NCBI GenBank assembly: GCA_965248355.1
Contig: OZ252098.1
Span: 992,001 to 1,056,000, forward strand
Direction of reading: 5' to 3'
Origin: Candidatus Latescibacterota bacterium
Lineage (GTDB): Bacteria > Latescibacterota > UBA2968 > UBA8231
DNA length: 64,000 bases
Shown: positions 1 to 64,000 of the stretch, in pieces
How positions within the stretch are numbered: the first letter of the stretch is position 1
How the letters are laid out: each line of letters starts with the position of its first letter
Made by a program: the position numbers and the translations under genes
The notes under the pieces: model-generated
What the model was told of the DNA's origin: nothing
The model's database searches: none
The model's input: only the letters and a program-made list of their open reading frames with translations

Positions 1-746
1 AGAATGACGAAGGAGTCGTTCAGCGTGCGACCGCGCATGAAGGCAAGGGGAGCGACCTCAACCACTTTCATGCTCTGCAGGCGAGCCAGTCGCTCGGACT
101 CGAGCAGTTCCTGCAGCGCGTCGTAGAGCGGTCGCAGATAGGGATCCACCTTCTCCTCCAGGGCTCCTGGAAGAAAGCCCAGGCTTTCGCCGGCCTCCAC
201 GGCGGGTCGGGCGAGGATGATCCGGGAGACCTTTTTCTGCTTCAGGGAGGACACCGCCGCGGCGACGGCGAGATAGGTCTTTCCCGTACCGGCCGGGCCA
301 ATGACGAAGATGATGTCGCTGCGGCGAAGAGCCTCGAGATAGGCGAGCTGGCCGCCGCTACGAGCACGCACCGTCGTCCGGTAAGTGCGAAAGCCACGCC
401 CGCCGAGAGATTCCCCATCGGTCTTGGAGGTCTGACCAGAGACGCCCTGCAGATCCCTCTGGAGCAGGGCTTGGACTTCCTCCTCGCTGAGGCTGGGGTC
501 TCGGCGCAGGCTCTCGATCGCGGTCTGAAGCAGGCCGCTGGCCTCCCGGATCGACTTCTCTGGACCCTCGACCAGAAGTCGTTCTCCCCGGGCCACGAGA
601 GACACGCCACAGCTGTTCTCGAGGGCATGCAGGTTCCGGTCGTTGTGGCCGAATAGGACGACCGGATCCACCTCGGCGATTGAGATGGTCTTCTTCAGAT
701 CTATCGTAGGGGGGGTGATCAGGAGTCGATCAGGGTGAGAAGCCAA
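1..746 (-). CDS. phoH: PhoH-like ATPase (runs off left edge; start uncertain)
   Basis: Manual minus-strand translation: [12 protein letters not shown]alker [43 protein letters not shown]. Absent from the ORF track because it is truncated. Confidence 0.92.
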
Positions 747-797
747 AAGGCGAAAAGGGATTCGGGTTCCGGAAGTTCTCCGGTCCGAATCCCCTTT
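747..797 (-). terminator. Intrinsic terminator-like hairpin downstream of LysM gene
   Basis: Minus strand GGGATTCGG...CCGAATCCC stem (inner CCGGA/TCCGG) followed by TTTTCGCCTTTT. Confidence 0.65.
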
Positions 798-897
798 GAC
801 GCTACCGTCCGCTTTTCCCTGTAGCTGGCAAGTAGGTTGGACGACCTCAGGTATCTTTCACACGCTCCTACACAAGCCTCCGAGTAAGGGCACCAAC

Positions 898-1731
898 CTA
901 CTTGGAGGGGATATCGAGCACTTGAGCCGGAAAGACAAGATTCGGTTCCATGATCTGTTGCTTGTTCGCCTTGTAGATCTTGTGCCACATCGTCGGGTCG
1001 TTGTAGACCTCCTCGGCGATCTTCGTAAGGAAATCGCCTGAGGTCACCAGATACTGATCCTCTCCGACCGCGATCGGCACGTGGAGCTTTTGCTTCGGGT
1101 ATATCAGATCGGGATCGCTGATCTGCTCCTTGTTGGCACGGTAGATACGAGGCCACATGTACGGGTCGTCGTAGACCACGGGCTTGGAGGCGATGCCCCA
1201 CAGGTGGTCGCCCTTCATCACCTCGTAGGTGATCTCCTTCGGAGCGCGCATCATCAACTCGGCAAGCAGGTTGCCGGCACGATCGATCTTCGCCTTCATC
1301 TCGGGAAGGGCGGCGATCTTCGACATCCGCATCTCCGCCAAGTCTTCAGCCGCGACCGTCAACTCTCCCTGGCGCCACTGCAACTCCTCGGGAGCCAGCG
1401 CTGCCAAACCCTCCAACTGCTGCAGAAGCGCGTCCAGGCGGAGTCCGAAATCAGCCACCTCGGCTTCCGTCGCTCCCACGAGGGCGAGAATTTCCGCATT
1501 CCGTTGGGCTATCAACGCCTCCATGTCCTCGACTTGGGCCTGCAGCGCGGCGATCTCCTCGTCCAGCGTGACGATCTCGGCCTTGGCCCTGGCCTCCCCT
1601 GCCCTGTGAGAATGCAACTGCACGCGGAACTCCTCGCAGGTCATTTTCATGGTTTCAGCAGAGGAGTCGGTCACCAGACCGAAGGCAAGGGCAAGGAAGA
1701 CCACACCACCTAGAGGGCGATACCTTGGCAT
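898..1731 (-). CDS. Secreted coiled-coil protein with two C-terminal LysM domains
   Basis: Signal peptide-like N-terminus, heptad-rich middle, two LysM repeats (YEVMKGDHLWGIA...DPDLIYP; YLVTSGDFLTKIA...EPNLVFP). Confidence 0.88.
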   Translation of the reverse strand: MPRYRPLGGVVFLALAFGLVTDSSAETMKMTCEEFRVQLHSHRAGEARAKAEIVTLDEEIAALQAQVEDMEALIAQRNAEILALVGATEAEVADFGLRLDALLQQLEGLAALAPEELQWRQGELTVAAEDLAEMRMSKIAALPEMKAKIDRAGNLLAELMMRAPKEITYEVMKGDHLWGIASKPVVYDDPYMWPRIYRANKEQISDPDLIYPKQKLHVPIAVGEDQYLVTSGDFLTKIAEEVYNDPTMWHKIYKANKQQIMEPNLVFPAQVLDIPSK

Positions 1732-1757
1732 TTCAGCGCCTTTCTCGTAAAAGAATG

Positions 1758-2051
1758 TCACTCCGGCATCCGGCTTGACAGATTCACTTCCGTTGCGGCC
1801 TTTTTCTCGTCGAGCGCCTTCAACTCGGCCTTGTCATCGGCCAGCTTGCGCTCAAGCCGGGCCTTCTCCGCCTTCTTATTGGCGACCTGATCCTCCGCCG
1901 CCTCCATCGCCTGCCGCTGCTCGTCCAGAAGAGAGAGTTCCTTCTGATTTGGAACGGCGGAACAGCCCGCGATCAGGCCAAGGGCCAAGGCGGCGGCCAC
2001 GGCGTGAAGGGGTCTCCTGATCGCACGGGCGCTGCAACGACGAATACCCAT
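1758..2051 (-). CDS. Small coiled-coil lipoprotein
   Basis: RBS GGAG, basic N-region, hydrophobic core, lipobox LIAG-C, then EQRQAMEAAEDQVANKKAEKARLERKL coiled coil. Confidence 0.75.
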   Translation of the reverse strand: MGIRRCSARAIRRPLHAVAAALALGLIAGCSAVPNQKELSLLDEQRQAMEAAEDQVANKKAEKARLERKLADDKAELKALDEKKAATEVNLSSRMPE

Positions 2052-2155
2052 CGAGCTAACTCCCTTGTGTCTGCTTGTCGCTTGGGTGTGCTGGTCCCTG
2101 ATTACGGCCGGAGAACGGCTAGTCAGGTGCGGTCGAAAAGGCAAGATCAAGCAGG

Positions 2156-2184
2156 AAGGTAAGTGTGCCGAAGGGGGATGTCAA
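2156..2184 (-). promoter_or_regulatory. sigma70-type promoter for lipoprotein-LysM operon
   Basis: TTGACA-17 bp-TACCTT on minus strand. Confidence 0.6.
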
Positions 2185-2233
2185 GTCAAAATCCCCTGTC
2201 CCTACAAGGGCTTACAACAAGGGCCTGAGGCGC

Positions 2234-4018
2234 CTACCGGAGCCGGATCCCGAGCTCCCGGAGTTGCAGATCGTCGACCGGCCCGGGCGAATTCTCCATC
2301 AGTCCGACCGCCTTGTTCGTCTTGGGGAATGCGATGACATCGCGAATCGATTCCTCCCCGGCAAGCATGGCCACCAAACGGTCGAAGCCGAAGGCGATCC
2401 CACCGTGAGGTGGGGCGCCGTATCCGAGGGCTTCGAGCAGGAAGCCGAACTTCTCCCTGGCTTCCTGCTTGGAAATGGATAATAATCGAAAGATGCGCGC
2501 CTGCATCCAGGGCTCGTGGATCCGGACGGATCCCCCGGCGATCTCCTCTCCGTTGATCACGAGATCGTACGCGCGTGCGCGCACGATCTCTGGATCGCCG
2601 CTCAGGGCCTCGACATCCTCCGGCAGGGGGGCGGTGAAGGGGTGATGCACGGCCTGGTACGCCCCCGTCTCCGGATCCCGTTCCAGCAGGGGAAAGCGAT
2701 CGACCCACAGAGGGTGCCAGGAATCGTCGGCGAGCTGGAACCGGGCCGCCAGTTCGAGACGGAGGGCGCCCAGCACCCGGGCCGTGGCCGCCGGCTCGTC
2801 CGCAACCAGCAGGAGCAGGTCGCCGGGCTCCGAGCCGAGCGCCTCGATCAGCAGACGCTGCGAGGGTTCTGGAAAGTACTTGACGATCGACGACTCCAGC
2901 CCGCGCTGGGTGTGTCGCATCCAACTTAGACCTCTGGCTCCCTGCTCCTGCGCAAAGCCGATCAACCCGTCGATTCGACTTCTAGGTAACTGGCTGTATC
3001 CCTTTGCGTTGAGGCCCTTTACCTGCCCTCCAGAGTTAATTGAGGATCTGAAGATCCCATAGTCCGATGCACGAGCTGCTTCCATGAGTTCGACCAGCTC
3101 CAGGCCGAAGCGCAGGTCCGGTCGATCGCTGCCGAAACGCTGCATCGCTTCCCGATAGGACAGCCGGGGAAACGGATCGGGCAGCGAGATGCCGGCGATC
3201 TCGGAAAAGAGGGCTCGGGTGAGGCGTTCCGCCAGGTCCGTCACTCGGCCTTCGTCAACAAAGGACATCTCGATGTCGATCTGGGTGAACTCGGGTTGCC
3301 GGTCGGCTCGCAGATCCTCGTCCCGGAAGCACTTGACGATCTGGAAATAGCGGTCAAGACCGGAGACCATGAGCAACTGCTTGTAGGTCTGGGGCGATTG
3401 GGGCAGGGCGTAGAACTGACCTTCCTGGACGCGGCTGGGCACCAGGAAATCCCGAGCTCCCTCCGGGGTGCTGCGGATCAGAAAGGGTGTCTCCACCTCG
3501 AGAAAACCCTCGCTATCGAGGAACCGCCGTGTGATCTGGTAGCAGCGGTGCCGCAATGCGAGATTGGATTGCATTCGCTGCCTGCGAAGGTCGAGGTAGC
3601 GGTGCTTCAAACGCGTCTCCTCTCCGAGCCCGACGCTGTCGTCGAGCTGGAAGGGGACCGGTCGGGACTCGTTCAGGAGCCTCATCTCATCACAGTTGAC
3701 CTCGATCTCGCCCGTTGGCAATCTCGGGTTCACCATCCCGTCGGGACGGCGCTCGACAATGCCTTGGACGGCGATGACGAACTCGTTGCGCAAGCGATCC
3801 GCCCGGCCATGGGCGGCGGCGCCGTGCTGAGGATTGAAGACGACCTGGGTGAGCCCGCCGCGATCCCGCAAATCGATGAAGATGACGCCGCCGTGGTCCC
3901 GACGGGTCGATACCCATCCCATCAGGACCACGCGCTCACCGAGATGCTCCCCGGTCAGAGTGCCGCAATCGTGGGTGCGCTGCCAGTCGCCGAGGGGGTC
4001 CAGTTGGCTCGTAGACAT
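2234..4018 (-). CDS. aspS: Aspartate-tRNA ligase (non-discriminating-type signature)
   Basis: RRDHGGVIFIDLRD, ALPQSPQ, FRDEDLRADRQPEFTQID, GAPPHGGIAFGFDR, IRDVIAFPKT. Confidence 0.97.
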   Translation of the reverse strand: MSTSQLDPLGDWQRTHDCGTLTGEHLGERVVLMGWVSTRRDHGGVIFIDLRDRGGLTQVVFNPQHGAAAHGRADRLRNEFVIAVQGIVERRPDGMVNPRLPTGEIEVNCDEMRLLNESRPVPFQLDDSVGLGEETRLKHRYLDLRRQRMQSNLALRHRCYQITRRFLDSEGFLEVETPFLIRSTPEGARDFLVPSRVQEGQFYALPQSPQTYKQLLMVSGLDRYFQIVKCFRDEDLRADRQPEFTQIDIEMSFVDEGRVTDLAERLTRALFSEIAGISLPDPFPRLSYREAMQRFGSDRPDLRFGLELVELMEAARASDYGIFRSSINSGGQVKGLNAKGYSQLPRSRIDGLIGFAQEQGARGLSWMRHTQRGLESSIVKYFPEPSQRLLIEALGSEPGDLLLLVADEPAATARVLGALRLELAARFQLADDSWHPLWVDRFPLLERDPETGAYQAVHHPFTAPLPEDVEALSGDPEIVRARAYDLVINGEEIAGGSVRIHEPWMQARIFRLLSISKQEAREKFGFLLEALGYGAPPHGGIAFGFDRLVAMLAGEESIRDVIAFPKTNKAVGLMENSPGPVDDLQLRELGIRLR

Positions 4019-4061
4019 GCTTCTTCCGCTGTCGAATCCTGACTTCAGGCCGAAGCAACTA

Positions 4062-4090
4062 AGTTTATGTAAGGCATGCAATTGTGTCAA
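4062..4090 (-). promoter_or_regulatory. sigma70-type promoter of aspS
   Basis: TTGACA-17 bp-TAAACT in an AT-rich patch. Confidence 0.65.
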
Positions 4091-4126
4091 AGCAGGGCGA
4101 CTTTGGCCGGGCTCCCCGCCCTTCCG

Positions 4127-4154
4127 TTGACAGTCTGAACCCGGTAGCTATATT
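4127..4154 (+). promoter_or_regulatory. sigma70-type promoter of cysteine synthase operon (divergent from aspS)
   Basis: TTGACA-16 bp-TATATT. Confidence 0.6.
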
Positions 4155-4301
4155 CGCCCGCCCGGCCTGGGCCCGGGCTTGCGGTCGCCCCTAACGGAGG
4201 CCGCGAGATCCGGCGGGTTTCGGCCCCCGGGCGCCACAGGTCTCCGAGGGCAGGAAGCCCCTGGGACGAGAAAGCCTACTTCGAGCGGAGGATGTGGCTA
4301 G

Positions 4302-5255
4302 GTGACCGCCGCCCGCGGCGATCGCGGCATCGTCGATCAGATCGGCAACACACCTCTGTTGCGGCTGCCAGGCGTCGACCTGCCTGCCGATGTTTCCCTG
4401 TATGCCAAGCTGGAGTTCTTCAACCCCGGGGGCTCGGTCAAGGATCGACCTGCACGACGGATGATCCTCGAGGGGATCGCCTCCGGGCTGCTCACGCCGG
4501 ATCGGGTGATCCTCGATTCGACCTCGGGCAATACCGGCATCGCCTATGCCATGATCGGTGCTGCCCTCGGGTATCCCGTCCGGCTGGCCATGCCCGCCAA
4601 TGTGACCCGTGAACGCATGTCGATCCTCGCCGCCTACGGCGCCGATGTGGTGCTGACCGACCCGGCGGAAGGATCCGATGGGGCGATCCTGGAGGCCCGC
4701 CGGATCCAGGCGGAAGATAAGGACCGCTACTTCAAGCCCGATCAGTACAACAACCCCGCCAACTGGTGGGCTCACCGCGACTCGACCGCCCCGGAGATCT
4801 GGAGGCAGACCCGGGGCGGCGTCACCCACCTCGTAGCGACCATGGGGACCAGCGGCACCGTGATGGGAGCGGGCCGCGGACTGAAGGCACTCAATTCGGA
4901 GGTCGTCGTTGTGGGAGTCGAGCCGTCAGATGCATTCCATGGGATCGAGGGTCTGAAGCACATGGACAGCTCGATCGTCCCCGGAATCTACGACGCCGCC
5001 TTCCTGGACTCGGTAGTCGGTGTCGACACGGACGACGCTTACGAGGCTACACTGCGCCTCTCCCGGGAGCTGGGGATCCTCGTCGGCCAGTCCTCCGGGG
5101 CCGCGTACGTGGCCGCTTGCCGGGTGGCCAGGGAGCTGACGAGGGGAGCGGTTGTAACCGTCTTCTGCGACGGAGGGGACAAGTACATGACCACCCCCAT
5201 GTGGAGCGAACTTCTGAAGGAGCAGGGGGTCGCAGGAGGGAGGGGTCGATGCTGA
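4302..5255 (+). CDS. cysM: PLP-dependent cysteine synthase (CysM-like)
   Basis: KLEFFNPGGSVKDR (PLP lysine), STSGNTG, MGTSGT, CDGGDKY. Confidence 0.9.
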   Translation: MTAARGDRGIVDQIGNTPLLRLPGVDLPADVSLYAKLEFFNPGGSVKDRPARRMILEGIASGLLTPDRVILDSTSGNTGIAYAMIGAALGYPVRLAMPANVTRERMSILAAYGADVVLTDPAEGSDGAILEARRIQAEDKDRYFKPDQYNNPANWWAHRDSTAPEIWRQTRGGVTHLVATMGTSGTVMGAGRGLKALNSEVVVVGVEPSDAFHGIEGLKHMDSSIVPGIYDAAFLDSVVGVDTDDAYEATLRLSRELGILVGQSSGAAYVAACRVARELTRGAVVTVFCDGGDKYMTTPMWSELLKEQGVAGGRGRC

Positions 5256-5716
5256 GGATTGCAGAAGCACAGATGCAGAGGATCTGCCGTCAGGCGATCG
5301 AGGAGTACCCCGGGGAATGTTGCGGCATCCTCACGGCCGGGCCCGAGGGAGGAGAAATAGAGGTTCATCCCTGCCGCAACATCCAGGACGAGCTCCACGA
5401 ACGGGATCCGACGCAGTATCCCCGAAACTCGAGGATCGCCTACTTCATCGATCCCGGAGAGCTCTTCAGCATCGTCAACGGGGCGGAGAGAGAGGGGCGG
5501 AGGATCGCCGGCTTCTACCACTCCCACATCGACTGCGACGCCTACTTCTCGGAAGAAGACAAGGCTCGGGCCATGGTCTGGGACGAGCCGGCCTACCCGG
5601 AAGCGGTGTACCTGGTGGTCTCGGTCTATGACGGGGAAGTGCGCGGCCACAAGGGGTTTTCCTGGGACCCGAGGCATTCCGACTTCCCGGAGGCGGAGAT
5701 CCAGGTCCTGGCGTGA
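5249..5716 (+). CDS. JAMM/MPN+ (M67) metallopeptidase, Mec-like
   Basis: EECCG-type N-terminal Glu (PGECCG) and FYHSHxxxxxYFSEED JAMM motif; overlaps cysM stop. Confidence 0.9.
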   Translation: MLRIAEAQMQRICRQAIEEYPGECCGILTAGPEGGEIEVHPCRNIQDELHERDPTQYPRNSRIAYFIDPGELFSIVNGAEREGRRIAGFYHSHIDCDAYFSEEDKARAMVWDEPAYPEAVYLVVSVYDGEVRGHKGFSWDPRHSDFPEAEIQVLA

Positions 5717-6045
5717 TCCTCGGGAGTCCTCAGGCCCAACCCGCTCCCTACGCTGCCTTGGCCTTGGCGAGCCTGTAGCCAAGGTGTCCCGGTGCGACTA
5801 TACTAGCGCCGGCCTTTTCGAAAGCCGGTTCCCGAGGGTCGTGGGGCTTGCTGTGATCCAGCCGAATTCCCAGGAGCGGATGGTGCACAACCGGTCCGCA
5901 GGCGCGCCCCGAACACAGCCGCTGCAGCAACTGCGGGTACCGAGGTCGCCCTCCGGATCGGATCGTGCCTTGGCTGCTTGGCTGGGCTCAGCCCGGGAGC
6001 CCACTTCGCAAATCTCAGCGCAGCTCGCCATGGAGGAGTCTGACG

Positions 6046-6345
6046 ATGCCCGTAACCGTTCACGTACCAACCCCTCTCCGCAAGCTCACCGAGAACCAAG
6101 CCGAAGTGCAGGTCGAGGCTGGTTCGGTGTCGGAACTCGTCGACAACCTGGAGAAGTCCCACTCGGGGATCAAGGAGAGACTGGTCGACGAGGAGGGCGA
6201 GATTCGCCGATACGTCAATATCTACGTGAACGAAGAGGATATCCGTTTCCTGGACGGACGGGAAACGGTTCTGGAGGACGGGGACAGCGTATCGATCGTG
6301 CCCGCAATCGCCGGCGGCCGGCCTTGCGCCGCTCGATGGGGGTGA
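6046..6345 (+). CDS. MoaD/ThiS/CysO-family ubiquitin-like sulfur carrier with C-terminal extension
   Basis: GGAGG RBS; VHVPTPLR, VNIYVNEEDIRFL, IVPAIAGG followed by RPCAARWG. Confidence 0.9.
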   Translation: MPVTVHVPTPLRKLTENQAEVQVEAGSVSELVDNLEKSHSGIKERLVDEEGEIRRYVNIYVNEEDIRFLDGRETVLEDGDSVSIVPAIAGGRPCAARWG

Positions 6346-6353
6346 TTGTCGGT

Positions 6354-6608
6354 CTATATCAGGGTGTTGACGTGCCGGTTGAGGCGCGACTTGTGGCGAG
6401 CACCGGTGTTGGCTGGCAGCACCCCCTTGCGGACGGTGCGGTCGATGACCGAGATGGCGGTGGTGAGAGCCGCCTGCCCGGCCTGAGCATCGGGTGCTTG
6501 GCGAACCCGCTTTATGGCGGTTCGCATGGTTGACAGAACGCGACGGTTCCGAAGGCGCCGCTGGAGGGACTTTCGCAGACTCTTCTTCGCTGACCTGAGG
6601 GTTGGCAA
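6354..6608 (-). CDS. rpsT: 30S ribosomal protein S20
   Basis: SAKKSLRKS..RRLRNR, MRTAIKRV, KGVLPANTGARHKSRL; TTG start with GGAGG RBS. Confidence 0.95.
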   Translation of the reverse strand: MPTLRSAKKSLRKSLQRRLRNRRVLSTMRTAIKRVRQAPDAQAGQAALTTAISVIDRTVRKGVLPANTGARHKSRLNRHVNTLI

Positions 6609-6889
6609 GGGATGTCCTCCTCTCCGCTGTTGGAAGGGCTACAGCCACGCCACGCAGATCCGATTGCAGGAGCGCAACTTGGCACCCCGGGCACCGGGCT
6701 GCGCCGGGAGCCGCACCCGCCCGGTGCCGCAGGGCATAAACCTGATCAAGATAGCTGTCGTCGGCTCTCCCCGCAACTCCGCTCCAATCGGCTGGTCCGC
6801 GGCAAGGAGGGTTGCTATCATCGGGAGTGAGACATGCCGCCCGTCCGGCGATTTCGCCACCATGCCCGGAGTTTGAAGTAGGGACACCC

Positions 6890-7540
6890 TTGACGACGCC
6901 GACCACCCCGGCTGGGCGACTCCAGGAAAAGTCCCCCAGCGGCCACCGGGGCCGTGTGGCCGCTATCGTTCTCGCCGCCGGCCGTTCCCGCCGCATGGGG
7001 CGGCCCAAGCAGTTGCTGCCGTTGAAAGGCCTGACCATGATCGAGGTCGTCGCCAGGCGCGTCCGACCCCACGTGGACTGTCTGGTGGCGGTCATCGGTC
7101 ACGCCGGCGAGCAGGTAGCCGCTGTTCTGCGCCCTCTCGGGGTGATTCTGACGGTCAACGACGACGTCGACCGGGGCATGCTGAGCTCCGTGAAGTGCGG
7201 GCTGAGAGCCGCGGGGCCCGGATGGCAGGGCTATCTCTTCTGTCTGGGAGACCAGCCCGGGCTGACCGACTCCGTGGTCGGGGCTGTCCTCGCCGGCGCG
7301 GCCTCTGCGGAGAGGGGGATCGTCATACCCGCATTCTCGGGACGACGGGGGCACCCGGTCTACGTGTCCCGGCGATACTACGACGAGATCCTCGGGCTCG
7401 ATGAGAGCCTGGGGCTCAACGCCGTGACGGGTTCTCATCCGGCTGACACTCTGGAGATTCCGGTAGACGAACCCGCGGTGCTGGAGGACATGGACACCCC
7501 CGCCGACTATGCTCGCCTGCTGGGTCGAACGGCCTCCTGA
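6890..7540 (+). CDS. Molybdenum cofactor cytidylyltransferase-like NTP transferase (MocA family)
   Basis: IVLAAGRSRRMGRPKQLL, GMLSSV, LGDQP, GHPV, DMDTPADY; next to xdhC. Confidence 0.85.
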   Translation: MTTPTTPAGRLQEKSPSGHRGRVAAIVLAAGRSRRMGRPKQLLPLKGLTMIEVVARRVRPHVDCLVAVIGHAGEQVAAVLRPLGVILTVNDDVDRGMLSSVKCGLRAAGPGWQGYLFCLGDQPGLTDSVVGAVLAGAASAERGIVIPAFSGRRGHPVYVSRRYYDEILGLDESLGLNAVTGSHPADTLEIPVDEPAVLEDMDTPADYARLLGRTAS

Positions 7541-7543
7541 CCG

Positions 7544-8614
7544 ATGGACGATCCGATTCTCGCGCTGCAGGGCCTGCTCTCCGCCGGAGAACCGGTGGCG
7601 CTCTCGTCGCTGATCGGCAGCAGTGGCTCCATCCCGATGAGTGAGCGTGCCAAGATGATCGTCGATGCCGGAGGCCGCGCCCTCGGCACGATCGGGGGTG
7701 GCTGCCTGGAGGCCGAGATCCACACCGTGGCGCGGGATGTCCTGGCTTCGGGACGGCCTCAGTCGACGGACTACACCATGACCGAGAAGCAGGCCGGAGA
7801 GCACGGCCTCAACTGTGGCGGCACGGTGCGCATCTATACCGAGCGGATCGAGCCGGACTCAGGCGACATCTTTGCCGAGGTGGCCGCCGCCAGGGCCGAC
7901 CGCTCGGCCTGTGTCCTCGTGACTCGTCTCGGGGGAGCGGGGCGGGCCCTCCTGCACGCCGATGGCCGCAGGCGGGGGGAACTGGACGCGGTGCCGGCCG
8001 CCCGGCTGTCTTCCTGGGCCCGGACGGCCCTGGAGCGGGAGCGTCCGAGCCTGGAGAACGCCGAGGCGGGGGAGTTCTTCGTCGAGCCCTTCACGCCGCC
8101 TCCGATGCTCTACGTCTTTGGAGGAGGGCACGTGGGCGGCCAGATCGCCCGCCTCGCCAGGAACGTCGGTTTCCGCGTCATCGTCGTCGACGACCGTCCC
8201 TATTTCGCCAACCCCGAGCGCCACCCCGAGGTGGACGAGTGCGTGGCCGACGAAGTCGATGCCGTGTTCTCGCGAGTCCCGGCGGATGACCAGATCTACA
8301 TCGTTGCCGCCACCCGCGGCCACCAGCACGACGAGATCGTGGTGGAGCACGCCATCGCCCGGAAGGCGCGCTACATCGGCATGCTCGGGAGCGAGCGCAA
8401 GAAGGTGATTCTCTGGCAACGGATCGAGGCGCGCGGAGGGGACCGCCGTCGACTGGAGGAGGTCTATGCTCCGGTCGGCCTGGACATCGGTGCCGATACG
8501 CCCGAGGAGATCGCTGTCAGCGTGGTGGCGGAGCTGATCCAGGTACGCAGGAGCGACCGGCGAAAGCGGTGGAAGACCAAGCGCACCGCCGCACGGGCCG
8601 CCCCACGTGGCTGA
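7544..8614 (+). CDS. XdhC/CoxF family molybdo-hydroxylase maturation factor
   Basis: GTIGGGCLE, GLNCGG, FGGGHVG, TRGHQHD, YIGMLGS, PVGLDIGADTPEEIAVS. Confidence 0.92.
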   Translation: MDDPILALQGLLSAGEPVALSSLIGSSGSIPMSERAKMIVDAGGRALGTIGGGCLEAEIHTVARDVLASGRPQSTDYTMTEKQAGEHGLNCGGTVRIYTERIEPDSGDIFAEVAAARADRSACVLVTRLGGAGRALLHADGRRRGELDAVPAARLSSWARTALERERPSLENAEAGEFFVEPFTPPPMLYVFGGGHVGGQIARLARNVGFRVIVVDDRPYFANPERHPEVDECVADEVDAVFSRVPADDQIYIVAATRGHQHDEIVVEHAIARKARYIGMLGSERKKVILWQRIEARGGDRRRLEEVYAPVGLDIGADTPEEIAVSVVAELIQVRRSDRRKRWKTKRTAARAAPRG

Positions 8615-9674
8615 CCACGTCGCGTCTCCTGGCCTCCCACGGGCCGGAGAGTCGGCGCTGCGCTACGCCGCCGCCGCCTGCCAAGTCGATCAGCCCAACC
8701 CGACGGACCGCGCCGGCATCGCCGCCAACACCGCCCGCATGCTCGAGATGGTCGACATGGCCGTGGAGGGGTACAGCCCCTTCTGGGATATACGGCTCCT
8801 CGCCTTCCCCGAGTTCGCACACGCCGCGCCGATCTATCCCACGGCCCGCGCCCTGCACCGCCAACTCGCCTTGCCCATCCCCAACGAGCACACCGAGCGC
8901 TACCTCGCCAAGGCGCGGGAACTCGGAGTCTACATCCAGACCGGATCCTTCCTCGAACAGGACGACCGCTGGCCGGGAAAGGTCTTCAACACCACCTGCC
9001 TCGTGGGGCCGGAGGGGATCCTGCTGAAGTACCGCAAGGTGAACCCGTGGCTCCCCTGGGAAGTACACACCAGTCCCCACGACCTGGAGGGTTACGAAGA
9101 GGAGCTCTTCCCGGTTGCGCGCACGCCCATCGGCAACATCGGAGTCGCCATCTGCTACGATTGGCTGTTCCCCGAACCTCTCCGGCAACTCACCGCCAAC
9201 GGGGCCGAAGTCCTGATCCGCGTCTCCGCCTACATGGATCCCTGGGGCGCTACCCAGCCCATGGACTGGTGGACCACCGTCAACCGCTGCCGGGCCCTGG
9301 AGAACACGGCCTGTGTGGTCGCTGCCAACCAGGGCGCCTCGTTGTCCCACTACCCCCCCTTTTCATGGCCCGGGGGCAGCATGGTCGTCGACTACGATGG
9401 CCGGATCCTGGCTCAGGCCGACCCCGGCCCCGGGGAGAAGATCGTGGTTGCATCCCTCGACATAGGTACCCTGCGCCACGAGCGAGACCGGCGGCGCGGC
9501 CATGACATGCTCGCCCACTTGCGCACCGAGGCCTACCCGTTGTATCGAGACTCGGTCTATCCCCCGGGCCGCGGGAATGGGTGGCGGAATCACACCTCGG
9601 CGGACAACGAAGAGGGAATCGACCAGGCGAGACACCGCCTGGCGGTTCTCGGGGCCCGTTCCCCTGGCGAATAG
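8607..9674 (+). CDS. Carbon-nitrogen hydrolase (nitrilase/amidase family)
   Basis: E-K-C triad motifs FPEF, YRKVNP, ICYD. Confidence 0.9.
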   Translation: MADHVASPGLPRAGESALRYAAAACQVDQPNPTDRAGIAANTARMLEMVDMAVEGYSPFWDIRLLAFPEFAHAAPIYPTARALHRQLALPIPNEHTERYLAKARELGVYIQTGSFLEQDDRWPGKVFNTTCLVGPEGILLKYRKVNPWLPWEVHTSPHDLEGYEEELFPVARTPIGNIGVAICYDWLFPEPLRQLTANGAEVLIRVSAYMDPWGATQPMDWWTTVNRCRALENTACVVAANQGASLSHYPPFSWPGGSMVVDYDGRILAQADPGPGEKIVVASLDIGTLRHERDRRRGHDMLAHLRTEAYPLYRDSVYPPGRGNGWRNHTSADNEEGIDQARHRLAVLGARSPGE

Positions 9675-9736
9675 GCGCGTGATGGGAGCGTCCGCCCTGA
9701 GGTCGCGCCATTCCTGAGCGGACCCGCCGCCGGGCG

Positions 9737-10450
9737 GTGAAGCGGTATTCTCACAAGCAGATCGCCCGGACCCTGGCCAAGTACGATATCGTGGAGGAGG
9801 AGGTCCTCCTCGGCCCGGGTCCGCGGTTGCGGATGGTGCAGACCGCCGACGCCTACGTCCTCCTGGACGACCTGATCGACCGTGACGCGGCGGACTTGCC
9901 CTCGACCCGGTTCCCCTATTGGGCGGAAATCTGGCCGTCCGCCGTCGGGTTGGCGCGCTGGTTCTCGGGGCCGGATGCGCCCATGGCGGATCTGGCCTGT
10001 GAGCTGGGTTGCGGAACCGGGTTGGTAGGCGTCGCCCTGGCTCGCATGGGGTGGAGGGTGCACGCCACCGACTACGTGGAGGACGCCCTCGTTTTCGCCA
10101 CCCACAACGCCCGTCGAAACGGGGCCTGCAGCCGCCACCGGGTCGGCTACCTCGACTGGAGACACCCCGTCGGTTCTGCCTACCCGGTCCTGGTGGGCTC
10201 GGATGTGGCCTACGAGAAGAGCCTGCACCCTTCTCTCGAGCGAACGATCCATGCCCTGCTCGAGCCGGGCGGACGGCTCGTCCTCAGCGATCCCGGTCGT
10301 CCGGCGGCTCAGCCTTTCTTCGCAGCGCTGGAGGGCGCCGGGTTCCGGCATCGGCAGCACTCGACGAGCATAGCCTGGAAGGCCCGGCCGCACTCCATCG
10401 ATATCCACATCTTCCTTCGGCCGGAAACGGGTCAGCCGCAAAGAACCTGA
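9737..10450 (+). CDS. Class I SAM-dependent methyltransferase (lysine methyltransferase-like family 16)
   Basis: FPYWAEIWPSA, ELGCGTG, TDY, GSDVAYE, SDPGR. Confidence 0.82.
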   Translation: MKRYSHKQIARTLAKYDIVEEEVLLGPGPRLRMVQTADAYVLLDDLIDRDAADLPSTRFPYWAEIWPSAVGLARWFSGPDAPMADLACELGCGTGLVGVALARMGWRVHATDYVEDALVFATHNARRNGACSRHRVGYLDWRHPVGSAYPVLVGSDVAYEKSLHPSLERTIHALLEPGGRLVLSDPGRPAAQPFFAALEGAGFRHRQHSTSIAWKARPHSIDIHIFLRPETGQPQRT

Positions 10451-11367
10451 AGATGGGCCGCCACCGAGGAGGCCGTGGCCTCCAGGTCGTAGCCGCCTTC
10501 CAGGAGGCTCGCGAGCCGGCCCTGGCACAGGTCCCGGGCCAGGGCCGTGCACTCCTCGGTGAGTCCTGCGAAGCCCTCCGCGGTCAGGAGCATCCCCCCC
10601 AGCGGGTCGGCGGCATGGGCGTCGAAACCGGCTGACAGAAGCAGGAATCCCGGTTCGAAGCGCTCCAGGGCCGGGCGCAACTGCTGCTGGAAGATCTGAC
10701 GGTACTCCTCGTCTCCGGCGCCGGGCGGCAGCGGCACGTTCAGCGTGGTGCCCTCTCCCTCGGCCGCGCCGGTCTCCCCCGGATGTCCCGTGAAGGGGTA
10801 GTGATGCTGCTGGTGGACGCTGAAATAGAACACGGCGCCGTCTTCGTAGAAGCTGTTCTGCGAGCCGTTGCCGTGATGGACGTCCCAGTCGACGATGGCG
10901 ACGCGCTCGATGCTGTGCCGGGATCGCAGGTGGCGCGCGGCCACGGCGACGTGGTTGAAGAAGCAGAAGCCCATAGCCTGGTCGCGCTCCGCGTGGTGTC
11001 CGGGGGGGCGATGCAGGCTGAAGGCGTTGGTGGCGGCGCCCGACATGACCGCATCTGCCGCGGCCAGGCTGGCGCCGCTGGCCAGCAGGGCGGCGTCGAA
11101 GGTCTCGGGACCGATGACGGTGTCGGGGGTCGTGGCCAGGGAGCGTCCCGACCCCGAGGCCCGGCGGATGAATTCCACGTAGTCCGCCGAGTGATTGGCG
11201 ACCACGGCCTCTACCGGGGCCGGCCCCGGTCGGGAGCGAGTCAATCCGGGCAGCTCGACCGTCCCCAGTCTCTCCAGAACTGTTTCCAGCCGCTCCGGCC
11301 GCTCCGGGTGGCCGGTCCCCATCTCGTGCCGGAGACAGCCCTCGTGAGTGAGCAGGAGGGTGGCCAC
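10432..11367 (-). CDS. Histone deacetylase-family (acetoin utilization/acetylpolyamine) deacetylase
   Basis: HPERPER, RPPGHHA, GFCFFN, DWDVHHGNG, SAGFDAH..DPLG, LEGGY. Confidence 0.93.
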   Translation of the reverse strand: MATLLLTHEGCLRHEMGTGHPERPERLETVLERLGTVELPGLTRSRPGPAPVEAVVANHSADYVEFIRRASGSGRSLATTPDTVIGPETFDAALLASGASLAAADAVMSGAATNAFSLHRPPGHHAERDQAMGFCFFNHVAVAARHLRSRHSIERVAIVDWDVHHGNGSQNSFYEDGAVFYFSVHQQHHYPFTGHPGETGAAEGEGTTLNVPLPPGAGDEEYRQIFQQQLRPALERFEPGFLLLSAGFDAHAADPLGGMLLTAEGFAGLTEECTALARDLCQGRLASLLEGGYDLEATASSVAAHLQVLCG

Positions 11368-11370
11368 AAC

Positions 11371-11844
11371 TCAACCGGCGTTGGCGAGGTGGATCGCCCC
11401 GGATCCGAGGACCCGGATGTCCTCGGCGATGTCCGGCCTCTGCAGGTCCGAGATGGTGCACCAGCGGTATCGGCCCGCTTCGCGCGGGTCGATGCGGGGT
11501 TCGGCGTCATCCAGGGTCCGGGCGATGTAGATCAGGTCGATGTGCTGGTGCCCCGGTTCGATGTCCTCCAGAAGCACGCACCAGGGTGAGTGCAGCACGC
11601 GGACCGTCCCCAGATGCCCGGCCGCGCGGCCCGTGTTGACCAACTCGACGGCCAATCCACATTCCTCGAGGACTTCGCGAAGGGCGGCCTCCTCGGGCAA
11701 CTCCCCGGAATCGATATGGCCACCGGGCGGAAGCCATGCTTTTATTTTATTGTGCCACAACAGAATAGTGCGATGACCACGAACCACGAAAGTAGTGGCC
11801 GTAAAGTCCCTCGTGAGCTCGTCCGCCAAGATGGAAGGTGGCAA
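11371..11844 (-). CDS. NUDIX hydrolase
   Basis: Nudix box GGHIDSGELPEEAALREVLEECGL; HQHIDLIY. Confidence 0.88.
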   Translation of the reverse strand: MPPSILADELTRDFTATTFVVRGHRTILLWHNKIKAWLPPGGHIDSGELPEEAALREVLEECGLAVELVNTGRAAGHLGTVRVLHSPWCVLLEDIEPGHQHIDLIYIARTLDDAEPRIDPREAGRYRWCTISDLQRPDIAEDIRVLGSGAIHLANAG

Positions 11845-12051
11845 TGCAATTCCGTGAGGGTGGGATGCCGGCCTGGAATCTACTTCCGTCCATCACGGTC
11901 GCAAGCGTCGAGTCCGCCCCCGGGAGGATGTCCGGGATCCGGACCACCTTACGGAGGACGGGCGGCTCCACTATTTTCAACGCAGCGAGGGACCGGGCGG
12001 GGTGTCCGGCCATCTCCGGAATCCACGGCAAGAGAGGCGTCACGGCAGCCT

Positions 12052-13257
12052 ATGGCAACGGAAGTGATCATGCCCAAGCTGGGCCTGACGATGGAGCGCG
12101 GCACCATCGGCAGCTGGCTCAAGGGGGTCGGGGACCGAGTGGAACGTGGAGAGCCGCTCCTCGAAGTCGTCACCGACAAGGTGACGATGGAGGTCGAGGC
12201 GCAGGCCTCCGGCGTGCTCCGGAGGATCCTCGTGGCCGAGGGAGAGGAGGTGGAGGTGGCGACCCCGATCGCCGTGATCGCGGGACCCGAGGAAGACCTC
12301 TCCGCCTTCGAGGCCGCACCGGAGTCCGTGGGCCAATCCAGACCGGATCCAGATCACGAGCCCCTCCCGGCGCGGGACTCGGGGAGCCCTACACCGGTGC
12401 CGGCGCAAATGACCCCGGTTGAGGGCGGCCGCCGACATCGATCCTCGCCCAAGGCCCGCAGACTGGCTGCCGAGAAGGGAATCGACGTGACGGCGATCAC
12501 CGGCAGCGGCCCTGGTGGACGCGTTGTCAGCGCCGATGTGGAGGCCCATCGGCCCGGGGCGCCGGCAGCGTCCCCGAGCCCCCAGGCAGGGGAGCCGGTG
12601 GAGCTGACCCACGCGCAGAGGGTGGCCGCCGAGCGTCTCACCGCCAGCTACCAGCAGGCCCCCCACATCTTTCTGGAGACTCAGGTTTCCGCCCTCTGGC
12701 TGGAGAGGTTGCGGAGCGGCTATCAGGCGGAGGGCAAGAGAATCTCCTACAACGATCTGATCCTCAAGGCGGCGGCCTCCGCCCTGGTCGAGCATCCCCG
12801 TCTCAACGCCCACTTCGTGGAGGGGCGGGTGCAGCAGCACGGCAGCGTCGATCTCGGCATCGCCACCGACACCGGGTCCGGGTTGCTGGTCCCGGTGCTG
12901 CGCGGCGCCCAGGATCTCGGCCTCCTGGAGATCGCCGCTGAGACCCGGCGCCTCACCGACGCCGCCCGGCGGGGGGGAATCGGCGTCGACGACCTGCAGG
13001 GCGGGACCTTCACCGTGTCCAATCTGGGGATGTTCGGTCTCTCCCGGTTCACGGCCATCATCAACCCGCCCCAGGTGGCCATTCTGGCCGTCGGCGCCAT
13101 CGAGCCGCGCGTCGTCGCCCTGGACGGCGAGGCCATGGCCGTTCGACCGGCCATGACCCTGACCCTGTCGGCCGATCACCGAGCCGTGGACGGCGCCATG
13201 GGTGCCCGCTTCCTCCGGCGCCTCCGGGAGCTCATCGAGTCCCCCGGCTCACCTTGA
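12052..13257 (+). CDS. 2-oxoacid dehydrogenase E2 (dihydrolipoamide acyltransferase)
   Basis: Lipoyl domain VTDKVTMEV, subunit-binding domain SPKARRLA..GSGPGGRV, catalytic DHRAVDG. Confidence 0.92.
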   Translation: MATEVIMPKLGLTMERGTIGSWLKGVGDRVERGEPLLEVVTDKVTMEVEAQASGVLRRILVAEGEEVEVATPIAVIAGPEEDLSAFEAAPESVGQSRPDPDHEPLPARDSGSPTPVPAQMTPVEGGRRHRSSPKARRLAAEKGIDVTAITGSGPGGRVVSADVEAHRPGAPAASPSPQAGEPVELTHAQRVAAERLTASYQQAPHIFLETQVSALWLERLRSGYQAEGKRISYNDLILKAAASALVEHPRLNAHFVEGRVQQHGSVDLGIATDTGSGLLVPVLRGAQDLGLLEIAAETRRLTDAARRGGIGVDDLQGGTFTVSNLGMFGLSRFTAIINPPQVAILAVGAIEPRVVALDGEAMAVRPAMTLTLSADHRAVDGAMGARFLRRLRELIESPGSP

Positions 13258-13362
13258 CCCGGATGGGGGCGGCCCGTTATCTTCGCCCTGGTCTTCATCT
13301 GAAATCTCTAACCGTTGCTTTTCCAATAGCTTAGCCACAATCCAGGGCACGCCGACAGACCC

Positions 13363-15303
13363 ATGCGACTCGACCGAAAGACCCAGCTGACCATCGCCTA
13401 CGCGATCCTCACCGTCCTTCTGCTGCTGGTGATGCAGTCCTACCTGAAGGGTCAGGTGGACACTGTGAAATACAGCGAGTTCCGCCAGTGGCTGGTGGAC
13501 GGTCGCATCGTGGAGTGTTCCATCGGAAGCGACGAGATCAGCGGCAGGTACTACTCCGGAACCGGGGACGAGATCCGCGGATTCACGGTGGCCAAGGTCG
13601 AAGACCCCGAGCTGGTGAAGCTGCTGCAGGAGCATGTGCCGGAGTATACGGGCAAGCGCGAGTCGGCCCTGATCAGCTCGCTCCTCGGCTGGGTCCTGCC
13701 GCTGTTGTTCTTCGTCGCCATCTGGATGTTCATGGCCCGGCGCCTTTCGGGCGGCTCCGGCGGATTGATGTCGATCGGCAAGAGCAAGGCCAAGGTCTAC
13801 ATGGAGAAGGGGACCGGGATCACCTTCGCCGATGTGGCCGGCATCGACGAGGCCAAGGAGGAGCTTCAGGAAGTCGTCGAGTTCCTCAGGACGCCGGAGC
13901 GCTTCCAGGCGCTGGGCGGAAAGATCCCCAGAGGGGTGTTGCTCGTGGGCTCGCCCGGGACCGGCAAGACCCTGCTGGCCAAGGCGGTCGCCGGAGAGGC
14001 CGGCGTGCCCTTCTTCTCCATCAGCGGCTCCAATTTCGTGGAGATGTTCGTCGGCGTCGGCGCCGCCCGGGTCCGGGACCTGTTCGAGCAGGCCAGCCGC
14101 CACGCCCCTGCGATCATTTTCATCGACGAGCTCGATGCCCTCGGCAAGGCCCGCGGCATAGGCTCCCTGGGCGGCCACGACGAGCGGGAGCAGACTCTCA
14201 ACCAGTTGCTCACCGAGCTCGACGGGTTCGATACGAATGCCGGCATCATCCTCATGGCGGCGACCAACCGCCCCGAGATTCTGGACCCGGCCCTGCTGCG
14301 TCCCGGCCGCTTCGACCGCACCGTCACCGTCGACCGTCCCGACGTCCGTGGCCGGGAGGCGATCCTGAGGATCCACGCCAGGGATGTGAAGCTGGCGGGG
14401 GATGTCGACCTGCATCAGATGGCCGTGCGCACGCCTGGATTCGCCGGCGCCGATCTGGCCAACGTGATCAACGAAGGCGCTCTGCTGGCGGCGCGGCGCA
14501 ACAAGGAATCGATCACCATGGAGGAGCTGTCGGAGGCCGTGGAGCGGGCCATTGCGGGGCTGGAGAGGAAGAGTCGCGTCCTCAACGAGAAGGAACGTCG
14601 AATCGTCGCCTACCACGAGGCCGGACACGCCATCGTGGGCGAGCTCGTCGACGAAGCGAATCCCGTTCAGAAGATCTCCATCATCCCGCGGGGGGTGGCC
14701 GCCCTCGGATACACACTCAACTCACCGGCCGAGGATCGCTATCTGGCCACGAAGGAGGAACTGCTGGCCCAGATCTGCGGACTGCTGGGAGGGCGCGCTG
14801 CCGAGGAAATCGTCTTTCGCGAGATCTCCACCGGGGCCTCCGGGGATCTGGCCCGAGCCACCCAGGTGGCCGAAAGCATGGTCAAGGAATACGGCATGAG
14901 CCGGTCCCTCGGCCTGGTGGCCCACCGGGAGCCGCGGAATCCGAATCAGGTCCTCGGCATGCCCAGCAGCGATCGCAACTACAGCGAGGAGACGGCGCGG
15001 CGGATCGACGAGGAGGTCGCGGCCATCATCGATGACGGCTATGGACGCGCCAAGGACCTTCTTGAGGACCACCGGGAGACGCTGGAGCGGGTCGTGCAAG
15101 TGCTCTTCGAGCGGGAGACCATGGAGGGTACCGAGCTGCGGCAGATACTTGGCAAGCCGCGGGACGTCCCGGAGGAGGAATCTGCCATGGCCGGGGACTC
15201 TCCGGCTCCCAATGGAGGACCTCTGCCTGCCCCCTCCCAGGCACCGTCCACCAAGGGGCCTCCACCGGGCCCGGTATCTCCCGCGGGCGGGGACCCCACC
15301 TGA
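13363..15303 (+). CDS. ftsH: ATP-dependent zinc metalloprotease FtsH
   Basis: Two TM helices, [41 protein letters not shown]. Confidence 0.96.
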
Positions 15304-15347
15304 GCCTGTTCTGGGGAGGGCTCGGTCCGGCGGCTTCGTCCGGTCCT

Positions 15348-15818
15348 TCAACTCTCGGCAGCGATCACCTCGAGCTCTACCGGGGCACCCAGGGGCAGCG
15401 CGCCGACGCCGACGGCCACCCGGGCGTGGACCCCCGCTTCGCCCAGCACGGAGGCCATGAACTCGGAGGCCCCGTCGACGACCTGCGCCTGCCCCACGAA
15501 CCCGGCGGCGCTGGCCACGTACCCTGTCATCCGCACGATGCGGATCCGGTCGAGATCACAACCCTCGGCGGCGAACACGCCCAGGGCGTTCAGGGCACAC
15601 TGCCGGGCGGCCTCGCGGCCGGCCTCCACCGAGAGCCCCCCATCCCCGATCGCACCCTGGCAGATCAGGCGGCCCCCGCCGATCGGCAACTGACCGGAGA
15701 CGAAGATCAGACCCGCAGCCTGCACGGCCCGCCTGTAAGCCCCTGCGGGCGCCGGGGGCTCCGGCAGGACGAGCTCCATTTGTTCCAGTCGTCGACGGGC
15801 GTGGGGCATTCGATCCAT
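15348..15818 (-). CDS. RidA/YjgF family protein
   Basis: PAPAGAY, FVSGQLP, HARVAVGVGALPLGAPVELE. Confidence 0.88.
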   Translation of the reverse strand: MDRMPHARRRLEQMELVLPEPPAPAGAYRRAVQAAGLIFVSGQLPIGGGRLICQGAIGDGGLSVEAGREAARQCALNALGVFAAEGCDLDRIRIVRMTGYVASAAGFVGQAQVVDGASEFMASVLGEAGVHARVAVGVGALPLGAPVELEVIAAES

Positions 15819-15949
15819 ACCTCTCTCTTCGGGATGAACTCCGGGCAATATAGCGCCGAAGGGCGATCCCGTACCGGCCCAACCTCTGTGCGTTGACCAC
15901 CGTGGGCGCCATGGCTTAGGCTATGCGCCGGATACGGAAGGAGAAGGGC

Positions 15950-16714
15950 ATGTGCGCATCCCAAATCGGGGCTCAGCTCTACACCGTGCGCGACTTCCTG
16001 AAGACGCCGGACGGCATCCGGGACAGCTTCGGGCGAGTGGCGGAGATGGGGTACGAGGCCGTGCAGTGCTCGGGCCTCGGCCCGATCGATGCGGCGGAGC
16101 TGAGAGCCCTCGCCGACGAAGCCGGTCTGAAGATCGCGGCCACCCACATCGACTTCGACCGCATCCGCCGGGAGCCCCAGGCGGTGATCGAGGAGCACCA
16201 GCTCTGGGGTTGCCGCCACGTGGCCATCGGCGGCCTGCCCGGGGAGTACCGCCACGCCGAAGGATTTGCGCGTTTCGCCCGGGAGGCTTCAATCCTGGTG
16301 CGGCCGCTGATCGACGCCGGCCTGACCTTCAGCTACCACAACCACAGCTTCGAGCTCGAGCGTTTCGGGGAGCGGACGGGCCTGCAGATCCTGGCCGAGG
16401 AGAGCGACCCGGACACGTTTTCCTTCGAGGTCGACACCTACTGGATCCAGCACGGAGGCGGCAACCCGGTCACCTGGATCGAGCGCCTGAGGGACCGCAT
16501 GCACGTCGTTCACCTGAAGGATCTGGCCATGAAGGGCGGCGACCAGCGTTTCGCTGAAGTGGGAGAGGGCAATCTGGAATGGCCCGCCATCCTCGCCGCC
16601 TGCCGCGCCACCGCGATCCAGTGGTACCTGATCGAGCAGGACCGGTGCGACGGCAATCCCTTCGACAGCCTGAAGGTCAGCCTCGACAACCTGCGGGCCA
16701 TGGGCCTGCACTAG
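15950..16714 (+). CDS. Sugar phosphate isomerase/epimerase (xylose isomerase-like TIM barrel)
   Basis: GAQLYTVRD, YHNHSFE, EVDTYW, HLKD, EVGEG, IEQD. Confidence 0.88.
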   Translation: MCASQIGAQLYTVRDFLKTPDGIRDSFGRVAEMGYEAVQCSGLGPIDAAELRALADEAGLKIAATHIDFDRIRREPQAVIEEHQLWGCRHVAIGGLPGEYRHAEGFARFAREASILVRPLIDAGLTFSYHNHSFELERFGERTGLQILAEESDPDTFSFEVDTYWIQHGGGNPVTWIERLRDRMHVVHLKDLAMKGGDQRFAEVGEGNLEWPAILAACRATAIQWYLIEQDRCDGNPFDSLKVSLDNLRAMGLH

Positions 16715-17945
16715 TGGTCAATCCACTTAGAATTGCGGAACAAGAGTGGCAGCCGTATCCTTTTTCCCCATCCCCTTTGTTGGAAAAGGAGTACGGCGTT
16801 GCCCAAGAAGAGATACATCGTCACTCTCACAGCCGAGGAGCGCACCGGGTTGCGCGATCTGATCTCCAAGGGGAAAGCGGCGGCTTTCAAGCAGCGGCAT
16901 GCGCGCCTTCTCCTGAAGACGGATCAAGGACCGCAGGGAGAGGGCTGGACCGACGAACGGATCGGGCAGGCGCTCGAGGTCCATCCCAGCACGGTCGAGC
17001 GTCTGCGCAGGCGATTCGTCGAAGAAGGCCTGGAGGCCGCCCTGCAGCGCAAGGAGCAGAAGAATCGCCGGGCCAAGAAGATCGACGGGGAAGGCGAGGC
17101 TCGTCTCGTCGCGCTGGCCTGCAGTCCGCCGCCGGAGGGGAGAAAGGGCTGGACCCTCCGATTGCTGGCCGACCGCCTGGTGGCCTTGGAAGTGGTCGAC
17201 CGGGTCAGCCCGGAAACCGTCCGAAAGACACTAAAAAAAACGACTTGAAGCCCTGGCGGCAGGAAATGTGGTGCCTGCCGGGCGCCCCCAATGCCGCCTT
17301 CGTCTGTGCCATGGAGGATGTGCTGGATGTTTATACCCGGCCCTACGATCCCCAACATCCCACGGTCTGCCTGGACGAGACCAGCAAACAACTGGTGGGC
17401 GAGGTGCAGGCCCCTCGGCCGGCGATTCCGGGCCATCCGGCCCGGTATGATCATCATTATGTCCGCCAGGGCGTGGCCAACGTCTTCATGATGCTGGAAC
17501 CGCTCACCGGCCGCTGCCACGTCCAGGTCACGCAGCAGCGCACCAAGAAAGATTGGGCTCGGGTGATGAAAGACCTGGTCGACCGCTACTACCCGGAGGC
17601 CGAGCGCCTGACCTTGGTCATGGACAACCTGAGTTCGCACCAGAAGGCGGCGTTGTACGATGTCTTTGCGCCGGCCGAGGCCAAACGCATCGCCGACAAG
17701 ATCGACATTCATTTCACCCCGAAACGGGGCAGTTGGCTCAACATGGCCGAAATCGGGTTGAAGATGCTGTCCCGGCAGTGTCTGGACCGACGCATCGCAA
17801 CGATTCAGCAACTGAGCCAACAGGTCCAGGCTTGGCTGTCGCAACGCGAGAACAGCCAGGCCCCGGTCAAATGGCGATTCACCACCGAGAAGGCGCGCAT
17901 CAAGCTGCACCGCCTCTATCCAGCATTGTTACCTGGATGAACCAC
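16714..17945 (+). mobile_element. IS630-family insertion sequence with TA target duplication
   Basis: Flanked by TA (16712-13, 17946-47) in CTAG context; imperfect terminal IRs GTGGTCAATCCA / GTGGTTCATCCA; DDE transposase inside. Confidence 0.93.
16799..17940 (+). CDS. IS630 transposase, two ORFs joined by -1 frameshift at A8 (17233-17240)
   Basis: ORF1 16799-17248 HTH (WTDERIGQAL, WTLRLLADRL); ORF2 DETSKQ, DNLSSH, SWLNMAEI; CTAAAAAAAAC slippery site. Confidence 0.9.
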
Positions 17946-17949
17946 TAGA

Positions 17950-19155
17950 ATGCAATCGACGGCCGGGAAGCCGGTTTCCGAGCTGCAGGTCCCCTGGGCC
18001 GCCTGGTACCGCAAGGAGCCGCTGACTCTGAGCTTCCCGGAGGGCTGGGAGGTGACGGTACGCCGGATGCGAGGCGGCATGGACATCGGCGACGCCGGCA
18101 TCCGCGAGGCCCTGGCCGAGCCGATCGGGGCTCCCCCTCTGCGGGAGCACGCCAGGGGCCGGACCAGCGCCGCCATCCTGGTGGACGACCTCTCCCGTCC
18201 GACGCCCGCCTTTCGGGTGCTGCCCTACATCCTCGAAGAGCTGCACGCCGCGGGCCTCGAGGACGACGGCATCACCATCATCTGCGCCCTGGCCGCCCAC
18301 CGGCCCATGACCCGGGACGACTTCGTCAAGAAGCTCGGCGCCGAGATCGTCGAGCGCTATCGCGTGATCAACCACAACGCCTACGAGAACCTGGAGTTCC
18401 TGGGGTACACGAGTCTCGGCGTGCCGGTTTTCGTCAACCGCGATCTGATGGGCTGTCAGGTGCGCATCGCGTCGGGCATGATCACGCCCCGGGGGGGCAT
18501 GTTCGGCGGCGGCGCCAAGCTGCTGATCCCCGGCGCCTGCGGTCAGCAGACCATCCTTCTCAACCACCGGTACGTTCACGGCGAGGCCTTCAGGCCCCAT
18601 CTGGACGAGGTCGCGGCGATGGCCGGCCTCGACTATATCGTCAACCCGCTGCTGAACGAGCGCCTCGAGATCATGGGGCTCGTGGCCGGCGACGTGACCG
18701 CCGCTTTCGAGCGCGGCTGCCAGTTGGGTGCCGAGATGTACGGCACGCCCATGCCGGCGGCCGGCTCGGTGGACGTGGGCATCTTCAACGCCTTCCCGAA
18801 GGACACGGAGCTGTGTCAGGCAGGTCTGGCCCTGGTGCCCCTCGGCAGCTGCCCTCACGACCCGATGGCCGAGGGCGGCACCATCGTCATCGCCAGCGCC
18901 TGCCCCGAGGGGCTCGGCTGGCACTCCGTCCTCGGCCCGGGGACCGCACTGCGCGCCAGTCCGCAGCCTCCGCAGCACCGCACCTTGATGTTCTCCCCGG
19001 GGGTGAACCGGTACGACTGCCAGGCCCTGTACGGGGAGCACGTGAAGCTGTTCCGGAATTGGGAGGATCTCGTCGGCCAGCTGCAGGCGGTCCACGGCAA
19101 CAGCGCCCGGGTCTCGGTCTTCCCTTCCGGCGCCCTGCAGATGGCCGCCCCCTGA
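17950..19155 (+). CDS. LarA-like (nickel-pincer racemase/epimerase family) protein
   Basis: ALAEPIG, DDLSRPTP, ALAAHRPMT, GGGAKLLIPG, ILLNH. Confidence 0.8.
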   Translation: MQSTAGKPVSELQVPWAAWYRKEPLTLSFPEGWEVTVRRMRGGMDIGDAGIREALAEPIGAPPLREHARGRTSAAILVDDLSRPTPAFRVLPYILEELHAAGLEDDGITIICALAAHRPMTRDDFVKKLGAEIVERYRVINHNAYENLEFLGYTSLGVPVFVNRDLMGCQVRIASGMITPRGGMFGGGAKLLIPGACGQQTILLNHRYVHGEAFRPHLDEVAAMAGLDYIVNPLLNERLEIMGLVAGDVTAAFERGCQLGAEMYGTPMPAAGSVDVGIFNAFPKDTELCQAGLALVPLGSCPHDPMAEGGTIVIASACPEGLGWHSVLGPGTALRASPQPPQHRTLMFSPGVNRYDCQALYGEHVKLFRNWEDLVGQLQAVHGNSARVSVFPSGALQMAAP

Positions 19156-19187
19156 ACCACACCACAAGAAGGTCAGGAGCGTGTCGA

Positions 19188-19958
19188 ATTCTGAAGTCTT
19201 TCGACCTGGACGGCCGGATCGTGGCCGTCACCGGCGCCGGCCGGGGGATCGGCCGCACCATCGCCCTGGACGCGGTGCGTGCCGGCGCCCGCGTCGCCGT
19301 GGGCAGTCGGACGGTCAGCGAGTTGGAGAGCCTCAAAGGACGCATCGAGGCCATGGGAGGGGAGTGCTTCGTCCAGGTTCTCGACGTGACCGACGTCGCC
19401 TCTATCGAGGCCTTCTTCGAGGCCGTGGACGACCACTACGAGGGCCTCCATGTCCTGGTCAACAACGCCGGGTACAACAAGCTGGGGAAGATCCTGGACT
19501 ACGACGAGGCTCTCTACGACCTGATCGTCGACACGAATCTGAAGAACGTGTTCTTCTGCAGCCAGGCGGCCGCGAAGCGGATGATCGCCAGGAACATCCG
19601 CGGCAGCATCGTCAACATCTCGTCCCAGGCGGGCGTGGTGGGGGCACCGGAGCGCGGGCCCTATTCGGGAGCCAAAGGCGGGGTCAACAACCTGACCCGG
19701 ACGGCGGCCGCCGAGTGGGCGGAGCACGGAATCCGGGTCAACGCCGTGGCCCCCACGGTGACCCGGTCGCCTCTGGCTCAGAGGGCCATGGAAGACAGCC
19801 AGGCCTTTGCCGACGCCGTGAAGACCAAGAACCTGCTGCGCGGCGACCTGGCCGAGCCGGAGGAGATCTCGGCTCCCGTGATCTTCCTGGCCTCCGATGC
19901 TGCCAGCATGATCACCGGCCACGTCCTCGTGGTCGACGGGGGGTGGACCATCGTCTGA
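19188..19958 (+). CDS. SDR family NAD(P)-dependent oxidoreductase (start codon ambiguous)
   Basis: TGAGRGIG, NNAG, NISS, YSGAK, IRVNAVAP, VDGGW. Confidence 0.92.
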   Translation: MLKSFDLDGRIVAVTGAGRGIGRTIALDAVRAGARVAVGSRTVSELESLKGRIEAMGGECFVQVLDVTDVASIEAFFEAVDDHYEGLHVLVNNAGYNKLGKILDYDEALYDLIVDTNLKNVFFCSQAAAKRMIARNIRGSIVNISSQAGVVGAPERGPYSGAKGGVNNLTRTAAAEWAEHGIRVNAVAPTVTRSPLAQRAMEDSQAFADAVKTKNLLRGDLAEPEEISAPVIFLASDAASMITGHVLVVDGGWTIV

Positions 19959-19999
19959 GGCAGGGTCCAGGCGACGTCGAGCCTGCTCTCCGCCGGACG

Positions 20000-21145
20000 T
20001 CACGGCCGCTCTACTCTCCCAGGTGCGGTCCTCCGCAATCCCTCGCTCTGCCAGCCGCGGCGGTCGTCCAGCATCCCGTCCAGGTCGCGAAGGGCGGAGG
20101 CTACGGCGGCCCGGGGTTCTCGGGCCAAGTCGGCCAGGAGTTCCACGAGTCCGGCCGCGTCCGCCACGGAAATCGCCTCCGGCCGCAGCCCATCCCCGCC
20201 GTGGTTGTGGTAGTTCTCGAGAGGCAGGGCTACCGCTCCCGCGGTGATACCGGCGCGGCACAAGGCCGTCGCTTCGCAGGTCCCACCGTCCATCAGCCGC
20301 CTCTGGTACCGGAATCCGGGCCGCTTCCTCCGCAGTCCTTCGGCCGCCGCGGCCAGGGCTGCGGTGACGGAAGCGTCGAAGACCCAGCGCCGGTCACCGA
20401 CGCGGATGACGGGGCCTTGGCCGAGGGGAGCGCCGGCGCGGCAGGAGGAGCATTCGATGTTGACGTAGAGGGCGCCGGGGTCGAGATGCCCGCCGTCCGC
20501 GGCGGCGAGCATCCCGCCGAAGCCGGTCTCCTCGGCCCGGGTCAGCAGAACGCCGATCCCGTTCCCGTCGGTGTCGTCGGCGCGCAGGAGTTCGAGGACC
20601 GAAAGAGCCACGGCCGCACCGGCCAGATCATCGCAGGCGCGGCCCCGAAGCCTCCGTCCGGACACCTCGAAGCCGGGCAGGTCCCAGGTGGCGAAGGTCC
20701 CTCCTGCCTCGGCCGCGGGAGCCGGGCCGTCCAGGCGCACCCGAAAGGCGGGCCGTGTTCCGGCGTCGCCCGGGACTCCGTCCTCCAGAAAGGCCATGAC
20801 CCGGCCGCTGGCGATCGGCTCGCGGGACTCGTGGCCGTAAGCGAGCACGCGGGCCCCCCGGGTCAACTCGGTTGGAATGCCGCCCAGGGAATGAAAGAAC
20901 CAGTCGCCGCCGTCCCGAGCTGCCAGGGACAGCCCGGGATGGTCGAGGTGAGCGGTGAGGACGATCCCTGGCGGCTCCTTGCCAAGGCGCAGATGGAGGT
21001 TTCCGAAAGGGTCGGCCAGGCAGATCAGGTCGGGCCGCTCTTCGACGAATCGCCGAATCTCCGAGAGGACCAGGTGCTCGTGAAAGGGCGCGGTGGGAAT
21101 GGGGAGGAACCGCCGCGCCATGTGCAGATAGAGATCGGTGTTCAA
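20000..21145 (-). CDS. Cytoplasmic M20/M28/M42-clan zinc metallopeptidase
   Basis: AHLDHPG, RACDDLAG, RAEETG, NIEC, GGTCEA, NYHN: metal ligands intact; no signal peptide. Confidence 0.82.
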   Translation of the reverse strand: MNTDLYLHMARRFLPIPTAPFHEHLVLSEIRRFVEERPDLICLADPFGNLHLRLGKEPPGIVLTAHLDHPGLSLAARDGGDWFFHSLGGIPTELTRGARVLAYGHESREPIASGRVMAFLEDGVPGDAGTRPAFRVRLDGPAPAAEAGGTFATWDLPGFEVSGRRLRGRACDDLAGAAVALSVLELLRADDTDGNGIGVLLTRAEETGFGGMLAAADGGHLDPGALYVNIECSSCRAGAPLGQGPVIRVGDRRWVFDASVTAALAAAAEGLRRKRPGFRYQRRLMDGGTCEATALCRAGITAGAVALPLENYHNHGGDGLRPEAISVADAAGLVELLADLAREPRAAVASALRDLDGMLDDRRGWQSEGLRRTAPGRVERP

Positions 21146-21213
21146 GGGGCTCGCCTTCCGCGGAGGAGAACTGGTTCGAAAGGGTATCCGGCGGCGGTCC
21201 GGGGTCAAGCGGA

Positions 21214-21243
21214 TTGCTCCCGGGGAATCGCGTCGACTACCTT
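21214..21243 (+). promoter_or_regulatory. Putative promoter of first OPT-like paralog
   Basis: TTGCTC-18 bp-TACCTT; conserved with the copy at 23591. Confidence 0.5.
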
Positions 21244-21278
21244 GAGACGCTCCTGGCGGTCAGGAGGCCCGAGGCCGA

Positions 21279-23435
21279 GTGAGAAGAGGGATTCCACAGG
21301 AGTACAGCGACCATCTGGCCACGCGCCGGGAGCGCGTGCTGGGAGGGAGCGGCGAGCGCCTCTCCTTCCGCGCCTTCTGGGTCGGCGGCTTCCTGGCGTT
21401 CTTCCTGGCCGTGGGCGCCCCCTACGGCAACATGATCATCCGCGGGTCCTACATGGCCCTCGACTTCAGCACCCCCGGGGCCATCTTCCTGTTCCTCTTC
21501 CTGATCGGTCTTCTCAACTGCGCTTTCAAGCTCGCCCGTCAACCTTCCGTGGCCATCGGCCTCGCCGGCTCGGCCACGGCGGCGTGGCTGGTGGTCTACG
21601 GGCCGGCCATCACCGACCTCGACTTCTACTCTCCGGGTCTGATGCTGGCCACCTTCCTGGTGCTGACCACGTGGCTCAACCTGCCCGTGGTGCTCCGCGG
21701 CGGAAGCCTGGCCCTGAACCGCTCGGAGCTGGTGCTGGTCTACGCCATGCTGCTCATCGTCTCGGCCTTGTGCACCATGGGCCTGGGCGAGCAGATCCTG
21801 CCCGTCATCACGGCGATCTTCTACTTCGCCTCACCGGAGAACCAGTGGACGGAGAAGCTCTTTCCCCATCTGCCGTCGCGGGCCATGGTCGACGACGGCA
21901 CGGACAGCCGGCTGTTCTACGAGGGACTGTCCGGTCCGGAGGACGTGATACCGTACGCGTCCTGGGTGGAGCCCCTTCTGTGGTGGGGGATCTTTCTGCT
22001 GGCCCTGTACGTGATGATGGTCTCGGTGGCGGTGATTCTGCGCCGCCAGTGGATGGAGCGGGAGCGACTGGCCTACCCGATCGCGCAGGTGGGCCTGTCC
22101 ATGATCCGCTCAGAGCACCCCGACCAGGCGGTCAACGGGTTCTTCAAGCAGCCGGTCATGTGGATGGGGGCGGCCCTGCCCCTTGTCGTCGGCAGCCTGA
22201 AGGCCCTGAACCGCTACTACTCCGCAGTGCCGGTCCCGCCTACGACATGGTCCCTGCCCTTCCTGGGCTACCAGACCCTGCAGCTGACGATCAGCTTCGC
22301 CATGCTCGGGTTCTCCTACTTCATCAACGCCAACATCGCCGCCGGCATCTGGTTCTTCCACCTGTTCTCGAAGGTGGAGAAGCACGCGCTTCTGTTCACG
22401 GGGCTGCAGTCGACCCAAAAAATCACCTTCGGCGTCTCCGACTACCCCTTCCTCGGCTACCAGGGGGTGGGAGCGCTGTTGGCCATGGTGGTCGTCGGCC
22501 TGTGGGTGGGCCGCGAGCACTATTGGCGGGTGCTGCTCAAGGCCGTCGGCCGCGCCCCCGAGGTCAGGGACGACGACGAGATCCTCTCCTACCGGAGCGC
22601 CGTGGCCGGCGGCGCGGGCGGCACTGCCGTCATGGCGTGGTGGCTGTGGTTCATGGGGACTCCCCTGTGGGTGGCCCTGGTGTTCGTCGTCCTGGCCATT
22701 CTGATCTTCATCGGCATCACCCGGATCGTGACCGAGGCCGGCCTGGCGGCCATCCGCGCGCCGATGATCGCAAGCGAGCTGGTGGTCCAGGGGATGGGGT
22801 CCTCCCTGGTTGGCCCCGCGGGGGTGATGAACCTCTCGCTGACCTACATCTGGGCTGCCGACATCCGCGTCTTCGTCATGGCCACGTCCTCCAACGCGCT
22901 GAAGATGATCGAGGAGATGGAGCCCCGGAACCGCCGCATCGTGTTCTGGGCCATGATCGCCGCCATGTTCATCGGGGCCGCCGGGTCCTTGTGGATGATC
23001 TTCCACATGGCCTACCGCCACGGGGGCATCAACCTGGAGAGCTGGTTCTTCCAGGGGCTGCCCCGGACCGCGTACGACGCCGCCGTGCGCAACATCGAGC
23101 CCCAGGGGGCCTACTGGCCGGGGCTGGGCTTCTTCGGCGGAGGCATCGGCGCCATGGTGGCCATGATGTGGCTGCGCCAGCGCCTGCCCTGCTGGCCCGT
23201 CCACCCCATCGGCTTCCCCATAGGCGCCAACAGCATGATGAACTACGTCTGGTTCAACGTCTTCGTGGCGTGGATCGTCAAACGCACGGTGCTGCGCTAC
23301 GGGGGTGCCAGCGCCTACCACGGCAGCCAGCACTTCTTTCTGGGACTGATCGCCGGCCAGGTCCTGTGCAACGGCTTGTGGCTGGTGATCGACTACTTCA
23401 CCGGCAAGGTGGGCAACTCCATCTTCTGGGTATGA
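21279..23435 (+). CDS. Polytopic membrane protein, OPT-superfamily-like (probably DUF6785/DUF6784 type), paralog 1
   Basis: 718 aa, many hydrophobic helices; RRQWMERERLAYP, TRIVTEAG, WPVHPIG, RYGG..Y...FFLGLIAG. Confidence 0.8.
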   Translation: MRRGIPQEYSDHLATRRERVLGGSGERLSFRAFWVGGFLAFFLAVGAPYGNMIIRGSYMALDFSTPGAIFLFLFLIGLLNCAFKLARQPSVAIGLAGSATAAWLVVYGPAITDLDFYSPGLMLATFLVLTTWLNLPVVLRGGSLALNRSELVLVYAMLLIVSALCTMGLGEQILPVITAIFYFASPENQWTEKLFPHLPSRAMVDDGTDSRLFYEGLSGPEDVIPYASWVEPLLWWGIFLLALYVMMVSVAVILRRQWMERERLAYPIAQVGLSMIRSEHPDQAVNGFFKQPVMWMGAALPLVVGSLKALNRYYSAVPVPPTTWSLPFLGYQTLQLTISFAMLGFSYFINANIAAGIWFFHLFSKVEKHALLFTGLQSTQKITFGVSDYPFLGYQGVGALLAMVVVGLWVGREHYWRVLLKAVGRAPEVRDDDEILSYRSAVAGGAGGTAVMAWWLWFMGTPLWVALVFVVLAILIFIGITRIVTEAGLAAIRAPMIASELVVQGMGSSLVGPAGVMNLSLTYIWAADIRVFVMATSSNALKMIEEMEPRNRRIVFWAMIAAMFIGAAGSLWMIFHMAYRHGGINLESWFFQGLPRTAYDAAVRNIEPQGAYWPGLGFFGGGIGAMVAMMWLRQRLPCWPVHPIGFPIGANSMMNYVWFNVFVAWIVKRTVLRYGGASAYHGSQHFFLGLIAGQVLCNGLWLVIDYFTGKVGNSIFWV

Positions 23436-23590
23436 TGACCAGCCGCGGTCGAGCGCCATCGAGGTACGGCCGTCGGGGCCGGGCACCACCTGAGGGTTGC
23501 GGGACATGGCGCAATCCGGGTTCCGTCGGGCCCTCACGCGGGCACCGATGTCACCAGGGCTATCCGGTCGACGCCGCCGGGCCGGGTGAA

Positions 23591-23620
23591 TTGCACTGGG
23601 AGAACCGCGGCGACTACCTT
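23591..23620 (+). promoter_or_regulatory. Putative promoter of second OPT-like paralog
   Basis: TTGCAC-18 bp-TACCTT followed by GAG-CGCT, as upstream of paralog 1. Confidence 0.5.
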
Positions 23621-23658
23621 GAGCCGCTCTCCTGCGTGGTACGGAGGCCAGGGACGAG

Positions 23659-25815
23659 TTGAAGAGAGGGATACCCCAGCAGTACGAGGACCATCTCTCC
23701 GCGCGCCTCGAGCGCATGCTGGGCGGGAGCGGCGAGCGCCTCTCCTTCCGTGCCTTCTGGATCGGCGGCTTCCTCTCCTTCTTCCTGGCCGTGGGCGCCC
23801 CCTACGGCAACATGATCATCCGGGGCTCCTTCATGGCCCTCGACTTCAGCACCCCCGGGGCCATCTTCCTGTTCCTGTTCCTCATCGGTCTTCTCAACAG
23901 CGCCTTCAAGCTCGCCCGGCGGCCTCCCGTGGCCCTCGGTCTCGCCGCCTCGTCCACGGCGGCGTGGCTGGTGGTCTACAGGCCGGCCATCACCGACTTC
24001 GACCTCTACTCCCCCGGTCTGATGATGGCCACCTTCCTGGTGGTGACCACCTGGCTCAACCTGCCCGTGGTGCTCCGCGGCGGCAGCCTGGCCCTGAACC
24101 GCTCGGAGCTGGTCCTGGTCTACGCCATGCTGGTCATCGTCTCGGCCCTGTGCACCATGGGCCTGACCGAGCAGATCCTGCCCATCATCACGGCCATTTT
24201 CTACTTCGCCTCGCCGGGGAACCAGTGGGCCGAGAAGCTCTTCCCGCACCTGCCGGAGCGGGTGATGGTCGACGACGGCACGGACAGCCGCCAGTTCTAC
24301 GAGGGCCTCTCCGGTCCGGAGGAGACGGTTCCCTATGGGGCCTGGGTGGAGCCGCTCGTGTGGTGGGGGATCTTCCTGCTGGCCCTGTACGTGATGATGG
24401 TCTCGGTAGCGGTGATTCTGCGCCGCCAGTGGATGGAGCGGGAGCGCCTGGCCTACCCGATCGCGCAGGTGGGCCTGTCCATGATCCGCTCCGAGTACCC
24501 CGACCGGGCGGTCAACGGGTTCTTCAAGCAGCCGGTCATGTGGCTGGGGGCGGCCCTGCCCCTGGTCACCGGCAGCCTGAGGGGCCTGAGCTTCTATGAG
24601 GCGGTCGTGCCCACGACGCGTCTGGAGTGGCATCTCCCCTTCATCGGCCGCCAGACCCTGCATCTGAGCGTCAACTTCGCCGTCCTCGGGTTCTCCTACT
24701 TCATCAACGCCAACATCGCCGCCGGCATCTGGTTCTTCCATCTCCTCTCGACTGCGGAAAAGCAGTTGCTCATCCTCACCGGGCTGCAGTCGTCCCAGAA
24801 GATCGGTCTCGGCGTCTCCGACTACCCCTTCCTCGGGTACCAGGGGGTGGGGGCGCTGCTGGCCATGGTGGTGGTCGGCCTGTGGGTGGGCCGCGAGCAC
24901 TACTGGCGGGTCCTGCGCAAGGCCGTCGGCCGGGCCCCCGAAGTCCGCGACGACGACGAGATCCTCTCCTACCGGGGCGCCGTGGCCGGGGCCCTGGGAG
25001 GCACCGCCGTCATGACGGCCTGGCTGTGGTACATGGGGACCCCCTTGTGGGTAGCCCTGCTCTTTCTGCTCGTGGCGGTCCTGATCTTCATCGGAATCAC
25101 GCGGATCGTGACCGAGGCCGGCCTGTCGGTCGTCCGCGGGCCGATGATCGCCGGCGACCTCGTGGTCCAGGGAGTCGGTTCCTCCCTGATCGGCCCCGCG
25201 GGGGTGATGAACCTCGCCTTGGCCCACGTCTGGGCCGCCGACATCCGTGTCTTCGTCATGGGCACGGCCTCCAACGCCCTGAAGATGATCGAGGAGATGG
25301 AGCCCCGGAACCGCCGCACCGTGTTCTGGTCCATGATCGCCGCCCTCTTCATCGGCGCCGCTGGCTCCATGTGGATGATCTTCCACATGGCCTATCTCCA
25401 CGGGGCCATCAACCTGAACGGCTGGTTTTTCCAGGGGCTGCCTAGGTACGCCTACGATGCGGCCCTGCGCAACATGGAGCCCCAGGGGACGTACTGGCCC
25501 GGGCTGGGCTTCTTCGGCGGCGGGGCCGGCGCCATGGTCACCCTCATGTGGCTGCGCCAGCGCCTGCCCTGGTGGCCCGTCCATCCCATCGGTCTATCCA
25601 TCGCCGCCACGCCCATGATGAACCGCCTCTGGTTCAACGTCTTCCTGGCCTGGGCGGTCAAGCGAGCCGTCCTGCGGTACGGCGGCGCCACCGGCTACCA
25701 GAGGAGCCAGCCCTTTTTTCTCGGGCTGATCAGCGGCCAGGTCCTGTGCAGTGGAGGCTGGCTGGTGATCGACTACTTCACCGGCAGGGTGGGCAACTAC
25801 CTTTACGAGATATGA
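23659..25815 (+). CDS. Polytopic membrane protein, OPT-superfamily-like, paralog 2 (tandem duplicate)
   Basis: 718 aa, colinear with 21279-23435; stop overlaps the ATG of the next gene (ATGA). Confidence 0.8.
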   Translation: MKRGIPQQYEDHLSARLERMLGGSGERLSFRAFWIGGFLSFFLAVGAPYGNMIIRGSFMALDFSTPGAIFLFLFLIGLLNSAFKLARRPPVALGLAASSTAAWLVVYRPAITDFDLYSPGLMMATFLVVTTWLNLPVVLRGGSLALNRSELVLVYAMLVIVSALCTMGLTEQILPIITAIFYFASPGNQWAEKLFPHLPERVMVDDGTDSRQFYEGLSGPEETVPYGAWVEPLVWWGIFLLALYVMMVSVAVILRRQWMERERLAYPIAQVGLSMIRSEYPDRAVNGFFKQPVMWLGAALPLVTGSLRGLSFYEAVVPTTRLEWHLPFIGRQTLHLSVNFAVLGFSYFINANIAAGIWFFHLLSTAEKQLLILTGLQSSQKIGLGVSDYPFLGYQGVGALLAMVVVGLWVGREHYWRVLRKAVGRAPEVRDDDEILSYRGAVAGALGGTAVMTAWLWYMGTPLWVALLFLLVAVLIFIGITRIVTEAGLSVVRGPMIAGDLVVQGVGSSLIGPAGVMNLALAHVWAADIRVFVMGTASNALKMIEEMEPRNRRTVFWSMIAALFIGAAGSMWMIFHMAYLHGAINLNGWFFQGLPRYAYDAALRNMEPQGTYWPGLGFFGGGAGAMVTLMWLRQRLPWWPVHPIGLSIAATPMMNRLWFNVFLAWAVKRAVLRYGGATGYQRSQPFFLGLISGQVLCSGGWLVIDYFTGRVGNYLYEI

Positions 25816-28800
25816 CGGGACCCGGCTCCAGATTCCTTGTTGCGGCCATGGCCTGGCTGCTGCTGACAGCCCCGGCCTCTGCGGACGGCCCCGACTTGTG
25901 GGCTGTCGCCGATGAGGGGGAGCGTCTGCGGGCGAGCGTGGAGTACCTGTCCACGGTCGGCTCCCGCATCAGCGGACACGAGGGCGCCCAGCGGGCCTCG
26001 GACTGGATCGAGCGGCAGCTGTCGACGCTGGGGTTGGGCCCGGTGCACCGAGAGTCGTTCCAGATCACCGTGCCGGTGGAGTTGGGCGGGCGCAGCCGCC
26101 TGCAGGTCCTCGAGACCGGCGAGGAGCTCGACATCTACGGGCTGTGGCCGAACGGCCCGCGAACGACGACCACCCCGCCCGGAGGCACGGAAGGCCTGCT
26201 CACCTGGGCCGGGGGCGGCGAGTACGCCGACTTCGAGGGGCGGCCGCTGCAGGGCCGCGTGGTGCTGATGGAGTTCAACACCTGGGACCGCTGGGTCCGG
26301 CTGGCGGCCCTCGGGGCCCGGGCCGTGATCTTCATCGAGCCCGAAGAGACCTCCTACCCGCAGACCGAGGACAAGAGCCTCATGGTGCCGGTGGACGTGC
26401 CGCGGTTCTGGATCGACGCAGAGGCGGGCCGGCGGCTTCAGCGGAGATTGCAGGGCGGAGACGAGATCGGCGTCCGCCTGCACAGCCGGATGGACTGGCT
26501 CGAGCGGCCCTGCTCCAACCTCTGGGTCGAGATCAGCGGCGCCGATACGGACCTGGCCGGGCAGCGGATCGTCGTTCAGAGCTACTTCGACGGGACCTCC
26601 ATCGCGCCCTCCCTGGCGCCCTCGGCCGAGGTCTCCAGCGGCGCGGCTGCGATGCTGGAGCTGGCCCGGTACCTGCGGGACCATCCGCCCGCCCGGACGG
26701 TGGTTCTCCTGCTAACGGGCTCCCACTTCCAGGACCGGGCGGGGATCGTCGACTTCCTTGAGCGTCACACCCGCAAGTCCGACTACTACGCTCCTCTCAC
26801 AGACTCGATGGCCGTCGATCTCTTCCTCGGTCTCGACCTGTCCACCAAGACGGATCAGGTGGCCATCTGGAACAACACATCCAGCTTCGATCTCAAGCGG
26901 TTCTACGTCCCCTTCGGGCGGCGGTACACCAGGTACGCCGAGGAGGCGGCCGTCGAACTCGGACGGGCCGGCGAGCCATTGCTGTTGAACGGGATCAGTC
27001 CCATCCGCGGAATGGACTGGTCCACCTTCGTCCCCGACGGCGTCCGCGTCGACGCCCGCATGGCCCTGCGCGCCGGCCAGGTCGCCCTCTCCTTCGTCAC
27101 CGCTCACGACGCCCGCTTTCCCGTGGCCACCCCCCTCGACACGCCCGAGCGCATGAATCTGGACAACCTCCGGAGTCAGTCGCGCTTCCTCAACCGGGTA
27201 CTCTCCCGGTCCTTCGACGACCCGGACCTGTTCACCGGACTCGAGGACTTCGATCCCGTGCTCAAGGACGAGCTGCGCACGCACACCGTTCGGGTGCGGG
27301 GCTTTCCGCGCCGCAGCCAGATCCCCGACCGGCCGGTGGCCGACGCCCTGGTGATGGTGGGGCGGTGGACGCACAAGGGCGTGAACACGAGCCGCGCGTA
27401 CCTCACCGGCGAGCTGGGCGTCGCCACCGTGTCGGGACTGGTCGTCGGGGCCACCTCGGTGGTGGCCCATGTCCTCGACCGGGAGACGGGAGAAGTCGTC
27501 TACGCGCCGGACCTGAGCGAGCGCGCCCAGAAGCACCACGGCAAGCCGCTCGCGAGCGGCCGCATGAACTGGAGCATCCGCTGGAACAAGGACAGCAAGC
27601 CCATCGTCGTGTTCCCGAGCATCCAGAGGACCCTCTTCGGGCTGACCCATCCCAACCAGCTGATCGGGCTGGCCTCCCTGAAGATGATCGACAGCGGCGG
27701 CATCGCGCCTCGCCAGTTCGGGTACGCCTTCGGCCACACCATGAGCAGCAACCTCTGCGTCGTCTTCGCGCCCCAGGAGGCGGCCGCCGAGGATCCCCGC
27801 CTGAAGATGCTCTTCGGGGACATGCTGCTCATCAACAGCCCCGGGGGTACGTCGGAGAAGGAGGCCAAGGGCACCGGCTACGACCTGGCGGTGGACGACC
27901 TGCTGCCCTCCGAGCTCTTCGCCCTGCGGGACACCTGGAGGCTCAACGACGCCCGTCTGGCCACGATGCGCTCCCACGCCATTGAGAACCAGCGAATCAG
28001 CCGGTTGCACGAGGCGGGCCGGCGGTTCCTGGCCTCCGCCGAGAAAGCGCTCGAGGAGGGCCGCTGGCGCGACTACGTGGCCGAGGTCCGGTCGGGCCTC
28101 GGGGTGACCCTGCGCGCCTATCCCCAGGTGAAGGGAACCCTCAACGACGTGATCAAGGGCATCGTCTTCTTCCTGGCCCTGGTCATGCCCACGGCCTTCT
28201 TCGGCGAGCGCCTGCTCTTCGCGGCGGCCGACATCCGCTGGCAGCTCGGGGGCTTCGCCCTTCTGCTCCTGATCGTGTGGACGCTGATCTCCCAGGTCCA
28301 TCCGGCCTTCGACATCGCCCATCCCCTGATCATCCTGCTGGCCTTCTTCATCATGGTCATGGCCGTCTTCGTGATGGCCATGGTCTCGAGCCGGTTCAAC
28401 CGGTTCCTCAAGGAGTACCAGGCCGAGAAGGCGAAGGTCCACCAGACCGACATCAGCCGGGTCAGCGCCACCTACGCCGCTTTCATGCTCGGCATCTCGA
28501 ACATGCGCAGGCGCAGGCTGCGCACCGGACTGACCCTGCTCACCCTGACCTTGCTCACCTTCACGGTCCTGTCCTTCACCTCCTTCCGGCCGGAGATGTG
28601 GTATTTCGTCTTTCCCCTCCGCCACGAGGGATCGTACACGGGGGCCCTGATCCGGGACCGCGGCTGGAGCTCTCTGTCGGAGACCACCCTCGAGTACGCC
28701 CGCTCCCACTTCGAGGAGCATGGCCAGGTGGTCCCGCGGAACTGGTACATCACCTACGACGACGAGGAGAAGAAGTACACGGAGATCCGGCGGGACAGCC

Positions 28801-30263
28801 TCATCGTGCGGGCTACCGGCCTGCTCGGGGTGAGCTCCCGGGAGCAGCGGGTGACCGGGCTGGCCTCGGCCCTTACGGCGGGGAGATGGTTCCAGGACGA
28901 TCACGAATCCACCTGCCTGCTCTCGGACGGCATGGCCGAGGGGCTGGGAATCGGTCCCGGAGATGTGGGCCGGGCCCAGGTCCAGGTCTTCGGCCAGCGG
29001 CTGACCGTGGCCGGGGTCTTCTCGTCCGAGGCCTTCGACGAGGTTCGCGATCTCGACGACGAGCCCCTGAGTCCGGCGGACTTCCAGCTCTCGAGCATGC
29101 AGGCCCTGGGTCCGGTGGAGGGGCCGCAGATGCAGGTGCAGGAGGAGGAGGAGACCTACGAGGTCAGGCCCTTCGTCCACCTCGACCCGGCGAACGTGCT
29201 CATCCTGCCCTACGAGACCCTGAAGGTCTCCTTCGGCGACCTGCGCTCCGTGGCCATCCGGTTCGACGAGGGCGCCCCGGCCCGGGCCCTGATCGAGGAC
29301 TTCCTGCAGCGCATCTCGGGCACGATCTTCGCCGGCCTGCCGGACGAAGAGGGCCGCATCGACGTCGTGTCGTACACCTCTCTGGGCGGCACCTCGGTCG
29401 AGGGTCTGGCGGCCCTGACCGTGCCCATGCTGATCGCGGCCCTCATCGTCCTCAACACGATGATGGGCGCCGTGTACGAGCGCTTCCGGGAGATCGGCAT
29501 CTACTCCTCGGTGGGGCTGGCGCCCATGCACATCGCCCTGCTGTTCATCGCCGAGGCCTGCGTGTACGCGGTCATGGGGGTGACCCTGGGCTACCTGATC
29601 GGCCAGATCCTCGGAAGGTCGCTGGTGCAGTTCGACCTGCTGGGCGGCATGAACCTGAACTACTCCTCCTATGCCGCCATTCTCTCGGCCTGCATGGTCA
29701 TGGGCGTGGTGCTCCTGTCCACCATCTATCCGGCCCGCGTCGCCTCCCGGTCCGCCGTTCCCGACACGGTTCGGCGGTGGCGGCCGCCGCCGCCCGACGG
29801 CGATCGCTGGGCCTTCGACTTTCCCTTCATGGTGGGACAGAGCGAGGTAGTGGGGATCTGCGGGTTCCTGGCCAACTTCCTCAGCGCCTACAGCGAGGAG
29901 TCGATCGGCGACTTCTACGCCGACAAGGTGCGGATCACCACCGAGGAGACGCGCGCGGGCCGGGAGTACGCCGTGCAGCTGCTGCTGTGGCTGGCCCCCT
30001 TCGACATGGGCGTGAGCCAGTTCCTGCAGATCGAGCTGGCGCCCACCTCCACACCCGGCGTCTGCGACGTGCAGATCTACATCCACCGCCTGAGCGGCCA
30101 GGACACCTACTGGCAACGCGTCAACCGACGCTTCGTCAACCACCTGCGCAAGGAGTTCCTGATCTGGCATACCCTCGACACGGAGTCCAAGGCCTTCCAC
30201 GACCAGAGCGCGAGAGAGCGGATGGCGGCTGAGGCCACGACAGCAGCGGAGGCCACGACCTAA
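25812..30263 (+). CDS. Large fusion: signal peptide, PA/M28 peptidase-fold ectodomain (degenerate), extra TM helices, FtsX/MacB-like permease
   Basis: ASA|D signal; SRISGHEG..ASDWI, PA-like GRVVLMEF; ISNMRRRRLRTGLTL, AGRWF, LNTMMGAVYERFREIGIYSSVG..FIAEA. Confidence 0.82.
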   Translation: MTGPGSRFLVAAMAWLLLTAPASADGPDLWAVADEGERLRASVEYLSTVGSRISGHEGAQRASDWIERQLSTLGLGPVHRESFQITVPVELGGRSRLQVLETGEELDIYGLWPNGPRTTTTPPGGTEGLLTWAGGGEYADFEGRPLQGRVVLMEFNTWDRWVRLAALGARAVIFIEPEETSYPQTEDKSLMVPVDVPRFWIDAEAGRRLQRRLQGGDEIGVRLHSRMDWLERPCSNLWVEISGADTDLAGQRIVVQSYFDGTSIAPSLAPSAEVSSGAAAMLELARYLRDHPPARTVVLLLTGSHFQDRAGIVDFLERHTRKSDYYAPLTDSMAVDLFLGLDLSTKTDQVAIWNNTSSFDLKRFYVPFGRRYTRYAEEAAVELGRAGEPLLLNGISPIRGMDWSTFVPDGVRVDARMALRAGQVALSFVTAHDARFPVATPLDTPERMNLDNLRSQSRFLNRVLSRSFDDPDLFTGLEDFDPVLKDELRTHTVRVRGFPRRSQIPDRPVADALVMVGRWTHKGVNTSRAYLTGELGVATVSGLVVGATSVVAHVLDRETGEVVYAPDLSERAQKHHGKPLASGRMNWSIRWNKDSKPIVVFPSIQRTLFGLTHPNQLIGLASLKMIDSGGIAPRQFGYAFGHTMSSNLCVVFAPQEAAAEDPRLKMLFGDMLLINSPGGTSEKEAKGTGYDLAVDDLLPSELFALRDTWRLNDARLATMRSHAIENQRISRLHEAGRRFLASAEKALEEGRWRDYVAEVRSGLGVTLRAYPQVKGTLNDVIKGIVFFLALVMPTAFFGERLLFAAADIRWQLGGFALLLLIVWTLISQVHPAFDIAHPLIILLAFFIMVMAVFVMAMVSSRFNRFLKEYQAEKAKVHQTDISRVSATYAAFMLGISNMRRRRLRTGLTLLTLTLLTFTVLSFTSFRPEMWYFVFPLRHEGSYTGALIRDRGWSSLSETTLEYARSHFEEHGQVVPRNWYITYDDEEKKYTEIRRDSLIVRATGLLGVSSREQRVTGLASALTAGRWFQDDHESTCLLSDGMAEGLGIGPGDVGRAQVQVFGQRLTVAGVFSSEAFDEVRDLDDEPLSPADFQLSSMQALGPVEGPQMQVQEEEETYEVRPFVHLDPANVLILPYETLKVSFGDLRSVAIRFDEGAPARALIEDFLQRISGTIFAGLPDEEGRIDVVSYTSLGGTSVEGLAALTVPMLIAALIVLNTMMGAVYERFREIGIYSSVGLAPMHIALLFIAEACVYAVMGVTLGYLIGQILGRSLVQFDLLGGMNLNYSSYAAILSACMVMGVVLLSTIYPARVASRSAVPDTVRRWRPPPPDGDRWAFDFPFMVGQSEVVGICGFLANFLSAYSEESIGDFYADKVRITTEETRAGREYAVQLLLWLAPFDMGVSQFLQIELAPTSTPGVCDVQIYIHRLSGQDTYWQRVNRRFVNHLRKEFLIWHTLDTESKAFHDQSARERMAAEATTAAEATT

Positions 30264-30267
30264 GGCC

Positions 30268-32964
30268 ATGGCCGAGAACGGAAAGCAGAGCCTGCGCCAG
30301 CGGCTGCGCAGGAGCCAGTGGCAGGAGGTGGAGGAGTACCGCGCCCTGCTGGAGCCCGCCGAGCAGTTCGAGAGCGGCTTCACCATGCGCACCATCATCG
30401 GCGTCATCTTCATCTCCCTGGTCATGACCCCGGGGGAGATGTACCTGGGCCTGGTCACCGGCGGGGGCATCGGCGCCGCGGCCCAGTGGGTGACGGTGAT
30501 CCTCTTCCTGGAGGTGGCCAAGCGGTCCTTCACCTCCCTGCGCCGCCAGGAGATCTACCTGCTGGTGTACGTGGCCTCGGCCCTGGTGGCCCGGGAGGAG
30601 GGGGCCTTCCTCGACCTGCTCTTCCGCCAGTACTTCGTGCGCTCCGCCGAGGCCGAGCAGTTCGGCATCTCCAAGCTGCTGCCGTACTGGTACGTGCCCC
30701 ATCCCGAGTCGCCCGCCCTGGCGGCGCGCACCTTCCTGCACCGCGACTGGCTGTGGCCCATCGCCCTGCTGATCATGGGAACCATCGTCGGCCGCATAAG
30801 CTGGTTCACCTCCGGGTACCTCCTCTTCCGCCTGACCTCGGACCGCGAGCGCCTGCCCTTTCCCACGGCCCCCATGTCGGCCCTCTCGGCCATGGCCCTG
30901 GCCGAGGAGAGCGGCGGGGAGAAGGAGACCTGGAAGTGGCCCGTGTTCTCCCTGGGAGGGGTCATGGGCGCCCTCTTCGGCATGATCTACGTGGGCATCC
31001 CTACCCTCACCGAGGTCCTGCAGGGAAAGAAGATCACCCTCATCCCGATCCCCTTCTGGGACCTCACGCCGTACTTCGGCAACCTGCTGCCAGCCGCGCC
31101 CATAGGGATCACCCTCCACCTCGGGATCATCTTCGGCGGCCTCCTGGCCCCGTTCTGGGGGATCGTCGGGTCCAGCGCCGGCGTGATCATGCACACCGCG
31201 GTGAGCCCCATCCTGCACGCCCACGGCCTGCTGCCGAGCTGGTCCCTGGGCATGGACCTGATCGGCACGTCCATCGTCACCGGGATCGACTTCTGGAGAG
31301 CCTTCTCCATCGGCATCACCATCGCCGTCACTATCATCAGCTTCTACCAGCTCTTCGCTACCGCCCGTCAGCGGCGGCTGTCAACGCGCGACGAGTTCCT
31401 CGGGGAGCGGCGCGAGTACCCGCGGACCTGCGTCCACGACGGCTGCAACGCCCCCTCCCAGGTGCGCGGCTACTGCCTCAAGCACCTCGGCCGGGGGGAC
31501 TTCAACCTCTGGGTCTGCGTCGTCCTCTTCGCCATGGCCGCCCTCTACCCCATCGTGCTCGCCAAAACCCTCTTCCCGGCCCTGGTGACGACCGGCCTGC
31601 TCGTCGTGTTCTTCGGCATCGCCTTCGTGTACGCGCCCATCATGTCCTTCGTCTCGGCCCGTCTCGACGGCCTCATCGGCCGCGAGGTGTCGATCCCGTA
31701 CATCAACGAGGCCATCATCTTCCTCACCGGGTACCGGGGCGTCGACATCTGGTTCGTGCCCTTCCCGACCCGCAACTACGGAGGCCACGCCGAGGGCTTC
31801 CGCGTCGTCGAGCTGACGGGCATGCGCTTCACCAGCCTGCTGCAGGCGGAGCTGTTCATGCTGCCCATCGTCTTCGGCGTGAGCCTCATGTACTGGAGCT
31901 TCCTGTGGCGCCTCGGCCCGATACCGTCCGAGAGCTATCCCTACGCGCAGCTCATGTGGCCGCTGCAGGCCTTCAACCAGGCCTTCTACTACTCCAGCAC
32001 GATGTACAACAAGATGTGGCGGGCGGGAGAGGAGGTGGACGGGCGCCGCGTCGACGGGGGGGAGGTGGTCTGGAGCCCATCCAACCTGCAGGACCGGGAA
32101 TGGTGGTACTGGCGGGTGCGGGTCACGGACGACGTGGAGGTGCCGGACGCGGAGAGGCGTGATTACGGCCCGTGGTCGAAGACGGGGTACTTCTACACGA
32201 ACTTCGGTGACGGCACACCGCCGTCAGGCGTGCCGGAGCGCGTCCTCGACGCCCTCGCCGACGTGGCGCGGAGAGCGGAGATGAAGGCTCACCCGTCTCG
32301 AGCCCCGCCTGAACCGGCAGCCGCCGAGCCCAAGGCCGAGTTGCTCTGGCCCGCCCCGGGCGAGGTCGTGGCCACGCCGAATCCCAACTTCCACGCCCGC
32401 GTGCCGGCGGTGCCGGACTCGCTCGAGCTCTACTTCGAGGTGGACAGGCTGCCCACCTTCGACGGGGAGTGGCTCCAGCGCTCCACGGACTGGCCCCTCA
32501 TGTTCCTGGCCTTGTGGCGTGACGTGCGCTACACGGGCGACCGGCGCGACAACGACGGCGACGGCCTCGTCGACGAGGAGCTCTTCAACCTGGCCGACGA
32601 CGATGGCGACGGGGTGGCCGACGAGGACTTCCGTCACCCCCTCGACGGCTGGAAGTGGCCCATCATGGTCTTCGGCGCCGGCTTCGGATTGGTCATGTAC
32701 TTCGGCCTCTCCTTCCTCGGACTGCCCGTCTTCCTGATCTGGGGGTACGTGCAGAGCGTCCTGGGTATCCCCACCAGTCTCCTGCCCCAGATCTTCGGGG
32801 CCCTCCTCGCCCGGTTCTACTTCTGGAAGCGCTACGGCAGGCAGGAATGGCGCCGCTACGCCATGGTGCTGACCGTCGGCTTCGGTGTGGGCATGTCCCT
32901 CATCGGCATGTTCTGCGCCGCCCTGGCCATGGTCAGCAAGGCGGTCTCGGCCCTGCAGTACTGA
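30268..32964 (+). CDS. OPT-like peptide-transporter membrane protein with Zn-finger, FN3-like and acidic inserts
   Basis: FESGFTMRTIIG..MYLGLVTG, ERLPFPTA, many TM helices; inserts CVHDGC..RGYCLKH, YWRVRV..GPWS, DNDGDGLVDEE. Confidence 0.78.
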   Translation: MAENGKQSLRQRLRRSQWQEVEEYRALLEPAEQFESGFTMRTIIGVIFISLVMTPGEMYLGLVTGGGIGAAAQWVTVILFLEVAKRSFTSLRRQEIYLLVYVASALVAREEGAFLDLLFRQYFVRSAEAEQFGISKLLPYWYVPHPESPALAARTFLHRDWLWPIALLIMGTIVGRISWFTSGYLLFRLTSDRERLPFPTAPMSALSAMALAEESGGEKETWKWPVFSLGGVMGALFGMIYVGIPTLTEVLQGKKITLIPIPFWDLTPYFGNLLPAAPIGITLHLGIIFGGLLAPFWGIVGSSAGVIMHTAVSPILHAHGLLPSWSLGMDLIGTSIVTGIDFWRAFSIGITIAVTIISFYQLFATARQRRLSTRDEFLGERREYPRTCVHDGCNAPSQVRGYCLKHLGRGDFNLWVCVVLFAMAALYPIVLAKTLFPALVTTGLLVVFFGIAFVYAPIMSFVSARLDGLIGREVSIPYINEAIIFLTGYRGVDIWFVPFPTRNYGGHAEGFRVVELTGMRFTSLLQAELFMLPIVFGVSLMYWSFLWRLGPIPSESYPYAQLMWPLQAFNQAFYYSSTMYNKMWRAGEEVDGRRVDGGEVVWSPSNLQDREWWYWRVRVTDDVEVPDAERRDYGPWSKTGYFYTNFGDGTPPSGVPERVLDALADVARRAEMKAHPSRAPPEPAAAEPKAELLWPAPGEVVATPNPNFHARVPAVPDSLELYFEVDRLPTFDGEWLQRSTDWPLMFLALWRDVRYTGDRRDNDGDGLVDEELFNLADDDGDGVADEDFRHPLDGWKWPIMVFGAGFGLVMYFGLSFLGLPVFLIWGYVQSVLGIPTSLLPQIFGALLARFYFWKRYGRQEWRRYAMVLTVGFGVGMSLIGMFCAALAMVSKAVSALQY

Positions 32965-32971
32965 CAGCCCC

Positions 32972-34078
32972 TCAGGGGTGCTCTCCGGGACTCGCCATGC
33001 CATTGGCCCGCGGTCCCTTTTCCCGGCGCGAGCGGCGGCGCCGCTGCAACATGGTCGGAAGTCCGACGGCCAGGTAGGTGAGGTTGGCCAGGGCGTGGAC
33101 GGTCGTGGCGCAGGCCATGGCCGCCGCCAGGGGCACGGCGAAGAGCACGTGGAGGGAGTATCCGTAGAAGTAGTGGTATGGCCCCGTGCCGGCCGGCGCA
33201 GGGATCACCACCCCGATGGACGAGACGGCCATGACGACGAGGGACTCCGCCGCCCCCAGGACCCAGGGCGGGCGGTCGAAGCCGAAGGCCACGTACGACT
33301 GGTAGATGATCATGATGTACGCCAGGTTCAGCAGACAGGAGCTGACCAGGATCTCGAGGCAGGCGGAGGCGGAGCGGAGGGCCAGGAGTCCCTCGACGAA
33401 CCTTTCGAGCATGCCGCCCGCGCTCGAGGCCAGTCTCGGGGACACGCGGCCCAGCAACAGCTCAAGCGTGGAAACTCCGCGGTTCCCGAAGGCGTAGGCG
33501 AAGGCCATGCCGCCCACCACGAGAACGCAGACGGCGAGGACGCAGAGCGTGACCTGGTCCAGGGAAAGGCTCAGGGTGAGCCCCCAGAGGGTTGTCTCCC
33601 AGGGAAAGAGAGTGGCCATGCGTCCCGGCACGAGGACCAGGGAGAGAGCCAGCAGGGAGGCGAGGCACAGCAGGTCCAGCGCGCGCTCCACGACCACCGT
33701 GCCGAGGACCGCGCTGACGCTGGCGTCGCGGCGCCACTTGAGGCTCAGCGCCCGCGCCGCTTCTCCGGCCCGGGGAAAGACCAGGTTGGCGCTGTAGCAG
33801 ATGCCCAGGGCCAGAGTGGCGTCGACCACGGTCACCGCGGGCGCCACCGGGCGCAGCAAGACCACCCAGCGCCACCCGCGCAGCAGGAGGGTGAGAACGG
33901 TGGTGCCCGCCATGGCGGCCATCCACCACGGCGAGACCGCCCGCGCCGCCGTCCATAGGGACGCCCCGTCGATCCCCTGAAAGGCCCAGTAGAGGAAGAG
34001 GGCCATCAGGCCGAAGCCGACCGCGTATCGGGTGAGGCCCTTCACGCGGCGGCCCACCTCGAAGGGGCCCCGGTCCAC
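32972..34078 (-). CDS. Lysylphosphatidylglycerol synthase TM / flippase-like (UPF0104) membrane protein
   Basis: RGWRW..LL, NLVFPRAGEAAR, GTVVVERALD, IPAPAGTGPYH. Confidence 0.85.
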   Translation of the reverse strand: MDRGPFEVGRRVKGLTRYAVGFGLMALFLYWAFQGIDGASLWTAARAVSPWWMAAMAGTTVLTLLLRGWRWVVLLRPVAPAVTVVDATLALGICYSANLVFPRAGEAARALSLKWRRDASVSAVLGTVVVERALDLLCLASLLALSLVLVPGRMATLFPWETTLWGLTLSLSLDQVTLCVLAVCVLVVGGMAFAYAFGNRGVSTLELLLGRVSPRLASSAGGMLERFVEGLLALRSASACLEILVSSCLLNLAYIMIIYQSYVAFGFDRPPWVLGAAESLVVMAVSSIGVVIPAPAGTGPYHYFYGYSLHVLFAVPLAAAMACATTVHALANLTYLAVGLPTMLQRRRRSRREKGPRANGMASPGEHP

Positions 34079-34085
34079 AGGCGGA

Positions 34086-34469
34086 TCAGGTGTAGACCTG
34101 GTCGGGGTCGAAGAGGCGCTCGTCCACCACTTCCCAGCGCTGCTGTTCGCCGTTCCAACGCCTGTAGTAGCAGGAGTAGTATCCTCGGAAACAGGCGGCT
34201 ACTTCCTGATCGACGCGAATCTCGAGGGAGTTGCCGTCGCAGTTGAGACGGATCTCGCGCACCCTCTGCACGTGTCCGGAGTCGACGCCCTTCTTCTGCA
34301 CCCGTTCCTTCGACCGCCGGTACACGTGCACCAGGCCCGTTTCGAGGGTGAGCTCCAGGGCCTCCCGGTTCAGGAAGCAGAGCACCAGGAGGCGTCCCGT
34401 TTCCCCATCGGTGACCGCCGCGGGCACCAGACCATCGGATCCGAACTCGACGTCGCCGGTGAGACTCAT
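34086..34469 (-). CDS. hisI: Phosphoribosyl-AMP cyclohydrolase (stand-alone, divergent motifs)
   Basis: DGLVPA, NREAL..TLETG, KG..SGHVQ, NCDGNSL, AC..G..SC. Confidence 0.8.
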   Translation of the reverse strand: MSLTGDVEFGSDGLVPAAVTDGETGRLLVLCFLNREALELTLETGLVHVYRRSKERVQKKGVDSGHVQRVREIRLNCDGNSLEIRVDQEVAACFRGYYSCYYRRWNGEQQRWEVVDERLFDPDQVYT

Positions 34470-34520
34470 GGCCACCTCATGGGGAGGGGATCTTCCCTTT
34501 TCTCAAGGAGACCGTCAACG

Positions 34521-35261
34521 TCACTCCAGGAGGTCTTCGGCCACGTCCGCCACGAGGGTGCCGGCGTTCTCTCCCTCGCAGATCCTCTCCACCGTGCCTG
34601 TCTCCGTGACGTCGAAGACGTGCAGGGGCAGGCCGTTGTCCCTGGCGAGGATGACGGCCGTCTGATCGATGACCCGCAGGTTGCGGCGCAGGATCGTGTT
34701 GTAGTGCATGCGCCGGTACATTCGCGCCTGCGGATCGGTCTTCGGATCGGAAGTGAACACCCCCCGGGCGTCGTTCTTGGCGTAGAGGATGGCGTTGGAG
34801 CGCGTCTCGAGGGCGCGCTGCACGGCCGGGTAGTCGGTGGTCAGGTACGGCTGGCCGAGCCCCCCGGCGAAGATGACCACGTACCCCTTGTCCAGATGGT
34901 GGATCGCCCGCAGACGGATATAGGGTTCGGCCACGGTGTTGATCTCGATCGCCGTCATCACCCGGACCTCCACGTCGCCCCCGGACTTGGACGTCAGCAC
35001 GCCGCGCAGCATCAGGCTGTTCACCACGGTGCCCATCATGCCGATGTTGTCGGCCTCGGCGCGCTCGATGCCCCAGTTCGAGGAGAGGTCGCCGCGGAAG
35101 ATGTTTCCGCCCCCGATAACGACCGAGACCTGCACCCCGCAAGCGTGAAGGCGGAGCACTTCGTTGGCGATGTGGTCGAGGGCGGCGTGATCGAATCCGT
35201 ATTCCTGCCCGCCGGAGACCGCCTCGCCGCTGAGTTTGAGAGTCACGCGTCGGTAGCGCAT
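34521..35261 (-). CDS. pyrH: UMP kinase
   Basis: LKLSGEA, GGGNIFRG, ADNIGMMGT, GQPYLTTD, GVFTSDP. Confidence 0.93.
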   Translation of the reverse strand: MRYRRVTLKLSGEAVSGGQEYGFDHAALDHIANEVLRLHACGVQVSVVIGGGNIFRGDLSSNWGIERAEADNIGMMGTVVNSLMLRGVLTSKSGGDVEVRVMTAIEINTVAEPYIRLRAIHHLDKGYVVIFAGGLGQPYLTTDYPAVQRALETRSNAILYAKNDARGVFTSDPKTDPQARMYRRMHYNTILRRNLRVIDQTAVILARDNGLPLHVFDVTETGTVERICEGENAGTLVADVAEDLLE

Positions 35262-35295
35262 GGATGCCTGGGAACAGGGTTGGACGGGAAGGAAC

Positions 35296-36735
35296 TCAAA
35301 GAAGGGGACTCTTCTCGACCTGGTTCGCCGCCGGCCACCTGGCCACCAGGTCGTCCACGCGGCGCGAGAACCGATCGACCTGATCGGCGGCGAGCCCCAC
35401 GAAGTCGGCGCTGCGGGACAGCAAGTCTTCGATCTGGTCCGTGCTCAGGGGCACCCGGTCGTCGCCACCGAGGCGCCGGGCCAGGTCGTTGTCCGTGGCG
35501 CCATGTTCCCGCAAGGCCAGGGCGGCCGCCACCGCGTGCTCCCCGATGGCTTCGTGGACCTCCTCTCGGCCTCCGCCTCGGCGGAGGGATTCCATCAGCA
35601 GCGTCGTCGTGGCCAGGAAGGGCAGGTAGCGCTCGAGCTCGCGTGCCAGGACCACCTCGTACACGCCCATGTCATCGACGACGTGAAGGGCCGTCTCCAG
35701 CAGGCCGTCGAAGGCGAAGAAGCTGTCGGGCAGGGCCACGCGGCGCACGACCGAGCAGGAGACGTCGCCCTCGAACCACTGGTCTCCCACGAGGCCGCCG
35801 AGCATGTGCACGTAGCCGCCAAGGACGACCTGCAGGCCGTTGATCCGCTCGGCGCTGCGCGTGTTCATCTTGTGCGGCATGGCCGAGGAGCCCACCTGGC
35901 CGCGGGCGAAGCCCTCGGTGGCGCTCTCCGCCCCGGCCATCAGCCGCAGGGTGCGGGCCAGGTTGGCCATGCCGCCGCCCATCTGGTAGAGGCAGCTCAC
36001 AACCTCGAAGTCGAGGCCGCGAGGGTAGATCTGTCCCACCGATTCGATCCGGCCCTCGAACCCGAGATGAGCCCGGACTCGTTCCTGCAACTCCTCCACC
36101 TTGTCCGCCTCGCCTTCGAACAGGGTGAGCTGGTCGAGTCCGGTGCCCACGGCGCCCTGCAGACCCCGCAATGGGTACGAGCCGATGAGAGAATCGAGCC
36201 GCCGGAAGGCGATCAGCATCTCCTCGCCGAAGGCTGCCAGACGCTTGCCCATGGTCGTCGGCTGGGCCGCTGCGTGGTGGGTGCGAGCCACGATGGGCAG
36301 ATCCCGCCACTCGACGGCCCGGCTCCGGAGGCGTTCGAGGAGGTGGACGTACTTGGGGGCCAGCAGGCGCAGGCTGGTGAGGACCTGGAACTGCTCGGCG
36401 TTGTCCGTCAGGTCCCGGCTCGTCATGCCCTTGTGGATCTGCTCGTGGCCGGCCAGGGCGCAGAACTCCTCGATGCGGGCTTTCACGTCGTGGCGGGTCC
36501 GGGCCTCGCGGCGGCGGATCGAGACGAGATCGACCTGATCGGCCACCGCCTCGTAGGCCTCGACGGCGCCGGACGGCACCTCGAGCCCGAGGTCGCCCTG
36601 AGCCTTGAGCACGGCGATCCAGAGGCGCCGCTCGAGCCGTACCTTGCCCTCTTCCGACCACACCGCCCGCACCGCGGGACTGGCGTAGCGGCTGGCCAGT
36701 ACGTTCGGATTCGAGTCCGGCCTTGGGTGAGTCAA
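35296..36735 (-). CDS. purB: Adenylosuccinate lyase (start estimated)
   Basis: NVLASRYAS, TRHDVKA, HKGMTSRD, RTHH.AAQPTT, GSSAMPHKMN. Confidence 0.94.
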   Translation of the reverse strand: MTHPRPDSNPNVLASRYASPAVRAVWSEEGKVRLERRLWIAVLKAQGDLGLEVPSGAVEAYEAVADQVDLVSIRRREARTRHDVKARIEEFCALAGHEQIHKGMTSRDLTDNAEQFQVLTSLRLLAPKYVHLLERLRSRAVEWRDLPIVARTHHAAAQPTTMGKRLAAFGEEMLIAFRRLDSLIGSYPLRGLQGAVGTGLDQLTLFEGEADKVEELQERVRAHLGFEGRIESVGQIYPRGLDFEVVSCLYQMGGGMANLARTLRLMAGAESATEGFARGQVGSSAMPHKMNTRSAERINGLQVVLGGYVHMLGGLVGDQWFEGDVSCSVVRRVALPDSFFAFDGLLETALHVVDDMGVYEVVLARELERYLPFLATTTLLMESLRRGGGREEVHEAIGEHAVAAALALREHGATDNDLARRLGGDDRVPLSTDQIEDLLSRSADFVGLAADQVDRFSRRVDDLVARWPAANQVEKSPLL

Positions 36736-36844
36736 GATTCGAGTTCTGGGGACCGGGGAGAGCGCCAGCGGGAACGACGGAAAAGGAATCATAGCGATTC
36801 CCTCATCCAGTCGCTACCGACCCGGCCGGCAGCTCCGCCGTGCG

Positions 36845-38239
36845 CTACATAGGGCCTGCCCAGCGCCAGTACAGCACGTTCAGCGGTGCCAGCAGGAGCA
36901 GGGACAGCGAGGAAATCAGGAACATGGAGGTGGCCAGCTGGCGGGGGGTAAGGGTGCCGTACCCGAGGGCGACCATGAACGGAGCCGACTGGTAGGGAAG
37001 GAAGGCCACCGTCGTGGCCATGGCCACGCTCAGGGCGCTGGCCAGCGGCCCGAGCCCTGCCCTCGATCCCACCTCGAGGAGGCTGGGTGTGGCCACGGCC
37101 CCCACGGCGGCGATGTCCATCAGGAAATCGAGGGGCACGGCCGCGGCGGTCAGCCTCAGGTGCGGATCGAGCCAACCTCCGGCCACCCCGCCCAGGAGGT
37201 CGATCACTCCCGACAGCAGGCGCCCGCTGAAGCCCGTTTCATCGAGGACGGCGCCGATTCCGAAGAGGGCCGCCAGATAGAAGAAGAAGGGGAAGTCCAC
37301 CTGGCGCAGACGCTGCGGCGCCAGGATCCCCAGGCCCGGCGTGACGGCCACGAGGACGAGTCCGAGGCCGACGAGTACCGGAGGGAAGCCGTGGACCACG
37401 TCGCTGGCCCACAGGGCGACGCCCACCAGCATCAGGAACAGGGCGCGTCGCTGTTGCGGGTTGGAGACGTGGGGGGGCGACGCCGGTCCCTGCGCGGGGA
37501 GGGGCCGCAGGCGCCGACCCCAGAGCACCCAGATCACGGCCGCGCACAAGAGGGTGCGCAGCGCCCCGATGACGGGGAACATCCAGAGCAGCCATTCGCC
37601 CCAGTAGACGACGCGGCCCGTGACGGCTTCCAACTGGCCCGCCACGATGATGTTCGGCACGGTGCCCGTGAGGATGCCGGCACCGCCGTAGTACGTGCCG
37701 TACAGGATCGACAGGGTCACGACCGGAGGCAGTGCGGGATCCTCGCCCTCGGGGTCGAGAGCGCGGATCAGGGCGGTTGCAACCGGCATCAGCAGCAGGA
37801 CGCGCACCACGCCGGAAGGAACGAGGAAGGCGGCCATCAGGCCGAGAGCGTGCAGACCGAGGAGCAGTTGCAGGCGGCCTCCGGCCAGCACGGGAAGGGA
37901 CGCCCTCGCGAGTCGATCTCCGAGGCCGCTCGCCGAGACCATCAGACTGAGGACCATCCCGGAGAACACGAGCCAGATGGTGGACCCCGCGAATGGCGCG
38001 AAAGTCTGGCCGAAGTCGAGCAGGCCGCTCCCCGGAAGCAGCACCAGCACGGCGAGCGAGGTCCAGGAAATCGGTACGGGCTGAGCCGTCCACAGGAGCA
38101 GGGCGAAGAGAGTGATCCCGAGGGCCCGCTGCTGCGCTGCCGGCAGCCATTCCAGGGGCGCCAGGAATCCGGCCGCCAGAAGGACCACCGCCGCCGCGCC
38201 GATCCAGCGGGCCGCACCGGTCTCCGCCCGGGGGCCCAT
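36845..38239 (-). CDS. SLC13/DASS-family anion permease
   Basis: Highly hydrophobic; VPSGVVR, LTGTVPN, FLPYQSAP. Confidence 0.78.
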   Translation of the reverse strand: MGPRAETGAARWIGAAAVVLLAAGFLAPLEWLPAAQQRALGITLFALLLWTAQPVPISWTSLAVLVLLPGSGLLDFGQTFAPFAGSTIWLVFSGMVLSLMVSASGLGDRLARASLPVLAGGRLQLLLGLHALGLMAAFLVPSGVVRVLLLMPVATALIRALDPEGEDPALPPVVTLSILYGTYYGGAGILTGTVPNIIVAGQLEAVTGRVVYWGEWLLWMFPVIGALRTLLCAAVIWVLWGRRLRPLPAQGPASPPHVSNPQQRRALFLMLVGVALWASDVVHGFPPVLVGLGLVLVAVTPGLGILAPQRLRQVDFPFFFYLAALFGIGAVLDETGFSGRLLSGVIDLLGGVAGGWLDPHLRLTAAAVPLDFLMDIAAVGAVATPSLLEVGSRAGLGPLASALSVAMATTVAFLPYQSAPFMVALGYGTLTPRQLATSMFLISSLSLLLLAPLNVLYWRWAGPM

Positions 38240-38297
38240 CAGCACCCGGGTCCGGGGGCCTGCCGCTCGAACCGGTTCCCGGTGGCTCCCACGCTTG

Positions 38298-39605
38298 TCA
38301 GTCCAGGGCGAACAGGCTGAGGGCGGGGACGTAGGTGATGACCAGCAGACAGACCAGCAGGATCAGCAGGAAAGGCAGGGAGGCCCGGTAGAGACTGAGG
38401 ATGGGGCGCTCGAAACGGGCGCTGGCGATGAACAGGTTCAGCCCCACCGGCGGAGTGGAGTAGCCGATCTCCAGGTTCGCCAGGAAGATGATTCCGAGAT
38501 GCACGGGGTGGATGTCGTAGGCCGCGGCGACCGGGAGAATCAGGGGAACGACGACGACGAGGGCGGAGAACATGTCGATCATGCAGCCCACGGCGAGGAG
38601 AAACAGGTTCAGCAGGATCAGGAAGACGAGTCGGCTCTCGATCCCTTCCTGAACGGTCCCCAGCAGGCGGGCGGGGATCTCGGCGTCGATCAGATAGGAG
38701 GTGTAGGCCATCGAGGCGGCTAGGATCAGGTAGATGCCGCCCACGAGGACCATCGTCTCCCGGATGATTCCCGGGAGCTGGGCGGGCCGGATCTCGCGGC
38801 GCACGACCATCTCCACCACGACCACGTACATGGCGCTCAGGGCGGCGGCCTCGCTGACGGCGATGAACCCGGAGTAGATGCCCCCGATCACGGCTGCGGG
38901 GAGCAGCAGCTCCCAGGCCGCGTCGAGGCAGGCGGAGACCGCTTCGGAAGGGGCCCCTACCGAACGGTTCCCCTGGACTTCCCCCGTCGGCTGTCCGCCG
39001 TCGGGCGAGACGGGGGTGCGGCCCACGCGCCGGCCCACGACGAGGCCGTACCCCGCGAGGGCCAGGACCAGCAGCAGTCCGGGCGCCAGGCCGGCGATGA
39101 ACAGCTGATCGATGGGTGTCTCGGAGACGATGCCGTAGAGGATCAGGGGAATGCTCGGCGGGAACAGCAGTCCCAGGCTCCCGGAGGTCGTCAGCAGCCC
39201 GAGGGAGAAGGACTCGGGGTAACGGCCTTGTTGCAGGGCGGGGAACAGCAGCCCGCCCACCGCGATGATCGTCATCCCCGAGGCGCCGGTAAAGGCGGTC
39301 AGCAGGGCGCATAGCGAGAGGGCCATGATCGCCAGCCCTCCCGGCAGCCACCAGAGGAGCGCCTCCGACAGCCGGACGAGACGTCGGGCCGCTCCGCTCT
39401 CGGCCAGCAGAAAACCGCTGAAGGCGAACAGGGGTATCGCCGTCAAGGCCGGTTCATCGGCAAGACGGTACATCTCGATGAACAGCACGGTCAGGTCGAC
39501 GCCGTCGGAGGCGAAGGCGATCAGGGCCAGGACCGCGATCACCACGAACAAAGGCGTCCCGACCGCTACGAGCAGGAGTCCCGTCAGGGAGGTCAGGGAG
39601 GACAC
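38298..39605 (-). CDS. TRAP transporter large permease DctM
   Basis: AIPLF, LPGGLA, TGASG, GLLFPPSIPLILY, GYSTPPVGLNLF. Confidence 0.93.
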   Translation of the reverse strand: MSSLTSLTGLLLVAVGTPLFVVIAVLALIAFASDGVDLTVLFIEMYRLADEPALTAIPLFAFSGFLLAESGAARRLVRLSEALLWWLPGGLAIMALSLCALLTAFTGASGMTIIAVGGLLFPALQQGRYPESFSLGLLTTSGSLGLLFPPSIPLILYGIVSETPIDQLFIAGLAPGLLLVLALAGYGLVVGRRVGRTPVSPDGGQPTGEVQGNRSVGAPSEAVSACLDAAWELLLPAAVIGGIYSGFIAVSEAAALSAMYVVVVEMVVRREIRPAQLPGIIRETMVLVGGIYLILAASMAYTSYLIDAEIPARLLGTVQEGIESRLVFLILLNLFLLAVGCMIDMFSALVVVVPLILPVAAAYDIHPVHLGIIFLANLEIGYSTPPVGLNLFIASARFERPILSLYRASLPFLLILLVCLLVITYVPALSLFALD

Positions 39606-39606
39606 G

Positions 39607-40095
39607 TCATTCGGGCTCTGAGCCCCGCAGCCTTCGCCAGCCGTTGATCAGGAAGCGCAGGCCCATGCCGGCGAACACGAAGGGAAAGACGAGCTGGGCG
39701 ACCCAGGCCGGCATGCCGGGGAAGGCCTCGGCTCCGTAGGCCCGCTCGTCGAGGACGAAGCGCAGGGCGATGGGGGCCAGGATCCCGCAGAGGACGGCAC
39801 CGGTCAGGTCACCGAGGGCACCTGCGGTACGCTGCCAGCGGGAGGGGAGCAGACGCAACACCGCGTCGATGCGGATGTGCCGGTCCTGTCGGGTCGCGAT
39901 CAAGGCGCCGAGAAAGCTGGACCAGAGAACGAGGTGACGCAGCAGCGGATCGGCCCAGAACCAGGTCACCTGGAACAGATTGCGCATCAGGATCTGCGCG
40001 AAGGCGAGACCGAGGAGGCAGGCCACGAGGGCGACGAGAACCGCCTCCTCGGCGCGTAGATGGAGGGGCCGGCGCGCCGGGCCGGGGTTCTTCAT
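39607..40095 (-). CDS. TRAP transporter small permease DctQ
   Basis: Four TM helices, QILMRN, WSSFLGA, RHIRID; ATGA overlap with dctP. Confidence 0.88.
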   Translation of the reverse strand: MKNPGPARRPLHLRAEEAVLVALVACLLGLAFAQILMRNLFQVTWFWADPLLRHLVLWSSFLGALIATRQDRHIRIDAVLRLLPSRWQRTAGALGDLTGAVLCGILAPIALRFVLDERAYGAEAFPGMPAWVAQLVFPFVFAGMGLRFLINGWRRLRGSEPE

Positions 40096-41141
40096 CCCCC
40101 GTCCTGCCGCCGGAACTCCGCCAGGTGTCGCAGGATCTTCTCGTACACGGGTGCGGAGAAGGCACCGCCCACGAGCTCGGCCTTCGACTCCTCGACCAGG
40201 GACCGGAAGGACGCGACCTCGGCCTCTGACGGCGTGACCGGCTGCAGGCCCTCCGCCCGCATCACCCGCAAGGCTTCCTCGTTGTCGCCGCGCCCTCGCA
40301 GATTGTGCTCGTGGATGCGGGTGGCGGCGATGCCCGTGAGGAGCTCCTGGTGCTCCGCGGACAGAGCGTCGAAGTACTTGCGATGCAGGACGAAAGCGCC
40401 AAGGGTGTAGTTGATCGGCAGATCGGTGTAGTATCGAACCCGCGTGAACCACTGAAGGAGGATGGCCGCCGCCGGAGAGGCGTAGACCACGTCCACGAGG
40501 TTCGTCTGCAAGCCGAGCAGCACGTCCGGAATCGACAGGGGAACCGAAGTGACGCCCGCCTTCTCGAAGAGCACCTCGGTGATCGGCTCACCCTGCAATC
40601 TCCAGACCTTCGGACCCCGGAGATCTCCGGTACCTCGAACCGGCTCCCTTGACAGCAGGTGCACGAAGCCGATGTCGGCCCAGCCGAGGAGGACGTATCC
40701 CTGCTCGAGAAAGAGGGCCTGGAAGTCATCTTCCGTCTGTGTCAGGACGTAGTCGATCTCCTCGTAGCGATCGAACAGAAAGGGCATTTCCAGGGCGAGC
40801 ACCTCCCGGCAGACGCGGCTCACGCCGGTGCCCCCGAGGGCGGCGCCCTGAAGCTGGCCGATACGGATCTTGCGCAGCATCACCTCTTCGTCGCCCTGCA
40901 CCCCTCCCGGATAGATGCGCAGCCCCAGGCCGTCGCTTGTGGCGGCTCTCAGGTCTGCGTCCATCTCGCGCAGCGCCCGGGTCCAGCCGCTGCCTTCGGG
41001 CGCGAGGGTGGCGAGCTTGAGAATCGTGGCCCCTTCCGCCGGGGGCGGCCCCGGAACGGCCAGGGCCAGGCTCGCGGCCAGGGCCGCCAGCAGCTCCCGC
41101 AGGGACCGCCGCCGCTCTGGGAGGACTTCAGAAGTAGTCAT
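40092..41141 (-). CDS. TRAP solute-binding protein DctP (TatP-like)
   Basis: KLATLAPEGSGW, YPGGVQGDE, KIRIGQL, LQTNLVD. Confidence 0.9.
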   Translation of the reverse strand: MTTSEVLPERRRSLRELLAALAASLALAVPGPPPAEGATILKLATLAPEGSGWTRALREMDADLRAATSDGLGLRIYPGGVQGDEEVMLRKIRIGQLQGAALGGTGVSRVCREVLALEMPFLFDRYEEIDYVLTQTEDDFQALFLEQGYVLLGWADIGFVHLLSREPVRGTGDLRGPKVWRLQGEPITEVLFEKAGVTSVPLSIPDVLLGLQTNLVDVVYASPAAAILLQWFTRVRYYTDLPINYTLGAFVLHRKYFDALSAEHQELLTGIAATRIHEHNLRGRGDNEEALRVMRAEGLQPVTPSEAEVASFRSLVEESKAELVGGAFSAPVYEKILRHLAEFRRQDGG

Positions 41142-41994
41142 CGATTCCATCCAGGAGGCGGCGGGCCTGGCGTTGGGCGGCCGCGTTCTGCAGGGTGAGC
41201 TCCGGCACCTCGTCGACGGGGCGATGGAGGACCTCCAGCAGCAATTCCTCGTAGAGCTGTCGGTCGAAGATCTGCCGTGCGTAGTAGCGGGCCATCTGGA
41301 CCAGCACCATCAGGTCCTTCCGTTCACTGAGCTCGAGAGCCCGGGCGAAGTGCCCGAGCGAACGCTCCGGATCGCCGCCCAGCATCGGCGGCCGAGCGGC
41401 GTGATAGATGCCCAGGAAGACGTGAGGACCGCCCCCTCGGTAGGCTTCGTTCCGCTCGAGAGCCCACTCCATCAGATAGATGACCCTCGGGAGCTGGGCC
41501 AGTGCCGCCATCGACTCCAGATGGGTGCCGATCCAGGCGCCCCAGGCGCTGGCGGTCCAGAAGACCCAGGGCAGATCGTCCTCCCTCAGATGCCGGTCCA
41601 GCAGGGAGAACTCTACGAATGGCGCCTCCCGCAGCCCTTCGAGCGCCGGCCTTCGCGCCACGAGACCATCCCATCCATAGTCCCTGGCGCGGCGGTACAG
41701 GCGGCCGGCCCTGGGCGCGTCGTCCAGCTCGATCAACGCCGCATAGGCGGTGTAGCCCTCGGCGGCCGCCAGCAGAAGCTCGTCGTCGTCCGGGTCGGCC
41801 TCTATGAGACCTTCGAGGAGCACCAGAAAGGTGGGCACCGCCTGGGCCACGAGATCGATGTCGTCGTGCCGGGCGGACGCCGCCGCCACCTGTTCTCTCA
41901 GGCTGCCCATGGCGGCGGATCGGAGGTATCCGCAGGAAGAGGCCAAGCCACAGATGAGGATGGCGCAGAGCAGGAATCGCTCCTGGCGGCGCAT
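41128..41994 (-). CDS. TRAP transporter TatT component (helical-repeat lipoprotein)
   Basis: Lipobox LASS-C; LEGLI..P, YTAYA, LYRRARDYG, FWTA..W, PPMLGG, LQNAAAQRQA; directly upstream of dctP. Confidence 0.85.
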   Translation of the reverse strand: MRRQERFLLCAILICGLASSCGYLRSAAMGSLREQVAAASARHDDIDLVAQAVPTFLVLLEGLIEADPDDDELLLAAAEGYTAYAALIELDDAPRAGRLYRRARDYGWDGLVARRPALEGLREAPFVEFSLLDRHLREDDLPWVFWTASAWGAWIGTHLESMAALAQLPRVIYLMEWALERNEAYRGGGPHVFLGIYHAARPPMLGGDPERSLGHFARALELSERKDLMVLVQMARYYARQIFDRQLYEELLLEVLHRPVDEVPELTLQNAAAQRQARRLLDGIDDYF

Positions 41995-42096
41995 GATCGG
42001 ATCTCTGCGAAGCGGGGGTACGATCAGGAAGAGGGAAGTGCGGAATGGTGCTTCGATTCTCGCGCAAGCCATAATATCAGCAGCATCGGAAGATCG

Positions 42097-43149
42097 TCAA
42101 GGAACCTGGCTCTGCTGCACGCAACTCCACGGATCGCCCGTGTGGGCGCACGCCGCCAGTGCGGCGACCGTGGCCGGCAGATCTCCCTGGAACCGGGCAA
42201 GGACGGCCTCGAAGTCCGCTTGCCGGCTGTGATAGCGCCGATAGGACAACAGCAAGGCGTTGTTCGGTTCCCAGTCGAGGAATCCGTCGTAGCGAGGGCC
42301 GAAGTCGCCCCGGTTCCTCCGGTAGTCCCCCTTGGCCTGCCGGAACAGGTCGCGCCGCTTCCGAAGGACCTGATCCAGGCTGTCCCCGGCGCTGTACAGG
42401 CTGTCGAGGCGCGCCGCTACTCCCTGGACGAACGCGGTGAACCGGTCCGCCTCGCGCCGTCGACGACGGGACCGGCGGACCTCGGCGGAGTCCGCTCCGT
42501 AGCGCTCGGTGAGATACCTCAGCGTACCCACCCGTCCCACGAAGGTGGCGGCGTTCTCGTTGTAGTCGGCGTGTCCCTCGGCGTAGATGTCGGAGTGGGT
42601 CAACTCGTGCAGGATCAGCTCGGCGAGGCGGTCCTCGGAAGAACCGACCATGGTGCTCAGCACCGGGTCTTCGAGATAGCCGAGGGTGCTGTAGGCGGAC
42701 ACGGACCGGACGATGGCGTCATACCCCTCGGAGCTCAGACGATCCCGTTCCACCCTGGCGCGGTCCACGTCGAAGTAACCCTTGTACGGCAATTCGCCGA
42801 GGACGGGGAACCGCCAGAGGAAGGGCTCGAACCGGTGGGACGGGGAGGCGGAGACGTTCCAGGCCACGGGACCACCCCCGGTGTCGAAATAGCGGGTGTA
42901 TCCCTGGGAGGCCGTCAGTCCGACGCTCTCGCGGCCGAAGCGGCGCAACTCGCCGACGCGCTCGAGAGCGGCTCGGACCTCGAGTGGGGTCGAGGGCTCC
43001 GCCAGTACCTCGCCCACCGCCTGGCTGGTGAGCAGGATACGGCCCTGGCCCCGGGCGAGATGCAGGTAGTAGTCGAGCTCACCGCACGCCGACAGCAGCG
43101 GCAGCAACGCGGCGAGGGCCAGCCTCAGGTGGCGGTCGCTCAGGGGCAC
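42097..43149 (-). CDS. Putative zinc aminopeptidase lipoprotein (DUF2265-like)
   Basis: Lipobox LSA-C; W.FPV.G..PYKGYF, AYSTLG, HELTH...NENAA gluzincin motif. Confidence 0.83.
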   Translation of the reverse strand: MPLSDRHLRLALAALLPLLSACGELDYYLHLARGQGRILLTSQAVGEVLAEPSTPLEVRAALERVGELRRFGRESVGLTASQGYTRYFDTGGGPVAWNVSASPSHRFEPFLWRFPVLGELPYKGYFDVDRARVERDRLSSEGYDAIVRSVSAYSTLGYLEDPVLSTMVGSSEDRLAELILHELTHSDIYAEGHADYNENAATFVGRVGTLRYLTERYGADSAEVRRSRRRRREADRFTAFVQGVAARLDSLYSAGDSLDQVLRKRRDLFRQAKGDYRRNRGDFGPRYDGFLDWEPNNALLLSYRRYHSRQADFEAVLARFQGDLPATVAALAACAHTGDPWSCVQQSQVP

Positions 43150-43300
43150 GGTCCGGTCCAACCCGCCCCATCCCCTGGCCCTTCTCGCCCAAGGAGCGGT
43201 ACGCCTTCTCTCGGTCACCCGGGGCAGCCGCCGTGACGTGAGATACGGGAGTTCTCCACCGGATCGGGTCGCCTTCCGAAAGGCTGCGCCCCGGGCAGCA

Positions 43301-44065
43301 CTACAGGCGAGCTCGGGCCTGCTCAAGCCCTCGCAGGGCGAGCTCGGACCGCGGAGCGACGATCAGAGCCTTCTCGTACTGGGCCGCGGCCTCGAGCCAG
43401 CGGGATTCCTCTGCCAACAGAGCGCCGAGCCCGAGGTAGGCGTCGAGCGCGTTGATGTTGATCTCGAGGGCCTGCTCGAATGCCTGGCGGGCGCCATCGG
43501 TGTCGCCCGCACTCGACAGCGCCTTGCCGAGGAGGATGGAGCTCTCCGAGTAGTGGGGATTGGCGGCCACTGCGCGCTGGAAGCAGGCGATGGCACTGTC
43601 CTGACGGCCTTCCGCCAGGGCCAGCTCTCCGAGCCGGAGGAGGGCCAGGGGGTGGTGCGGCATGACGCCGTGAGCCTGACCGAAGGCGGACCGGGCGCGA
43701 TCGGGACGATCCTTGGCGAGCCACTCGAGTCCCCGGCTGTAGTGGATGAAGAACGCCCGTCCCCGGTACTGCTCGGCGAGCTCGGACAACCCCTTCGCCT
43801 CGTAGACGCCGGCCAGACCGGTGATGGCCTCGACGCTCGAGCTGTCCTGCCGCAAAGCTCTGCGGAACCCCTCGGTAGCGCGATCGAGCCTGGCCGCCGC
43901 CCGCTGGGCCTGGGCCCACGCCAGCAATTCGGCGATCCCGGCCTCGGCGGGCATCTCGTCGGATGGGCCGCAGAACGAGAAGAGGCACGCAACCGCCATG
44001 AGGAGCGCGATGCCCGGCAACCGCCGGGAAAGGCAGGGGGGGTATTGCCGTCGGGAAGGACTCAC
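43301..44065 (-). CDS. Tetratricopeptide repeat protein
   Basis: Repeated A..F..AL..dP...A...LG helices; N-terminal hydrophobic segment. Confidence 0.82.
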   Translation of the reverse strand: MSPSRRQYPPCLSRRLPGIALLMAVACLFSFCGPSDEMPAEAGIAELLAWAQAQRAAARLDRATEGFRRALRQDSSSVEAITGLAGVYEAKGLSELAEQYRGRAFFIHYSRGLEWLAKDRPDRARSAFGQAHGVMPHHPLALLRLGELALAEGRQDSAIACFQRAVAANPHYSESSILLGKALSSAGDTDGARQAFEQALEININALDAYLGLGALLAEESRWLEAAAQYEKALIVAPRSELALRGLEQARARL

Positions 44066-44559
44066 TTCCGTGGAGGTGTCACGGTCGTGCCGTCGTAGAT
44101 GACCTCGCCGTTCCGGTCGAGGATCCGGCCGTCTTCGGTGAACTCGTACTTCATCGCCTGACCCAGAGTCAGGTGCCGTTGCACTTCCTCTGGATCCCGG
44201 TACTTCTCTATCAGCTTCTCGATGGGACCCTCGAACTCGGTGGCCTGGTACTTGGGGCGATCCTTGTCTCTTGCCTTGCGTTCCTCCGCGGTCATGATCG
44301 GCAGGCGCTCCGCCGCCGGCGTGGTGCGGCCTCCCATGGCCTGCCGGCGGCGGTACTCCTCATGCCGCTTCTCCGACTCGGAAAGCATCTGTTCCGGCAG
44401 GGAGCCCAGTCCGGTCCCGCGCTCCAGCGGGGAAGAGGCCTCGTTTTCCTGCTTGCGCTGCGCCTCCTCCACCTCGCGGGCGAATCTCTGCTCGCGCTCC
44501 TGCTCCAGGTCGATGTCCGTGCCGAGCTTGCGCAGCACGTTCTTGGCCGCTCTGTTCAT
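44062..44559 (-). CDS. Hypothetical charged protein
   Basis: GGAG RBS, E/R/K-rich ORF whose stop overlaps the TPR start. Confidence 0.6.
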   Translation of the reverse strand: MNRAAKNVLRKLGTDIDLEQEREQRFAREVEEAQRKQENEASSPLERGTGLGSLPEQMLSESEKRHEEYRRRQAMGGRTTPAAERLPIMTAEERKARDKDRPKYQATEFEGPIEKLIEKYRDPEEVQRHLTLGQAMKYEFTEDGRILDRNGEVIYDGTTVTPPRK

Positions 44560-44714
44560 CGTCGCCGATCTCCGTACGCGGGGGATCATGGTCCCGAGGA
44601 ATATAAGGCCCGGTCCATTCTTCAGAAAGCCGCTCCTTGTGGACAGACCCGCCCCGGCACCGCTATCTTCCCCGGATGTTTTTACGGACATCGATTCGAG
44701 CCGAGCGAAGCTGA

Positions 44715-45734
44715 ATGGCGTTCATATCGAGGTTCTTCTCGAACGACATCGGCATCGATCTGGGTACGGCCAACACCTTGATCTACGTGAAGGGCGAAGG
44801 GATCGTACTCAACGAGCCTTCCATCGTCGCTCGTCAGGTGATGACGAAGAAGGTTATCGCCGTGGGCCACGAAGCGAAGGAGATGATGGGACGGGAGAAC
44901 TCGGAGATCGAGACGATCCGGCCCCTCAAGGACGGGGTCATCGCCGATTTCGAGGTTACCGAGGAGATGATCCGCTCCTTCATCCGCATGGGAATGAGGA
45001 ATCGCTTGTTCGTGCGGCCCCGGATCGTCGTCTCCGTGCCTTCCGGCAGTACCGAGGTTGAGAGACGCGCCGTCCGCAATTCCTGCGAACGCGTCGGCGC
45101 CCGGCAGGTTCATCTCGTGAGCGAGCCCATGGCGGCTGCCATCGGCATCGGCCTGCCAGTGGAGCAGGCCGTAGGGTCGATGGTCATCGATGTCGGCGGC
45201 GGGACCACGGAGATCGCCGTCATCGCCCTGTCCGGAGTGGTTGCCGCCGAGTCGATCCGGGTCGCCGGCGACGAGATGGACCGGGCTATCACCGAGTGGG
45301 TGAGGAAGAAATACAACTTGCTCATCGGCCCTCGATACGCAGAGCAGTTGAAGTTCCAGATCGGCTGCGCCATGCCTCTGGATCCCGAGGAAGAGGCCCT
45401 CGTGCGAGGCCGGGATCTCGTCGAGGCCATCCCGAAGACCCTGATGGTCGACTCCCGGGAGATCCGCGAGGCCCTGTCCGATCCGGTGGCCCAGATCGTC
45501 GCCGGTGTCCGGCGTGGGCTGGAACGCACACCTCCCGAGTTGGCGGCCGATATCCTCGACCGGGGCATGGTCCTGTCGGGCGGCGGTGGCAAGCTGCGGG
45601 GGCTGCGAGAACGCCTGATTGAGGCAACCAGCCTGCCCACCTACCTCGATGACGAAGATCCGCTGTCGGCGGTCGTCCGCGGCAACGCCCGCGTTCTCGA
45701 CGAATTCGAGCGCTATCAGAAGGTCCTCTACTGA
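44715..45734 (+). CDS. mreB: Rod shape-determining protein MreB
   Basis: GIDLGTANT, PLKDGVIADF, EPMAAAIG, DVGGGTTE, TPPELAADI. Confidence 0.97.
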   Translation: MAFISRFFSNDIGIDLGTANTLIYVKGEGIVLNEPSIVARQVMTKKVIAVGHEAKEMMGRENSEIETIRPLKDGVIADFEVTEEMIRSFIRMGMRNRLFVRPRIVVSVPSGSTEVERRAVRNSCERVGARQVHLVSEPMAAAIGIGLPVEQAVGSMVIDVGGGTTEIAVIALSGVVAAESIRVAGDEMDRAITEWVRKKYNLLIGPRYAEQLKFQIGCAMPLDPEEEALVRGRDLVEAIPKTLMVDSREIREALSDPVAQIVAGVRRGLERTPPELAADILDRGMVLSGGGGKLRGLRERLIEATSLPTYLDDEDPLSAVVRGNARVLDEFERYQKVLY

Positions 45735-45763
45735 GCCCTGCCCCACGCCCGGACGGGTCATTC

Positions 45764-46546
45764 GTGCTCCAGCGCCACCGTGAGTACCTCTGTTTCGGCT
45801 TGGTGGTGGTGGCCGCCGGCATGTTGTTGGGAATGCCTCCCGCCCAGCAGGAGAGAGTCGCCCGAGGCCTGCGAGCCGCGTCCTGGGGAGCCGGGCAGTG
45901 GGTGTTCTCGCGAATCATCCGTTTCGCCCGGAACCAGGAACAGTCCAGGTACCTCCTGACGCAGAACGTGCAGTTGGCCCTGGAGAACATGCGCCTCCGG
46001 GAGTCGGCCGAGGAAACCCTCCGTCTGCGCCAGGCCTTGCAGTTTCGGGAGCGCAGCCAGATTGGCGAACTGACGCCCGCGGAGGTGATCGGCCGGGACC
46101 CCGATCAGGGACTCGGTGTGCTGATCATCAATGGCGGCCGGGATCTGGGCTTGCACGAGGACTGGCCAGTGGTCACTACGGAGGGTCTGGTGGGGCACCT
46201 CCAGCAGGTCGACGCCCACAGCGCCGTGGTGCGTCTGATCCTTGATGCAAGGGTGGCCGCCCTGATCCACGGCAGCCGGGCTCAGGGTATCGTCTCCCCG
46301 GTCCGGGGGAACCTCTTCGAGCTCGGCTATGTGGACGCCAGCAAGTCCGTAGCGGAAGGCGACCGAGTCGTCTCGTCGGGCATGGGGGGGAGATATCCGA
46401 AGGGGATTACAATTGGTTACGTAACCCAGGTCAGCCGGCGCGAGGACAACCCCCTCTTCAAGCAGATCCTGCTGGAATCGGGCGTCGACTTTCGGGGGCT
46501 GGAAGAGGTGTTCATCCTTCGTCCCGGTCCCGGGGAGGGTCGTTGA
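45764..46546 (+). CDS. mreC: Rod shape-determining protein MreC
   Basis: TM + coiled coil, AEVIGRD, GLVG, SSGMGGRYPKGI.IG, LEEVF. Confidence 0.92.
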   Translation: MLQRHREYLCFGLVVVAAGMLLGMPPAQQERVARGLRAASWGAGQWVFSRIIRFARNQEQSRYLLTQNVQLALENMRLRESAEETLRLRQALQFRERSQIGELTPAEVIGRDPDQGLGVLIINGGRDLGLHEDWPVVTTEGLVGHLQQVDAHSAVVRLILDARVAALIHGSRAQGIVSPVRGNLFELGYVDASKSVAEGDRVVSSGMGGRYPKGITIGYVTQVSRREDNPLFKQILLESGVDFRGLEEVFILRPGPGEGR

Positions 46547-46571
46547 CAGCCCCCTGGGCGGTGGTTATTAT
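46543..46571 (+). promoter_or_regulatory. sigma70-type promoter for HU/tRNA operon overlapping mreC stop
   Basis: TTGACA-17 bp-TATTAT. Confidence 0.7.
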
Positions 46572-46701
46572 GCAGATGGCCATCAGTTGCGTAAGCGTCT
46601 GGCACACAAGCGGAAGCGTCGGGGGCGACTCCGCCGGATCAGACGCCGGATGGCTGGGTTGTTGCCGGCCGGGGTTCGACCGAGAACGAGAGGGGGCGGC
46701 C

Positions 46702-47034
46702 TTGACCAAGGCTGATATCGTCCGTCAGATCGCCCAAGGCACTGGGCTGACGAAAACCGACACGGGCGCAGTCGTCGATGGCTTCATTGAAGCTGTGGTC
46801 AAGGCTCTCCAACAGGGCGAGCACATCGAGATCCGGGGTTTCGGCACCTTTAAATCCGTCAGCCGAGCCCCCCGGACGGGGCGCAATCCACGAACCGGCG
46901 CCGAGGTCAAGATCTCTCGCCGCAAAGCCCCCGTCTTCAAACCATCCAAGGAACTGCGGGCTCGTGTCGGAGCCGACGGAAGTCCCAGAGGAGAGGACAA
47001 GGATGCCTTGTGGAAGGAAGAGAAAGCGGCATAA
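46702..47034 (+). CDS. hup: HU/IHF family DNA-binding protein
   Basis: TKADIV, IRGFGTF, RTGRNPRTG, PVFKPSKEL; TTG start. Confidence 0.93.
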   Translation: MTKADIVRQIAQGTGLTKTDTGAVVDGFIEAVVKALQQGEHIEIRGFGTFKSVSRAPRTGRNPRTGAEVKISRRKAPVFKPSKELRARVGADGSPRGEDKDALWKEEKAA

Positions 47035-47098
47035 GATCAACACGCACAAGCGCAAGAAGCGCTTGCGCAAGAACCGTCACAAGAAGCGCGACCTCTAG
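47003..47098 (+). CDS. Small basic protein, bS22/mS38 (AURKAIP1/COX24-domain)-like
   Basis: MPCGRKRKRHKINTHKRKKRLRKNRHKKRDL, GAGG RBS; too short for the ORF track. Confidence 0.8.
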   Translation: MPCGRKRKRHKINTHKRKKRLRKNRHKKRDL

Positions 47099-47152
47099 TT
47101 CCGTCTCGCTGCTGGTCGGTGGGCCAAGGTTCCGTCGCGCAGAAGATTGCGT

Positions 47153-47229
47153 GGGCTATTAGCTCAGCTGGATAGAGCGCTTGCCTCCGGAGCAAGAGGT
47201 CACAGGTTCGAATCCTGTATAGCTCACCA
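47153..47229 (+). tRNA. tRNA-Arg(CCG)
   Basis: GGGCTAT/ATAGCTC acceptor, anticodon arm CTTGC-CTCCGGA-GCAAG, GGTTCGAATCC, CCA. Confidence 0.96.
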
Positions 47230-47237
47230 TCGCCGGT

Positions 47238-47314
<77 letters not shown>

Positions 47315-47423
47315 TTTTCTTGCCAGTTCGCCGGGCCTCGGCGGTTCCTTCGGGAATCTCCCGAGGCCTGCATCTCATTGGCGCCGGGTGTCGGCACCCC
47401 AATGTCGACCCGAGCGCTTGCGT

Positions 47424-47501
47424 CGGGGTGTAGCGCAGTCCGGTTAGCGCACCTGCTTCGGGAGCAGGGGGTCGGCGGTTCGAATCCGCCCACCCCGACC
47501 A
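47424..47501 (+). tRNA. tRNA-Pro(CGG)
   Basis: CGGGGTG/CACCCCG acceptor, CCTGC-TTCGGGA-GCAGG, GGTTCGAATCC, CCA. Confidence 0.96.
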
Positions 47502-47571
47502 CCCCCTAGGACCCGCAGATCGCCCTCCAAGAAGCGGCCCCGGGGGGCTGATCGCCTTTCCTTCCCTACGC

Positions 47572-48537
47572 GTGACCCGTCAGGCACGAAGCATCGTAAT
47601 CGTCGGTCCGACCGCGGTTGGCAAGACCGACTTGGCCTTGGAGCTTGCGGAGTCCATTGGAGGTGAGGTCGTCTCCATCGACTCACGACAGGTCTATCGG
47701 AGTCTGGACATCGGTACTGCCAAACCGACAGCTGAGCAGCGTCGCCGGGTCCGCCATCACATGATCGACCTCATCGACCCGACCCAAATCTATAGCGCCG
47801 GGCGCTTCGGGGCACTGGCTAGAGAGAGAGTAAAACGCCTTGAGGTCAAAGGCCTTACGCCTCTCATTGTGGGCGGTTCAGGACTCTATCTGTCAGCGAC
47901 GATCGACGGACTCTTCGTGGCGCCCCCGACGGATCGTTCCCTTCGTGCCAGGATGGCAGCTCGCCTCAAGGACGAAGGAGCCGAAGCCCTGGTCGCCGAG
48001 TTGCGCCGCCTGGATCCGGCTGCAGCCAGCGATATAGAGCCCGGGGATGGAATCCGTCTGCTCCGAGCTCTCGAGCTGGTCCTGGCCGATGGCCGTCAAC
48101 GGGCGGAAAGGTGGGAGGCGGATGGGGTCCACGGGTTGAGAAAGATGCCGATGATGATCTGTCTTACCCGGGCGCGGGAGAGCCTGTACGAGCGTATCCA
48201 CAGGCGCAGCGTGGCCATGTTCAATGCGGGGTGGCCGGAGGAAGTGGCGAAACTGCTGGCCGACGGCCTCGATCCCGGCGCCGCGGGACTCCAGAGCCTG
48301 GGCTATGCCGAGGTCGTAGACCACTTGGTCGCTGGTCTCCCGAGAGAGCGGGCGATCGAGGCCATCCAGCGCAGGACGCGAGGATTCGCAAAGAGACAGA
48401 TGACCTGGTTCCGGCGCGACCGCCGCCTGCGCTGGCTGGATCTGGATCGGCTTGGCCGCAACGGGGCCAAAGATCGTATTCTGCGCCAATGGGAGGCTAT
48501 CGGGATCTCTGGTGACGCCATTGACACTGGAAGTTAG
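47572..48537 (+). CDS. miaA: tRNA dimethylallyltransferase
   Basis: GPTAVGKT, DSRQVY, DIGTAKP, VGGSGLY, AKRQMTWFR. Confidence 0.96.
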   Translation: MTRQARSIVIVGPTAVGKTDLALELAESIGGEVVSIDSRQVYRSLDIGTAKPTAEQRRRVRHHMIDLIDPTQIYSAGRFGALARERVKRLEVKGLTPLIVGGSGLYLSATIDGLFVAPPTDRSLRARMAARLKDEGAEALVAELRRLDPAAASDIEPGDGIRLLRALELVLADGRQRAERWEADGVHGLRKMPMMICLTRARESLYERIHRRSVAMFNAGWPEEVAKLLADGLDPGAAGLQSLGYAEVVDHLVAGLPRERAIEAIQRRTRGFAKRQMTWFRRDRRLRWLDLDRLGRNGAKDRILRQWEAIGISGDAIDTGS

Positions 48538-48549
48538 CCCGGTTATCTT
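48521..48549 (+). promoter_or_regulatory. sigma70-type promoter for tRNA-Gly
   Basis: TTGACA-17 bp-TATCTT. Confidence 0.65.
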
Positions 48550-48583
48550 AACTATCGACTTCAAGTGCGCGAAGAGGACCGGA

Positions 48584-48658
48584 GCGGGAGTAGTTCAGGG
48601 GTAGAACGCAAGCTTCCCAAGCTTGATGTCGCGGGTTCGACTCCCGTCTCCCGCTCCA
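48584..48658 (+). tRNA. tRNA-Gly(CCC)
   Basis: GCGGGAG/CTCCCGC acceptor, CAAGC-TTCCCAA-GCTTG, GGTTCGACTCC, CCA. Confidence 0.96.
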
Positions 48659-48892
48659 ATTCCTCTCCATCCTTCCCCAGCAGACCCTCGTGAACGGTCC
48701 AGAGCGGCCTCCGGTTACAAGACCCGATCTACATATGTCCCTTCCGTCGCGAAGAAGGCGTCGAGAGCCTTCCTTGAAGAAGGTGGCGCAAGCCCCCCGG
48801 GCCGCAGAGGAAAGCCCGGCGGCCGGCGGGGTCCTGGGAATCGCCGTTCATGGCGGTCCCTGCTCCGTGGCCAGGTCGCCGGAGGAGGCCGC

Positions 48893-50242
48893 TTGATCAC
48901 GGTTCGAGGGGTGGAATCCGGTTCCCTGGCCGAACGGGCGGGATTCGCGGGCGGGGACCGGATTGCCCGTGTCAACGGCGAGCCGGTAGGCGACCTGATC
49001 GATTTCCAGGTGGCCAGCTCCGAGCCCCGGCTGCGGTTCGAGGTCGAGCGGGAGGGGCAGGTCTACGAGCTGGAAGTGGAGCGCCGGGGGGGAGAGCCTC
49101 TGGGGTTCGACTTCGACGAGATGCGTCTTCGACGCTGCAACAACAAGTGCGTGTTCTGTTTCCTGCACCAGATGCCGGGCGGCATGCGCCGGTCTCTCTA
49201 CTTCGAAGACGACGACTACCGGCTTTCCTTCCTGCACGGGTCCTACGTGACCCTGACCAACGTCAGGGAGGAGGATTTGCGACGGATCGTGGATCAGGGC
49301 CTGACGCCTCAGTACGTCTCGGTCCACGCCACCGATCCCGCGCTGCGGAAGCGATTGCTCGGGCGAAAGAGAGGTACGGTGTCCATCCTCGAGCGCATCG
49401 ACTACCTGGCGCGCTCGGGCATCGAGATGCACACCCAGATCGTCCTCTGTCCCGGATGGAACGATGGCGAGCATCTCGAGCGCACTCTGAGCGACCTCGA
49501 AGGGTTCTACCCTTCTGTCCGCTCGGTGGCACTGGTCCCCGTCGGGCTCACCCGCTTCCGGAGCCACCTGCCCGAGTTGCAGCCGGTCACTCCGGATCTC
49601 GCCGAGCGCTACCTGGCCGACGCGGAGCGCTGGGGCGAGCGCTGTGCCAGGGAACTCGGCGAGCGCTTCGTCTACCCCGGGGATGAGTTGTTCCTGCTGG
49701 TGGGACGACTCCCCCCTCCGGCCGGCTACTACGACGCCTTTCCACAGATCGAGAACGGAATCGGCATGGTGCGGACCTTTCTCGACTGCTGGGAGCGCGA
49801 ACGGGCGACGGTCCGAGGAGAGGTCGAGCGGCCCCTGCACCTGACCCTTGTCACGGGCCGGTTGGCGAGCCGATTCCTGATTCCCATGGTGGACGACCTC
49901 GATAGCAGCGAGGGCCTCCAAGTCGATGTCGTGGTCGTCGACAACGACTTCTTCGGTCCCGGCATCACGGTCTCCGGACTCCTCTCCGGACGGGATATGG
50001 CCAAGGCGCTGCGCGGCGGTCCCTGGGGCTTGGCGGTGCTTCCTCCCAACGCCGTCAACGGCGACGGAGTAACCCTCGACGATCTGACCGTAGCGGAGAT
50101 CGAGGCGGCCGCCGGCATGCCCGTGACGGTAGGAGAGTATGACCTGGCCGCCACCCTCCGCCGGTGCGTGGATCAGGAGAGCGTGGCTCGTGGGCGCGGA
50201 CGTCAGCTCTCGGAACTCGGGTTCTACGTCGGCCGCAAGTGA
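48893..50242 (+). CDS. PDZ + radical-SAM-like + DUF512 Fe-S protein
   Basis: N-terminal PDZ (GSLAERAG..GDRI), CNNKCVFC, DDDYRLSFL.G.YVTLTN, QIENGIGM, TVSGLL. Confidence 0.88.
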   Translation: MITVRGVESGSLAERAGFAGGDRIARVNGEPVGDLIDFQVASSEPRLRFEVEREGQVYELEVERRGGEPLGFDFDEMRLRRCNNKCVFCFLHQMPGGMRRSLYFEDDDYRLSFLHGSYVTLTNVREEDLRRIVDQGLTPQYVSVHATDPALRKRLLGRKRGTVSILERIDYLARSGIEMHTQIVLCPGWNDGEHLERTLSDLEGFYPSVRSVALVPVGLTRFRSHLPELQPVTPDLAERYLADAERWGERCARELGERFVYPGDELFLLVGRLPPPAGYYDAFPQIENGIGMVRTFLDCWERERATVRGEVERPLHLTLVTGRLASRFLIPMVDDLDSSEGLQVDVVVVDNDFFGPGITVSGLLSGRDMAKALRGGPWGLAVLPPNAVNGDGVTLDDLTVAEIEAAAGMPVTVGEYDLAATLRRCVDQESVARGRGRQLSELGFYVGRK

Positions 50243-51642
50243 CGCCTTCGGCACCCACCAGGACGGGCATTCTTCCCGTCGCCCCGGAGGGTCCGGTCGT
50301 GGCTATCGTGGGCCGGCCGAACGTCGGCAAGTCCACACTCTTCAACCGCCTCACCGGCACCCGGCGGGCCATCACCGACGACCAGCCCGGTGTCACCCGC
50401 GACCGGATTCACGGTATCGCCGAATGGGGAGGCCATCGATTCACCCTCGTCGACACCGGCGGTTACGTCCCCCGTTCGGACGGCATCGAAGGCGAGGTAC
50501 GATGGCAGGCGGAGAAGGCCCTGGAGGAAGCGGATCTCGTGCTGCTGGTCTGCGACGCGGCGGAAGGGGTCTCGGGTGCCGACCGGGAGGTGGCCGATCT
50601 CTTGCGGCGGCGCGGCATCCGTTGCCTTCTGGTAGTCAACAAGGTCGATCATCCGGATCCCTACCGGTACGACATGGGGGAGTTCTTTGGACTCGGCCTC
50701 GGGGATCCCCATCCCGTCTCGGGCGCCACGGGGCGCCGCTCCGGCGATCTGCTCGACGCGATCGTCGCCGGGTTCGACCCCGCCGGCCCGCCCCCAGTGG
50801 ACCCGCGGCCCGAGGTGCGCCTCGTCCTCTCCGGCCGGCCGAACGTGGGCAAGTCGACGCTCATCAACCGGCTGTGCGGAGAGCGCGTTTCCATCGTCCA
50901 CGAGCAACCCGGCACGACACGCGACTCCACCGACGTCACCATCCTCAGGGACGGACAGCGCTTCGTGCTGGTCGACACCGCCGGCTTGCGCAGGCGCACC
51001 CGGGTGCAGGACCCGGTCGAGTACTTCAGTGCCCTGCGGGCCTCGCACAGCCTCGAACGGGCGGATGTGGTCGTCGTCCTTCTGGACGCCGTCGAGGGAA
51101 CCACGGCCCAGGATGCCCGGATCATGAGCCGCGTCCTGGAGCTCGGCCGGGGCTTGGTGGTTGCGGTGAACAAGTGGGATCTGGTCGCCGCGACCGAAGG
51201 GGCCGGCCTGGCCGCCTATCGTGACGAGATGAGACGGCGCCATCCCTTCCTTCACCACTATCCGATCCTGACCCTGTCGGCCCTGACCGGCCGGCGGGCA
51301 GCGGACTGCCTGGGCGCGTCCGCCGCCGTCGCCGAACGTGCCCGCGCCCGGGTCCCCACCCCCCGGCTCAACCGGTGGCTTCAGGAGATCACCCGCCGAC
51401 GGGCGCCGGGCGGCGGCGGCGACGTGCGGATTCTCTACGCCACCCAGACCGGGGTGGCGCCGCCTACCTTCCTCCTGTTCTCCAATCGCCCGACCATGCT
51501 CAGCCCTTCCTATTGCCGCTTTGTCGAGAACTGTCTCCGCGAGAGAATCGACCTGACGGGCACACCGGTGCGCATCCACTGTCGGAGCAGCAACCGTCTC
51601 CGCCGGGGCCCGGACGGGGCGGAGGAGGGCCGAGATGAGTGA
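50239..51642 (+). CDS. der: Ribosome biogenesis GTPase Der (EngA)
   Basis: Two GRPNVGKST, DTGG/DTAG and NKVD/NKWD G domains. Confidence 0.96.
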   Translation: MTPSAPTRTGILPVAPEGPVVAIVGRPNVGKSTLFNRLTGTRRAITDDQPGVTRDRIHGIAEWGGHRFTLVDTGGYVPRSDGIEGEVRWQAEKALEEADLVLLVCDAAEGVSGADREVADLLRRRGIRCLLVVNKVDHPDPYRYDMGEFFGLGLGDPHPVSGATGRRSGDLLDAIVAGFDPAGPPPVDPRPEVRLVLSGRPNVGKSTLINRLCGERVSIVHEQPGTTRDSTDVTILRDGQRFVLVDTAGLRRRTRVQDPVEYFSALRASHSLERADVVVVLLDAVEGTTAQDARIMSRVLELGRGLVVAVNKWDLVAATEGAGLAAYRDEMRRRHPFLHHYPILTLSALTGRRAADCLGASAAVAERARARVPTPRLNRWLQEITRRRAPGGGGDVRILYATQTGVAPPTFLLFSNRPTMLSPSYCRFVENCLRERIDLTGTPVRIHCRSSNRLRRGPDGAEEGRDE

Positions 51643-52084
51643 GAGGAAGCCGGACATCGGCACGAAGCTGTACTACAGCATCGGCGAAGTGGCCGAACTC
51701 ACCGAATTGCCGCCATACACCCTGAGGTCCTGGGAGAAGGAATTCCCCTGGCTGCGCCCCAAGCGGGTGCGCGGAAAGAACCGTGCCTACCGCCCCCGAG
51801 ACATCGGTATCGTCCTGCTGATCAAGCGGCTCCTTCACGAAGAGCGCTATTCGACGATGGGCGCCCTCCAGAAGCTTCGTAACGAGCCGGAACTGATCCA
51901 GGGCGCTGGCCACCAAGCCCTCGTCGGCGAGGGTGCCCCAAACCGCCCCCCCCGCCCTGCCGCCAGGCCCCCGGCGGAGGGCCACGAATCCCCCGAGGCC
52001 GAGGGGGCCGGGGAGGTGCCGTCGAGCGCCCTGCTCCGCGAAGTTCTGGTGGAGCTGCGGGAGATCGCAGGGTTGCTTGGGTAA
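51635..52084 (+). CDS. MerR family transcriptional regulator
   Basis: YYSIGEVAE, TLRSWEKEF, NRAY. Confidence 0.88.
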   Translation: MSERKPDIGTKLYYSIGEVAELTELPPYTLRSWEKEFPWLRPKRVRGKNRAYRPRDIGIVLLIKRLLHEERYSTMGALQKLRNEPELIQGAGHQALVGEGAPNRPPRPAARPPAEGHESPEAEGAGEVPSSALLREVLVELREIAGLLG

Positions 52085-52186
52085 CGCCTTCCCGGCAGCG
52101 ATCTTGCTTTGAACCGTATATCTCTGTAATTTTAGCGACTTGGCACGCTTGGGTGCCTGCCTCTCTCAGTTGGGGAACTGGATGCC

Positions 52187-52675
52187 ATGGCCGAGACAGA
52201 GGCCACCGACCAACGGGCGATCCGATCAGTGGAGCCGGAGGGGTTGCGTCCGCTCCTGTTTGATCTCGCCGAGCCCGTCGTGGCCGATCACGGCGCCGAG
52301 CTCGTCGATGTCGAGGTCTCCGGGTCGGGTAGTTTCAACGTTCGCCTGTCGGTCTATCGAGAGTCGGGTGTCACCGCCGATCTCTGCGAAGCCATCTCCC
52401 GGGAGCTCTCCGATCTCCTCGACATCGAGGATCCCGTCCCTGGACGCTATCGGCTGGAGGTGACTTCGCCCGGCCTCGAGAGGCCCCTGAGGACCGACGC
52501 CGACTTTCGCCGCGCCCACCGGCGCAGGCTCAAGGTCCTCACCTGGGACGGTCGTACCGAGTTCGGCCGCCTCGCCGGTGTTACGGAGACGTCGATCGAA
52601 CTGGATCGCGACGAGGGTCCGCGTTGCGTTGACCGTAGCGACATTTCGCGGGCCACCATCGAAGTGGAATTCTGA
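52187..52675 (+). CDS. rimP: Ribosome maturation factor RimP
   Basis: CEAISRELS.LLD.EDP, YRLEVTSPGLERPL; precedes nusA. Confidence 0.93.
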   Translation: MAETEATDQRAIRSVEPEGLRPLLFDLAEPVVADHGAELVDVEVSGSGSFNVRLSVYRESGVTADLCEAISRELSDLLDIEDPVPGRYRLEVTSPGLERPLRTDADFRRAHRRRLKVLTWDGRTEFGRLAGVTETSIELDRDEGPRCVDRSDISRATIEVEF

Positions 52676-52685
52676 ACGGAGCGGG

Positions 52686-54185
52686 ATGAACGCGGAGTTC
52701 AACATCATCGAGGCCCTGGGGCAGATCGCGCGCGAAAAGAACGTCGACCGCGAGATGGTTATTCAGACCTTGGCCGACGCCCTCGTCTCGGCTGCCAAGA
52801 AGCGCTACGGCAACGTGGACAACTTCGAGGTCCAGACCGATTCGGCAACTGGTCGCATGCGAGTGGTCGCCCGCAAGACCGTTGTAGAAGAGGTCAGTGT
52901 GCCCGAGTTGGAGATCGACATCGAGGAGGCGCGCGGAATCGATCACCAGGCCCAGATTGGCTCGGTGGTCTTCGCGGAATTGAACTTGGCGGACTTTGGC
53001 CGCAACGCCATCCAGACGGCCAAGCAGATCCTGGTCCAGCGGGTGCGCGAGGCCGAGCGCGAGCACATCTACGAGGAGTTCGCCAGTCGCATCGGAAAGA
53101 TCGAGTCCGGCACGGTGCAGCAGATCAGCCACGGCGACATCATCATGAATCTCGGGCGGGCCGAAGCGGGCGTTCCCCTCAAGGAGCAGATCCGGCGCGA
53201 GCGCTACCGTCAGGGCGACACGGTGCGCGGCTACATCTTCGAGATCCTCAAGTCCACCCGTGGTCCCCAGGTCTTGCTGTCGCGGACCCATCCGGAGTTC
53301 CTGCGCAAGCTGTTCTCCCTCGAGGTTCCGGAGATCGCCGAAGGGATCGTGACCATTCACGCCGTCGCCCGCGAACCGGGCGAGCGGGCCAAGATCGCGG
53401 TGAGTTCGAACGATGAACGCGTGGACCCGGTCGGTGCCTGCGTGGGCGTCAAGGGGTCGAGGGTGCAGGCCGTCGTCCGCGAGCTGTCCGGAGAGCGGAT
53501 CGACATCGTGCCCTGGATCGACGAGGCCGACATCTTCATCTCCCGGGCCTTGGGCCCGGCGACGGTTTCCCGTGTCATCACCGACGATCGACGTCACCAC
53601 GCTCAGGTCATTGTGGAAGAGGAGCAGCTGTCCCTCGCCATCGGCAAGTCCGGACAGAACTCCCGGCTGGCCGTTCAGCTCACTGGCTGGGGCCTGGACA
53701 TCATCACCGAAGAGGAGTATCAGCGCCGCCTCCGCCGACTGGAAGAGAGCAAGGTGGAGTTGCGGCACCTCGAGGGTGTCAGCGAGCTCATCTCCCTCAG
53801 TCTCGCCACGTCCGGCTTCATCTCCATCCGGGGCATTGCCCAGGCCGAGGTCGAGATGCTGCGCACCGTGCCCGGTCTGGAAGGAGAGGATCAGGCGGCA
53901 CGACTGAGAGAGTTGGCCCTGGCCTATGTGGAGCAGGCGGAGGTCTCCGGCGAGGAATTGAGGCCTGCCTCACTCGAAGAGTTGGAGTCCGCCGAGCGAG
54001 CCGCTGTCGAGGCCAGGGACGCCCTGCTGGCGGAGGAGGACCAGGCGGAGACCGCTGCCGCGGCGACGGCAGTGGAGGGTGGTGACGAAGACAGATCGGC
54101 CGGGGGCGAAGCCGTGAGCGCCGCCTCCGGTGACGTCGAGGCGCCCAGCCCCGACTCCGCAATCGAAAACGACTTGACCGGTTAG
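52686..54185 (+). CDS. nusA: Transcription termination factor NusA
   Basis: FGRNAIQTAKQ, LSRTHP, EVPEI, AREPGERAK, DPVGACVG, SLAIGKSGQN. Confidence 0.97.
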   Translation: MNAEFNIIEALGQIAREKNVDREMVIQTLADALVSAAKKRYGNVDNFEVQTDSATGRMRVVARKTVVEEVSVPELEIDIEEARGIDHQAQIGSVVFAELNLADFGRNAIQTAKQILVQRVREAEREHIYEEFASRIGKIESGTVQQISHGDIIMNLGRAEAGVPLKEQIRRERYRQGDTVRGYIFEILKSTRGPQVLLSRTHPEFLRKLFSLEVPEIAEGIVTIHAVAREPGERAKIAVSSNDERVDPVGACVGVKGSRVQAVVRELSGERIDIVPWIDEADIFISRALGPATVSRVITDDRRHHAQVIVEEEQLSLAIGKSGQNSRLAVQLTGWGLDIITEEEYQRRLRRLEESKVELRHLEGVSELISLSLATSGFISIRGIAQAEVEMLRTVPGLEGEDQAARLRELALAYVEQAEVSGEELRPASLEELESAERAAVEARDALLAEEDQAETAAAATAVEGGDEDRSAGGEAVSAASGDVEAPSPDSAIENDLTG

Positions 54186-54204
54186 TCAATCGAGGAAGCA
54201 CTAT

Positions 54205-56637
54205 TTGGAAAAGCGCAGGGTATATCAGGTAGCGAAGGAGAAGAAGCTCTCCAGCGACGCCCTCATCTCCATGCTGAAAGGGATGGGGCAGGAGGTGAGG
54301 AGCCACATGAGTGTGGTGACGCCCGAGATGCTGGAGGCGATCACCAAGAAGATCGATGAGGAGAAGCGGTCCTCCATCGAGGAGGTGCAGCGCCAGAAGG
54401 TCAAGGAGACCCAGCGAAAGGCCGAGGCCCGAGCCGGGCGGCAACCTCAGGATACCAAGGAGGAGAGCAAGCCGCGGGACAGCCGTACCTCGCAGCGTCG
54501 AGCCGATCCGATCGCACGCCCGGGGATGCCCGCCCCAGCGCCGGATCGTCCGGACGATGGTCGTCGTCGCAAGCGACGGGGGGGCAAGGTCGACGAGGAG
54601 ATGCTCAACGAGCTCCGCGAGACCCATACCGCCGATCGGCCTGCCGAGAAGACCTCCGCCACCCCCTCCTCCACCCCCTCCTCCGGCCCCGATGTCAGCG
54701 GCCGCTGGCGAGCCGGCGGCGGCCGCCAGCGGCGCCGCAAGCAGGTCGACTCGCAGGCCGTGCAGGAGAGCGTCCGGAAAACGCTGAGCCAAATCAGCGA
54801 AGGCCGCACGCGTCGGCGCTACGACCGTTCGCGCGACGAGGGAGGCGAGGAGGCCGGGCTGGAGGAGGCGCAGATCCTCCATATCAACGAATTCGCCACG
54901 GTCGGCGAGCTGGCGGAGGCCATGCATGTCCGGCCGGCTGAAGTAATCGCCGTCTGCCTGCATCTGGGCGTGGTCGTGACCATCAACCAACGCCTGGACA
55001 TGGACACCATGGTGACCGTGGCCGACGAGTTCGGCTACGAGCTCAAGCGCCTGGAAGCGGCCGAAGAAGAGGCGGATCTGGACTTCGCCCACGACGGTCT
55101 GGTCGACGAGGGAGATGTGGGAGAGCCAGCGCCGCGTCCGCCCGTGGTCACCGTCATGGGACACGTGGACCACGGCAAGACCTCCCTGCTCGACTACCTG
55201 CGCAAGACCAACGTCGTCAAGGGCGAGTCCGGGGGCATCACCCAGCACATCGGGGCCTACTCAGTGCGCCTCTCCAGCGGCCGATCGATCACTTTCCTCG
55301 ACACGCCCGGCCACGCCGCCTTCACCGCCATGCGGGCCCGCGGTGCCCGGATCACGGACCTCGTCATCCTCATCGTCGCTGCCGACGACAGCGTGATGCC
55401 GCAGACGATCGAAGCGATCGACCACGCGCGAGCGGCTCAGGTGCCGATTGTGGTGGCCATCAACAAGACCGATCTGCCCACGGCCGATCCAGAGCGGATC
55501 AAACGCGAGCTGGCCGAGCATCAGGTTCTCGTCGAGGGGTGGGGGGGGCAGGTCTCCTGCGCCGAGATATCCGCCACGACCGGCACGGGAATCGACCAAC
55601 TCCTCGAATCGGTGCTGCTCGAGGCGGAGGTTCTGGAGTTGGAGGCTTTCCCGCAGAGACGCGCCAATGGCACCGTCGTCGAGGGCCAGCTCGACAGGGG
55701 ACGCGGCGCCGTAGCCACCGTTCTCGTCCAGGATGGCACCCTGAACCAGGGCGACCCCTTTGTAACCGGCATGTACGGAGGCCGGGTACGGGCGCTGATG
55801 GACGAGCAGAATGCACGCCTGAAGTCGGTGGGCCCGGGTACACCGGTGCAAGTCCTCGGGTTGAGCGGGGTACCCCAGGCGGGCGACACCTTCGCCGTGG
55901 TCCCCTCCGAGCGCGATGCCAAGGCCATCGTCGCCGGGCGCCAGCAGATCAAGCGCGAGCAGGACGCCCGCCAGAGGAGCCTGACCCTCGGCGACCTGCA
56001 GCACCAGATACAGGAAGGCCGCATCAAGGATCTCAACGTCGTGGTCAAGGGCGACGTGGACGGCTCGGTGGAGGCCATCACCCAGGAGCTGGGGGGCATC
56101 ACCCACGAGGAGGTGCGCATCGCCGTCATTCACGCGGCGGTGGGGCCCGTATCCGACAACGACGTCATGCTGGCCTCGGCCTCCGGGGCGGTGATCATCG
56201 CCTTCCACGTGGACATCGACAACTCCGCCCGCGCCACGGCCGAGAACAGCGGCGTCGAGGTCCGGGAGTACAGCGTGATCTACGAGGTCGTGGCGGAGTT
56301 GAGGGCCGCCCTGTCCGGCCTGCTCTCTCCAAGTCTCGAGGAGCGCATCGTCGGCACGGTCGAGGTCCGCCAAGTGTTCGAATCTTCCCGCGCCGGCAAC
56401 ATCGCCGGATGCTACGTGCAGGACGGCCGCATCGCCCGCAGCAGCAAGGTCCGGCTGCGCCGCGAGCAGGAGATCCTCTGGGAGGGCCGAATCTCGTCTT
56501 TGCGCCGTTTCAAGGATGACGTGCGTGAGGTGCTCGAGGGGTTCGAATGCGGCATCTCCCTGGAGGGGCACAACGATGTCCGCGAGGGAGACCTGATCGA
56601 ATCGGTCGATGTCGTCGAAACCGCGCGAACCCTCTAG
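54205..56637 (+). CDS. infB: Translation initiation factor IF-2
   Basis: [44 protein letters not shown]. Confidence 0.97.
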
Positions 56638-56655
56638 AGTTGCGCCTAGGGAACC

Positions 56656-56937
56656 TTGGTCGTCCTGGTCAGCGAAGTGCAGTTGTTTCTGCCCGACGCT
56701 CAGTCCCTGAAGCAGAAACGCCAGGTGCTCAACAGTATCAAGGAGCGCCTGCACAACCGGTTTCACCTGTCCGCAGCCGAGGTCGGTCACGCCGACCTGT
56801 GGCAGCGCAGCACACTCGGCATGGCCGTGGTCAGCAACTCCGGGCGGCAGGCGGACGAGGTGCTGGCCAAGGCGGTGAATTTCATCGAATCCGACGGACG
56901 GGTGCAGATCATCGACTACACCGTCGAGGAGCGCTGA
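56656..56937 (+). CDS. DUF503 (YlxP) family protein
   Basis: SLKQKRQV, RF.LSAAEV...DLWQR; between infB and rbfA. Confidence 0.88.
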   Translation: MVVLVSEVQLFLPDAQSLKQKRQVLNSIKERLHNRFHLSAAEVGHADLWQRSTLGMAVVSNSGRQADEVLAKAVNFIESDGRVQIIDYTVEER

Positions 56938-56939
56938 GC

Positions 56940-57323
56940 TTGGCCAGAAGCCACCGCGTGCAACGCCTGCGCCTGCAGTTGCGCCGCGAGTTGGGCGATA
57001 TCGTGCGCCGGCTGCGTGATCCGCGCCTCGGGTTCGTCACCGTCATGGACGTGGAGGTCTCCAGTGAAGACCTCGGCCACGCCACCTTGTTCGTGAGTGT
57101 CCTCGGTGAGACCGAGGAGCAGGTAAAGGCGGTGGCTGCCTTGAACAGCGCCCTCGGGTTCATCCGCCGCGAACTGGCCCGACGGTTGACGATCCGGCAC
57201 GTGCCCGAGCTATCGGTCCGCTACGACGACACCTCGGAGCGGGCCGCCAGAGTCAGCTCCCTTCTCGATCGGCTGCCCTCTACCGGGGGCGCCGCGGCGG
57301 AGGCCCCGACGGCCCGTGAATGA
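56940..57323 (+). CDS. rbfA: Ribosome-binding factor A
   Basis: RDPRLGFVTV.DVEVS.DL, ALNSA.GFIR, RHVPEL..YD. Confidence 0.92.
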   Translation: MARSHRVQRLRLQLRRELGDIVRRLRDPRLGFVTVMDVEVSSEDLGHATLFVSVLGETEEQVKAVAALNSALGFIRRELARRLTIRHVPELSVRYDDTSERAARVSSLLDRLPSTGGAAAEAPTARE

Positions 57324-58210
57324 CCATGGACGGGACCGGGGGGGTCCTCGTCGTCGACAAGCCTACGGGGCCCACGTCGCACGATGTCGTGGCCAGGGTT
57401 CGCCGGGCCCTGGGGATCCGCCGTGTGGGACACTGCGGGACCCTCGATCCCCTGGCCACCGGCGTCCTCGTTCTCTGCGTCGGTCCCATGACCCGGTTCA
57501 GCCGATGGTTGACCGGCGGGGACAAGGAGTACGATGCCTGCTTCCGACTCGGGGCGACGAGCGACACCGACGACGCCCTGGGACGGATCACCGAAACGCG
57601 GTCGGTCAGGCCGCCGGACCGAAGTGAAATCGAGGATGTCTTGGAACGCTTCCGGGGGGGCATCGATCAGGTGCCGCCCGAGCATTCGGCGGTCAGGGTT
57701 CGCGGCCTCCGCAGCTACCACAGGGCCCGGCGCCAGGTGCCCACGGGATTGACTGCGCGACCGGTCCGGATCGATCGGTTCGAAGTCGTCAGCTACGAAC
57801 CGCCCCGGTTGCGGGTACGCGTGCAATGTGGGAAGGGCACCTACATCCGCTCCCTGGCCCGTGACCTCGGCCAGGCCTTGGGTTGTGGTGGTTTCGTGGA
57901 GCAGTTGAGACGTCTTCGTGTCGGCAGCCTGACGATCGGCGACGCCGTCGAGTGGGCAGCCCTGGAGCGACAGGGCGTGAAGGAGAGACTCCTCGATGCG
58001 CGCCAGGCCCTGCGCGGAATCCTGGGCTTCGTCGACGTCGACCGGGAAGACGCAGAGGCCTTCACCCACGGGCGCCCTGTTCCGGTAGAGGCGCGGCCGG
58101 GGGAACGGGCCGTCTTTCATCAGGCCGGTTTTCTCGGCGTGGGGCAAGTCGACGAAGAGGGCCGTTTGCAGCCGAGAAGGGTGGTAGCGGAGTGGTCCCC
58201 CCTTCCCTGA
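57320..58210 (+). CDS. truB: tRNA pseudouridine(55) synthase
   Basis: DKPTGPTSHDVV, GHCGTLDPLATGVL, KGTYIRSLARD. Confidence 0.96.
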   Translation: MTMDGTGGVLVVDKPTGPTSHDVVARVRRALGIRRVGHCGTLDPLATGVLVLCVGPMTRFSRWLTGGDKEYDACFRLGATSDTDDALGRITETRSVRPPDRSEIEDVLERFRGGIDQVPPEHSAVRVRGLRSYHRARRQVPTGLTARPVRIDRFEVVSYEPPRLRVRVQCGKGTYIRSLARDLGQALGCGGFVEQLRRLRVGSLTIGDAVEWAALERQGVKERLLDARQALRGILGFVDVDREDAEAFTHGRPVPVEARPGERAVFHQAGFLGVGQVDEEGRLQPRRVVAEWSPLP

Positions 58211-58284
58211 GAGAGTCCTGCAGGTCTCCGAAAGCCACGGGAGCCCAAGGCAACGACAGGGCGGCACGACCGGCGGGAGCCGCC

Positions 58285-58671
58285 ATGGAACGGGCGCGGT
58301 GTGACGGGTTTCCGGCCGTGACCATGGAGGGCACGGTGGTCCGGGGAGACGGACGGGGCCGGCGGCTCGGATTTCCGACGGCGAACCTTCGTCTCGACCC
58401 CGATACCGACCCGCCCCTGGGTGTCTTCGCGGCGCGCGTCGAGGGCGCGGGACTCCAGGTTGCGGCCGTGGCCAACATCGGCACCCGGCCGACCTTTGAA
58501 GGCCAGGACGTCTCGGTAGAAGTGCACCTGTTGGACTTCGAGGGCGACCTGTACGATCGGAGGTTGCGGGTTACCCTCGACCGGCGGCTCCGAGGTGAAC
58601 GGCGTTTCGACACGGTCGAGGAGCTGCGGCGCCAGATCGCCGGAGATATCGAACAGGCCCGCGCCCGATAA
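58285..58671 (+). CDS. Riboflavin kinase domain only (RibF C-terminal half)
   Basis: GTVVRGDGRGRRLGFPTANL, NIGTRPTF, EVHLLDF.GDLY, LRGERRF; no HxGH adenylyltransferase domain. Confidence 0.88.
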   Translation: MERARCDGFPAVTMEGTVVRGDGRGRRLGFPTANLRLDPDTDPPLGVFAARVEGAGLQVAAVANIGTRPTFEGQDVSVEVHLLDFEGDLYDRRLRVTLDRRLRGERRFDTVEELRRQIAGDIEQARAR

Positions 58672-58705
58672 GGGGATGGGCTACACACAACTTGGAGGCA
58701 AGACG

Positions 58706-58975
58706 TTGTCGATCACAGCAGAACGCAGAAAAGAGCTGGTGGTGAAGTTCGGAGAGGCCGAGGCCGACACAGGGTCTGCGGCGGTGCAGATCGCCATCCT
58801 CTCCGAGCGCATTCGCAATCTCACCGGGCACCTGCAGGTCCACAAGCAGGACTTCGCCACGCGGCGGGGATTGCTGAAGCTCATCGGGCGGCGGCGGCGC
58901 CTGCAGCAGTATCTGCAGGGGAAGTCGCCGGAAGCCTACGCGGCTCTGATCAAGGACCTGGACCTGCGACGCTGA
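58706..58975 (+). CDS. rpsO: 30S ribosomal protein S15
   Basis: DTGSAAVQIAILSERI..LT.HL..HK.D, RRGLLKL; TTG start. Confidence 0.96.
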   Translation: MSITAERRKELVVKFGEAEADTGSAAVQIAILSERIRNLTGHLQVHKQDFATRRGLLKLIGRRRRLQQYLQGKSPEAYAALIKDLDLRR

Positions 58976-59072
58976 AGCCGCGTCGCAGGAACCGGTTCCG
59001 TCCACGAACGATCCGCCCCCTCCATGCGGCGGATCCCACCCCAACGCTACACAGGAAAGCAAGTCGGAAGAG

Positions 59073-61148
59073 ATGAATCACAAAGTCGAATTGGAATGGG
59101 GCGGGCGCACGCTCACCCTGGAGACCGGCAAGATCGCCGCACGAGCCAACGGTGCCGTGTGGGTCCGTTACGCCGACACGATCGTGCTGGTCACCGCCTG
59201 CCGGTCCCGCCGCGCCGAGGACAGGGGGTTTCTGCCCCTGACCGTCGAATACCGCGAGAAGGGCTATGCCGCCGGTCACATCCCCGGCAACTTCTTCAAG
59301 CGGGAAGGGCGCATGGGGGAGAAGGAGACCCTCAGTGCGCGGATGATCGATCACATGATCCGCCCCCTGTTCCCCAAGAAGTTCCCCCACGAGATCCAGG
59401 TCTTCGTCACCGTCCTCTCCGCGGACGGGGAGAACGAGGCCGACATCATCGGCATGGTCGGAGCCTCGGCGGCTCTGTGCCTCTCCGACATGCCTTTCTC
59501 AGGGCCCATCGCAGCGATCCGAGTCGGCCGCGTCGACGGCGACCTGATCGTCAACCCGACCCTTTCCCAGCTCGGGGAGAGCGACATGGACCTCATCATC
59601 TCGGGCGACAGGGACAGCATCGGGTCCGTCGAAGGCGCCGCTGAGGAGATCTCGGAGGCCGCCCTGCTGGAAGCCCTGGAGTTCGCTCACGAGCACATCC
59701 AGGAGATTCTCGATCTGCAGGAGGATCTGGCCGAGAAGGGGGGGCACGGCAAGATGGAGTACACGTCCCCCGTGGTCGACCCCGAGCTGGTGAAGGCCGT
59801 GAAGGAGGCCGCTGGGAGCCGCATCTCCGAGGCGAACCGCAGCGGAGACCGCGACAGGCGCGGGGCCCTGATCGAGCAGATGGAGGCCGAGGTCAGCTCC
59901 GAGCTGGGAGAGCGCTTTCCCGACTCGGAGAAGGCTATCGGGGAACTGCTGTACGACATGACCCGATCGGACATGCGCAGGATGGTGCTGTCCGACAAGC
60001 GGCGCATCGACGGCCGACAGCTCGACGAGGTCCGTGAGGTGACCTGCGAGGTCGGAATCCTGCCACGAGCTCACGGCTCGGCCCTCTTCACCCGGGGGCA
60101 GACCCAGGCCCTCTGCGCGTCGACCCTGGGGAACAAATTCGACGAGAGGATGATCGAGGACCTGCGGGGCAAGGCCTTCAAGTCCTATTACCTCGATTAC
60201 AACTTCCCCTCCTACAGCACCGACGAAGTCTCCTTTCCCCGGGGTCCGGGGCGGCGTGAGATCGGACATGGCCACCTGGCCGAGCGGGCCCTGGAGCCGG
60301 TGATTCCAACCGTGGATTCCTTCCCTTACACCGTCCGGCTGGTCTCCGACATCCAGTCCTCGAATGGTTCCACATCGATGGCCACCGTGTGCGGCTCCTC
60401 GCTGGCCCTCATGGACGCGGGCATCCCGATCAAGTCCGCGGTCACCGCCTCCGGCGTCGGTCTGATCAGCGAGGGCGAGGAGTACGCCATCCTCACCGAC
60501 ATCCTCGGCGACGAGGACTTCCTCGGCGACATGGACCTCAAGGTGGCGGGGACGGAAGAGGGGATCACGGCGGTGCAGATGGAAAACAAGATCGCCGGCA
60601 TCCGCCTCGAAATCCTCGAGGAGGCCCTGGAGCGGGCCCGGGCGGGACGCATGCACATCCTCGGCATCATGAACGCCTGCATCGAGACCCATCGGGCCGA
60701 GCTCTCCTCGCACGCCCCCAGAATCGAGTTCCTGAAGATCGACCCGCAAAAAATCGGCGCCGTCATCGGCCCGGGTGGCCGCACCATCCGCGAGATCGAG
60801 AAGACGGGGGCCAGCGTCAGTGTCGAGGACGACGGGACGATCACCGTTTCCGCTGTCGAGGCAGAGGCCGCGAACCAGGCCCGGGCGATGATCGAAGCGA
60901 TCACGGCAGAGGCCGTGATCGGCGCCGAGTACGAAGGCACGGTAAAGCGGATCATGCCCTTCGGGGCCTTCGTCGAGATTCTCCCCGGCAAGGAGGGGTT
61001 GTTGCACATCTCCGAGCTCGACCACCACCGTGTGGACACGGTGGAGGATGTGGTCGCCGAGGGAGACCAGGTGGCGGTGAAGGTTCTCGACATCGACAAC
61101 GCCGGCAAGATCCGGCTCAGCCGCAAAGCGATGCTGCCGAGGAACTGA
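59073..61148 (+). CDS. pnp: Polyribonucleotide nucleotidyltransferase
   Basis: FLPLTVEYRE, HGSALFTRGQTQ, RREIGHG, SNGSTSMA, GDMDLKVAG, KH and S1 domains. Confidence 0.97.
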   Translation: MNHKVELEWGGRTLTLETGKIAARANGAVWVRYADTIVLVTACRSRRAEDRGFLPLTVEYREKGYAAGHIPGNFFKREGRMGEKETLSARMIDHMIRPLFPKKFPHEIQVFVTVLSADGENEADIIGMVGASAALCLSDMPFSGPIAAIRVGRVDGDLIVNPTLSQLGESDMDLIISGDRDSIGSVEGAAEEISEAALLEALEFAHEHIQEILDLQEDLAEKGGHGKMEYTSPVVDPELVKAVKEAAGSRISEANRSGDRDRRGALIEQMEAEVSSELGERFPDSEKAIGELLYDMTRSDMRRMVLSDKRRIDGRQLDEVREVTCEVGILPRAHGSALFTRGQTQALCASTLGNKFDERMIEDLRGKAFKSYYLDYNFPSYSTDEVSFPRGPGRREIGHGHLAERALEPVIPTVDSFPYTVRLVSDIQSSNGSTSMATVCGSSLALMDAGIPIKSAVTASGVGLISEGEEYAILTDILGDEDFLGDMDLKVAGTEEGITAVQMENKIAGIRLEILEEALERARAGRMHILGIMNACIETHRAELSSHAPRIEFLKIDPQKIGAVIGPGGRTIREIEKTGASVSVEDDGTITVSAVEAEAANQARAMIEAITAEAVIGAEYEGTVKRIMPFGAFVEILPGKEGLLHISELDHHRVDTVEDVVAEGDQVAVKVLDIDNAGKIRLSRKAMLPRN

Positions 61149-61277
61149 AGGCCGCGAAAGGAAGGCGCCAGGCAGGCGCGGGAAGGCTATCGAAGCTCGC
61201 AGGAGGTCCCTCGGCATCGGTAGTCTTCTGTTGATGCATGCACCGGCCTCGACGGTCGGTGGAAGGATGAATGTTCG

Positions 61278-62606
61278 GTGAGGGACGAGGTTTGGGCCCC
61301 GGATGGTGAGCCCACGGTCCGAATCTCCCATATCGCGGAGAGGGAGGGCGAGCGCGTTCAGTTGCACGGCTGGATCTACAACAGCCGCTCCAGCGGCAAG
61401 CTCCACTTCCTTCAGGTCCGTGACGGTACCGGCATCATCCAGTGCGTCCTGTTCCAGGGCGACGTGACGCCGGAAGTGTTCGAACGCTGCCATCAACTGC
61501 CTCAGGAGACGGCTGTGATCGTACGGGGCCGGGTGCGCTCCGACCCGCGTTCCCCCCTCGGTTTCGAACTGGGGGTGGCGGATCTGGAGGTCGTGCATCG
61601 GTCGGAGGAGTATCCCATCTCACCCAAGGAGCACGGCGTCGCCTTCCTGATGGAGCATCGCCATCTGTGGCTGCGCTCGCTGCGCCCACACGCCGTGCTG
61701 CAGGTGCGCGCCGTGGTGATCGATGCCTGCCGGGAGTACATGCGCCAGGAGGGCTTCCTGCTGATCGACGCCCCGGTGCTCACACCCGCGGCCTGCGAGG
61801 GAACGACGACGCTCTTCGAGACCGACTACTTCGGCGAGACGGCCTACCTGACCCAGAGCGGCCAGCTCTACATGGAGGCCGCGGCCATGGCCTTTGGAAA
61901 GGTCTATTGCTTCGGGCCCACCTTCCGCGCCGAGAAGTCGAAGACCCGGCGCCACCTCACCGAGTTCTGGATGATCGAGCCGGAGATGGCCTACTGCGAT
62001 CTGGCGGGCGGGATGGAGGTCGCGGAGGGATTGGTGACCCACGTGGTTCGGAGGGTCCTTGCGGACTGCCGCGGTGACCTGGAGGCGCTGGAACGCGATC
62101 CGTCGCCCCTGGAAGAGGTCGCCGGCGGGCAGCCCTTCCCGCGTATCTCCTATGATGAGGCCATCGAGATCCTTCGCGACGAGGGCAGCGACCTGCCTTG
62201 GGGGAGCGATCTCGGCGGCGACGACGAGACCCTGCTGTCGCGTCGGTTCGACCGGCCCGTACTCGTCCATCGATACCCGGCGCAGGTGAAGGCCTTCTAC
62301 ATGAAGACCGACCCCGAGGACGGGCGGCTGGCCCTGTGCGTGGACATGCTGGCCCCGGAGGGATACGGAGAGATCGTCGGGGGCGGCCAGCGGGAGGACG
62401 ACCTGCAGGTGATCGAAGCCCGCCTCGCCGAGCACGGCCTGCCCGCCGAGGCCTTCGCCTGGTACCTCGATCTGAGGCGGTACGGCTCCGTTCCGCACGC
62501 CGGATTCGGCATGGGGATCGAGCGCGTCGTGGCCTGGCTGTGCGGCACCCGCCATGTGCGCGAGACGATTCCCTTTCCCAGGACCCTGCAGAGGCTCTAC
62601 CCCTGA
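61278..62606 (+). CDS. asnS: Asparagine-tRNA ligase
   Basis: [50 protein letters not shown]. Confidence 0.96.
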
Positions 62607-62608
62607 CC

Positions 62609-64000
62609 ATGGCAGAGACCGCGGCCCGTCACCCCCCCCCGGGGGGAGCGTACGACTTCCAGCGCATCGAGAAGCGCTGGCGTGACTACTGGTTGGCGGA
62701 AGGCACGTATCGGACCGTTGCACCCGGAGAAGAGGGCTACGACCCGCAGAAGCCGAGGTGCTACATCCTCGACATGTTCCCCTATCCCAGTGGCGAAGGC
62801 CTGCACATCGGCCATCCCAAGGGCTACATCGCCTCCGATATCTACAGCCGCTTCAAGCGCATGGCTGGATACAACGTCCTGCATCCGATGGGGTTCGACA
62901 GTTTCGGGCTGCCTGCCGAGCAGTATGCCATCGAGCACAACGTCCATCCCGCCGTGTCCACCGATCAATGCATCGATCGCATGCGCGCCCAGTTGCAGTA
63001 CCTCGGCCTCGGCTACGACTGGGACCGGGAGATCTCCACATCCCACGAGGACTACTACCGCTGGACCCAGTGGATCTTCCTGCAGCTCTTCGACAGCTGG
63101 TACGATCCGGACCGGGAGTGGCACGACAGCTCGGGGAGGTCGATCCGGGGCCGAGCCCGGCCGATCCCCGAGCTGGTGCAGTCCTTTGAGGACGGAACCC
63201 GGAGCCTCACGGTCCAGGACCGCATATCCCTGCTGGAGAGGCGGGCCGGCGGCTCGGTCGAGGCGGGCTGGCAGGAACTGACGGAGGCCGAGCGTCAGGC
63301 GGTACTGAGCAACTACCGCGTGGCCTATCAGAAGGAGGTCACCGTCAACTGGTGCCCCGGGCTCGGCACGGTTCTGGCCAACGAGGAAGTCACCGCCGAG
63401 GGACGCAGCGAGATCGGCGATCATCCCGTGCACAAGCGCCCGCTGAAGCAGTGGATGCTGCGCATCACCGCCTTCGCCGATCGGCTCCTGGAGGATCTCG
63501 ATGCCGAGGCCCTGCCCGACGGCCGCGGCGCCACCTATGCCCTGGACTGGCCGGCGCCGATCAAGCTCATGCAGCGCAACTGGATCGGCCGCAGCGAGGG
63601 CGCCGAGGTGCGGTTCGACGTCGATGGCTCCCACCGGGCCCGATCCACCCTGGAGGTGTTCACCACCCGGCCCGATACCCTCTTCGGGGCCACCTTCATG
63701 GTGGTGGCCCCCCAGCATCCCCTGTTGTCGGAGGCAGGCCGGGTACCGGACACCTGGCCCCTGGAGACGCCCGAGACATGGAAGGGAGAGCCGGAAGCCC
63801 CGTCCCCCAGGGAAGCCGTCCGTCGACACGCGGCCTGGGCGGAGCGATCCGCCTTCTCCGGCTCCGGACAGGATCAGGACAAGAGCGGTGTCTTCACCGG
63901 GATCTTCGCGCGACGCCCGATGGATGGGGAACGCATCCCCATCTTCACCTCCGACTACGTGAGCATGGAGTACGGCACCGGAGCGATCATGGCCGTCCCC
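62609..64000 (+). CDS. leuS: Leucine-tRNA ligase (partial, runs off right edge)
   Basis: Manual translation: [52 protein letters not shown]. Confidence 0.95.

Follow-up and report, generated by a model that had tools for sequence, protein, structure and literature searches.

Four genes for large membrane proteins lie side by side in the 64,000-nucleotide stretch of a Latescibacterota genome that was analyzed (the window), raising the question of whether they encode one transport system and, if so, of what kind. An earlier note made from the DNA letters had described them as an OPT-like pair, a protein joining a peptidase-like ectodomain to an FtsX/MacB permease, and a further OPT-like subunit, together forming an importer with no ATPase.

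Gene content of the locus

In a program-made list of open reading frames (ORFs) the four frames are on the + strand at 21279-23435, 23659-25815, 25548-30263, and 30268-32964. GC3 is 0.89-0.94 across all four, as is expected in this region of 67% GC, and we therefore regard them as real genes. The third gene, which we call P3, starts within its listed frame at the ATG at 25812, giving a signal-peptide-like N-terminus. In the sequence gagatATGAcgg this ATG overlaps the TGA stop codon of the second gene (ATGA), and 4 nt separate the stop codon of P3 from the start codon of the fourth gene, P4, at 30268 (TAA-ggcc-ATG). The four large co-oriented genes, the overlap at 25812, and the 4-nt gap at 30264 are thus present as first described. 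The same is true of the motifs quoted from the translations, which are SFRAF and GFTMRT at the N-terminus, RERLAYP versus RERLPFP, and LRYGG and KRYG at the C-terminus. The locus contains the following features, numbered by position in the window:

20000..21208, - strand: M42-family aminopeptidase gene (Pfam Peptidase_M42, E 9e-16), divergent from the operon
21235..21246, + strand: 12-nt leader motif before DUF6785 copy 1, with a second exact copy at 23612-23623 ahead of copy 2
21279..23435, + strand: DUF6785/DUF6784 copy 1, 718 aa, GTG start, membrane protein with a predicted OPT/YSL fold (Pfam, AF2 model)
23659..25815, + strand: DUF6785/DUF6784 copy 2, 718 aa, TTG start, tandem paralogue of copy 1 (Pfam, sequence identity)
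25812..30263, + strand: P3, 1483 aa, with a signal peptide, PA/M28-like ectodomain, three TM helices, MacB/FtsX module, and cytoplasmic C-terminal domain, as predicted from Pfam, a match to 5nik, and hydropathy
25884..28136, + strand: P3 ectodomain, about residues 25-775, a PA and M28-like head with a remodeled metal site (29-homologue profile)
28524..29750, + strand: P3 MacB/FtsX module, about residues 905-1313, predicted as TM1, periplasmic MacB_PCD, and TM2-TM4 (Pfam, 5nik, hydropathy)
29739..30260, + strand: P3 C-terminal cytoplasmic domain, 174 aa, with conserved motifs
30268..32964, + strand: P4, 898 aa, ATG start, apparently a distant member of the OPT superfamily that has a Cys/His loop on the cytoplasmic side and a large, presumably periplasmic insert
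31429..31485, + strand: P4 loop C388/C393/C403/H406, a putative zinc ribbon, invariant in 41 homologues
31915..32652, + strand: P4 insert, about residues 550-795, a beta-rich domain (AF2 strands) with Asp-rich DxDxDG-type repeats

Both gene junctions are bridged by contigs from two RNA libraries, although these contigs may contain DNA and a contig that spans two genes does not prove a single transcript; parts of the locus with no RNA-library cover are uninformative. A search of positions 19000-34500 with Rfam detected no RNA family, and a scan of the locus for promoters and terminators gave signals at chance level. The cluster contains no classical solute-binding protein, as had been claimed; the only one nearby is DctP (40092-41309, - strand), which is part of a separate TRAP system.

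Two protein families probably related to OPT carriers

Copy 1 of the 718-aa proteins (P0001) matched Pfam DUF6785 (PF20581) with 366.8 bits (E 2e-109) and DUF6784 (PF20580) with 95.6 bits (E 2e-27), against cut-offs of 25 and 26.4, and copy 2 (P0002) scored 368.5 and 100.3 bits, both above the Pfam gathering score. The copies are 81% identical across 716 residues. Two copies are confined to the three closest relatives (loci L046, L047, and L095), with a single copy at other loci. The sequences therefore indicate that the pair is a recent tandem duplication and not a conserved heteromer. The 12-nt leader motif is part of this duplication, and nowhere else in the 5.5-Mb genome is it repeated exactly; the leaders of the two genes can be aligned over about 75 nt.

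The AF2 model of the DUF6785 protein had a pLDDT of 88.3. When this model was compared with the PDB using Foldseek the sole significant matches were to the barley transporter HvYS1 (7wsr and 7wst, E 1.6e-7 and 4.4e-7), and VIA-align superposed it on HvYS1 over 558 of 601 residues with a Z of 23.9 and an rmsd of 4.0, the next chain having a Z of 5.7. According to this predicted model, the 718-aa proteins have the OPT/Yellow-Stripe fold. Thus, the proposed OPT-like pair stands as far as the fold is concerned and falls as a conserved heteromeric pair, its members being recent paralogues. None of 38 DUF6785 proteins matched Pfam OPT (PF03169) at E ≤ 0.05, hhalign of the DUF6785 alignment against 11 true OPTs gave a non-significant E of 0.23 with the expected motifs still aligned, and searches of the PDB with single protein sequences returned nothing useful. 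The genome contains 26 DUF6785 genes, 23 of which have no P3 beside them, so the family is evidently able to work without a neighboring P3.

P4 has no direct Pfam family match and none of its 41 close homologues matches OPT. A P4 family profile reached 1047 cluster representatives, and of 22 sampled matches (profile E 1e-48 to 1e-197) 11 also matched Pfam OPT above its cut-off. In P0377, a protein matched by the profile, OPT spans positions 12-618 of 623, and a single ORF, G013:C2:2099588-2101252, was recognized by the P4 profile (6e-131) as well as by OPT (2.6e-9). In scans of whole genomes, ORFs of 800-1073 aa, the size of the P4 family, showed weak C-terminal matches to OPT. Judged through these intermediate sequences, P4 appears to be a divergent member of the OPT superfamily, the placement first suggested for the 898-aa protein. 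Direct comparison of the P4 alignment with OPT using hhalign was non-significant (E 0.035) with the motifs aligned as expected; between P4 and the 718-aa protein, BLAST found nothing significant and hhalign gave a non-significant E of 0.084. The AF2 model of P4, for which the alignment was shallow, with 41 sequences sharing at least 66% identity, was poor (pLDDT 51.5), and its top Foldseek match, HvYS1, was not significant (E 1e-2, TM 0.25-0.34). A search of the ESM Atlas with P4 returned only P4's own clusters.

The Cys/His loop of P4 gave weak Zf_WRKY19 matches in 13 of the 41 homologues. Strands in the insert were modeled in blocks with a pLDDT of 70-87, and residues 761-787 include Asp residues that are invariant in the 41 homologues. 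In some P4 homologues a PDZ domain lies in this region.

The OPT/Yellow-Stripe-like transporters (PF03169), which we take to be TC 2.A.67, are thus like the proteins of this locus in two respects: the DUF6785 model superposes on HvYS1 and P4 is tied to PF03169 through intermediates. They also have in common the motif [DE]R[EK]RL-x-[FY]P, and P4 shares with OPTs an N-terminal FT-x-R/T...YLGL stretch. By contrast, DUF6785 is about 11% identical to HvYS1, neither DUF6785 nor P4 has a direct Pfam OPT match, and P4 bears the Cys/His loop and an insert of roughly 245 residues. Many of the 26 DUF6785 paralogues in the genome lie beside sugar-catabolic genes, and both families are tied here to a MacB/FtsX protein, which was reported for no OPT in the literature searched. 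A review documents fusions of fungal OPTs with proteases (PMC3061005).

P3, a MacB/FtsX-type protein with a peptidase-like head

P3 matched Pfam FtsX with 45.2 bits (cut-off 25.5) and MacB_PCD with 30.9 bits (cut-off 27), and in the PDB it matched MacB (5nik, E 2.3e-6) as well as YtrF, LolC, and FtsX chains. A hydropathy scan detected hydrophobic segments at residues 907-925 and 1196-1305, giving the order TM1, periplasmic domain, TM2-4. Judged by its domains and their order, P3 is a permease of the MacB/FtsX type (type VII ABC). The TM2-TM3 loop, ERFREIG...VGLAP, is invariant in 29 sequences and aligns with a MacB segment that we take to be the coupling helix on which the ATPase docks. The C-terminal domain gave no Pfam match, no PDB match below E 0.79, and no match in the ESM Atlas.

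A profile made from 29 homologues of the P3 head matched, in the PDB, two entries for PA-domain M28 aminopeptidases, 6hc6 (Bacillus YwaD, E 3e-12) and 2ek8 (E 1.4e-10), and the alignment with YwaD spans the PA insert together with the initial half of the M28 core. The profile also matched the non-catalytic M28-like proteins nicalin (E 1.4e-3) and transferrin receptor (E about 0.1). Peptidase_M28 scored 16.4-17.6 bits in P3, below the Pfam cut-off of 21.3, and only over positions 1-64 of 193; its paralogues scored 23-43 bits. AHYDS in YwaD is replaced by AYYDG in P3, GANDN by PaAEs, and GAEEL by GaHfq. These changes exchange His for Tyr, the bridging Asp for Glu, and Glu-Glu for His-Phe, and they are conserved in the P3 family; the roles of metal ligands and catalytic Glu are ones we assign to the YwaD positions from general knowledge of M28 enzymes. 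Three other residues, D227, E240, and H272, are invariant in the 29 sequences, and about 500 further residues of the ectodomain gave no sequence match. The head thus appears to be PA/M28-like with its canonical catalytic and metal residues replaced; it aligns with the PA-domain M28 aminopeptidases and differs from them as a dead-looking peptidase. The joining of a PA/M28-fold ectodomain to an FtsX/MacB permease, as originally read from the sequence, is borne out by the Pfam and PDB profile matches.

P3 resembles the known type VII ABC systems (MacAB-TolC, LolCDE, FtsEX-EnvC, and YbbAP-TesA) in the order of FtsX and MacB_PCD, in its conserved TM2-TM3 loop, and in having a MacB/LolD-type ATPase beside the operon in other families. 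FtsEX-EnvC likewise has a periplasmic hydrolase-like element attached. P3 differs from these systems in the fusion and catalytic degeneracy of its hydrolase-like head, in its three extra TM helices and 174-aa C-terminal domain, in having no ATPase in cis here, and in its partner, an OPT-fold carrier to which it is sometimes covalently fused. We know of no type VII system with an OPT-fold carrier as partner, and literature searches found none.

Gene linkage, energy source, and a proposed envelope machine

Of 66 informative loci, 61 have P3 as the gene just upstream of P4 and the other 5 have no P3; an adjacent DUF6785 gene was seen in 48 of 55 loci. The genome itself holds four P3-P4 pairs, two of which include DUF6785, and in two class-level relatives an OPT-fold gene directly adjoins 10 of 11 P3 genes, leaving one without. 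Among 81 sampled genomes of the phylum, P4 was found in 67, P3 in 68, and DUF6785 in 67; each was found in 0 of 13 genomes of one sampled family (f9). In 15 protein clusters with 56-93% mutual identity, a full P3 is followed by a full DUF6785 in one chain. These P3::DUF6785 fusions are single ORFs in genomes G063 and G078, and neither an ATPase nor P4 is adjacent in the two fusion loci examined. The three families therefore co-occur and are sometimes fused, and none of the findings that the earlier note named as refuting its proposal was obtained. The earlier note knew of no characterized system combining FtsX and OPT proteins, and we found no paper describing such a system in the literature searched.

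Could these genes encode independent transporters that are neighbors by descent only, with no functional coupling? The 69 related loci are mostly orthologous and come from one phylum, and shared ancestry could partly explain their gene order. However, the same pairing is seen again among paralogues of individual genomes, it survives in genomes of 1-2.6 Mb that have 1-3 DUF6785 matches among the matches listed, and the gene fusion is fixed in 15 diverged clusters. We consider common descent without coupling to be highly improbable. A variant operon encoding a short FtsX, an ATPase, an FG-GAP protein, P4, and DUF6785 (L093, L099, and L100) was considered as a split form of P3 and rejected; its FtsX is only 27% identical to that of P3 over 132 residues. 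These loci are from three closely related genomes and therefore count as one event, and the N-terminal 340 residues of the L093 ATPase ORF look like an out-of-frame artefact.

The linkage also bears on whether the locus encodes a type VII machine that does not import, in which the peptidase-like head would extract, process, or activate its targets and the OPT-fold proteins would salvage the products or act independently. Known type VII systems carry out mechanotransmission to periplasmic partners and do not move substrates across the membrane. EnvC is a degenerate peptidase, and P3 compares with FtsEX-EnvC in combining a full MacB module with a degenerate peptidase head. Most DUF6785 genes stand alone, which also fits. 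A further precedent is YbbAP-TesA, in which a type VII transporter is paired with a hydrolase, and which P3 resembles in having a periplasmic hydrolase-like element attached (PMC12646458). Against this, covalent P3::DUF6785 fusions and near-obligate adjacency to OPT-fold genes favor a joint machine over loose salvage, and the conserved core is without any hydrolase having intact catalytic residues. We regard a non-importing machine as quite unlikely.

The absence of an ATPase had been taken as a feature of the system. All 66 ABC_tran matches of the genome fall outside the window, those at genome positions 712920 and 1205353 being the nearest. No ABC ATPase lies within 10 kb of any of the four P3 loci in this genome, and the same holds for 63 of 69 related loci. 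Six genomes belonging to other families do have a MacB-type ATPase gene near the operon, on the strand of DUF6785-P3-P4 and 0.5-1.8 kb upstream of these genes. In five further loci a small FtsX gene and an ATPase gene lie downstream of P4, and these ATPases, having an FtsX gene of their own, may belong to another system. All 11 of these loci were selected by an ATPase search that placed a match near P3 and therefore yield no frequency. A solo ATPase gene at genome position 1283488-1284237 (- strand), about 260 kb from the locus analyzed here, groups with the six upstream ATPases (support 96/96); its branch is long, however, and an AU test did not reject its pairing with the other paralogue (p 0.066). 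An orphan HlyD-linked ATPase at 477208 was rejected as the motor of P3, its close orthologues being absent from same-genus genomes and present in the P3-less family f9. Thus, "no ATPase" is correct in cis here and in close relatives and incorrect in other families, where an ATPase adjoins the orthologous operon.

These results bear on an ATP-independent heteromeric importer, in which P3 would be only a tethered receptor or scaffold and the OPT-fold subunits would supply all of the energy by proton coupling. The lack of a nearby ATPase at the P3 loci here and at most related loci is consistent with this, as are the fusions with neither ATPase nor P4 beside them, and the conserved 174-aa cytoplasmic domain of P3 could fill the place of an ATPase. 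However, P3 retains the invariant loop that aligns with MacB, and we know of no FtsX/MacB system that is free of an ATPase. In addition, six genomes have an ATPase of one and the same clade just ahead of the orthologous operon. Because an ATPase lies beside the operon elsewhere and a solo member of its clade is encoded here, ATP independence is not the likeliest reading, and we consider it somewhat unlikely.

Regarding the substrate, an M42 homologue is located just upstream on the opposite strand in 38 of 69 related loci and an M20 peptidase adjoins the paralogous locus L032. Other DUF6785 paralogues are in sugar or sugar-acid gene settings at 11 of 21 loci and near peptidases at 3 of 21. Many prokaryotic OPTs were suggested to be peptide carriers by genome-context analysis in the OPT review (PMC3061005). 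The M42 and M20 neighbors, the PDZ insert in P4 homologues, and this review hint at oligopeptides as the most likely substrate at this locus.

On balance, we judge the chances to be slightly better than even that the locus is the membrane part of a conserved envelope machine in which P3, a type VII ABC-like accessory, is coupled to carriers of the OPT fold that probably take peptides. The conserved combination probably serves the uptake of nutrients, likely peptides. In such a machine the unfused parts would bind one another and transport would be inward. The non-catalytic head of P3 and the insert of P4 would bind a periplasmic substrate, which P3 would present or gate. The OPT-fold proteins would then move it across the inner membrane, proton-coupled as in characterized OPTs, and the adjacent cytoplasmic M42 aminopeptidase would degrade it. 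A MacB/LolD-type ATPase would probably drive the conformational cycle of P3; here it would be supplied in trans, the candidate being the solo gene at 1283488-1284237. TRAP and TTT systems are binding-protein-dependent secondary transporters, and by analogy the proposed machine would share with them the concept of an extracytoplasmic receptor that feeds an ion-coupled carrier; unlike theirs, its receptor would be embedded in the membrane via the MacB module, and there is no relation in sequence or fold.

A bolder proposal, which we consider less likely than not, is that an ATP-driven MacB-type module is physically coupled or fused to an OPT-fold carrier so that ATP-powered capture or gating feeds a proton-driven pore, and that DUF6785 is the main nutrient-import family of Latescibacterota, not recognized as such before, with substrates beyond those of known OPTs. 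DUF6785 is abundant: this genome has 26 copies, and a first look at relatives gave as many as 68 candidates in a single genome. Its genes have neighbors that act in the catabolism of glycans, sugar acids, and peptides.

This analysis gives a probable fold and a probable role, that of OPT-type carriers, to DUF6785/DUF6784 and to the P4 family, neither of which has had a function assigned. It also ties them, up to covalent fusion, to a MacB/FtsX protein with a dead peptidase-like head, a combination that we did not find described. The P3::DUF6785 fused forms are ready-made constructs for structural work. If the parts form one machine, ATP-driven and ion-coupled classes of transporter would be linked in a new way, and the hybrid, if true, would establish a new importer class. 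Such a system would help explain substrate uptake in an uncultured, sponge-associated phylum that is rich in degradative enzymes.

Composition of the four-gene locus

The genome carrying the window (G000) is a single contig of 5.50 Mb; its relatives are labelled Latescibacterota, with some entered as Gemmatimonadota MAGs. The earlier note described four co-oriented genes encoding a candidate uptake system made of an OPT-like pair, a pseudo-peptidase-FtsX fusion and another OPT-like subunit, with no ATPase. All four frames are present in the ORF list with a GC3 of 0.89-0.94 (window GC roughly 67%), and the sequence motifs quoted for them were all found in the translations. The tight spacing also holds: the P3 start codon (ATG at 25812) overlaps the stop of the preceding 718-aa gene in an ATGA sequence, and the P4 gene begins 4 nt past the TAA of the P3 gene. 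The locus and its surroundings contain:

16579-17940 (+), DDE_3 transposase gene upstream of the four-gene locus
21279..23435 (+), DUF6785/DUF6784 protein, copy 1, 718 aa
23659..25815 (+), DUF6785/DUF6784 protein, copy 2, 718 aa
25812..30263 (+), P3, 1483 aa
30268..32964 (+), P4, 898 aa
38298-42096 (-), TRAP transporter (DctM, DctP and a TAtT T-component)
42097-43362, putative aminopeptidase gene adjoining the TRAP transporter

The Pfam domain set of the transposase recurs in ORFs at L011:11123-12211 and L022:4666-5754, which makes this element a multi-copy IS. The TRAP transporter, 5 kb downstream of the four genes, is a separate uptake system.

Metatranscriptome contigs from two libraries of one study run from the second 718-aa gene into P3 (25554-26418; 25320-26052) and, without differences, from P3 into P4 (29851-30506; 30224-30742). 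DNA carry-over is possible for these contigs, and a contig across a junction is not proof of a single transcript. A second study, whose two libraries carry the label sponge metagenome, contributed shorter pieces of the locus.

Both 718-aa proteins match DUF6785 (E about 1e-109) and DUF6784 in Pfam and are 81% identical to one another. The three closest loci (L046, L047, L095) have two DUF6785 copies, and all other related loci have one, indicating that the pair is a recent tandem duplication. The duplication spans about 75 nt of leader, and the 12-nt leader motif of these genes is found nowhere else in the genome. An AlphaFold2 model built from 38 sequences, including G000 paralogues, was confident, with a pLDDT of 88.3 and a pTM of 0.88. 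Its sole significant matches in the PDB were to the barley Yellow Stripe 1 transporter (E 1.6e-7 and 4.4e-7), and VIA-align superimposed 558 of 601 residues on this transporter (Z 23.9, rmsd 4.0 Å); the next-best chain had a Z of 5.7. Thus, the OPT-like character proposed for these proteins is supported as a predicted fold but not as family membership by sequence, since 0 of 38 DUF6785 members matched Pfam OPT directly.

P3 begins with a signal-peptide-like N-terminus and an ectodomain of about 750 residues. Three hydrophobic segments come next, then a canonical MacB/FtsX unit (TM1, MacB_PCD, TM2-4) and, at the C-terminus, a conserved domain of 174 residues for which database comparisons gave no match. 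A profile of 29 ectodomains, paralogues included, matched PA-domain M28 aminopeptidases (YwaD, 3e-12; 2ek8, 1.4e-10), nicalin and, weakly, the transferrin receptor. P3 joins a PA/M28-like domain to an FtsX/MacB permease. When aligned with YwaD, the first His is replaced by Tyr, the Asp of the GA-x-D motif by Glu, and the Glu-Glu pair by His-Phe. Based on these replacements, pseudo-peptidase is a fair label for the head, although it retains a conserved polar site; none of the 29 ectodomains deviates at D227, E240 or H272.

P4 has no match in Pfam, and its first model was poor (pLDDT 51.5). Searching 1.8 billion cluster representatives with a profile built from 41 homologues yielded 1047 relatives. 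Among 22 relatives sampled from the 150 matches listed, 11 matched Pfam OPT above cut-off, several across nearly the whole model, and one ORF from a class-level relative matched both the P4 profile (6e-131) and OPT (2.6e-9). These results support P4 as a divergent member of the OPT superfamily, as the earlier note had suspected. A Cys/His loop (C388/C393/C403/H406) is invariant. P4 also has an insert of roughly 245 residues, rich in beta structure and in Asp, which counting helices from the presumably cytoplasmic loop would place in the periplasm. Many homologues have a PDZ domain within the insert, and more distant ones have propeller repeats. Relatives whose P4 bears the PDZ insert have a stretch of genes in the same orientation, about 7 kb long, past P4 (L053:13184-19948 and like loci, including L054-L061 and L065), encoding DnaJ-domain, CesT/YbjN-like, PspA/IM30, amine oxidase, spermidine synthase-like and DUF350 proteins.

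Linkage and fusion of the three families

Sixty-nine loci, mostly orthologous, were fetched around P4 homologues. P3 immediately precedes P4 in 61 of the 66 informative ones, and DUF6785 adjoins in 48 of the 55 with enough flanking sequence. Because of this orthology, we also examined paralogues. G000 has four P3-P4 pairs, two of which include a DUF6785 gene, in one case between P3 and P4. Of the 11 P3 genes in two class-level relatives, 10 are directly next to P4 or DUF6785 on the same strand. Among 81 genomes sampled across the phylum, P4 was found in 67, P3 in 68 and DUF6785 in 67; none of the three was found in any of the 13 genomes of one family (f9).

The strongest evidence that these families belong together comes from fusions. 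In fifteen protein clusters, 56-93% identical to each other, a full-length P3 continues into a full-length DUF6785/DUF6784 protein, giving a chain of roughly 2,100 residues. In two genomes the fusion was confirmed as one ORF, of 2123 codons in the first and 2280 in the second, with no P4 near the fusion at either locus.

Two other arrangements were observed. The fourth module copy in G000 (L030, G000:C1:5111000-5130999; P3, DUF6785 and a short P4) has Mutator-family transposase genes on both sides (L030:3498-4769 and L030:17308-18579), together with an IS3-type pair, and may form a composite mobile unit. The three closest relatives carry a variant operon without P3 (L093/L099/L100, about 5256-14862), in which a short permease of the MacB type (395 aa) and a LolD-type ATPase are encoded with an FG-GAP/UnbV_ASPIC/TPR protein of 903 aa, P4 and DUF6785.

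A candidate ATPase

The proposed absence of an ATPase is correct for the G000 locus, but some loci of other families have one beside the operon. The window contains no ABC ATPase gene, and none lies within 10 kb of the four P3 loci in G000; of 69 related loci, only 6 have one at that distance. The four P3 genes and a gene at 3185733 are farther from an ABC match than the other FtsX-domain matches in G000, which lie within 4.6 kb of one. The gene that spans this last position (L117, G000:C1:3184105-3187224, -) is a second kind of ATPase-less FtsX gene in G000, with no ABC ATPase nearby; its product of 1039 aa combines two MacB_PCD stretches with a single FtsX domain.

G000 also contains a solo MacB/LolD-type ATPase gene (1283488-1284237) flanked by an SDR gene and uvrB, and a search with this protein found homologues adjoining P3 loci in other families. 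Eleven such loci were compared, ten fetched for ATPase proximity and one (L124) found earlier, so they give no frequency. At six, the ATPase, a gap of 0.5-1.8 kb and DUF6785-P3-P4 follow on one strand; at five, from small genomes, DUF6785-P3-P4 is followed by a small FtsX-like ORF and the ATPase. In a maximum-likelihood tree, the solo ATPase groups with the six upstream ATPases and one 16 kb upstream (support 96/96), and the downstream ATPases group with the G000 ATPase that adjoins a small FtsX gene. The solo ATPase is on a long branch, and its pairing with the other G000 paralogue was not rejected by an AU test (p 0.066). Most likely, the system has an ATPase that is unlinked from the operon in the family of G000.

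In an orphan adaptor-ATPase pair (L115, G000:C1:475582-477972, +), an HlyD-family adaptor gene precedes one for a MacB-type ATPase, and no permease gene follows. The HlyD-linked orphan ATPase was ruled out as a P3 partner because its distribution does not track P3.

Known systems and possible substrates

The closest known systems are OPT/YSL carriers and type VII ABC systems (MacAB, LolCDE, FtsEX-EnvC and YbbAP-TesA, the last as presented in PMC12646458), and this system has folds and domains in common with both. Unlike either, it joins both kinds, with a degenerate head fused in P3, extra P3 domains and a probably unlinked ATPase. Full-text literature searches found no paper on DUF6785, DUF6784, PF20581 or PF20580, a search on the FtsX/M28/MacB/orphan-permease combination found none, and the matches listed for Latescibacteria and OPT held nothing on this system.

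Several features point to peptides as the substrate at the four-gene locus. The M42 aminopeptidase gene divergent from the operon occurs in 38 of 69 loci, an M20 peptidase adjoins a paralogous locus (L032), P4 homologues carry PDZ inserts and the P3 head is aminopeptidase-shaped. In addition, a genome-context analysis within one review suggests peptide transport for many of the prokaryotic OPTs (PMC3061005).

Taken as a whole, the DUF6785 family has a broader range of contexts. G000 has 26 copies and relatives have up to 68 first-look candidates per genome. At 11 of 21 G000 loci away from P3, sugar-, glycan- or sugar-acid-type Pfam families lie within two genes (such as PcRGLX, CBM9, GH43/32, GH127, GlcNAc 2-epimerase, MR_MLE, lactonase and BNR), and peptidases are near only 3 of 21. 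FG-GAP/UnbV_ASPIC proteins recur beside DUF6785 (L012, L015), in the variant operon and beside a fused P3::DUF6785 gene, where three consecutive genes of this type follow (L118:1954-7697, -). DUF6785 thus looks like a major, unrecognised family of putative importers in this phylum.

Follow-up and report, generated by a model that had tools for sequence, protein, structure and literature searches.

A remodelled M28 peptidase fold as the putative recognition head of a MacB/FtsX-type membrane protein in Latescibacterota

In a stretch of 64,000 nucleotides from a Candidatus Latescibacterota bacterium (contig OZ252098.1; hereafter the window), the N-terminal head of a 1483-residue membrane protein combines a PA-like module with an M28 peptidase fold from which, as judged by alignment, both the canonical co-catalytic zinc site and the catalytic Glu are absent. 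The best reading is that this is a non-catalytic recognition head on a MacB/FtsX-type membrane protein, a reading that we place slightly above even in likelihood. Binding rather than cutting is probable because the zinc site has been lost and the residues that replaced it are strictly conserved. The PA and M28 parts of the head would have descended from bacterial PA-domain aminopeptidases, and the two-zinc centre would have been rebuilt as a conserved polar pocket made up of Tyr258, Asp260, Glu273, His305, Asp342, Asp433, Arg435 and Asp443. Removal of N-terminal residues would most likely have been lost, with the head recognising a periplasmic ligand instead. The head would be carried by a single MacB/FtsX-type ‘mechanotransmission’ module without an ATPase gene of its own, and would act with the polytopic partners encoded in the same operon, two DUF6785/DUF6784 proteins and an 898-residue protein (p898), all of them possibly solute-importer-like.

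Layout of the protein and kinship of its head

The features of the operon and of the protein are collected in Table 1. A preliminary description of this DNA had presented positions 25912–27210 as a stand-alone ectodomain. This range corresponds to residues 34–466 of the 1483-residue protein, and its first position is out of the head-gene frame and belongs to the ATG of a different ORF that overlaps the gene; the domain is in fact the head of a MacB/FtsX-type protein within a four-gene membrane operon. Three close homologs are also 1483 residues long. A periplasmic position of the head is probable since it agrees with FtsX topology, and the C-terminal region (residues 1314–1483) is presumably cytoplasmic. 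No Pfam family matched either this region or the middle periplasmic region (residues 471–778), for which the best Atlas score was 0.80, to unnamed clusters.

Table 1. Coordinates in the window of the operon genes, the domains of the 1483-residue protein and the residues of the remodelled site.
Feature	Positions	Strand	Basis or remark
M42-family aminopeptidase gene, divergent from operon	20000..21208	-	PF05343, E 9e-16
Two tandem DUF6785+DUF6784 membrane-protein genes	21279..23435 and 23659..25815	+	Upstream operon partners
Head gene, 1483-aa membrane protein	25812..30263	+	ORF and translation
Signal-peptide-like N-terminus, residues 1–24 (…LLLTAPASA/DG)	25812..25883	+	Read by eye
N-terminal M28-fold element, residues 25–100, borders approximate	25884..26111	+	Aligned to 2ek8/YwaD
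PA-like insert, residues about 101–235	26112..26516	+	Aligned to PA region of 2ek8/YwaD
M28 core with remodelled site, residues 236–470	26517..27221	+	hhalign
Tyr258-Phe259-Asp260, replacing His-x-Asp	26583..26591	+	First zinc-ligand His replaced by Tyr258; Asp260 kept
Glu273, replacing bridging Asp ligand	26628..26630	+	PDB profile and hhalign
His305-Phe306, replacing Glu-Glu	26724..26729	+	General base Glu replaced by His305, ligand Glu by Phe306
Asp342, sole canonical zinc ligand retained	26835..26837	+	Asp of ‘NYDM’ in canonical M28
Asp433-Ala-Arg435, conserved family-specific pair without M28 counterpart	27108..27116	+	Homolog conservation
Ala439, replacing last His ligand, then Thr-Pro-Leu-Asp443	27126..27140	+	Asp443 is the kept Asp of HTxxD
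Middle periplasmic region, residues 471–778	27222..28145	+	Between M28 core and helices
Three hydrophobic helices ahead of FtsX unit, residues 779–860	28146..28391	+	Hydropathy scan
MacB/FtsX-type module (TM1, periplasmic core domain, TM2-4), residues 901–1313	28512..29750	+	Pfam, PDB profile
C-terminal region, residues 1314–1483, conserved across homologs	29751..30260	+	Homolog alignment
p898, 898-aa polytopic membrane protein, conserved downstream partner	30268..32964	+	Four bases past head-gene stop

When a profile of the head family was compared with PDB sequences, the best solved matches were the Aneurinibacillus AM-1 aminopeptidase (2ek8, E 2.3e-25) and Bacillus subtilis YwaD (6hc6, 5.3e-23), which have the same domain order; the alignment takes in the N-terminal element (residues 25–100, matching residues 7–90 of 2ek8 and also YwaD), the PA insert and the first half of the core. 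The high posterior probability with which the insert aligned to the PA region of both enzymes indicates PA homology within the peptidase fold. A PA-like insert had previously been placed ahead of the domain; the module is indeed present, but it lies inside the M28 fold, at about residues 101–235. The Pfam PA model gave no match to the 1483-residue protein at E<=1 and matched four of 26 relatives (best 2.5e-6). Within the insert, W112-P113-N114, K188 and R198 are invariant across the family.

M28-fold pseudo-peptidases are known from eukaryotes, namely the transferrin receptor (TfR), nicalin and nicastrin, and the preliminary description had assigned the domain a TfR- or nicastrin-like identity. 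The profile scores do not bear this out, with E-values of 3.1e-5 for TfR and 1.4e-3 for nicastrin against some 2e-25 for the bacterial PA-M28 enzymes; by this measure, the solved proteins most closely related to the head are active PA-M28 aminopeptidases of bacteria, and not TfR, nicalin or nicastrin. Both 2ek8 and 6hc6 are soluble, active enzymes that read HxD / D / EE / D / H at the site, whereas in the head, which is anchored to a membrane module of 700 residues, the site reads Y / E / HF / D / A. TfR 1, nicalin and nicastrin are likewise M28-derived ectodomains that sit without a working zinc site on membrane machinery, and TfR also has a PA domain, but all three differ from the head in membrane anchor, partners and set of replacement residues. 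The TfR dimerisation domain had no Pfam match in the 1483-residue protein at E<=1, and the Pfam Nicastrin model matched one of 26 relatives, at 0.002.

The likeness to nicalin bears on a second explanation, in which the head serves only structural or protein-contact purposes, as nicalin does within the translocon accessory complex of the ER and nicastrin within gamma-secretase; it would position or gate the partner membrane proteins, and its conserved polar residues would only hold the fold. Nicalin matches the core as well as the Aeromonas (Vibrio) proteolytica aminopeptidase (AAP) does (9.9e-11 versus 1.3e-10), which also means that there is no nicalin-specific affinity beyond that for ordinary M28 enzymes, and it shares with the head family a longer ‘YD..SV.P.L..GA[DE]’ loop. 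Moreover, Asp260 and Asp443 belong to the M28 fold in general, and the DUF6785-head fusions (9 among the 120 homologs listed) are a sign of close physical association. Fold upkeep alone, however, leaves unexplained the invariant His in place of the catalytic Glu, as well as Asp433, Arg435 and the PA residues Lys188 and Arg198, and the variation at position 306 between paralog groups and at position 439 in the query group fits, weakly, a role in specificity. We regard a purely structural head as improbable.

The remodelled M28 site

The site was mapped by two comparisons, that of the family profile with PDB sequences and an hhalign comparison of the family core with four canonical M28 peptidases from the same genome (Prob 99.5%, E 3.4e-21, 216 columns). 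Homology to the M28 alpha/beta fold is evident in both, and both yield an identical residue map. The same-genome peptidases read H.D / DN / EE / D / H at the mapped columns. A 1596-residue frame around a canonical M28 domain at genome position 2299310 was judged to be a chance frame extension and not a giant protein; its opening stretch is long and not protein-like, and no start codon precedes residue 181.

In place of the five M28 zinc ligands (His, bridging Asp, Glu, Asp, His) the head has Tyr258, Glu273, Phe306, Asp342 and Ala439, of which one is exact and one conservative, and His305 occupies the column of the general-base Glu. Asp342 is also aligned with an Asp of nicalin. The motifs quoted in the preliminary description start at residues 253 (IVVQSYFDG), 270 (PSAEVSSG), 302 (TGSHFQ), 339 (LGLDLS), 430 (TAHD) and 438 (VATPLDT), and its account of the change of His to Tyr, the loss of both Glu residues and of the last His and the retention of the LGLDLS Asp agrees with both comparisons. 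The bridging Asp, described there as lost, is indeed absent, although it has been replaced by Glu273 and not simply lost. In keeping with this map, a di-zinc site could not be rebuilt from the residues that are present; the His of GSHF (His305) might still serve a one-metal or His-based site. The Pfam peptidase family PF04389 scored 16.4 bits on the whole protein, in an alignment that spans profile positions 1–64 of 193 only, and 18.8 bits on the domain alone, against a cut-off of 21.3; among 26 short relatives it matched 23 at E<=0.01.

Next, the site was followed through 249 homologs, with identities as low as about 30%. Not one has Glu at position 305, Glu at 306 or His at 439 (0/249 each), and most retain a single canonical ligand (none in 3 homologs, one in 215, two in 30 and three in 1). 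The earlier claim that zinc and catalytic residues are lost thus extends to the whole family, but they are not merely lost, since conserved substitutes stand in their place. The strongest conservation in the core is seen at His305 (247/247). Position 258 is Tyr in 217/249 and His in 15, position 273 is Glu in 215/249 and Asp in 20, and Asp260 (248/249), Asp342 (243/249), Asp433 (237/249), Arg435 (245/249) and Asp443 (246/248) are nearly fixed. Position 306 is Phe, His or Tyr, with His in paralog group B and Phe in the other groups. Mean column entropy is 1.93 bits in the M28 core and 1.87 in the PA module, compared with 2.15 in the periplasmic core domain and 2.25 in the middle region. On this alignment the substitute residues are under strong purifying selection, and because they are so strongly conserved the site appears remodelled rather than decayed, for which ‘dead’ is too simple a term.

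The same data decide against a functionless, decaying relic of a peptidase. Such a relic would be in line with the loss of four of five ligands and of the catalytic Glu and with a Pfam score under the cut-off, but the head is as well conserved as the other extramembrane regions, the replacement residues are invariant over the 249 homologs, and 138 of 151 genomes of the phylum encode the family, each in several paralogous copies. The conservation of the head and of its substitute residues led us to reject this explanation, to which we give next to no weight. The family comprises 1614 clusters at 50% identity with E<=0.001, and is thus a large prokaryotic one in which the M28 fold has lost its zinc site and gained an invariant His and fixed polar residues. 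Annotations of the kind against which the preliminary description warned do occur, ‘M28 family peptidase’ being attached to 2 of 18 named relatives and to one Planctomycetota cluster, and they call for caution.

A more serious rival is that the head is still an enzyme, of a non-canonical kind, with either a single metal at the former second zinc position (Tyr258, Glu273, Asp342) or a metal-free His305 base, and that it trims or modifies a substrate in the periplasm ahead of its uptake. The general-base position holds an invariant His305, Glu273 and Asp342 stand at two ligand positions, and relatives with the canonical His258 or Asp273 occur. Among AAP chains the best match is 2anp, which has His at the general base; its ‘AAHE’ lies opposite the ‘saHF’ of the family, which places His305 on the general-base position. 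The AAP variant E151H is reportedly called ‘functional’, a term taken from the title of a report by Bzymek in 2005. The two sites differ, however, in that 2anp keeps all five zinc ligands whereas the head keeps Asp342 and, conservatively, Glu273.

Against an enzyme stands the absence from all 249 homologs of the two ligands that serve the first zinc alone, position 306 being Phe, His or Tyr and position 439 Asp, Asn or Ala. At the latter, Asp is found in 186 homologs, Asn in 41 and Ala in 8, and in the tree it drifts from Asp through Asn to Ala along the query lineage: all six leaves of the query clade have Ala (support 1.0), and this clade falls within a larger one of 35 leaves (support 0.988), the remaining 29 of which have Asn. 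Metal binding at position 439 is hard to reconcile with this drift and with its relaxation to Ala in the query clade. We know of no M28-fold enzyme with the residue set of the head. On balance, we consider a surviving non-canonical activity unlikely, and probable loss of peptidase activity remains part of the recognition-head reading; the family nevertheless offers a natural test of a His at the general-base position in an M28 fold.

The membrane module and its missing ATPase gene

The membrane part of the protein matches the Pfam families PF02687 (E 1.1e-11, 45.2 bits against a cut-off of 25.5) and PF12704 (E 4e-7, 30.9 bits against 27), and the profile comparison with PDB sequences identified MacB (5lil, E 4.6e-16), YtrF (3.8e-13) and LolC (1.6e-8). 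It thus has in common with the type VII ABC permeases (MacB, LolC/E, FtsX, YtrF) the FtsX four-helix unit and a MacB-like periplasmic core domain, to which the head protein adds three further helices, a head of 750 residues and another domain at the C-terminus. The NCBIfam model ADOP, ‘duplicated orphan permease’, matched weakly (E 6e-4), and hhalign found no internal duplication in the 1483-residue protein. The three helices at residues 779–860 were considered as a hidden second FtsX unit and rejected (hhalign against FtsX TM2-4, Prob 0.2%); in a longer version of this comparison the only strong match was a stretch of 26 residues common to both overlapping sub-alignments.

Among the other FtsX-domain matches in the genome, 21 of 22 have an ABC ATPase domain less than 6 kb away. 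The nearest such domain is 184 kb from the head gene and 19–102 kb from its three paralogs, and at loci in other genomes an ATPase gene was found within about 2 kb in one case of ten. The genome contains 60 ABC ATPase domain matches in all, and an unlinked ATPase may be encoded among them. This would suit a regulator of the FtsEX type, in which an unlinked FtsE-like ATPase drives the FtsX module and the head activates or tethers a periplasmic cell-wall hydrolase. Both FtsX and MacB_PCD domains are present, and an ERxxEIG segment of the head protein, which would correspond to the coupling helix of MacB, aligns with MacB. The missing linkage at all four paralogs speaks against this model, as do the absence of an EnvC-, PcsB- or amidase-like gene from the operon, the large polytopic membrane proteins that are the constant partners, and the presence of four paralogs and 26 DUF6785 genes, which is more typical of nutrient systems. 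An FtsEX-type regulator is, in our estimate, very unlikely.

Operon partners and a possible role in uptake

The tandem genes upstream match DUF6785 and DUF6784 in Pfam (1e-109 and 1e-27), and their products are 81% identical (583/716). The stop codon of the second gene overlaps the ATG of the head gene (25812) as ATGA. A p898 homolog follows each of the four head paralogs in the genome and also the head gene at 7 of 10 loci elsewhere; at all ten loci from other genomes the head gene is next to, or fused with, p898 or DUF6785. Of 151 genomes, 137 encode both the head and p898, 13 encode neither, and one, which is 57% complete, encodes the head alone. A FtsX/MacB-M28 pseudopeptidase fusion did not appear in the literature as far as titles and the opening parts of abstracts reveal, and no description of the head family and nothing on DUF6785/DUF6784 was found. 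The operon therefore points to a membrane machine for which no description was found, with a MacB/FtsX module that lacks an ATPase gene and partners that look like transporters.

The DUF6785/DUF6784 proteins and p898 are possibly OPT-like. Kinship of the partners with OPT / Yellow-Stripe-like transporters is hinted at by weak matches of the Pfam OPT model (PF03169) to C-terminal parts: 28.6 bits on a p898 homolog, 28.7 on a DUF6785/DUF6784 protein and 21.8 on paralog B of p898 in the same genome, none of them reproduced by hmmscan. The nearest Atlas cluster of a partner was automatically named ‘Peptide transporter family protein’ (score 0.90). By hhalign, DUF6785 and p898 reached probabilities of 2.3% and 4.1% against 12 true OPTs, which is not significant, and 43% (E 2.5e-4) against each other. 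DUF6785 matched nothing among PDB sequences and p898 only noise, and the partner proteins had no match in NCBIfam.

A more explicit version of the recognition-head reading, which we hold to be doubtful as a whole, would make the remodelled pocket, together with Arg435, Lys188 and Arg198, a receptor for a small anionic, metal-chelate or peptide ligand; this would be handed to OPT/Yellow-Stripe-like permeases, the MacB-type module providing the mechanical link to a proton-driven importer. If correct, it would constitute a new class of binding-protein-dependent uptake built from exporter parts and widespread in several poorly studied phyla. Peptide as the cargo of head and partners is a guess, and was downgraded because the genes flanking stand-alone DUF6785 paralogs encode mostly sugar-type enzymes: around 22 such paralogs, about 14 of 41 flanking genes encode sugar, sugar-acid or nucleoside enzymes and 4 of 41 are peptidase-like.

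RNA-library contigs from two studies span both gene junctions and parts of the operon. Positions 26555–26991 were uncovered in all four runs and 26992–27428 were touched by X18 only (depth 0.59), in contigs that cannot show absence. A scan of positions 20900–33300 was uninformative, with one promoter-like element (0.8 expected in shuffles) and six terminator-like elements (3.5 expected). Finally, the divergent M42 aminopeptidase gene occupies the same position at 2 of 10 other loci, and its association with the operon is possible but weak.

The M28-fold head and its nearest relatives

The PA and M28-fold ectodomain (here, the head) is the N-terminal part of a single large protein, the product of the head-FtsX gene, whose length is shared by three close homologs. 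The start codon of this gene overlaps the stop codon of the upstream gene as ATGA. The range 25912–27210, assigned to the ectodomain in the preliminary description, falls within the head-FtsX gene and corresponds to residues 34–466; position 25912 is itself out of frame with the gene and is the ATG of an overlapping 118-residue ORF.

Features of the head-FtsX protein, its operon and the rest of the window (nucleotides unless residues are stated)
Feature	Position	Strand	Remarks
DDE_3 transposase ORF	16579-17940		E 6e-24; between xylose-isomerase-like TIM-barrel and LarA-like (Lar_N) genes
M42 aminopeptidase gene			divergent, upstream of the operon
Two DUF6785+DUF6784 membrane-protein genes	21279-23435, 23659-25815	+	81% identical to each other
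Head-FtsX gene	25812-30263	+	1483 aa, ORF/translation
Signal-peptide-like segment	residues 1-24		judged by eye
PA-like insert	residues ~101-235		aligns with the PA part of 2ek8 and YwaD
Region after the head	~300 residues		without known family
Three hydrophobic helices	residues 779-860
PF12704 (MacB-type periplasmic domain)	residues 905-1073		Pfam E 4e-7
PF02687 (FtsX)	residues 1202-1313		Pfam E 1.1e-11
C-terminal tail	~170 residues		conserved, without known family
p898 gene	30268-32964	+	four bases past the head-FtsX gene; 898-aa polytopic membrane protein without known family
TRAP-type transporter set (DctP, DctM, TAtT)	38298-44065	-	adjoins PF10023 'putative aminopeptidase' and TPR protein genes
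tRNA cluster	47153-48658		Arg(CCG), Pro(GGG), Pro(CGG), Gly(CCC)

The Pfam M28 family (PF04389) matched at 16.4 bits, below its cut-off of 21.3, and over profile positions 1–64 of 193 only, and the single sequence matched the Aneurinibacillus AM-1 aminopeptidase (2ek8) in the PDB at E 0.018. A profile built from 100 family members recovered 2ek8 at 2.3e-25 and Bacillus subtilis YwaD (6hc6) at 5.3e-23, ahead of nicalin (9.9e-11), the Aeromonas aminopeptidase AAP (1.3e-10), the transferrin receptor TfR (3.1e-5) and nicastrin (1.4e-3), and a second profile, from 26 short homologs, gave the same ranking. As an in-genome control, the family core was aligned by hhalign with four canonical M28 domains of the same genome (Prob 99.5%, E 3.4e-21, 216 columns); the alignment of these four shows the motifs H.D, DN, EE, D and H. 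The 100-member profile search is decisive for the predicted M28 fold, for which Pfam by itself is weak. A PA-like module, previously placed ahead of the domain, was indeed found, but as an insert within the M28 fold.

The closest solved relatives of the head are active bacterial PA-M28 aminopeptidases. The head falls short of the features that define an M28 peptidase, namely the zinc ligands, the general base and the Pfam cut-off. It resembles the eukaryotic M28 pseudo-peptidases in that an M28 ectodomain of inactive appearance is attached to membrane machinery, but it lies outside their lineages, and the profile search of the PDB showed no particular affinity to nicalin, nicastrin or TfR. The head might be a purely structural, nicalin-like module; this is considered distinctly unlikely.

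The C-terminal half of the protein matched MacB (E 4.6e-16, 100-member profile against the PDB) and is, by its sequence, a bona fide FtsX/MacB-type permease without the defining ATPase partner in cis. The three hydrophobic helices were considered as a second FtsX unit and rejected, as no likeness was detectable. Two far longer family proteins, P0220 (2769 aa) and P0231 (2930 aa), carry the head at residues ~1150–1570, which suggests that the head family has more fusion architectures.

A remodelled and conserved site

All motifs quoted in the preliminary description are present in the translation: IVVQSYFDG at residue 253, PSAEVSSG at 270, TGSHFQ at 302, LGLDLS at 339, TAHD at 430 and VATPLDT at 438. 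All alignments agree that Tyr258 occupies the position of the first His ligand, Asp260 that of the Asp of HxD, Glu273 that of the bridging Asp, His305 that of the general-base Glu, Phe306 that of the ligand Glu, Asp342 that of the ligand Asp, Ala439 that of the last His ligand and Asp443 that of the Asp of HTxxD. The original list of lost residues thus placed the M28 site correctly; the bridging Asp, however, is replaced by Glu and not deleted.

Heads were aligned from 121 close homologs and then from 249 homologs reaching ~30% identity, these being the core-covering sequences among 267 collected. Glu at 305 or 306 and His at 439 occur in none of the 249, and the number of canonical ligands retained is zero in 3, one in 215, two in 30 and three in 1. 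His305 is the most conserved core column (247/247); Asp260 (248/249), Asp443 (246/248), Arg435 (245/249), Asp342 (243/249) and Asp433 (237/249) are also near-invariant, and Tyr258 is present in 217/249 (His in 15) and Glu273 in 215/249 (Asp in 20); the core's median entropy per column is 2.17 bits. The PA insert has invariants of its own (W112-P113-N114, K188 and R198). Moreover, the core and the PA insert average 1.93 and 1.87 bits of column entropy, whereas the MacB-type periplasmic domain averages 2.15 and the middle region 2.25; by this measure the head is as conserved as the other extramembrane parts, or more so. As judged from these alignments, the head site is rebuilt and under selection. 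That it is a relic is scarcely credible, being contradicted by the conservation of the head. All four head-FtsX paralogs of the genome have the remodelled signature in common, one of them retaining His at 258.

Position 439 is the exception to the fixed substitutes: of the 249 sequences, 186 have Asp here, 41 have Asn and 8 have Ala. In a midpoint-rooted FastTree of 252 heads, the six leaves that include the protein under study form an all-Ala439 clade (support 1.0) within a 35-leaf clade (support 0.988) whose remaining members have Asn439, and which is itself nested among Asp439-bearing sequences. The last-ligand carboxylate was thus abandoned stepwise in this lineage.

The rebuilding of a di-zinc site from alternative residues had been raised as grounds for abandoning the pseudo-peptidase assignment. 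A di-zinc centre cannot be rebuilt from the residues present because both first-zinc-specific ligands are gone in all homologs, the ligand Glu position (306) being Phe, His or Tyr and the last His position (439) being Asp, Asn or Ala. The second-zinc positions are occupied by Tyr258, Glu273 and Asp342 with His305 beside them; these residues might conceivably hold one metal or form a His-based site. The best AAP match, chain 2anp, has 'AAHE' at the place of His305; this enzyme retains all zinc ligands, whereas the head does not. That the head is a non-canonical hydrolase, with His305 acting alongside Glu273, Asp342 and Tyr258, is unlikely.

Genomic linkage and a proposed role

The head-FtsX gene stands third in a compact series of four + strand genes. 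In the 5.5 Mb, single-contig genome a homolog of p898 follows each of the four head-FtsX paralogs (4/4), and DUF6785, with 26 genes in total, adjoins two of the four. At ten loci from other genomes of the phylum, p898 follows the head-FtsX gene in seven, DUF6785 is adjacent or fused in six, and one or both are present at all ten; an ABC ATPase lies within ~2 kb at only one, and the M42 gene recurs at two. DUF6785–head-FtsX fusions of ~2100 aa account for nine of the 120 homologs listed. Of 151 genomes sampled, 138 yielded the head and 137 p898; neither was detected in the remaining 13, which all belong to one family, and one genome (57% complete) has the head without p898. The sampled genomes are akin to one another, so that the co-occurrence represents few independent events. 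In a related genome (locus L013, G072:C1:2342226-2362225) the genes are arranged DUF-head-DUF-head, two head-FtsX genes being interleaved with DUF6785 genes, and p898 was not found in the 20 kb examined there. The locus of paralog D (L010, C1:5114497-5129578) has Mutator-family transposase genes on both sides and an IS3-type HTH/rve pair upstream.

ABC ATPase domains number 60 in the genome and FtsX domains 26. Of the 22 ordinary FtsX matches, 21 have an ATPase domain no more than 6 kb away; the four head-bearing matches are 19–184 kb from the nearest. An FtsEX-type hydrolase regulator, which would be driven by an unlinked ATPase, is very unlikely.

RNA-library contigs from two studies align to the operon with 95–100% identity. 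One (25554–26418) runs from the second DUF6785 gene into the head gene and another (29851–30506), without differences, from the head gene into p898. This hints at transcription of the operon, DNA carry-over being possible in RNA libraries.

From the observed fold, residue map, conservation, fusion and gene linkage, we lean towards a non-cleaving recognition head. Outside, in the periplasm, the head would recognise a ligand rather than cleave it, a MacB-type module without ATPase would carry the head, and the protein would cooperate with importer-like operon partners; ligand binding, cargo and any coupling to the partners are what we infer here. In the literature searched, with subscription journals mostly outside its coverage, there was no description of DUF6785 or DUF6784, titles and the openings of abstracts described no M28-FtsX/MacB-like fusion, the titles of orphan-permease papers gave no description of the head-FtsX family, and no paper turned up that treats non-peptidase M28 homologues together with TfR, nicalin and nicastrin.

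Nature of the partner proteins

On weak and mixed evidence, p898 and DUF6785 may be transporters, possibly OPT-like. In the Atlas, p898 lies nearest (score 0.90) to a cluster with the automatic name 'Peptide transporter family protein'. In the source genome the Pfam OPT model matched only the C-terminus of p898 paralog B (21.8 bits, under the 25.8 cut-off); outside this genome it scored just above the cut-off on one p898 homolog (28.6 bits) and one DUF6785/6784 protein (28.7). OPT matches were absent from the hmmscan listing at E<=0.01. Compared by hhalign, p898 and DUF6785 gave 43% (E 2.5e-4) with a common 'ERL-x-[FY]-P' motif, and 19% with other alignments; against 12 true OPT proteins DUF6785 and p898 gave 2.3% and 4.1%. 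PDB and NCBIfam searches gave no matches for the partner proteins.

Beside 22 stand-alone DUF6785 paralogs, 41 flanking ORFs were scanned; ~14 encode enzymes that degrade sugars, sugar acids or nucleosides, including GlcNAc 2-epimerase (two), enolase-superfamily (two), BNR (two), lactonase, GH43/32 and nucleoside hydrolase; four are peptidase-like. This pattern suits an importer family with varied cargo and weakens the case for specifically peptide cargo. DUF6785 seems to be an extensive family of importers, as yet unstudied.

The p898 consensus contains a conserved Cys/His knuckle, 'P..C.H..C......RGYC..HLGRGDF' (~residues 385–412), and an acidic stretch, 'D.D.DG..DEE…DDDGDG..DED' (~residues 755–790), that resembles a calcium-binding motif.
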